This document shows, piece by piece, positions 1 through 64,000 of a stretch of 64,000 nt of DNA. The position numbers were made by a program, and so were the translations under genes. The DNA lies in assembly GCA_040954595.2 (NCBI GenBank), contig CM082589.2, positions 2,349,498 to 2,413,497 on the forward strand, written 5' to 3'. The notes below the pieces were generated by a model, which searched no databases, was not told where the DNA came from, and was given only the letters and a program-made list of their open reading frames with translations. Numbering within the stretch: the first letter of the stretch is position 1; every line of letters starts with the position of its first letter. The DNA is from Balanoglossus misakiensis (lineage: Eukaryota > Animalia > Hemichordata).

Positions 1-239
1 GTGTGATCAAAAACAGACGTATTTTTATAAGTCATCCCAAAATTGGACAATATATCAATGTGTCCAGCATATTGACGACTCAGAGTATCCTACCACCTTA
101 TACCGCCCTCAACAAAGATAATCGTTGAGTTCTATTTCTTTTGTTTTTACACCCAATGGGGGGAAAGTCTACCGAACGTGTTAAATTTCGAACACCCTTT
201 GTCTAGTTTACACTTAACTAACAAAATCATAATTATATT

Positions 240-560
240 TTAGGGAATTTGCTCGAAATCAGGGTATTTTATCAAATGCATTAATTACTATTAAAGTCAT
301 TTGCAACAATAACTTATCGGATAAAATAATTTTCGAAAAAATGTTGTTTCAGTCGTTGGTTTCTTGAGAAGTTAAAGATGTAACAATAATTCGAACATAT
401 TTCAACAAGTTTACATGTAATTGAGAAAGTCGTTATATATTGTAGGGTATCCGTTCGAAATCAGGGTATCTTTTATAAATGCTCTTTCAAATATTTGCAA
501 CACTACATATCGGATAAAGTGATTTTTTACTTGAAAGAAAGTTTATTTCACCCGTTGGTA
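240..560. repeat. Degenerate ~200-bp direct duplication in AT-rich DNA, probably part of a non-autonomous repeat
   Basis: The blocks tcgaaatcagggtat...ttgcaaca...tatcggataaa...cgttggt occur at ~253-360 and again at ~455-560. Confidence 0.55.
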
Positions 561-1381
561 CTGGTGGCACTCTATAGTAGCCAATAATGTCGATTTGAAT
601 TTTCCAGGAATGGGATTTTGAACTTTTATGGGTAAGAAATCTATTGTAACAACGTTCTGTATGTTTAAGAAACTTTATGTAAGCAAAGAATAAATAAGTA
701 CCTATCTTCTTAAACTAGTGTCATAGAATTTGTTTTTTCTCACAAAAATTTCACTTACAGAAAGGGGTTTACAGAAATCACTAAAATACTTGATTTTTTG
801 TTTGTTTGGATACACTAGAAGCTTTATTTACAAAGTTAAATAAAAGAACCAAACATAAAATTAAAATGAAAAAAATACAGGTATTGAGATTTAGGAACAA
901 TTTCTACCTATAGACTGGTCAACATGATGTGATTAATTTTGGCAATATATTTGCATAGCCACTATGCAGAAACACTTAAGGTTTATTAAAATCAGCCACG
1001 CTGATTTCTTTGTGAGTGAATAGATTATACCAATTTCTCCCATTTAAGACCATTTTATTTACACAGTGTACATACACAAGTTCCATGGAAATTTCTATCT
1101 CAAATATATAGCTTTTTACCAATACTTCTGAAAGCAAATTAAGTTTAAAGTCATCAGAGATCTGATTCTCCTTGTAGAGAACAAAAAATAACCTCTGAAT
1201 ACTTGCCAAACATTGAAATCCTGATTCAGTGCAGTCAATGCTCATTTCAAAAAAGTCTGAAATATACATTGTTTGAAGAACATCCAGTAGCATTTTCATG
1301 ATTTGTTCTCGATCATCCACCATCGAAAGACCATCATTTCAGCATTTCTTCCCCAAAAACTCCATAATCTTATCTGAAAAT

Positions 1382-2855
1382 TTACTCCAGCTGAACGGGT
1401 AGTGTTTTTGTTGGCGGAAAGAGTTCGTGTTTGATTCTGGAATTTGCGTATACTCCAGTCTCATCCTGCCATGTGTTGCGTCCGTATCTCCGATGATCAG
1501 CGGTGTCTGTGAACTGACTGTGGCATTTCCTGTAAGCATTGGAGTTATCCGGGAAATCAGCTGGTTTCTCCTGCAGAGGTACACAACAAAACCTGGCAGT
1601 CAGACACAAAGACAGACCCAAAGGCATGCATACAAAGATTGACTATAATACACAGATTCACAGACAGATTGCTAGGAAGAATGAGAGCATGCGAAGATGC
1701 ATTACCTCTGTTGGCGTGTATGGATACGGAGGTTTATAATCAACCCTGTGTGTTGTGTCTAGATGCCTTTTATCATGCTCTGGATAATGCCTAGGTAACA
1801 CTGCACTGTATCCGCTCTTTGGATTGCCTGTATCCCTGTTAGCAATGAAAAGAGATAGGGAAAAAGGGACTGTCAAGTCACTGGAGGGAATCCATGTATG
1901 ACTGGCTTTGGCAGAACCACAGCATGTAACCTATTACATGTACCATAATAGCAAGCAGGTGTGTAGGATCCTACACTACATTCGTTGTTCAACAATGACC
2001 TTTCTGCTCAGAAATAGGGTCAAGGGGTTAAAGGTCACAAGCTGGTGAATAAGGAACTCATTCAATGTTGGACAGTTATTGTCTTATTTTGACCTGATGA
2101 TACTGCTACAATATGCAGAATTATACCACCAGAAAGTATACCAATTTGATATTGACATACCGATCAATATCTGCATCGCCTACAGTTTCTAGGTTGACCA
2201 TTGCTTTTCGAGTTTCTTGTTCTTCAAAATCTTTCTTCAAGAAAACTTGCTCTGTGGAGTCTTGGTATGTAGTTTTTGGATAGGACTGTTAAAACAGGAC
2301 AAAGATATGCCAGAAACACAATTATACAATGCTAAAATACTCGATATAGTACTGCTTACATTTATGATGCCAATCGTTTTTTAATTAAATAAAAAAATTT
2401 AATATATATAATACACTTGCAACCACTCCCACTGTAGTCAAGTGTAAACTCTACACTGTAGAGGTCAAGATGACCATATTAGAAACAGTCGCAACAGAAT
2501 GAAAACCGATGCACTCACCCCATCTGTAACATCACCAATGCGATCATACGTTGCTCTGTGTAAATTTCTTTTGGGTAGTTCCTGGTTGATGTTATAGTCT
2601 TTGGGTTCAGATTCACGGGCTTGGTGCCTGATGGGTGTAAACAGTAATAAAATTGTTCAATCAGATTGCTTTTAGGGGATGTACAAGCATGTTAGGTTGA
2701 AAACAACTGTAGACTAGAAAATTGGAAACTCGACTAGACAGATAGACTCACCAGTTTGAGTTCAATGTTGGCCTGGCGTAGTTCATGTGATTCGATCGCA
2801 GATAAAGCGACCCCTTCCTCTCGACAAAATCTGGTAGTGCGTTGTAATAGGCCAT
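1382..2855 (-). CDS. CFAP95: Cilia- and flagella-associated protein 95 (C9orf135 homolog), 5 exons
   Basis: GT-AG exons at ~2855-2752, 2627-2518, 2285-2161, 1836-1706 and 1570-1382. They give MAYYNALPDFVERKGSLYLRSNH...GYSAVLPRH...DYKPPYPY...RKCHSQFTD...GRNTWQDETGVYAN, which matches motifs I recall from human C9orf135 (VERKGSLTLRSHH, RKCRSQFTD, NTWHDESGIYAN). Confidence 0.9.
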
Positions 2856-2949
2856 GATGGCTAACTAAGCTCCGTCCAAATATTGGTAAATGTCTCTGTT
2901 TCTGTGTGATTATGGACCGAGAACTCCACAGGCAAAGCCTATCCAGATT

Positions 2950-3640
2950 TGTTGTGGCAATGGAACCGAAGTACCTAACCCGGAAGTCAGACACTCCGCT
3001 CAAGTAAAAAGTAGTTCGCGAACTATTCTGAGTTTTGTGTCGCCTGAATTGGATTTACACGCAAAAATCCAGATCTGAATGGTATACAATAGACAACTAT
3101 ATGACAAAAACCAATTTGTGCGAAACCACAATAGCAAATTTTTGTTTTCTAGGGATCTTATGAGCCATGTATCCCTCCACGTGAAGTAACGTTTGTTGAC
3201 TTCTGTTGCGTAGTTACTGTGTCAGCCACAACCTTTAACCCCAAATTCTGATTGCTATCATACAGTCCAGAAACGAAATTTAAATACGCATATATTCTTT
3301 TGAACCTAAAAGGCGCAAGATTTACCAGTGCATGCTATTCTAATATCATAATTATAAAAATTAAGTGAGTTAAATTATTGCCAATTTTCCCATGATGCTT
3401 TGCAAATCATATGACTAAGAGACATGGCGGATCGTCATCATAGGTAAACGGCCTTTGAAAGCAATCACAAACGCATTATCTGCGTGGAACTGGTCAAGAA
3501 CGTTATTCGAAGTAACATAATATTGGTAAGTTATGTTTTTATCGGGGTATCAGTTTGGTTATTCATGTAACCCTGTGGAAACTACGGTATGTCACCGCCG
3601 CGCCAGTACTTAAGTTTCGTACAAAAACGCGGAAGTGATT
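2950..3640. promoter_or_regulatory. Probable divergent promoter region shared by CFAP95 and the syntaxin gene
   Basis: The genes are head to head. There is an X-box-like GTGGCAATGGAACC (2954-2967, 11/14 match to GTTGCCATGGAAAC), an ETS site CCGGAAGT (2980-2987), a YY1-like ACATGGCGG (~3422) and GCGGAAGTG (~3629). Confidence 0.45.
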
Positions 3641-4098
3641 TTCCCCATTATTTACATGCCCCTAGTTTTGTCGCCACACCCCCTTAACATCCCAAATGAT
3701 CTTACCCGTCATTTGCGCACAACAGTTTAAGATGATCATGTAATGCAGAACATGGTTTGAGTGGGGTGACCCTGTATAATAATCGCTTTACTGAACTTCT
3801 TCAAACATGCTAAACACCCTCAGTGATCGTACACCCCACCTCCTGTGGACCCGCATACACATTGCTTACAAAGGGATCACTTCGCACCAGCCAATTCAAG
3901 AAATAATGCAAAACTCGACACAACAGAAAGTTAAACTTTTCTCAGCTCTTTTTCAGATTCCTGGAAGATCTTCAGTTAAAGACTAGCAGAAAGCACAGTA
4001 AATTGCTACCACTCACTTGAAGTTGAACTTTTGTGGACAGAGAAACATTTACACCAAATTTATGCTAAGTAGATGCAATATATACAGAAGTCTGAAGG

Positions 4099-6074
4099 AT
4101 GAATAGGGGAGAGTTTGGATCGTACGGTGCAATAGATGATGGAGGCGGATTTGACAGAGGTGGTGGATTTAGCAATGCCAGCAGTGGCTTCGGTTTTCAA
4201 GGCTCAGGTAAGGGTGTAGTACATTTTGAAGTTTTGTGTTTGTACAAGTTGCCACAGGACAGATCTCACAAATCACTACAGAGATGTGATAATCATACTT
4301 CACTCACATTTCCTTGCAGGGAATACAGAACTCTCAGAAACTGCAGAGAGATGCACTGGCAACATTTTAAAAATAAACTCCAACTGTAAGTATATTCTGT
4401 AGTGTAACTGTAAGTGTTATTGTTGTGCATTACTTGATTTAGAGAGGAACATTACGTTTTTCATTTATTGCAGTGTGTTGCATGTAGTAAAAAATTTTAT
4501 CGATTCATTTATCGTAGCATCAGCACTTGAGAAGACAATACGACAAATTGGGACAAGCACAGACAGTCCTGCCCTTAGAACAAAAATGTAAGTGAGGCCA
4601 AAATCTTCAATGTCAGTGTTTCTGGGGGAATATAGTCGGGCTACGAAATCTGATGATTCATTGGTGGGCTTCTTTTAATTTAACTTTATTTGTTTTCATT
4701 TTCAGACACAACACTCAACAAGCCACCAATGTTATTGTCAGCAAGACAGCGAGACTACTGAAAGAACTTTCCAACATGGCTAGGGGGGCCTCACGAGTAA
4801 GACGTAACTTTTAATTTAGCTGTACACGTAGTACGTGGCATGGGGAAATTTCAGTTTTTGGCGGTACCAGTTTGGCCCATCTTTGTAGCTTGATAATTTC
4901 TTTTAATCTCTCCTGTGTAACATCATTTCACTTCACAGCAACAAAAACTTCAGGTAGACAGACTTAAAAGTGATTTTGAAGCCACAGTGAAGGGATACAG
5001 CACAGTGCAAAAGGTAAGACAGGGTTCTCTTTCATCACAACATCCACCTGACGTCTAGACGACATTTATTCCTGGTATAAACACCACCTGAGCGCTTATG
5101 CAAGAATGTTGAAATTTGACTACCAAATTAGCTATGGTCTGACATCTGTGAATGGTGGACCAGTAACTGTTGAATTATATATGTAAACACCTGGCAAATA
5201 GTCTGTGCTAACTTTTGTTTTCTAGAAAGTAGCTGATAAACTGAAGTCAAGTCCGGTGCCGGTTGTACAAGAGAGAAGGCCACCAGACGGCTACAGTCCA
5301 GTGAGTGGAGTTCATTTGAAAGGCTTTATTGAGAGATTTGTTCTTCCTGGTGAAAAAAAACGACCAACAAATGATACAACAGTACTTGAGAGTTAAACCA
5401 TTATCATATCAGTATCTACATTCCCATATTTGTCGACAGCATGACCCATACGAAAGTGACGATAGGACGCCGTTTATCGAAGAAGAGAATAGACGGCAAC
5501 AGGAACAGCTGGCTCAGCTGCAAGAGCAAGAACAAGTCATAGAGTTCGATCAAGCTCTGTTGGAAGAGAGGGAGGCACAGGTCAGGCAGATAGAGGTACG
5601 GTGATCACATACATCAGCGCATTAGTGATGAGTTGTGAGCCAAGTGATGCGTACTTTACACATTCTGTTTCCCACTACCACCTTCCCACAGGCAGATATT
5701 CTAGACGTGAACCAGATTTTCCGGGATTTGGCCTCCATGGTCTACGAACAGGGAGATATGGTGGACACCATAGAAGCCAATGTGGAGAAGGCAGTTGATA
5801 ATGTAGATGCTGGCAATGTTCAGCTGGCCACAGCAAGCAGATACCAGGTAGGCACTGTGGCTCCATTGAGGCTACTTATTCTGTGTAGAAGTGGAGATCA
5901 ATTTCCTCTGACCTTGTAAACACCTTTCAGACAACTCCTGAGCCTCATAATTTACTCTTGTCTTTCTCCCAATTTCAGAAAAAAGCACGCAAGAAGATGT
6001 GTATTCTCATATGCGTTCTGGTCGTTGTGTGTGCTGTTATTGCAGTGATCATCGTCTTGGTAACCAGGAAGTAG
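4099..6074 (+). CDS. STX12: Syntaxin-7/12 family Qa-SNARE, 9 coding exons
   Basis: Exons at ~4099-4207, 4320-4384, 4518-4587, 4706-4796, 4939-5012, 5226-5300, 5440-5595, 5692-5847 and 5979-6074. The SNARE motif reads [41 protein letters not shown] and the C-terminal TM segment KKMCILICVLVVVCAVIAVIIVLV. STX12 versus STX7 or TSNARE1 cannot be resolved without a tree. Confidence 0.9.
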
Positions 6075-6562
6075 TCAAGTCACTGGATATCAATCTCTAT
6101 CTCTTGACCAAAAACCAGAAACCCTCCAAAACGCACACTGGGACCAGAATTACTGATTGAAGTGACATAAATGAATTCAAGTATTTTGTTGCACCATGAA
6201 AAACCTCTGAAGATGTCTTGAAGGAGAGGACATAAATGATAAAGTGAACATCCCATTGAACAAGAAGCTAAAATTTGAAAGCCAATCAGGAGTAAATATG
6301 ATTGTAATCTTTTCCAGAATGTGCTTTCTTATTTTCTTAACCTTTGTTTTATATTCAAGGTATGTGTGAATTTTTTTTCTGCATATAAAAACTTGGAAGT
6401 CTGCCTTAAAGCAAGTGAAGAGATTGGCAACGTGGAATGGGGAATAAAGATTTTTCAATCTCTTTGTCATTTACCAAACCTTGTTTCTTGGTATGATATG
6501 ATGGGCATCACCTTCAATTCTGTAATGAACTACGATCATAATGTGCTAAACTTAACTTAAAA

Positions 6563-6620
6563 GTAAAAAAAAAATCAAAAGAACAGATGATGTAAAAAAA
6601 AATTCAAAAGAACAGATGAT
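6563..6620. repeat. Short tandem duplication (2 x ~29 bp) in the syntaxin 3' region
   Basis: gtaaaaaaaaa(a/at)tcaaaagaacagatgat occurs twice in tandem. Confidence 0.7.
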
Positions 6621-7331
6621 GAAAACCTTAGTTGAAATCCATGACAGTGCCATGTGTATATCTGTAGATTTTATCTTTGTGGAATGTGATAGCTGCCCCT
6701 ACCCTAACCAATGCAACAGCTCTGCCCTATGTGGACCAGTTTCGCTCACATTGGCTAAACACTTTGCCTGTTATACTTGGTACGCATGGTTGAATGGCCC
6801 CAAATTCGTAGAACAAGGCTTTGACCACCGAGTGGTACAATTTAATTCAACTGCCATACCCTAGATTGTAGTTACACAACATTTTGCCCTCTGTTGAAAT
6901 ACTAGTGTTACTTAGTAAACAGAAAAATCCATGAAACAATTAATCATAGCTCTGGGTTGTATAATAAAACTATGTAAATATTAGATTAAGAAAACAAATG
7001 GAATTTTTTAGCATGTCATATTGTTGAGAGGAGAAATGTCCAGTTTTCAGGAAAAATAAAACTCAATTGTTAAAACAGCAGTTTGTGTGGTTTGTTTACT
7101 TTTGTTTTTGTAGTTGTGACAGCTGTGCTGTGCATGCCGTGCTTCAAGAAAATGGTCCAATATTGGCTATAAAATATACAGTTGTTGCGTGGGACCTATA
7201 TGAGATGGGCGTAACTGTAGTCAGGCGGAGTAATACACGTGTTCAATAGTTGTAGTGCGACACTTGTCGCACTAATACATTGTTCTTGCCCAGTGCGCTG
7301 ACGCTGGACGTCGACAGAATCACATTGACCG

Positions 7332-8017
7332 ATGGATGGGTCGGAATTGAGCCAAATTTTGACGGCTTTGGATGGAATTCGAGAGCGACTAAATGACCTC
7401 GAGGAAGACAATGATCAGGTGCGTCAACAAATTGACAGGATAGAAGAAAAATTCAGTTCCAAGATCAAACTCGTCGACACCAAAGTTTCAGCTCACTTGG
7501 TGGTGATACCCGCCGACCATGTTGCATCAAGTTACCGACGTGCATCCAGCTGTGTGACCTCGGTCAGCCGGATCAGACAAGACAGCTGCCTTCAGCTCAG
7601 AGAGAAACTCCGCAAGAGAATATCAGCCCCGTAGCTACAAACTACGCCTCAGACTCTGGAGATGTGCAGGGAGATTTTTACACCCCGAAAGACTTGCTAA
7701 CGAAAATCCGTCTACCCTCAGAATTGAAGTTAGCGGAGTAAACAGTAAACGTGATATCTAGCGTGATGATAAACCAACTTACAACATTGTGAGTAAATCG
7801 GCAAGATTTGGAGACACCATTCAGACTTCTGAGTACAGTTACAACTCAGACTATTGGAGAGGAGGGTCTGCAAGATTTATTTACGATCCAGCTAGCCCAT
7901 CTTAAATACTTGCAAGACGAATACGCAGCTTCAGTGCTGCAGAGACAGTACACTAGACGAGCTTATGCATGGATTCAGACTGATTTAATTCTGGAGACAA
8001 CAAGCGGTTTGAAATAA
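7332..8017 (+). mobile_element. Decayed intronless ORF, probably a gag-like ORF1 remnant of a DIRS/tyrosine-recombinase retrotransposon
   Basis: A coiled-coil N-terminus (ILTALDGIRERLNDLEED) is followed by broken frames reading DVQGDF...KIRLPSELKL, NIVSKSARF/ETPFRLLST and DLFTIQLAHLKYLQDEYAA, with stops and frameshifts. The family assignment is from recalled similarity only. Confidence 0.5.
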
Positions 8018-8419
8018 CAGTGTTGTTTCAGTAGACGAACAAGAGTATCCTATCTACGCGATTCCCGTGTTCCAACACCAAACTTAACTAAATAGTAATC
8101 AGATTGTCTTCTGTCTGTGGTCTTGCACGGTGCAGAGTTCAACGGCAAAGTCCTTCTTAACAAGTCATACCTGTGAAGGATGAAATACAAGAAGGACACA
8201 ATTACCACATTATCAATTCGTGTTGGTAATCCGAGATGAATGCCAGGACTTTTATGTCATCATTGAATTTTTTCCTAAGTCATCATAACACAGGCACGCA
8301 CAAGCGTGTACACACATCGAAAAACACCTTTGCCAGCCAATTTTCTGTGAGACAGTCTGACTCCATAAAACTGTGTTTGACAGCTGGAATTGCAGACCGA
8401 CCCAACGATGGCAGGTCAA

Positions 8420-10543
8420 TCAGAGGATAGCCACACCACACCACTGCCTTAACCACACCAAAACAAAACAAACCAAAGACTCACAGTCCCAAGTGATATC
8501 CAAGTATTTGTCGATATATGGGCACGGGTCTCCAAACACCGAGTCGCTGGCTGTGACTGTACAACTCTCCTGTCCTTCGCACATGCCCTGGATAATTTCA
8601 ACACTGTTGCTTGCCATGCAGTCGTTGACGAAGAACAGGCCGCACACCGCCCATTCTGTGCGCCCGTAGTTTGCAGACTTGATCGCAATGTGGCCCCCGG
8701 GACAGGACAGAGTGGTTTCTTGATTCTTACATGCACGGTTGAAGTTTTCGGTTGCAATCTCAGTCGAAAACCTGCAGGTGTAGTTGATGTCGACGTATTT
8801 GTCGATATATGGGCACGGGTCTCCAAACACCGAGTCGCTGGCCGTGACTGTACAACTCTCCTGTCCCTCGCACATGCCCTGTATGATTTCAGCACTGTTG
8901 CTGGCTATGCAGTCGCTGACGAAGAACAGGCCGCACACCGCCCACTCCGTGCGCCCGTAGTTTGCAGACTCAATGTGGACTCCGCCACCTGGGCAGGTCA
9001 ACGTTACCTGCTGGTTCTTGCACGCACGAGCAAATTTTCCTGCGTGTATAAAATGAAAAAAGTGGCATCGTCGACGAGACAGTTTGACTTCTTTTTTGCT
9101 TTTGCGTCAAAATAACAATGTGTTAGCCTAAAACTAATAATATAAAAACTCGATGGATTTGATATCACATAATTATAAACTCAGTTCTGATGAGAATGTC
9201 TTACCTTCACTTTCGCAGAATGTTTCTACTATAAAATACAATTCGAAAATTTTTTTTTAGCAAACAGTAAAAGTTTAGACGATATGTGCCAGTGTTGCTG
9301 CTATAGCACGCGTGAAAATTCGATACATAAACCGTAGGCAGTCACATTTAATATTTCGAACAGATATTAAATCGTTTTAAAATCGATGCCGTAAGGGAAA
9401 TTAAAAAAAAGACGATGTGGTCTTACCTGGAGGTTCGGTCGCCACATGCACAGGGGGTTCAGTCGCCTCTGGGGCTACAACTGCCAAAATACTAAAATGT
9501 TATCTCTAGTTTTTACAGATCAGTTAACAGAAATGACGCGACTACAAATCTGATATAAGAATGAAAGGTTGCATTCCACATGATTCTAAGATAATTGGAC
9601 AGAAGAGCCAACAAAAATTGACGTTGAGAAAAATACACGATTGAAACATGTCTGTCTAAATGTATTTTTCCAAAACATAGAAACGAGAGGAGGTGGTAGT
9701 AAATACAGGGCTTACCAAAGTTGCCATAAGCGTAAAAGGACGTAACGCAACCGTCCAGCAACTGAGGTCCCCAGTCTCCCGATTCGCTGAGGGCATGCAG
9801 AGTAGTGCCGTCTTCGCTGACACCGAGAATTATGCCGTTTGGTTGTACCCCGATGTCCTTCACACTCAATCCGGCGCTTCTCATAAAAGCCCAATCGCCG
9901 TCGACAGCGCTCCTTACTTTCAGGGAGCCCGAGGCGCTGACGCCGATGAGACTCCCGTCTGGAGTCGCTTCGATCCTCACTGCTCCTCTGCTTTTCGGAA
10001 TGACGCTCCACTCCGAGGAAACGTCAGGATCTGACGTGACCAGTTTACCATCCGTGTTGATGCCAACGATGGTCCCGTCCGGCATCTGGGTGATGTCTGT
10101 CACGCAGCAGCTGTTGGGGATTTTCTCAAACGAACTTTCGTCGTACAGATAAGGTTTTCGGTAGAGCGAGTTGTCAAGGCCGACGGCGAGAATTGAACCG
10201 TCGCGCAAGACTATGGCCGCAGATGCACAACACGAATTGGGGATGGCACCATCTGTTTCCGTCACCAATACTTTATCGACGCATTCTACTGCTAGCAGGT
10301 TAAAATCATAGGCTGGAAATAAAACCAGATACCCGAATTTCAGAGTCGTTTCGATGTCATGCTGCATGACACGGAGGTACATGGGCTGATAGAGACAAAC
10401 TTTGACAGATAGCAAGAGCCAGTGGCGTGAGAGGGTTTCAGAAATAGATTTTACCAACATATTGTGCAGTTTCGAAACTTACTTTGGGATCTTCCAAGAC
10501 CGATGAAAGTGTGAACAGCCAGTGCTATTATTGCGATCTTCAT
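8420..10543 (-). CDS. Secreted lectin-like protein: signal peptide + ~40-aa-repeat beta-propeller + Pro/Thr/Glu linker + 2 SUEL (galactose/rhamnose-binding) lectin domains
   Basis: Exon 1 is MKIAIIALAVHTFIGLGRSQ (10543-10483). The propeller exon is at ~10312-9716, linker exons at ~9481-9427 (EATEPPVHVATEPP) and ~9227-9205, and the last exon at ~9039-8420. The last exon holds two copies of C...I.I.SANYGRT...C...C...FGDPCPYIDKY, the SUEL signature. Confidence 0.85.
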
Positions 10544-12178
10544 TCTGTCTAAAATAACAGAGGAGAATTTTGCAAAGAAGTATGTATGGCAGCTTTCTAC
10601 ACAAACGTTTCACAAATTAGTTACCTAGCTGATAGATACCTGTAGTACAAGCACAAATTATACATGGATTTTTCCCATGCTCTCTATAGAATGATATACT
10701 ATTTACATCCGCTGGGAACTTTTTACAAAAGATATGAAAATAAGAAGCCTGCGAAAAAATACTGACCTGCAGTTGCCTGGATAAGTTTTCGAATGCTCTG
10801 GTAATGGAAATAGGCAATATTTAAACATTTTTGAGAGCTATTTGCGGTTTCTTCTTCTATTTTTATCATCAATTCTGCTGAATCACCACATTCATCACGT
10901 GTTCATCTACATAAACCCACCCATTAATAATGAATAAATTCTGAAAAAAGTTAGGGAGGTGTCCTGGAGCTTGGGAAAACTAGAGGAAATATGAAAAATG
11001 TGTGAATAAGGTAAAAAAGAAACCCAAATAATCAAAATTCATCCGACTTCCTTTGAATCCGATCAACATAATGAAAAAAACGTTTACTCTCGTGTTCTAA
11101 ACTTGTGCCAAACATTGTTTTTAACAACGTTTTATTCATATATTTTGGGGTTCCCATTCCCTCTAATGCGTGAACTATTGCTTTGTATGAATTTTTCTAT
11201 TTTAGAATGCTATATTTAAACCATTTAAACGGGTTGTTAATATATGAGGTGCAATGGTGCATCCGGACTAATAGAGTAGTACATGTATAATAATCTATTC
11301 ATAGTTCCTTTGCCATTATTCGGTTGCTTTCCCCTCTAATTGTTAGATCCGGATTTAGTGCAGCTGACCCTATCTCACCATCCATATCATCGGTGATGAT
11401 GGTTTGTTTTTTCTATTAGTAAAAAAGTTCCGTTAACAGGCTTGTGATTTATGATTCACTCAGCAGTTCTATATCCAGTACCAATATGAAACGCACACCT
11501 GTTAACGTGTATAACCCTTTGTAGACATTTAGCCTGTTGTTTCTCGGTCTACTCCCTGCAAGATGATATGCAAGTGCCAATCATGTTGCTGCCCACCAGC
11601 AAAGTCCACATGTGGGCATCGTCGAACAGCACACTTTTTTGTTAATCAGTCGATGAGACACGCATGTAAGCTATATTGTTTCAGATAGACTGTCAGGATG
11701 AGATAAGTTCTCTGGCATGAAAGGGGGAGCATGGAAATACACAACACGTTCAGACATATCCCTGTTAGGTTCCGGTAATTCTAATGCAACCTAATTAACT
11801 AATGGGTTCTTTTGGTGTTTAAATTTAACCTCTGTGCGTGATCGTAGAGGCAGTTGTGATTAAATTTAGCACTCCCAAAGTGTTTTTAGCTGTCATGTCT
11901 GTAGACGTTTTTGAGCTCAAAAAGCACGTGCGTTTTTACTCACAAGATAATGCGACATCTGACACTGTTCATTTTACTGTAATGCATTTTATTTGAACTA
12001 ACTACAATGCTTTTAAAACAAGCTCACAGCTTTGGTTAAACAGAGAAACTCAGATCAGAAATAGCAATCCTACTCATGCCATGTTTATGATAAAAAGCGA
12101 AATTCTGTACTTCAGTATACAGATGTACCAAGAACGGATAATTGTCTTCAGGATTTACACACATGAAATTCTTCTCTG

Positions 12179-28132
<15,954 letters not shown>

Positions 28133-28970
28133 GCAAAATGAGTTGCAAAAAGACCACTCGGAGACTGGTATATATAGACATGCTTTGGGGGAGGGGTGTC
28201 TTTTTCTGATGACTTGCGTGATCACTCCTTTTCTGTATAAAACTCAGCAGGTAGGCGTACTGGCTTTGAAACCAATCACGCCATAAGCGGAACATCTGAT
28301 TATAATCTTCGGAATTCATCACTTTTGTTTCCACGTCATCATCATAATGACTGGAAATCAGCATGCGTTTGATTGCATTCCAGTGCTGGTGGACTTCAAA
28401 ACGAATTTTACAGGATTATTAAAATAAAATGGTCCACTTTCGAAGCATGAAACTGTGTAATTTTACATCGTATGTTATTTTAATAACGGAATAAAACTAC
28501 AAATTTTCTCTCTCTGTGGGTATAGTCACGTTTTCGCCAAATCCTATGCATGGATAATGAATCCAATATCTATTATGTGTCAATTTACGCGAATGCTGGC
28601 AAATGGTCATTTTCTATTTGTCTTACGGACACGTTGAAAAATGGCGTGAATTTTGTATGAATCAAGCGTTTGGGGCCGCCTAGATGATGAAAAATTGACA
28701 TGAAATGGATTTGGTCGTTCGTACATGTGGAGATCGGATCAATATAAAAGATTTACTGGATGTTTGTGAGCATGTTTGTCTTTTTCTCCTCGGGTTAATG
28801 AACTTTTTTATTATTTTCGACCCTATTTGAAGCACTTGAAAAAAGTGTATCAGTAAACCCCATGTTGAGCGGTAATTTCAGGAAGCAGTATGATGGCCAA
28901 TCAGTCGTAAATGGGTTTTATCCTATGCTCTTTTTCAATAATACCCACACATACACCCACACACACGTGG

Positions 28971-29093
28971 ACATACATACATGCATGCATACATACATAC
29001 ATACATACATACATACATACATACATACATACATACATACATACATACATACATACATACATACATACATACATACATACATACATACATACA

Positions 29094-29125
<32 letters not shown>

Positions 29126-29131
29126 CATACA
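28971..29131. repeat. (TACA)n microsatellite
   Basis: Directly visible acatacat array. Confidence 0.98.
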
Positions 29132-29645
29132 TGTACATGTCACTAGCGATGTTGATTTCAGTCAGTGACAATTAGCGCATGTGTATAGAGTAACACGAGC
29201 AACAGCTGTTTGTGAGGAGGTTAACAATGGTTCATGCACGTCAGGGAAATCAAACAGATACTGTCTCGAGGAGCAGACATGGGTATTTTGAGAATGGCGT
29301 TTCGGCGAAACAAAAGACTTGGGTCGATGTAATTATCACTTTGTGAATGACCCAAGAAGGCTTCGCAAGTGACGTTTATTTAATTAGATCCCACTTTTCA
29401 TGCTTGATGTATGAAACTGATCGATATAATTATAATACATGTAAGTATTTCTTCAGGCGGCCGCTCTAGGCAGAGGCCGACGGTAACATAAATCAATAGG
29501 TAACGCGATCTCCATGATTATTTTGCTCGGACTGTGAAATGTGCCTATCAAATGAAACAGTTGAGCGGTCATAATTACAGGAAGTGTCATTTGTTGGACT
29601 GTATATCGAGGACCTTTTTGTTGAAAGCTTCATATTTGCCCAAGG

Positions 29646-30470
29646 ATGACGTTGGTGGGACTTGAAAGGTCAGTATGTCTTCTTAGAGTCGAGGAAATAT
29701 TTATTTTATGAACTCTATAGGCAACATGAAATGTTAAACGAATAAAGGGGTTGTATTTCTATGAGCAAAACACCACCTTCTGACTTGTGGCTGAATCTAC
29801 CAGGAAGGCGTGTCCGTTAGTACAATGTGTTTTGTGGCTTAAACACGTGTTTTAAATTAGTTTTTAGCGCATCTGTTCGAAGGGGATACTTGTGTGCTTT
29901 GTGTTAATTCAATTGGGGCAACTGTATGCTAATGAACCTACATGTATATGGCCGTTCCAATTAACAGTTACATGGTACACTGGGACAAAGTGGAATCTCT
30001 GCAGCCACAAATGCGTCCAGGCGACATAGTGCAGATCAAACGCGACTACATACATGCCGGAATATATATAGGCGACGGAATGTTAGTTCACATATCTGCG
30101 CCTGATGGAGACGGACCCACTTCTGGAAAACTGACCGTCGTTAAAGAAAGTCTTGAAGACGCAGCGGGCGAAAATAAGGTCCGCATTAACAACGACGAGG
30201 ACAGCAAATACCCTCCTTTGACTGAAGAGCAGGTTGCTGAAAGAGCCAACGATTACGTTGGTAACAAGTACAAGAATGAAAATATAGAGCAGACGATTCG
30301 TTATTTTGTAACGCTGTGCAGGTACGGAGGCAGTCGTGTGGAACAGGAAGGATGGTCAGTGTTTAATTTTTGTTTGTTGTCTAATTTCCAAACGGTACTG
30401 AACACGATTAGGCAGTGTTAAACAATAATGACATTATAATTATCTGCTTTCATTTTTTTCCTTCAGGTAA
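29646..30470 (+). CDS. LRAT/PLAAT (HRASLS, NlpC/P60-like) domain protein lacking the catalytic Cys
   Basis: The main exon (~29968-30354) reads RPGDIVQIKRDYIHAGIYIGDGMLVH...VVKESLEDAAG...VRINN.EDSKYPPL...YFVTLCRYG. The start exon MTLVGLES (29646) and the stop at 30468-30470 are tentative. Confidence 0.8.
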
Positions 30471-31301
30471 CTGATCCATCACCAGGCATCGAATTTCGTC
30501 TTGTCACATCATGCAAAATTCATCGCTCGAAGAATTTACAAAGAGGGACCGCATGTGACACGCACAACTCTTGCAAGAAGAGAAGGGAGGAAAATTTTGC
30601 AATAAATTGAAGCTCGCATCCGAAGTTGGATGAGACAGGCTGTGATATCACAAACTGAATAGTCATGATGATATCCGAAAAATTTAATAAGTATGGCCTT
30701 GTTTGCTGGACTGCCCGTTTTATCAAATACCATGCATGCATTCGGATTATGAGAATTTCAAACGTCTTTCAGAGTGAGAGCTTCTAGACATACATGTCTT
30801 ATACTTGCTCCAATCGACTGACCCCCCTCTAGTCTGAATTGTCTTTCCTTTGCAAAGCTGTCTTTTCCGAAAAGATTCAGTGCTCATTTCTTCACATTTG
30901 CTGCTCGAAAATCAATACAACAACGGTGGTACATGTACTTGTATCGAGGTGTTTTATTAACTTGTACAAAGAAAGAGACAATCCAAATGTATTCTGCGCA
31001 TGACCTTAAATTGTATCATGCATATGCATGAACACTCAGTAAGCGTCATTGTCGTGTTTGATTGCCCACGTTGTAGGGCGAACCAGCCTCTTGTAAACAA
31101 CGGACTTTCTTGGTTTGTGGGTGTTATAATAGAAATGAAGGGGTCCAAGCTTACGATCAATAAGATTTATTTAAAGACTAATATATGGTGCTCAGCTTTT
31201 CCTCGCCTGTTGGCCGTTAATAAACGTTACTGGCAAGCTAGTCGCCCTATTTATTCCTGAGTGAATTCCATCGTACCAGTCCGTTATCTATTTGTTTATT
31301 T

Positions 31302-32857
31302 TTAAAATGGCGTCTCGGGTCGCTTCTTCATCCACTCTGCAATGCGGGGGAGTTTCTCAACTCGGGTCTTCAGAGCAGCCAGTTTGGGACAGTCTTTGAA
31401 CACTTCAGGCTTCCATTTCACCATGTTGAACGTTATGGCGGTGAATGACAGATCGGCCAGAGTCACCTAAAGCAAATAAAATACAAATGAAAGGGAAATG
31501 TCACACACACGCACCAAGGTTAGACCACAGGGATTTATTCATGGAAAGTAGAAAAATACTAATGTGATAAAAATTAAATCATCATGATGGGAGGAAAAAT
31601 TCAGATATGAAACAAAAGATGTTCTTACCGAGTCACCGACGAAGTACCCATCACCACCTTTGTTTTGCACAAGGACTTTCTCCAGACATTTCAACAAATT
31701 TGGGAAATATTCGCCATAGTTTTTGTCCATCATCTCTTTCTTCTTTGCTGCATCCTGTTCCAGAAACATTGCTTGAAGTTTTTCGTATATGTCATCCACG
31801 ACGTCGAAGACCATGTCAATCTTCGCTTGCTGCAAGGCGTCCTTGGCATATAGATCTGTTTTGAAATGGGTACAGGGGAAGATGTGTTTGTTATAGTGTC
31901 CACATCTCAGTGGATCACATGGAATGCACGATATTAGCACAATGTTTATAATCTAAAGCGCCCTCTCCAGATGACCTATGCGTATTGTTGCGTCCATGTT
32001 TACCAGTACGCCATTGGCAGTAAACTACTTACCATGCTGCCGTGCCAGGTAACGGGCAACCGTCTGGCTTTCGCTTATTGTTGTTCCGTCGATTTCCAAT
32101 GTAGGCAGACGACAAAACGGGAATTCTGTAACACAATCAATAGAGTTAAGCAACGCCCACAATAGCTTTTAGCATGTGTCGATCGTTTGTATAGACAAAG
32201 GGTCAATTACTTCGACTATTGTTGAGAAGTTGAGAACGTATGCCGCAATTACATATGCATTAGTTGGGACACAAACCGTTTTCTAACACGTGAAAATTTT
32301 GCTGAGTCACCGTTACAACTGATAACTTAGTAGTCACCCATTGAAAAATGCACTATTCAGTTCTCGTATAAAGGCCATGAAATACTAGTACATGTATCAC
32401 CCATGTGATAATATAGGCCTATTAACAGGTATTCAGTGGCGGCCTGGGTGTGACCTGCTTTTGAGGTCACTTATCGCATTTATGTGTAGGGGAGGGGCAT
32501 GCGGCAGAAGACTGGGGAGAGTTCGGTGCCCCCCCCCCCCACGATGACCCCACTATATTCTGTTACGTAGTAGGAAACGTAGTCCAACACAGCCACGCCA
32601 CACATCAATGGATCAATGGAATTCCCTTGCAGCTGAAGCGATAGTCCATTATTTAACCATTATCTAACACGTATCTCAGCTAAACCCTTCCACCAAGGGC
32701 ATGCAGGTATATACTTACTGCCAGAGTTTTTCAGGCCTGGCCAATCGTCCCGTTCAATCCTGACATCTTCATACTCAACACCAGCTGCAGCAAGGACAAA
32801 CCTCGACGTCTCTGCACGTGCTCTGATATTGAAGTAATTCAGGACGTATTTCACCAT
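31302..32857 (-). CDS. Sigma-class glutathione S-transferase (S-crystallin/HPGDS-like), 4 exons
   Basis: MVKYVLNYFNIRARAETSRFVLAAAGVEYEDVR, then PFCRLPTLEIDG...ARYLAR, then YFVGDS and VTLADL...IAEWMKKRPETPF*. Exons at ~32857-32719, 32125-32032, 31855-31629 and 31466-31302. Confidence 0.92.
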
Positions 32858-34528
32858 TTTAAATTCAGAGCGAGAGCTACCTGACCTGCGACTATCACAC
32901 TCTCTGCAGTTTGGAATTATGCAAATACCAGTGGTGTGACCTATGCTATATGTATCGAGAGATAAAGCGGCGTGGGTCGCCGACCTCCTTACAACACACT
33001 CAGGTGTATCTGAATATGAAAGGTGGTTGTCAAGGGGATGCTTGTACATACACTTCGATACACGTGTACATTAGAACATCCGATAACTTATTTTGGGTTT
33101 CAGTCATTTCAGAAGGGCTTTAAAATAGTTCAGACTATTAAATTTATTTACGTGGCTCCAATGCATTTTACCGTGTATGACTCAGCAAAACCCAAAAATA
33201 AACACATGTAAATTATAGATGGAGGACTTTTGTTCCCTGGCCTGAACACGTTTTACAAGCATGGTGTGAAAGACCGTCGAAAAACAACCATGACAAATTC
33301 AAATCTCTTACAAACAAGCATATAATTCACGAAAGAAATTCCTTTGGTCCGGGCCTTTACACAATCCCCGATTACGTAATCAAAAATTCGAGGTCTGTTC
33401 ATTCTTTCACTCATACGGAATATACAGATATACAGTTGATGAAAGCCTGAAAAGATATCTTTTTGAATTCGAATAAATATTAATGTTTCTGTGGGGACGG
33501 GCCCGTCAAACGAGATTTGGGCGGCATGTTTACTTAAAACTGTCACCTCCAAGTGTAGATTATGAACTGTATGACCGAATAAACGGTTGATAAATGCGTA
33601 TAGAGTCAGGAATGAAAAATGTTGGCACCAGGTGGTGTCCTATCAGATTATCCCGTTAGTTAATGTTATCGCCAACTTCAGACCATGTTGTGCCCCAGTT
33701 TTTATTTGATAAACCAATACTCTGCGGGCATTTCGTGAAAACTGTCAAGAATGACCGTCTGAAGTGTTCTCTAGTGGTCTGAGAAGCATATGGTAAGGAA
33801 AAAATTTACTCATTTTGGTCAAAAAAGGGTTGATGGAAATCGTCAATGGTTGTAGTTGTTGAACGGCGGAGGAAAGTGATTCTGTAACTCATCGGGAGTG
33901 TATATTTAAACAGTCTTTCTTCTCAGAGTACACTGCAACAGGTGTTTTAAATGGACGTGAATGCTTAAAGTAAACAAGAAGCAATACACGATGTTCCACA
34001 CCGTATTGATCCACACCAGTACAGGAATGTATGATGCCGTAATGTATTTAAATATCAATTAGCAAGGAAAATTTGAAGGTGTCGTCTGCGCTAACGTTAT
34101 GGGTTATTGTATTGTGCTGGGCTTTCTGTGCCTGAAAATGTACATAGCTTTGTTTGAGGCGAGGGGAGGTGACAGAGAAAATATTGCATTATCTACTAGC
34201 TATGAATACCAGTTGCTTCTCATGAACTAAATAATTGTAAATTGGCTTCTATTATGATTTCCTACGCAGCAGCTTTTTTCTTGTTCAGGTTTTGTCACGT
34301 GGTGATGTTGTTGTTGTTGGAATGACGATTCGAGAAGGCATTCACAGATGTTTATTTTCGCGAATTTCCCATGATATGATTCTTTGTATAATGACAGTAG
34401 GCAAAGACTGGCCTAAAGATATATATATATTTGCCAAACGGTTGAACTATTGAATGTTTTTTTTCATCAAAATAGGGATACAAATAAGACCTTCTTTGCA
34501 AGAGTTTTTTTTCGTCGACGTACCAAAT

Positions 34529-37500
34529 ATGCATACTGCGACAACATTTGTGTTGTGGGCGGTCTTATTGTTTGTTAATGCTGGAACAACCACCATTGAA
34601 GAAAGTCAAATGGTAAGTTGTCTCATGCCATTCTTCACAATGTAGTGCACAGGGCTACACTGCAAAACCCCACATGTACCCGTAACACGCAAATGCAGCG
34701 GTTTTGGCGTAGGACGGAATTTTTTAACAGGTGTGTGTGTATGTGAATATGCAAATGATATCGATTATGTTGATTTTATCCAGTCACACGGTACTGATCG
34801 ATTTCAAATCTTATTTCGTAAGCATTGTCTACTTGTTTTTGCCAGCGTAGACATGTATAGATAGTAGTAAGTGTTCCGCGATTCATTCTACGATTAATTT
34901 ATTTCATAAAATTTTAATCTCTTCAACTCTTCAGCAAGTGTCATTACAAGACCGGAAACTGTCAGATGTTGATGAAATCACCAATTTCATATGCCATGAT
35001 TCCAGTGCAGGCATGCGTAAAGTTTGTACCACAGAGCTGCAAGGGTGCAAAATCGATGTCAATCTAACAAGGAACGTTGGTAAATGTATTGTCTATGTGT
35101 TATATACAATATAAACATCCCTTATCAAAAATCGAGGTTCTTCTATGCAAATTTAAATCATTGAGTAATCCTGAACTGATTTATGCTTCACTGACAGGAC
35201 TGTTATCGCCCAATGCGAAAGCGCAATACATGACTGATGACAGAGAAGACTATTTCCACAAAATCGAACCCCAGCGCTGCTTCTTTCTTGGTTCTGTCGC
35301 TATGTGGTGTGAAAATAACAGCCCCAGGAAGGAAAGAGGCAGGGCTGCCCTCAATATGTGCGAAGGCATGGTAAGCCACTGAAGCCAGCAGCAAAAACTA
35401 GACGCTCAACTTTAAAAATCAATATGTCGTAATGCATTTGTTTTTGTCACGTTATGATATCTAAATATATTTGGCTGTATCCTCTGTCCTTCAACAGCTG
35501 ACATATACAGCTACGCCATTTATGTATTTTGTTTGGTTTATTCGAATAGCAAGGAATGATGATAGTTGATGATGTACGGTATAGCATCACTCCGATGCAG
35601 ACAGAAGAAGGCGTCTACACTGTGCAACTTTTGGCCGAAGGCTCTACAATGTCCAGCAATGTGGCCAGCGAGTTCGATCCAGATAGTAAGAAAATGATAC
35701 TACTGTTCTCAATTTTATCTGGAGCTGAATAGTTGAATAAATTATGCCTGATGTCTGCTAGAACACTTAAATTATAAATAAATCATATGTCTGTAGCAGT
35801 CTGTCGATGTTAAATACATTGGATTTTTGTCGCTTGTATTTTTATCAGATGTACGATTGACTTTATCGAACGGCATGACCCTAAGTGACAACAGTGGATA
35901 CACAAGAAAAACAACAATTCGTGAACAAGCACAGAATCATCGTCGGCGCTCACCGGGAGACGTGGGAGCTACTCTGCATGTAGAGATGCTTTTGACGATT
36001 GATTACGACTTTTACAGATTGCACGGGAAGTCTTCTGTCATGCAGGCATTGTCTCTGATCAACCAGGTCGGTTTATGTTTAGTTAGCATATACCCCTTTC
36101 CAGATTAGTATTACAGCGAACAGAAGGCGAATTCGAATCCTTATTTTGAAGTCAGATGTAGTTCCATCTTTGCCAGCGTATCTGCCTGCTGTCTGTCTTG
36201 CATAGGATGTCTAAGCATCACACAGTGATAGTACTCATCCTAGAATATTTTTATTTTGCTTTTAGGCTCAGTCAGTGTTTTATCACAGCAGTCTTGTCGA
36301 CAGCGAAATTTTTATAAGTCTTCATGTGGTCAACATTCAAGTCATGACAACTCCTTATCTGCTGGTGAGCTTGATATATGTATATAAATATTTTAATGCA
36401 AGAATGTTTGAGATTATATCATAAATTTCACCACATCTGAGAGATACATAGGAAGAAATTAGTCGGATTCATTCCACTTCCTTCACAGAAACTTCGCAAC
36501 TTGGACCAATGGACAGACATAGCTGATGCCTACGTCACATATTCAAATGATTGGGAGACTAAGTTCTGGATACCAGATGATAAGGACCCAGAGCACCATG
36601 ATATCGCTTTGTTATTGACCGGGTATGTTAGCGATAAGCACGCTTTATGTATGTATTCATTCGGCCATTTTCGTGACCCGTATGTGACCTTACGTCCTTG
36701 TACTTCCGCTGGTATAGGTGTCAACATCTAACATTCTGGTACAAGAAACGTGTAAAATATTGCTTGAAAAAGAATCACCTCGGTAAATCAGTTAGTAATT
36801 TATTGACTACATTTGCAATTACAGAAATATTGTAGAGTTTTTCATCAAACTGGTGGATTTATACCAACAGATGTACGAGGATGTAAGGTCATGTAAGAGT
36901 CATGAAAATGGCCTTCTAACTTTACTATCTTCCCATTCAGTTCTTCATCTAACGTGAACGACGATGAAGCCATGACAACGTACAAGAGTTGCAATGAAGG
37001 CAGAACCGGTGTTGTTCGCTACTCGACGCCAAGCCACACAAGTGCTGTCATCGCCCATACACTTAGTCTGATGTAAGTAGACTAACACATGAAAGCTCAT
37101 AGAGGCAGCCATGTATTCTACCTGTGCATTACTTTCATAGGGAAGCTATTCTCATGTGTTGGGTAAAGCCTGTATCAACCGTTACATGGCACGGGTGTTA
37201 TCATTGATTCACTACAGGTCGTCTAAGAAGGCATTGTACGGTCCATTGTTTCTTTCAGTATTCGGGAAACACCTGGACATTACATAACAGTTAATTTCAA
37301 AATACGTGTTGGCATTCAGATGTGTTGAATTTGCCATGTATACACAAAGGTAAAACCAATGTTGTCGCCATTAACGCTTCTAGGCTTGGGATGTACTATG
37401 ACTTCAAACACCCTCTGTGTGGTGATATTTACAAGGAAGACGATGAATCAAGCAACGGGATTCTCACCGACCCAGATAGATTGTACTTTACCGAATGCAA

Positions 37501-40500
37501 CAGAAGAGATGTCCTCTTTTATTATCAGTAAGTTGTCCAAGTTGTTGATCAATGTCATTTTCAAACGTTGCAAATATTGATACATGTTACTTCATTTTCC
37601 ACTCAATTCAATCTACACACGACTGTCTTTACAGAAATCCAACAGTCGACTGTTTTGATGATAGTCCCATACCAGAAGAACCAAAGGAGATTGCTATGAT
37701 GCGTTATCCCTCACCCGCCGATGCAACCTGCGCTGGACTTTATGAAAACCATGACGATTATTTCAGCGTGCGAGTCTGTCCTTGGCGATATCCTTCGGTA
37801 TGCGCCACTTTTAAACACTTCTCACATTTGCGCACCCAAGATGTTTCACGCTTGTCTGAAAATTAACATCCTGCTTAACAGTCACATTGCCCTGTGTAAT
37901 ATATTCCACCTATCGTTCGTGCGTTTATTTTAGAGCGACTGCGCACTTTGGTGTGAACTACAGCCTCGCAACCAAGATGGCGTCAAGCGTGTTGACAAGA
38001 AGATTTGTAAAGCAGAGGACGAACCAATGCCGCTGGACAGTGGCGTGCCTTGCGAGGGCAACAAGGTACAGGAATATACAGGTTATCATTTCTGAAGCCG
38101 CTATTTTGATTTGATTGCTATGTGAGATTATTTTGGGGAATCTTGATATGCTTATTATTTCTTACCCTTTTAAGGTATGTGATGGACCTGCATGTGTATG
38201 CCCAGAAGGAAACATCTGCAAAGAACGGACGAGAAGATCTGGTAAATTTTGTTGTTCATAAGTGCACTAAGAATGGCCCCCTTGCTTTACTGAAATACCA
38301 AATGTACTATACTCAGGTCAATAACATTCCGTTTGTTTGATTTCTCTGGATGGGAGAAATACTTTGAAGCATAATGCGTTTTTGTACGCTTATCTCTACT
38401 TAACAGCATCAATCCACCCAAGGTTCTACACTTTCCACAAAACCAGATACACAGATCAACAGTCTGCCGATCTTGTGTGCAGGGACAATGTCGGCATGCT
38501 GTTGGAAATACCCAATGTGGAGACACAGGCATTATTGGAAGACATAATTGCTAGAACCACCTCGTTCGACTATTTCTATATGGGATTTAGACGCAGCAGC
38601 GAGGTTGCTGACGAATGGGTGTTCATCAATGACACGGCTGTGAAATACTTTAATTGGCAGGTGAACGAGCCTAATGACAACAGCAGCGAATGTGCAGTAA
38701 TGAGGTAATTCCGAGCCACCTCAATACTAGTTGACATGTCACGCTGTGCTTTACCAATAACAAAGTGTTGGCCACCAAAATATCCCTTTCAAGTTGTTAA
38801 TTTAAAGTAAACGATGGCATTTCTGTTTCAGTCGCGATGATGGATACATGTGGTTGGACTTCAGCTGTGATGGCGGTGCAGCCTTTATATGTCAATATGG
38901 TGAGAAAGGCAGCTAACAACTAAGTTTTTCCAATATTGCGATACCTTATGCATGGAGATAGCTTCAACCCAAAATATTCACTTTAAACATATTCGATAAT
39001 GATACTGATAACAATTTCACACGTTTCAGACTGCTACACCGAAACTGAATGGTGCAAGCATGGTACTATAAGTAATTCGACTGGTACTACGTGTACCTGC
39101 ATTTGCGACACTGGTTGGCATGGGGACTTCTGTGAATGTAAGGAAGGTTTACTTTTTTTCCAAGTTTGTCGTTGGTCTTTTCAAAAGTCAGACTCGCCGA
39201 ATCGTCAAAGTTATGATCAAATATCATATTACAATTCAACATTTTGATTTTTTTAGTGATGGACACGAAAGGGGCGACAAACTTCGAAGTAAATCAGAAA
39301 GATTTGAATTATACTGCTGCCAACACGCACTGCTTGGACTTTGCTAATACGAAGCTTCCAAGTGTATCGGATGAAACGTCTTATAACGAGTTCGTCACTT
39401 ACCTTCAAGACACCGAACAGCTTGCTTCAACATTTTACGTCGACTTGACACTTGTTGATAATCTTTGGGTGGACAGCAACTACAAAACACCTCGTCAGAC
39501 ATTTTGGGCGGCAAACGAACCGACGCCAGGCAAAAACTGCGTTGGCATTTGGTATGTACCGACTTCTACACCCATGTTGTTAATTTGCATAAAACTGGCA
39601 ACACAAGATCATTATGCAAATATGCACGTGTCCATTGCGTTGCAAAACAATACGCATTGCATCGTTTGTTAACTCTGAGATTATTTTGCTTACTTTCAGT
39701 GGTTGCTATGAATTCTTATGGAGATCTGTAGACTGTAGCGAGGTTCATAAAGTTGCTTGTGCATTAGGTAAGGAATGCATGCGTCATATATGATATTTGC
39801 CAGTATGTGTTATTGCATAAGTAAAACCAGGTGATGGGCAGGGTTGGTTTACTATTTTCGAAACACCTGATATCACTTCGTAATTTCAACAGAGGTCCAG
39901 AGACACAATATATTTATGCTTTTGTTACAGGATGCAGAAAAACCGACGAAGAATGGTGTAAAAATGGCGACATTGTATTAAACAAGGGAAATTGCGAGTG
40001 CCAATGTTGGGAAGGGTCAATTGGTACATACTGTAACGGTAGGTTTACTTGTTTCCATGCAAAATATTGATTGTTAACCCGAGAATACATATGTGTAGAT
40101 GTTCCTGAAAAAGGTAACTCTTGGCGTTCAATTTCCTGAATTTCAGATTTTGACTACAGCGACTTTATCAACAAAACCATTCTGTTCTATGAGGAGCAGC
40201 GCTCTGGATATCTGCCACCAACCAATAGAATCGACTGGAGGGCGAATGCACATTTGCAGGACGTCGGACAATATGGCGAAGACCTCACAGACGGTTGGTA
40301 CGATGGTGAGGACGTCAGAATTTTTTTCATGAAACCTCAGTGTTGTTAACATTGTCATAGTTCATTTTCCGAACTCCACGATACTCTGCAATCATGGTGT
40401 ATTCATTTTTCCTTGTTAAATTACGACAGCTGGTAATTATGTGAAATTCGCATTGACGGTCAGTGAAAATGTTTGGAAGCTTGCCTGGGGACTAATCGAG

Positions 40501-42815
40501 TTCAAGTCAGCCTACGTGGACGCCAATCTACTGAACGACTTTTACGACTGTCTGAAATGGGGCACGGATTTTCTGCTGAAAATGCATTTGGAACCGGACT
40601 TTCTTTATGCGCAGGTAATCGGCCATTTGCATGACCTCTGTAAGACCTATGTTTTCTACTTCCGGTCGCTGTCATTGGAATGGGTCCGCCATATTGATTT
40701 CCAGCCCAACAGAGAACCATCCATTGTATTGTGAATCTGTTGGCTTATCTTAACAAATGGAAATTATGTGGTTTATTTTTAGACTGCAACATGCAAATTA
40801 TGCAAAACATAAAAACACGTTCTCTTCACTTCACCAGGTTGGTTCTGTCACGTTCGCCAAGACTACATGGGAACGTCCCGAAAACAGCACTGAGGGCGTA
40901 CGTGTTGGCCTGCCTTTGAATGTCACCCATCCAGGAAGTGACGTAGCTGGGGGAACATCGGCTGCATTTTCGGCATCGTACCTTGTATTTAAAGACGTCG
41001 GTGAGCGCACAGGGGAACTATAGTCACTCCTATTTTACATCAGATGCGCATAAAATGTTCTGTTTGTCAGAATCCGTAGAAAAAAGTGCTACCTGAATTG
41101 TTCCAATTAGTGTAGTTTATATAGTTAGTTCATTTCTCATTATGTGTTATTTATTTTCGCTTTTCTTGATTATCATCTTAAGATGAGCTCTACGCCGCCG
41201 AACTATTGGCCCATGCCAGAGATGCATACACCTTCGCATACACCTATCGAGCACTCTGGTCCGACAGTTTACCAGTCTTAAGCTACGTGTAAGTACATGT
41301 GATCGCCTGCCACAAGTGGCGTACGCGTTTTCGTGGGCCTCTATCTCTCTTTCCGTATTTAATAAGTTAAGAAAAGTTAATTGGCTTCTATTACGTTTAT
41401 TAATACTTACTTGCTTGCAATATCAAACTATTCATATGCTGGTCAATACAGGAGCAGCTCTTATGAAGACGATCTTACAAACGCTGCAATTTGGCTGTAC
41501 AACGCGACCGGTGAAAAGAATTATCTTGATGATGCCGAGAATCTGTACACTGAATTCGGACTGAACTACGCAGAGGCCATCTTCAGCTGGGCCAAAGTGC
41601 ACGTTCCCGTGCAGGTAATAAATTTCTTATTGGTCTAATCCGGACCACCTAAGACATAAATGTACATTGACTTGACTTCACGGTAGATAATATACCGTCA
41701 ATGGAGATCTACATTAAATCTATGTTCTCTGTTTTCAGCTAATGCTGTATCTGCACACGGCAAATACAACCTATCTGAACAGAGTAGAGGAAACGTTCGA
41801 GATGTGGTTCAATACCTACTACACACCGAAGGGACTAGCGAGGATTACTGACAACAGGGCACTGAAAAAAGCCGGTACGCAGTTCCTTCGTCCAGTAATG
41901 TAACATCTGTCATGGGTTTCTTTGGCTCTGCTAAAACACAGTGTAGACTATCTGATACTTCTGCTGAGATGAGACGGATATCTGGCGCCCCTTGCCACCA
42001 AAATGGCTATTTTCTCGACAAATTGGGCAGAAGATTCACTGATGTTTCTCCCGGTATTTTTTTATTAATTATTTCAGTGGATATGTCCTATCTTGGGTTG
42101 ATATGCGCCAAACATGGAATCCACGCCCAGGAATATTTTGATTTTGCCGAACAACAGATTCACTACGCTTTGGGGTCTGCTGGAAGAAGTTATATCTCAG
42201 GATTTGGTCACAACTCTCCCGAGAAAGTTCACCATCAGGCCAGGTAGAGTTTGTGCCATACTCAATCATTATGAAACTTGCAACACTAATAGTTTGGTAA
42301 CACAAAGACCTAGTTCGTCTGAGCAAATTGGCCGTGGATAGTATACTGTTGTTTGCAATATAAAGTCGTTTTGATTAAAACTGCATAGATGCACAATGCA
42401 TTGACGGATTTAATCTTTTAAATCTGACAGTTCCTGTCCGGAAATGCATGAAGTCTGCGATGATAACGCCAGAAATTCTGAAGAAATTAATCCGCACACC
42501 TTGTGGGGTGGTTTAATCGGCGGACCAGACGCGTTAGATCGCTTCTTTGATCACAGAAAGAATTGGGCTCAGAATGAAGCTGGTATCAACGTGTCTGGCT
42601 TACAGAGTGCTGTTGCAGGTAAGAAGTGTGTTATGTTGTATACAATAACGCCTGTTTTACTGGAATTTAAATGAGGTCGGGGTCGAGACTGTCTGGAGGT
42701 GTCCTGGGACGAGGCTACCACATAATTCACCATGAATGATTACACGTTCCAGCAGTAATCATTTTCCCATGTTTTCATTGCAGCTTTAGCTTACTTCCGG
42801 AACCAGCAGGGATAA
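34529..42815 (+). CDS. Gene B: SP - pro - non-catalytic M12B-like - Cys-rich - CTL - EGF - CTL - EGF - GH9; paralog of the 3' half of gene A
   Basis: The signal peptide is [19 protein letters not shown], and homology to 20630-12179 is nearly exon by exon. Landmarks: [77 protein letters not shown] and [10 protein letters not shown]. Confidence 0.88.
40147..42815 (+). CDS. GH9 endoglucanase (cellulase) domain exons of gene B
   Basis: [64 protein letters not shown] and [14 protein letters not shown]. Confidence 0.9.
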
Positions 42816-43039
42816 GTGTAAATATGTCGAATGGTCTTCTCCGACAAAATTGATATTCATTTATCTAAATATAAAATTAAGTGTTTAGCAATGAATACAC
42901 TATATGGAGCTGTCAAAATTTGACGAAAAAAGAAATTGTATTCAGGTGAACATGATATGTATCCACGTTTTTGTTAATTGGATTTATATTGAATGTCCCC
43001 ATTCCATTAAAATGAAATTAAAAGGCGTATAAACTGTCG

Positions 43040-43785
43040 ACAAAGTTGATGGTGACGTCATCGAAACCCTGTAGGTCATATTGCTACACTGCTGTTTGTC
43101 GGTTGGTGGCGACATTAAAAAATCCGCAACAGACCTTGCCTTTCGAATATGTAAGAACTGTGTCTCAACTATTTGCATATGATATAGACGGAGCGTTTGA
43201 ACAGGTGCGAATAGTCTGGCGATGTACGCGGTTTTTCAATTTATATTTAAATTTGATGACCTTTTGGTGACCAAGCGGGTTAAATTAATTAGGTCACAAT
43301 TTATTTGCCATACCGTTGGTGGCGACATTTAAAAATCCGCAACAGACATTACCGTCCGTGTAAGTCAGAACTGTGTCTCAACTATTTGCATATAGACGAA
43401 GCGTTTGAACAGGTGCGAATAGTCTAGTCTGGCAATGTACGCGCCGCACGTTTTCAATTCATATTTAAATTTATGACCTATTGCTGAGCAAGAAAGCGGG
43501 TTAAATTTTTTAGGTCACTTCTTGATCAGTTCGCGAGGTCATTGAAATTACTCCACTATTTTTCTCAGGTGTTTGGCAGTCTTGAGTACAGGAAAAAATA
43601 TCAAACAGGTCGGATATTTTGCTCGATGGCACATAGGGAAAAAATCAACAAAAATTAGCAGGACACAAGAGATAACAAATGCTGACTAAAATTCCTCAAA
43701 TAAAGTTGTTGGTGACGTCATTAAAACCTCGTAGGTCATATTGCTACAGTACATTTTATCATACCTGCCGTTGGTGGCGACAGTA
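43040..43785. repeat. Local direct repeats: 2 x ~212-bp tandem unit plus a third partial copy
   Basis: gttggtggcgacatt.aaaaatccgcaacagac...gaactgtgtctcaactatttgcatat...gcgggttaaatt...taggtcac occurs at ~43102-43297 and ~43315-43518. aaagttg.tggtgacgtcat..aaa...gtaggtcatattgctaca occurs at ~43042 and ~43702. Confidence 0.85.
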
Positions 43786-45334
43786 AAGAATTTACTGGAT
43801 TTTTTTAAGGCAGCAGCGTCTATTGCTTTTCCTGTAACGCGTAGATGAACAAACATCAACACGTAAAACCGACATTGTACCATGATTCTACCTTTGGTAT
43901 TTTAGAACGATACTTAAGACTATTTGTCACGGGGTATATATCCTAATTTTGACTTATATAGGGGTGCTATTCTAAAAATCCTCTATTCCGGTCTTCCCGT
44001 AGTTAGGAAACATGAGGGTTAAAACATAACAACATTTACATATACGAGTTCGTTATGCTGGTGGACCGATGTGAAATTACTATCCTAATGCCCAATGAGT
44101 CTCTTATATAAAATGCATAAATATGAATATTTATGAATTAATTTATAAAATGATATTTTCCTCATGGTTACGAGCGCTGGTATGGAGGACGGCAGACAGA
44201 TGTTTATCACATGTGCAGGTAACTGTCGTGGCGTGCGCACGTTCAAAACAATGGATAAACAGGGTAGTCTTTTACAGCCATCCCTTGCCACGGTAGGCTC
44301 TACAGTAAGAATAATAGGAATGTTGGAATTTCTATAAAATAAATAAATAAATTCATCGTGCATGTAACGAGATTTCATGTTCAGAACACCTATCTATTTT
44401 TCAAAGCATCGGATGGAAATTTTAAAACAGCATGATAATCAAAACTTCGAAGAAATAGTTTCCACCTCTTCCATTTCCCGTATATTCTGTTCCCCAATTG
44501 GTCACTGCAATCATCGTTAGCTTTCGTTTTAATCCACCTTAATCGCTGGTCAAAGTTTCTTAACTTTGAAAACAGTCCACTGTTAAAGTAACGATTTGCG
44601 CATGTCCAGAAGAGAAACTTTTGTGACGTTGTCTGGTTAGTGTCCAGAAAGTTCTGAATACATGAGTTCATTGAAATTAACAAGGTTAATTTGACAACAT
44701 TGTTGTTATTCTTGCAATGTTTACACGAAATACAGGTATTGAGCAGATGGACGGAACTGAAATTGACTGGTTGGCTAGACATTCCTTGGTAGTTTATTTT
44801 AAGCTATAATATAAAAAAATAATATCGTGGCTGAATACTTCACCCACCCGCCCGCCGACTGACTGACTTATCATGTTTTTAACAAACCCGCAAATGAATC
44901 CCTTAAAACGTGCCGTAATGATGCGTGCAGATGTTCATGCATCTATAACTGTCACTCAGCAAAATATTCAAGGTTCCAAATCCTTTATAAGAACTCTCTG
45001 GGCGAGCAGCCTGCAGTCCATCTGAGATCTAGCACCGTGGTGTGGATTGCAGACGGGATAACAGGTAAGAGGGAACTGGGAAGCTTGTTGTTCACATATA
45101 TGCTTTTCTTTAGTGCAGAGAGAGAGATTTCTTCGGACATGTAATCTTTCCGAGCGTACTTGGCCAATTCCATGGGTCTTGTTGTCCATCTTCGGCAGAA
45201 TAAATGCACTTTGCTTGGATCGATGAAAGAACAATTCTACAACACTAGACTTTCGATTACCTTATTTTTTGTCATCATTTATGCCATATTCTTTTGCAGA
45301 TTCTGATCAAACGCGGCATCCAAGAAACTCCATC

Positions 45335-48300
45335 ATGATTCTGCTGTCGGTGTTCATCTTGGCCGTAACGTGTTGTTATGGTAGGCCTTTGATTTTAATA
45401 TTACATTTGCTTCTAATATTGCCAATTTTGCTTTCCTGTGCGATCAAACATACACGCTCCGTTCTTTCATACATCATAACAAGGAAATAATTTAATTTTT
45501 ATTTGTTTGTTTTCTTTTCTAGCCACTTGCGATAAGCCCCATATCCTCTACATAGTTGCAGATGATTTGGGTAAGTGTTCCTCTGGTTATGAACAAAGAC
45601 ATAACAAAGCGTTCAACATAACTGTATTTTGCGTGGGTGAATTTTGTTTTATCTGTACGTTTACTTTCCATGTTTCGTTATTTCAATGATTGGCATTCGC
45701 TCATTGAAGAGCAGTCTCTGGTAATGTTGCATAAAATAATCAAGTGCTTTGAATTGGAGGTCATTTTCTGGCATTTTTTTCTCTTCTTCTTCTAGGATGG
45801 AACGACATGGGGTGGAACGACCCCAAGGTTCTTACACCACACCTCAGTCAATTGGCCGAAAATGGCGTGAAACTGAATAATTTATACGGCATGTCCGCCT
45901 GCAGTCCGTAAGTATGACTTTACCTTCCACTAAACCCGAGATGATAGTGTCTTTACTATTTGCCATTATTTTTTGTGCAATTATCATTGACATCGGGTCG
46001 ACCGTATAATCCCAGGGCAATAACATCGTTATACTGAACAATCTCCAAAATTGATCTCAGCGTGTAAATCGTGAACACTCGATGTACTTATTTTACCCAA
46101 TCTCTGTGTGTGAGAAGGAAATTACACTGACGTCTTACCCTATTCCATTACAGTTCCCGTGCTGCCCTGTTCACAGGGAGATACGCACCCAGCATCGGTT
46201 CTCAGGTAAGACATAGACACGTGACACGACCCCAGTGCTGTTTCAGTTTTCTTAATTATATGGGTGTCACCATGTACACCATCATACACTAACTCAACAG
46301 TGCCGTTCAATTCTTGTCGCAGCATTTTGTACTCTTCGGGAACATCCCCCATGGTGTGCCAACGACAATTCCATATCTACCAGCGCGACTGAAGGAAAAT
46401 GGATACAAAACATATGGTGTTGGAAAGTATGTTGTTATGATGCTTCCTGTGTGTGTTCAGTACTAAGCTTAATTGTTAACCGCGAGTCAAAATCAAAATG
46501 ATTATATTGTGGAAAAAGATACACAACTGAAGAAATAATGTATCAAAAACAAATAAAGAAAGCTTTTTATCTCAGATCTTAAAACTCTCCCCGTCCAGCA
46601 AGACGTTTATGTGGCCCGACTTTTTTATTTTTCTCAGATGGCATCAGGGATTCTGCAACTCTTCCTACGTACCTTCTGGCCCCAACCGTGGATTTGATCA
46701 TTGGTATGGTTTCTACAAAGGCGGTTGTACATACCACGAGCATACAGGATCTGAATGGGGTAAGAAATGCTGATTGTACATCATAAACTTTCGTATGTTC
46801 GTATGAATGTATATACATGTACGTTGTTCATCACCACGAAATCTCACAGCTATGTTTACATTTCAGGGCCAAAGGTAACTCCTGATGTAAAAATGGTCGG
46901 GTACGATTTACATGACGATGGAGCACAAGTTGATGATCCAAGACTAGCCTGCATTTACACCTCAGTAAGATTCTGCGTTTTGTCTCATAAAATTCCTCTT
47001 TAAATAGCAAAGGATACCCGAGCTTTTCGTGCGTTTTTTGGGGGTTCATTATTTGCAAAATGTTCAAGTATAAATACTTGAAATTGCGGAGAAATACCAA
47101 ACGCTTTCTATTTACGATACTAGTATATAACGAAATCTTCACGTGTTCTGTTACAGACCTTATTCCAACGGAAAATGGTTTCAAACATCATCGAACATGA
47201 CCCTGCTGTTCCAATGTTCCAGTTTGCCTCTTTCCAGTTGCCGCATTACCCAAGAGTGGTAGGGAGACATTTTTTTGATCGTTCACCTATTACAGGGCAT
47301 AAATACTAACCGCGTTGTACGAAGCATATCGCTACTTGTGAATTAATAAATCGTGTACATTCAACCACAAACACATCATTTTGTAATAAATTGTAATTCT
47401 GCTTTACAAATCGTTTATTTTTTATTTTCAGGTACCAGAGGAGTATTCCAACAGATATCCAGACATTATTGACCCAAACAGAAAAATATATTATGGTACA
47501 TAGACATTACGTCACCTTTATAATGAAAGTATTCATTCATGTTCTGTCTCTTTCTCTGTCTCTAAGTTCGTCTCGTTGTCTCTCTGTCCGGTTGAATACT
47601 CGTAATGCAGATCCATCATTCTCTCTTGTACACATCAGGACAAGTATCCTATTTGGATGAAATCGTCGGCGACATGGTTGCAGCTCTGAAGGAAAAGGGA
47701 ATGTATGAGGACACCTTGTTCATTTTCCACGCTGATGTAAGTATCAATCTAAAATAGTATTTGATATTGAAACATGGAAAAGAAGATAGAGTTTGGTGAT
47801 TTAAATCCACATTGGTCGGGCAAAAGTATGATTGCATGGTTTTCTTTTAAAATCTACAGAACGGTGGTGATGTTCATTCAGGTGCCTCTAATCATCCATT
47901 CAGAGGCAACAAAGGCACCTTCTTCGACGGAGGAATGAAATTGGTTGGTTTTGTTTCCGGCAAAGGAGTCGAGAAGACGGGCTACACTCATGACGGGTAA
48001 AGTTGCCTTCCAATAGAATTCGCATCTCTCCTGCCTTTGCCATTCAATGGCGTCTTTGATTCATGGCTTCGAGTTTCTGACAAAAGCGTTGTTCTTTTTG
48101 CAGTTTGTTTCATATAACCGACTTCCACCCAACTCTCGTCCAAGGTGTGGTAGGCGGAGAAGTCAGTGGTAAGAATTAAGCTTATATCTCTCAGAATACT
48201 GTCTGCTTAAATTGGTATATGACGGCGGCTTCACATACCTGATCTTCAATTTTGAATCACTGCTCGACGCATTGTTTCTTGTGTATAATCCGGAAGGTTC

Positions 48301-49526
48301 CTTCTTTAATTTCACAGATAACCTGGACGGGATGAACGTGTGGGAGGCGTTCTCCACCGGCGCCGAATCGCCACGCACGGAGTTCCTCATCACCGTGGAC
48401 ACCGACTTTGCCAACCGCCCAATCGACGATTACATGGGCGCAAACATCACTGCAATAAGGTGTGTGTGTCAATAACTCGTGCGCCTCCTGGTTGTAGAAC
48501 TGCCGGAACTAAGCACTAAAGCAGTCAAGATTTTCATTTCATCGGCAACCCATGCTCTCGTTCAACGATGACGTGGTTTCAGCCCCCGAAATATCGATTT
48601 GTGTGTATGATTGCACTTGTCATTTGCGCTAATCGATTTTTGATTTCTTATTTTCTGTAGAGTTGGTGATTGGAAACTCATGATTGGCATTCCAACATTC
48701 TCGTATACACATCAAGACTGTGAGTACTCTCTCTGTGTGTGTCTTGTAATTGATTTTTGGTGATTATCTAATTTGACGGGGTTTCTAGCAGATGCATCTA
48801 CTAAGCTTGGTATTGGCAGTACAAAGCCGAGGTTGTCATTTTTGCGTGAGTTGGGAACAAAGTTATGGTTTCAACGGTACTAAAAGACCACCTGTATTTT
48901 GTCTGCAGTCGGTTGGTATCCCCCACTCAACACAGAACACCCGACAGTGATTGAACCACCAGAGGAAAATACAGACGTATATTTGTTCAACATGAAAGGT
49001 AGGTTTTACTACTTCTCGACTCTAGGTGACAAGGGACGGTGTGTTGGTCCCGACCGATACAGTGGCAATCGTTTTAGCAATGAACGAGGTGAACTTGTGT
49101 ATACGAAACCGTACATATTTATACTAGTATACAGCTTTGTAAACGACAATAAGAGCGATGCAGCCTGAGCAAATGGGCAAATCATCCCCATTGATTTTGT
49201 TTCTAGACAGAAGTGTTATTCAATTATTTTAGGCAGGTGGTATTCTCCATTTGCCACACGTGTTAATTATACAAACCGCACGTGTTATTTGTGGTGAAAT
49301 TGACACCATATGTAAATCAGCTAGACTCTCACAAGATACCTTATCTCATTTTCCAGATGACCCTTACGAAGAACATAATCTTGCCGCTGAAATGCCCGAC
49401 AAAGTGGCCGAGCTCCGCGAAAAACTGAAGCCCTACGAGGCCGAAGCTTGGACATTCTGGGGCGATCCGACCGATGCCGCTGATCCCAAGAACTTCAACA
49501 ACTTCTGGGAAACCGGCTGGTGTTAA
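45335..49526 (+). CDS. Arylsulfatase B/I/J-like secreted or lysosomal sulfatase, ~16 exons
   Basis: The signal peptide is MILLSVFILAVTCCY. It is followed by KPHILYIVADDLGWND, an intact formylglycine motif CSPSRAALFTGRY, GYKTYGVGKWH, RGFD, DNGG, SNHPFRGNKGT, LDGMNVW, AIRVGDWKL and DDPYEEHNLA. Confidence 0.92.
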
Positions 49527-50439
49527 TCACCGATTAGATCTCAAGTACCTATAATTGGATCTGGCGTCGAAAACCGACAATTGTGTAAATGCATGCATGC
49601 TTGTTGTCAATTTGCCTGTTTAGCTGAGTATATGTAGTTGTTATTTAGTACATGACATTGGTTGTTAGTCCCACGGCTTATACCATTTGTACGATATTAG
49701 GGAATAAAATTCCACAACTCTTTAGCACGCACACGGTCTGGTTTCAGGTGTGTTCTTATTTCGTGCAACCATCTTCGTACCCCAAAAAAGTATCTTTATT
49801 TCGCACTAGGGGTAAAATTAATCTCATGGCCGTATCTTTCTCCCCTCTTTCTCCTTGGTACAGCAACATTCCCCTTTCTCATAATTCCCTCTACTGCTCC
49901 GCAAGTGCCTGTACGTCATGCCCTTATTAGCAACCCATACCTGGCATAAACGATGTCATGTAAGGTTTCGTCGCATATTGGCGCTCGTCAAATCCAACCA
50001 CTTTGCAGTACACTTGATGTAACAGCAGCGAAAATCCCTGGTCCCGATATAATCCATCCGACACCGAAACCCTTAGTGAAAAATCGCTAGATCTGGAGAT
50101 GTATTCAAATGACTTAACCATAATAGTATGCTGGATCATTTTATCAAACGTATTAGGCGCATAGGCCTTGTGGACATTCAATACTTTCAAAACACATTTC
50201 GGGGAAAATCTTAAAGTATGCTTACTGCAAAGTGTTGTTACTCAGTAATATCAGGCAGCTAGGTAGACATTCTATTCAGTTTTAATACAGTGAAAACACT
50301 TGCTTGATTTCTAATAACACTTTCTACAGAATAACTAAGTTATTGACAACATGAGTGCCCATTTACCATGTTTACAAGCTGTCAGGATTTGTTAGGGTCG
50401 CCATTGAGCGTGCATGCTGGGAACAGGAAGTTTACTTGA

Positions 50440-50929
50440 TTGAGGGACATGGTAAATTCCGACAGTCAGACGGCCATTTTGAAAATGGGGACGGCGGAAC
50501 TGGGCGATAGGACAACTTAGTTCTGCGCATCGGTAGAGACTTTTCTTCGCGTTGGAGCCTAAACGACGGTTGTGTCGGTGCGTATTTGCTTGCCGTTTGG
50601 CCCGCATATTGGATATTACGTCGGCATTGTACAGGTGTATGTCTGGGCTAGTGGCCCTGGGTGAGTTCTTACCCCCACTCTGATGATTGAGGTGTAACCC
50701 CAACCCCGGAAAGAAACCCCGAAACGTCATCCACGCCGAAGAAAGTTTGTTGCGCTGAACGAAAACACTGACGTCGAGAACTGCACCCGCTTTCAATGTT
50801 GAGGCGTGTGCGAAAGTAGGTGTCTCGGCGGAACACTGACAGTGGATATGTCGACACGTCGCTGAGTTTGCTGTTAAAGTTGTACGACTCTACGAGAGAG
50901 AGAGAGAGAGACTCGATCATCGCTGAAAG

Positions 50930-50930
<1 letters not shown>
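50440..50930 (+). promoter_or_regulatory. GC/CpG-richer promoter and 5' UTR of ROCK
   Basis: CpG-rich stretch upstream of the ATG at 50930, with a YY1-like CGGCCATTTTG (~50471) and an (AG)n run at ~50894-50911. Confidence 0.45.
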
Positions 50931-63886
<12,956 letters not shown>

Positions 63887-63939
63887 TGAGTAGACAATTT
63901 TATATATAATATAGAGATATAGATACGTACGTACATATA

Positions 63940-64000
63940 AATACATACATACATACATACATACATACATACATACATACATACATACATACATACATAC
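63940..64000. repeat. (TACA)n microsatellite running off the window end
   Basis: Directly visible. Confidence 0.97.

Follow-up and report, generated by a model that had tools for sequence, protein, structure and literature searches.

An acorn-worm gene joining a zinc-less ADAMTS-like module and C-type lectin–EGF units to a GH9 domain that is probably not a working cellulase

Introduction

The closest described relatives of the GH9 domain considered here are the animal endoglucanases Nasutitermes NtEgl (1KS8) and those of entries 3WC3 and 8IHW, with Thermobifida Cel9A (1JS4) as the mechanistic reference; in these proteins the catalytic domain is attached to a CBM2 or to nothing. The catalytic base of GH9 is an Asp (PMC6032398, PMC4071793), a role assigned by azide rescue (PMC4071793). 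According to PMC6032398, natural Asn and Gly variants at this position are of undetermined activity, the PROSITE pattern permits Asn, and the region-II Arg is not invariant across the family.

The remaining parts of the protein have their own precedents. A prodomain, a basic processing site, an M12B-like domain and then a Cys-rich domain are found in ADAMTS-4, ADAMTS-5 and M12B proteins without thrombospondin type-1 repeats (TSR), such as the tick salivary metalloproteases. Selectins place a C-type lectin domain (CTL) directly ahead of an EGF domain, and the CTLs of the mannose receptor and mannose-binding protein carry the EPN motif, which as a rule signals Ca-dependent binding of Man/Glc/GlcNAc-type sugars. 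Finally, the chitinase-like lectins (chi-lectins) use the GH18 fold for binding after loss of a catalytic residue. Here we describe a gene family in which protease-like, lectin, EGF and GH9 parts are combined, from a 64,000-nucleotide window of the Balanoglossus misakiensis genome (contig CM082589.2 of GCA_040954595.2, positions 2,349,498 to 2,413,497).

Results

Gene B encodes a single multidomain open frame

Gene B comprises 27 coding exons that join into one 1289-aa frame without a stop, running from the ATG at 34529 to the stop codon ending at 42815, exactly the limits given in the initial annotation. The domain order is signal peptide (SP), prodomain, M12B/ADAMTS-like, Cys-rich, CTL, EGF, CTL, EGF and GH9 (Table 1). 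The open frame and the GT-AG ends of all 26 introns (107-322 nt) bear out the proposal of a single multidomain protein from signal peptide to GH9, with secretion predicted; hydropathy revealed no membrane-spanning stretch past the N-terminus. The EGF2-to-GH9 (40038/40147) and Cys-rich-to-CTL1 (38241/38407) junctions are, as had been suggested, phase-compatible, both being 1-1. When scored with a matrix built from the 77 modelled junctions, their splice sites are ordinary, the donors ranking 47th and 44th and the acceptors 42nd and 17th from the bottom. AATAAA/ATTAAA hexamers are absent from both of these introns, and three occur downstream of the gene B stop. Pfam places GH9 above cut-off in all six GH9 exon ORFs tested, and Lectin_C above cut-off for CTL1 and below it for CTL2; five single N-terminal exon ORFs matched no family. 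No more family exons were found in 28100-34400 or outside the two window genes.

Table 1 Features of the two family genes in the window
Feature	Position	Strand	Basis
Gene B	34529..42815	+	Exon model, domain assignment, alignment to P. flava P0001
Gene B exon 1, predicted signal peptide	34529..34612	+	Hydrophobic N-terminus
Gene B Reprolysin-type prodomain, aa 46-179	34986..35684	+	PF01562 below cut-off in P. flava homologue
Gene B M12B/ADAMTS-like domain, aa 221-434	35971..37671	+	PF01421 in homologues; ADAMTS-5 match for P0006
Gene B Cys-rich domain, ADAMTS disintegrin-like resemblance, aa 441-536	37690..38222	+	Homologue structure match, Atlas cluster
Gene B furin-type site R-T-R-R/S, between Cys-rich and CTL1	38226..38240	+	Motif
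Gene B CTL1, EPN at 38667, WLD replacing WND	38421..38898	+	Pfam Lectin_C, motifs
Gene B EGF1 exon, phase 1-1	39030..39137	+	Exon model
Gene B CTL2, without EPN/QPD or WND	39274..39766	+	Pfam (below cut-off), motifs
Gene B EGF2 exon, phase 1-1, followed by 108-nt intron and GH9	39931..40038	+	Exon model
Gene B GH9 domain, 9 exons	40147..42815	+	Pfam, residue alignment
Long paralogue, genes C+A	12179..28096	-	Exon model, domain assignment, alignment
Module 1 (gene C): leader exons, pro, zinc-less M12B-like, Cys-rich, 4 CTL, 3 EGF	20944..28096	-	Exon model, domains
KKR/S linker exon, last EGF of module 1 to prodomain of module 2	20772..20821	-	Exon model, motif
Module 2 (gene A), gene B paralogue, GH9 DAGN at 14702-14700	12179..20628	-	Exon model, alignment

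A longer tandem paralogue lies on the opposite strand

Genes C and A together form a long paralogue of 53 exons with a 2383-aa open frame, in the order SP-pro-M12B-Cys-CTL-CTL-EGF-CTL-EGF-CTL-EGF-KKRS-pro-M12B-Cys-RRKR-CTL-EGF-CTL-EGF-GH9, which agrees with a Saccoglossus model. The initial annotation had noted that the gene B architecture recurs in gene A. The two are indeed paralogues, sharing all 26 intron positions as well as an identical EGF2-to-GH9 junction and phase; however, gene A lacks a signal-peptide exon and represents the second module, the 3' half, of the tandem gene. Two independent starts were considered for gene A and judged less likely than splicing from gene C: the exon homologous to gene B exon 2 is directly preceded by an in-frame stop, and an in-frame ATG upstream of the linker exon opens a signal-like stretch that is poor when judged by eye. 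An apparent stop in the gene A GH9 is intronic, the acceptor lying downstream of it. Modules 1 and 2 are 29% identical over pro-M12B-Cys and share nine of ten intron positions, and the KKR/S linker exon is also present in Ptychodera flava P0001 and P0006. P. flava additionally shows a form that skips from the leader to EGF.

Over the gene B/gene A pair, dN/dS is 0.14, with per-domain values of 0.07-0.24 (GH9 0.14, M12B-like 0.10) for the six domains with computable dS. The domains lacking catalytic residues are thus still constrained.

The ADAMTS-like part lacks the zinc motif and is followed by a basic site

The M12B-like domain of gene B reads HTLSLMLGMYYD (first His at 37056) where HExxHxxGxxH is expected, as anticipated by the initial annotation; gene A has HTLSLMLGMYYD too, and the zinc motif is absent from every family M12B domain scanned. 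PF01421 exceeds its 20.8-bit cut-off in the homologues P0001 (25.4 bits), P0006 (31.5 bits) and P0155 (49.8 bits), gene B being 69% identical to P0001 here, and the PF01562 prodomain falls below cut-off in P0001 and P0006. The best PDB matches for this region of the family are ADAMTS-5 (E 1e-8, P0006) and ADAMTS-4 (E 1e-3, P0001); the latter alignment spans the Cys-rich domain, where Pfam gives no match. The top Atlas cluster for the Cys-rich/M12B region is Reprolysin/ADAMTS Cys-rich 2 (0.92), and a query with the whole of P0001 gave no usable match. Unlike ADAMTS proteins, the family lacks HExxHxxGxxH and continues with CTL-EGF and GH9. The TSR, Cys-rich and spacer Pfam families were not found in P0001, P0006 and P0155, and there was no TSR-like Trp pattern.

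In gene B, RRRS at 35941 lies ahead of the M12B-like domain. A furin-type site, overlooked in the initial annotation, would part the pseudo-protease from the lectin-GH9 part. Located between the Cys-rich domain and CTL1, it reads RTRR/S in gene B, RRKR/S in gene A and P0001, and RRKR/T in P0006, such that R-x-[K/R]-R precedes CTL1 in four of five module-2 sequences; the Saccoglossus model has no such site and apparently no such exon. In module 1 the Cys-rich domain is not followed by one either. SP-CTL-EGF-CTL-EGF-GH9 occurs naturally as a protein by itself in P. flava (P0160), the counterpart of the piece that cleavage is predicted to release.

Most of the lectin domains lack sugar-site motifs

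EPN is kept in the CTL1 of genes B and A, P0001, P0155 and P0160, with WND replaced by WLD or WID. CTL2 has neither EPN/QPD nor WND, and most CTLs of the long form lack both. That the CTLs stand in for a CBM, as initially suggested, is a tentative reading, EPN being kept by CTL1 alone. The arrangement of a CTL directly followed by EGF is selectin-like, with an E-selectin match (E 6e-6) for P0001 645-782, and the EPN of CTL1 is shared with the mannose receptor and mannose-binding protein CTLs. In contrast to selectins, the family repeats the CTL-EGF unit, has no sushi domain (Pfam, P0001) and no membrane stretch (hydropathy), WND is altered and most CTLs are without motifs.

The GH9 domain is full length but has lost its catalytic base

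Homology to the animal endoglucanases and Cel9A extends over the full GH9 length: for P0001, PF00759 is matched with E 2e-109 (367 bits, profile 1-437 of 444) and 1KS8 with E 1e-99. Family GH9s are 40-46% identical to ordinary acorn-worm GH9s. In gene B the supporting first Asp (40302) and the catalytic acid Glu (42576; Glu412) are kept, the base Asp is replaced by Asn (DAGN, 40435-40437) and the region-II Arg by Gln (42236). This Asn lines up with Asp57 in 1KS8 and with position 58 in 1JS4, the latter numbered from alignment ranges. DAGN is common to gene B, gene A and P. flava P0001, while among 133 other full GH9 domains the base is Asp in 123 and Asn in 4. The same three sequences have lost the D-x-D-H His and the region-II Arg (Arg361), kept in 119 and 105 of the 133, respectively, and retain the two region-II His. 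Further changes affect the whole fused clade, which lacks the QWGS Trp (present in 118 of the 133 others), the LRY Tyr (90), Asp416 (118) and Tyr417 (115). None of the nine family GH9s examined departs from the acid Glu or the first Asp, and six have DAGD. PROSITE PS60032, as printed in PMC6032398, is unmatched by gene B, C+A, P0001 and three DAGD sisters, and matched by P0155 and P0009. In the tree, the three sequences with DAGN group together (100/100), nested inside a larger clade (100/100) that comprises seven CTL/EGF-fused GH9s.

The annotation of a complete GH9 cellulase is thus upheld as to completeness and not as to 'cellulase', given the Asn at the base and the altered Arg and other cleft residues. 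From its residues, the gene B GH9 probably does not work as a cellulase, although the retained Glu and Asp make residual or redirected hydrolysis possible, and the loss of cleft aromatics could weaken glucan binding.

The architecture is shared by other acorn worms

The database relatives are predicted gene models. Reprolysin, Lectin_C and GH9 are all above cut-off when Pfam is run on the whole P. flava homologue (RefSeq XP_070555869-72), the architecture of which is identical to that of gene B, with 55-78% identity over the mature domains. S. kowalevskii XP_006812177 likewise combines the three. All three domain types occur in a single model at only two loci (P0001-4 and P0155); the newer Saccoglossus annotation divides the P0155 locus (P0154, P0007), and P0005, P0006 and P0008 are partial. 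The domain order of the window family is also shared by the uncharacterised P. flava XP_070551727, XP_070551254 and XP_070549345, S. kowalevskii XP_077868348 and G. talaboti XP_077985298. In models of three genera, EGF or CTL-EGF immediately precedes GH9. Those relatives placed in the tree form one GH9 clade, all are annotated only as 'uncharacterized' or 'endoglucanase-like', and the GH9-bearing ones have DAGD in all but XP_070555869-72.

Searching for homologues with exon 24 of the GH9 part yielded none among 3 candidates. With P0001 residues 130-935 as query, 5811 candidates of 756-2407 aa gave P0001 alone, and neither search returned the window's own protein. Two Mytilus CTL+GH9 models (P0166, P0169) were discounted as relatives, their CTL being incomplete and of another type, and the models being split in RefSeq. 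Literature searches found no description of the architecture, in agreement with the initial annotation.

Discussion

What the sequences themselves show is the architecture and its conservation among acorn worms, together with purifying selection acting on every domain, a missing zinc motif, Asn in place of the base Asp, and the basic sites. Key catalytic residues are missing from both enzyme-like parts, so the protein, predicted to be secreted, is likely processed into pieces, one of which likely binds rather than digests polysaccharides. We give about even chances to the reading that gene B encodes a secreted proprotein from which a convertase releases a glycan binder made up of lectin domains and a non-catalytic GH9. 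A furin-type convertase would likely separate an ADAMTS-like piece without zinc motif from a second piece, CTL-EGF-CTL-EGF-GH9, with a further putative cleavage after the prodomain. The second piece would likely bind glycans without cutting them, because the GH9 base is Asn. Judging from its EPN, CTL1 may bind Man/Glc/GlcNAc-type sugars in a Ca-dependent manner, and the remodelled GH9 cleft may hold a beta-glucan-like ligand. The dead protease module could serve as a scaffold for folding, for latency or for anchoring in the matrix. The biological role is the least supported step: drawing on general acorn-worm biology, it would most likely be to trap or tag food particles or microbes with glucan walls, either in the secreted mucus or in the fluid of the gut. 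Of the initially proposed polysaccharide capture or processing, 'capture' fits better than 'processing or digestion' with the Asn base and changed cleft residues. The chi-lectins offer an analogy, in that a glycoside hydrolase fold stays under selection and may be used for binding after catalytic residue loss; they belong to another family and fold, and binding has been shown for them and is predicted for the GH9s described here.

Other readings deserve weighing. The GH9 could still be a hydrolase, acting at a low rate or on a non-cellulose glycan and targeted by the CTL-EGF array as a digestive or wall-lysing enzyme. The invariant acid Glu and first Asp, DAGD in most family members, purifying selection on GH9 and clade-wide cleft changes that resemble a specificity shift would all suit such an enzyme. 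Yet genes B and A and P0001 have Asn in place of the very Asp whose role as base rests on azide rescue (PMC4071793), and the His and Arg by the cleavage site are lost only in that subclade; we consider this reading unlikely for the window genes, and it suits the DAGD sisters better. Somewhat less probable still is a structural or adhesive part of an extracellular matrix, mucus sheath or egg coat, making protein and self-glycan contacts with the GH9 barrel as scaffold. Catalytic residues missing from both enzyme domains, the many motif-less CTLs of the long form, the loss of several cleft aromatics and the long rod that tandem CTL-EGF units would make are consistent with it, but CTL1 keeps EPN in five sequences, and a pure scaffold would need neither the acid Glu and first Asp nor the two region-II His, all of which are kept.

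It is very improbable that the fusion is a modelling artefact combining an ADAMTS-like/CTL gene with an adjacent, separate GH9 gene. Merged models do occur, as the two Mytilus GenBank models that are two separate proteins in RefSeq illustrate, and several relatives' database models are split or partial. Against this, the 108-nt intron ahead of GH9 is bounded by ordinary splice sites, contains no poly(A) hexamer and leaves no space for a promoter or signal exon, the junction and its phase are identical in both paralogues, and three genera have models with EGF or CTL-EGF directly ahead of GH9. At the level of gene structure, the protease-like, lectin and cellulase-like fusion is confirmed as real.

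The binder reading of gene B may extend, more tentatively and at rather less than even chances, to an acorn-worm family of convertase-processed polyproteins, in which GH9 has become a glucan-binding lectin. This lectin and its CTL-EGF arm would be released from a single dead ADAMTS-like module or from two, and sisters that keep the base would be enzymes on the same non-cellulose glycan, a natural enzyme/binder pair.

As to the origin of the fusion, CTL and EGF modules may have been joined to an animal GH9 by shuffling of phase-1 exons. The pro-M12B-Cys-CTL/EGF block would then have been duplicated internally before Saccoglossus and Ptychodera diverged, one subclade would later have lost the base, and a duplication of module 2 in inverted orientation would have given gene B.

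Animal GH9s are treated and counted as digestive cellulases in genome surveys, and the 'endoglucanase-like' labels met here may be wrong. In this family, exon shuffling would have brought GH9 into a polyprotein with lectin and pseudo-protease parts, a combination that appears to have persisted for over 370 million years. One of its subclades lacks the catalytic base and yet remains under strong selection. Comparison of the DAGN and DAGD sisters would allow a direct test of a non-catalytic GH9, and the family offers a lead toward the molecules of particle capture or microbe recognition in acorn worms.

Gene structure and conservation of the fusion

The exon model of gene B was assembled manually from GT-AG boundaries, and its domains were called by Pfam on exon ORFs together with profiles built from the family. 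It comprises 27 coding exons on the forward strand (introns of 107-322 nt) and encodes 1289 residues with no internal stop. The initial annotation had proposed a single protein joining a pseudo-protease, a CTL-EGF-CTL-EGF array (CTL, C-type lectin domain) and a GH9 domain; this is borne out by the unbroken 27-exon frame and by the same domain types in the Ptychodera flava homologue XP_070555870 (P0001). The EGF-to-GH9 and Cys-rich-to-CTL junctions, previously read as phase-compatible, are both phase 1-1, and their scores are unremarkable within the set of 77 modelled junctions; no poly(A) hexamer was found in the introns at either.

P0001, a predicted gene model of 1375 aa with four isoforms and Reprolysin, Lectin_C and GH9 domains, was the one protein found among 38 candidates using a single GH9 exon pair. 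Gene B is 76% identical to it in GH9, 75% in CTL1 and 69% in the M12B-like domain; identity falls to 55% for CTL2 and 42% for the prodomain. With the minus-strand paralogue in the window, gene B has all 26 intron positions and phases in common. The 1235 aligned codons give pN 0.19, pS 0.66 and dN/dS 0.14; by domain, dN/dS is 0.07-0.24 where dS is computable, and for the two EGFs, where it is not, pN/pS is 0.10 and 0.18. The gene B architecture is not due to chance. Judged by the P. flava homologue, the window would derive from an enteropneust.

The minus-strand paralogue

Gene A was said to repeat the architecture of gene B. The common introns uphold this, but gene A is half of a 53-exon gene: a 50-nt linker exon (KKRS; flanking introns 122 and 143 nt) bridges it to gene C, and the 53 exons form one open frame of 2383 aa. 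Since an in-frame stop lies just before the gene A exon homologous to gene B exon 2, that exon needs an upstream donor. From the first M12B onward the domain order is that of P0155 (Saccoglossus kowalevskii, 1948 aa), with 34-35% identity across both halves, and the EGF-KKRS-pro join is found in both P0006 (P. flava) and P0001. As a counterpoint to a single gene, the more recent Saccoglossus annotation divides the corresponding locus between P0154 and P0007. Modules 1 and 2 are 29% identical with 9 of 10 intron positions in common and are thus, judged by sequence, an old internal duplication. In P0001 a leader ending KRQIPP is fused straight onto the last EGF of module 1; exon 2 of the tandem gene closes on KRQTPP with matching phase, and omission of exons 3-23 leaves an open 1353-aa form. 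Either the full or the skipped form may be produced. Gene B appears to be an inverted duplicate of module 2, one that carries a signal exon of its own.

Coordinates of gene B, its paralogue and neighbouring features
Feature	Position	Strand	Remarks
Gene B exons 1-6	34529-34612, 34935-35079, 35198-35370, 35550-35685, 35849-36066, 36266-36364	+	
Gene B exons 7-12	36489-36622, 36941-37072, 37384-37527, 37635-37797, 37934-38065, 38175-38241	+	
Gene B exons 13-18	38407-38704, 38832-38899, 39030-39137, 39257-39551, 39700-39767, 39931-40038	+	
Gene B exons 19-23	40147-40305, 40430-40614, 40838-41000, 41183-41288, 41452-41614	+	
Gene B exons 24-27	41739-41874, 42078-42243, 42431-42618, 42784-42815	+	
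Gene B signal peptide	N-terminus		predicted, hydropathy only
Gene B pro; M12B-like; Cys-rich	residues 46-179; 221-434; 441-536		
Gene B CTL, EGF, CTL, EGF, GH9	CTLs at residues 548-664 and 707-821; GH9 from ~858		
Gene C (module 1)	28096-20944	-	signal peptide, pro, M12B-like, Cys-rich, CTL/EGF
Gene A (module 2)	20628-12179	-	
743-nt intron	19031-19773	-	far longer than any other intron of the tandem gene
Two tandem SUEL (rhamnose/galactose) lectin domains	8423-9106	-	PF02140, E 6e-38
Long ORF	9516-10478	-	weak tachylectin-like match
LRAT/NlpC-P60-like ORF	29936-30418	+	between the two divergent family genes
Glutathione S-transferase	~31300-33070	-	between the two divergent family genes
SNARE/syntaxin gene, protein kinase (Pfam), sulfatase-like exons (by eye)	~4000-5900, 45200-49500, 61000-64000	+	
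Two tetranucleotide microsatellites	26750-26940, 28980-29130		
~200 bp repeat	43040-43790		two direct copies and a third, shorter match; lies 3' of gene B

The region just downstream of the long paralogue is a small lectin-rich neighbourhood. By its motifs we take the kinase to be ROCK-like; two ORFs of the sulfatase-like exons gave no Pfam match.

Catalytic residues

PDB matches support homology between the M12B-like domain and ADAMTS catalytic domains, as does an Atlas score of 0.92, used as a lead only. At the zinc motif position genes B and A read HTLSLMLGMYYD, and HExxHxxGxxH is absent from every family member scanned. Neither a thrombospondin repeat nor a spacer was found in the family proteins, so the gene B product is, by its predicted domains, not an ADAMTS.

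The GH9 domain had been taken for a cellulase, a reading that its residues do not support. DAGN replaces DAGD; when aligned, the Asn falls at Asp57 in 1KS8 and at position 58 in 1JS4. In published accounts, the DAGD-position Asp is the GH9 catalytic base, with Asn/Gly variants of undetermined activity in Medicago and sea squirt (PMC6032398); both Asp are classed as base residues (PMC4221708); and azide rescue is cited for Asp58, with sporadic loss of catalysis and retained binding suggested for GH9 (PMC4071793).

We aligned 142 full GH9 domains (147 among 163 sequences, minus 5 near-duplicates), nine from the family and 133 from outside. The base position is Asp in 123 of the 133; the other ten (database proteins P0080, P0139, P0142, P0122 and six more) include four with Asn. 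Six of the nine family domains retain the Asp, and the acid Glu, residue 412 of 1KS8, stands in all nine. Only B, A and P0001 are also missing the D-x-D-H His and the Arg of region II. The whole family clade lacks the QWGS Trp, the LRY Tyr and Asp416/Tyr417, and therefore even its DAGD members would probably favour a non-cellulose substrate. Both the M12B-like and the GH9 domain of gene B are missing key catalytic residues.

An acorn-worm family

HMMER with P0001 residues 130-1314 against 1.84 billion representatives gave 4838 matches at E<=0.001, of which the best 150 were surveyed; relatives more than 50% identical to P0001 would be masked inside its cluster, and names were obtained for 20 of the remaining matches. 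Among these 150, four proteins clearly outscore the others after P0001, all from acorn worms: P0005 (Glandiceps talaboti; CTL-CTL-EGF-GH9, partial), P0006 (CTL/EGF array, KKRS, pro, M12B, Cys), P0007 (S. kowalevskii) and P0008 (P. flava). Their clusters added P0155 and P0160 (P. flava XP_070551254; SP-CTL-EGF-CTL-EGF-GH9). Family-built profiles on 179 sequences confine the M12B-like domains to this family and place CTL plus GH9 outside it only in two Mytilus GenBank models (P0166, P0169; truncated C-type lectin), which RefSeq gives as a separate 286-aa lectin and 576-aa endoglucanase and which are probably merged neighbours. Other GH9 partners seen were EGF repeats (P0016, S. kowalevskii), CUB (P0125, Homarus americanus) and CBM2 (P0009 and P0014, P. 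flava and Diadema).

A maximum-likelihood tree built from 46 GH9 domains (7 family, 39 top-scoring others; midpoint root only; remaining full domains, including near-copies P0157 and P0159, omitted) unites the seven CTL/EGF-fused domains in one clade (100/100), with B, A and P0001 as a subclade (100/100). The DAGD members P0160, P0157, P0159 and P0008 all lie on one P. flava contig and are candidates for an active sister enzyme; the P0160 leader also carries RQTP.

RefSeq and UniRef already contain the architecture, in models labelled 'uncharacterized' or 'endoglucanase'. The initial annotation gave no earlier description of it, and in keeping with this none was found in the open literature; cellulase, lectin and ADAMTS never occur in the main text of the hemichordate genome paper.

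Proposed role

R-x-[K/R]-R directly precedes CTL1 in B, A, P0001 and P0006; it is absent from module 1 and from P0155, where the model apparently misses that exon. The prodomains are likewise followed by basic sites. P0160 is a natural stand-alone counterpart of the piece that the predicted cleavage would free. CTL1 retains EPN in B, A, P0001, P0155 and P0160, with WLD, WID or WVD in place of WND; CTL2 has neither EPN nor WND-type motifs.

From this architecture and these residue changes we infer that the gene B product would be secreted as a proprotein and cut, and that the freed CTL-EGF-CTL-EGF-GH9 piece would bind glycans without hydrolysing them, serving to capture or recognise particles with glucan walls; the protease-like module, which has no zinc motif, would be a scaffold or latency domain. 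This is the most likely reading, at about even odds. A weak or redirected hydrolase, for which the acid Glu is in place and the base Asp is not, is unlikely. A structural matrix or mucus protein is a still more doubtful prospect, and a modelling artefact, set beside the common introns and the P. flava homologue, is highly improbable. The acorn-worm multidomain family is real, built of known parts and apparently undescribed, and by its GH9 residues would include a derived pseudo-cellulase subclade.
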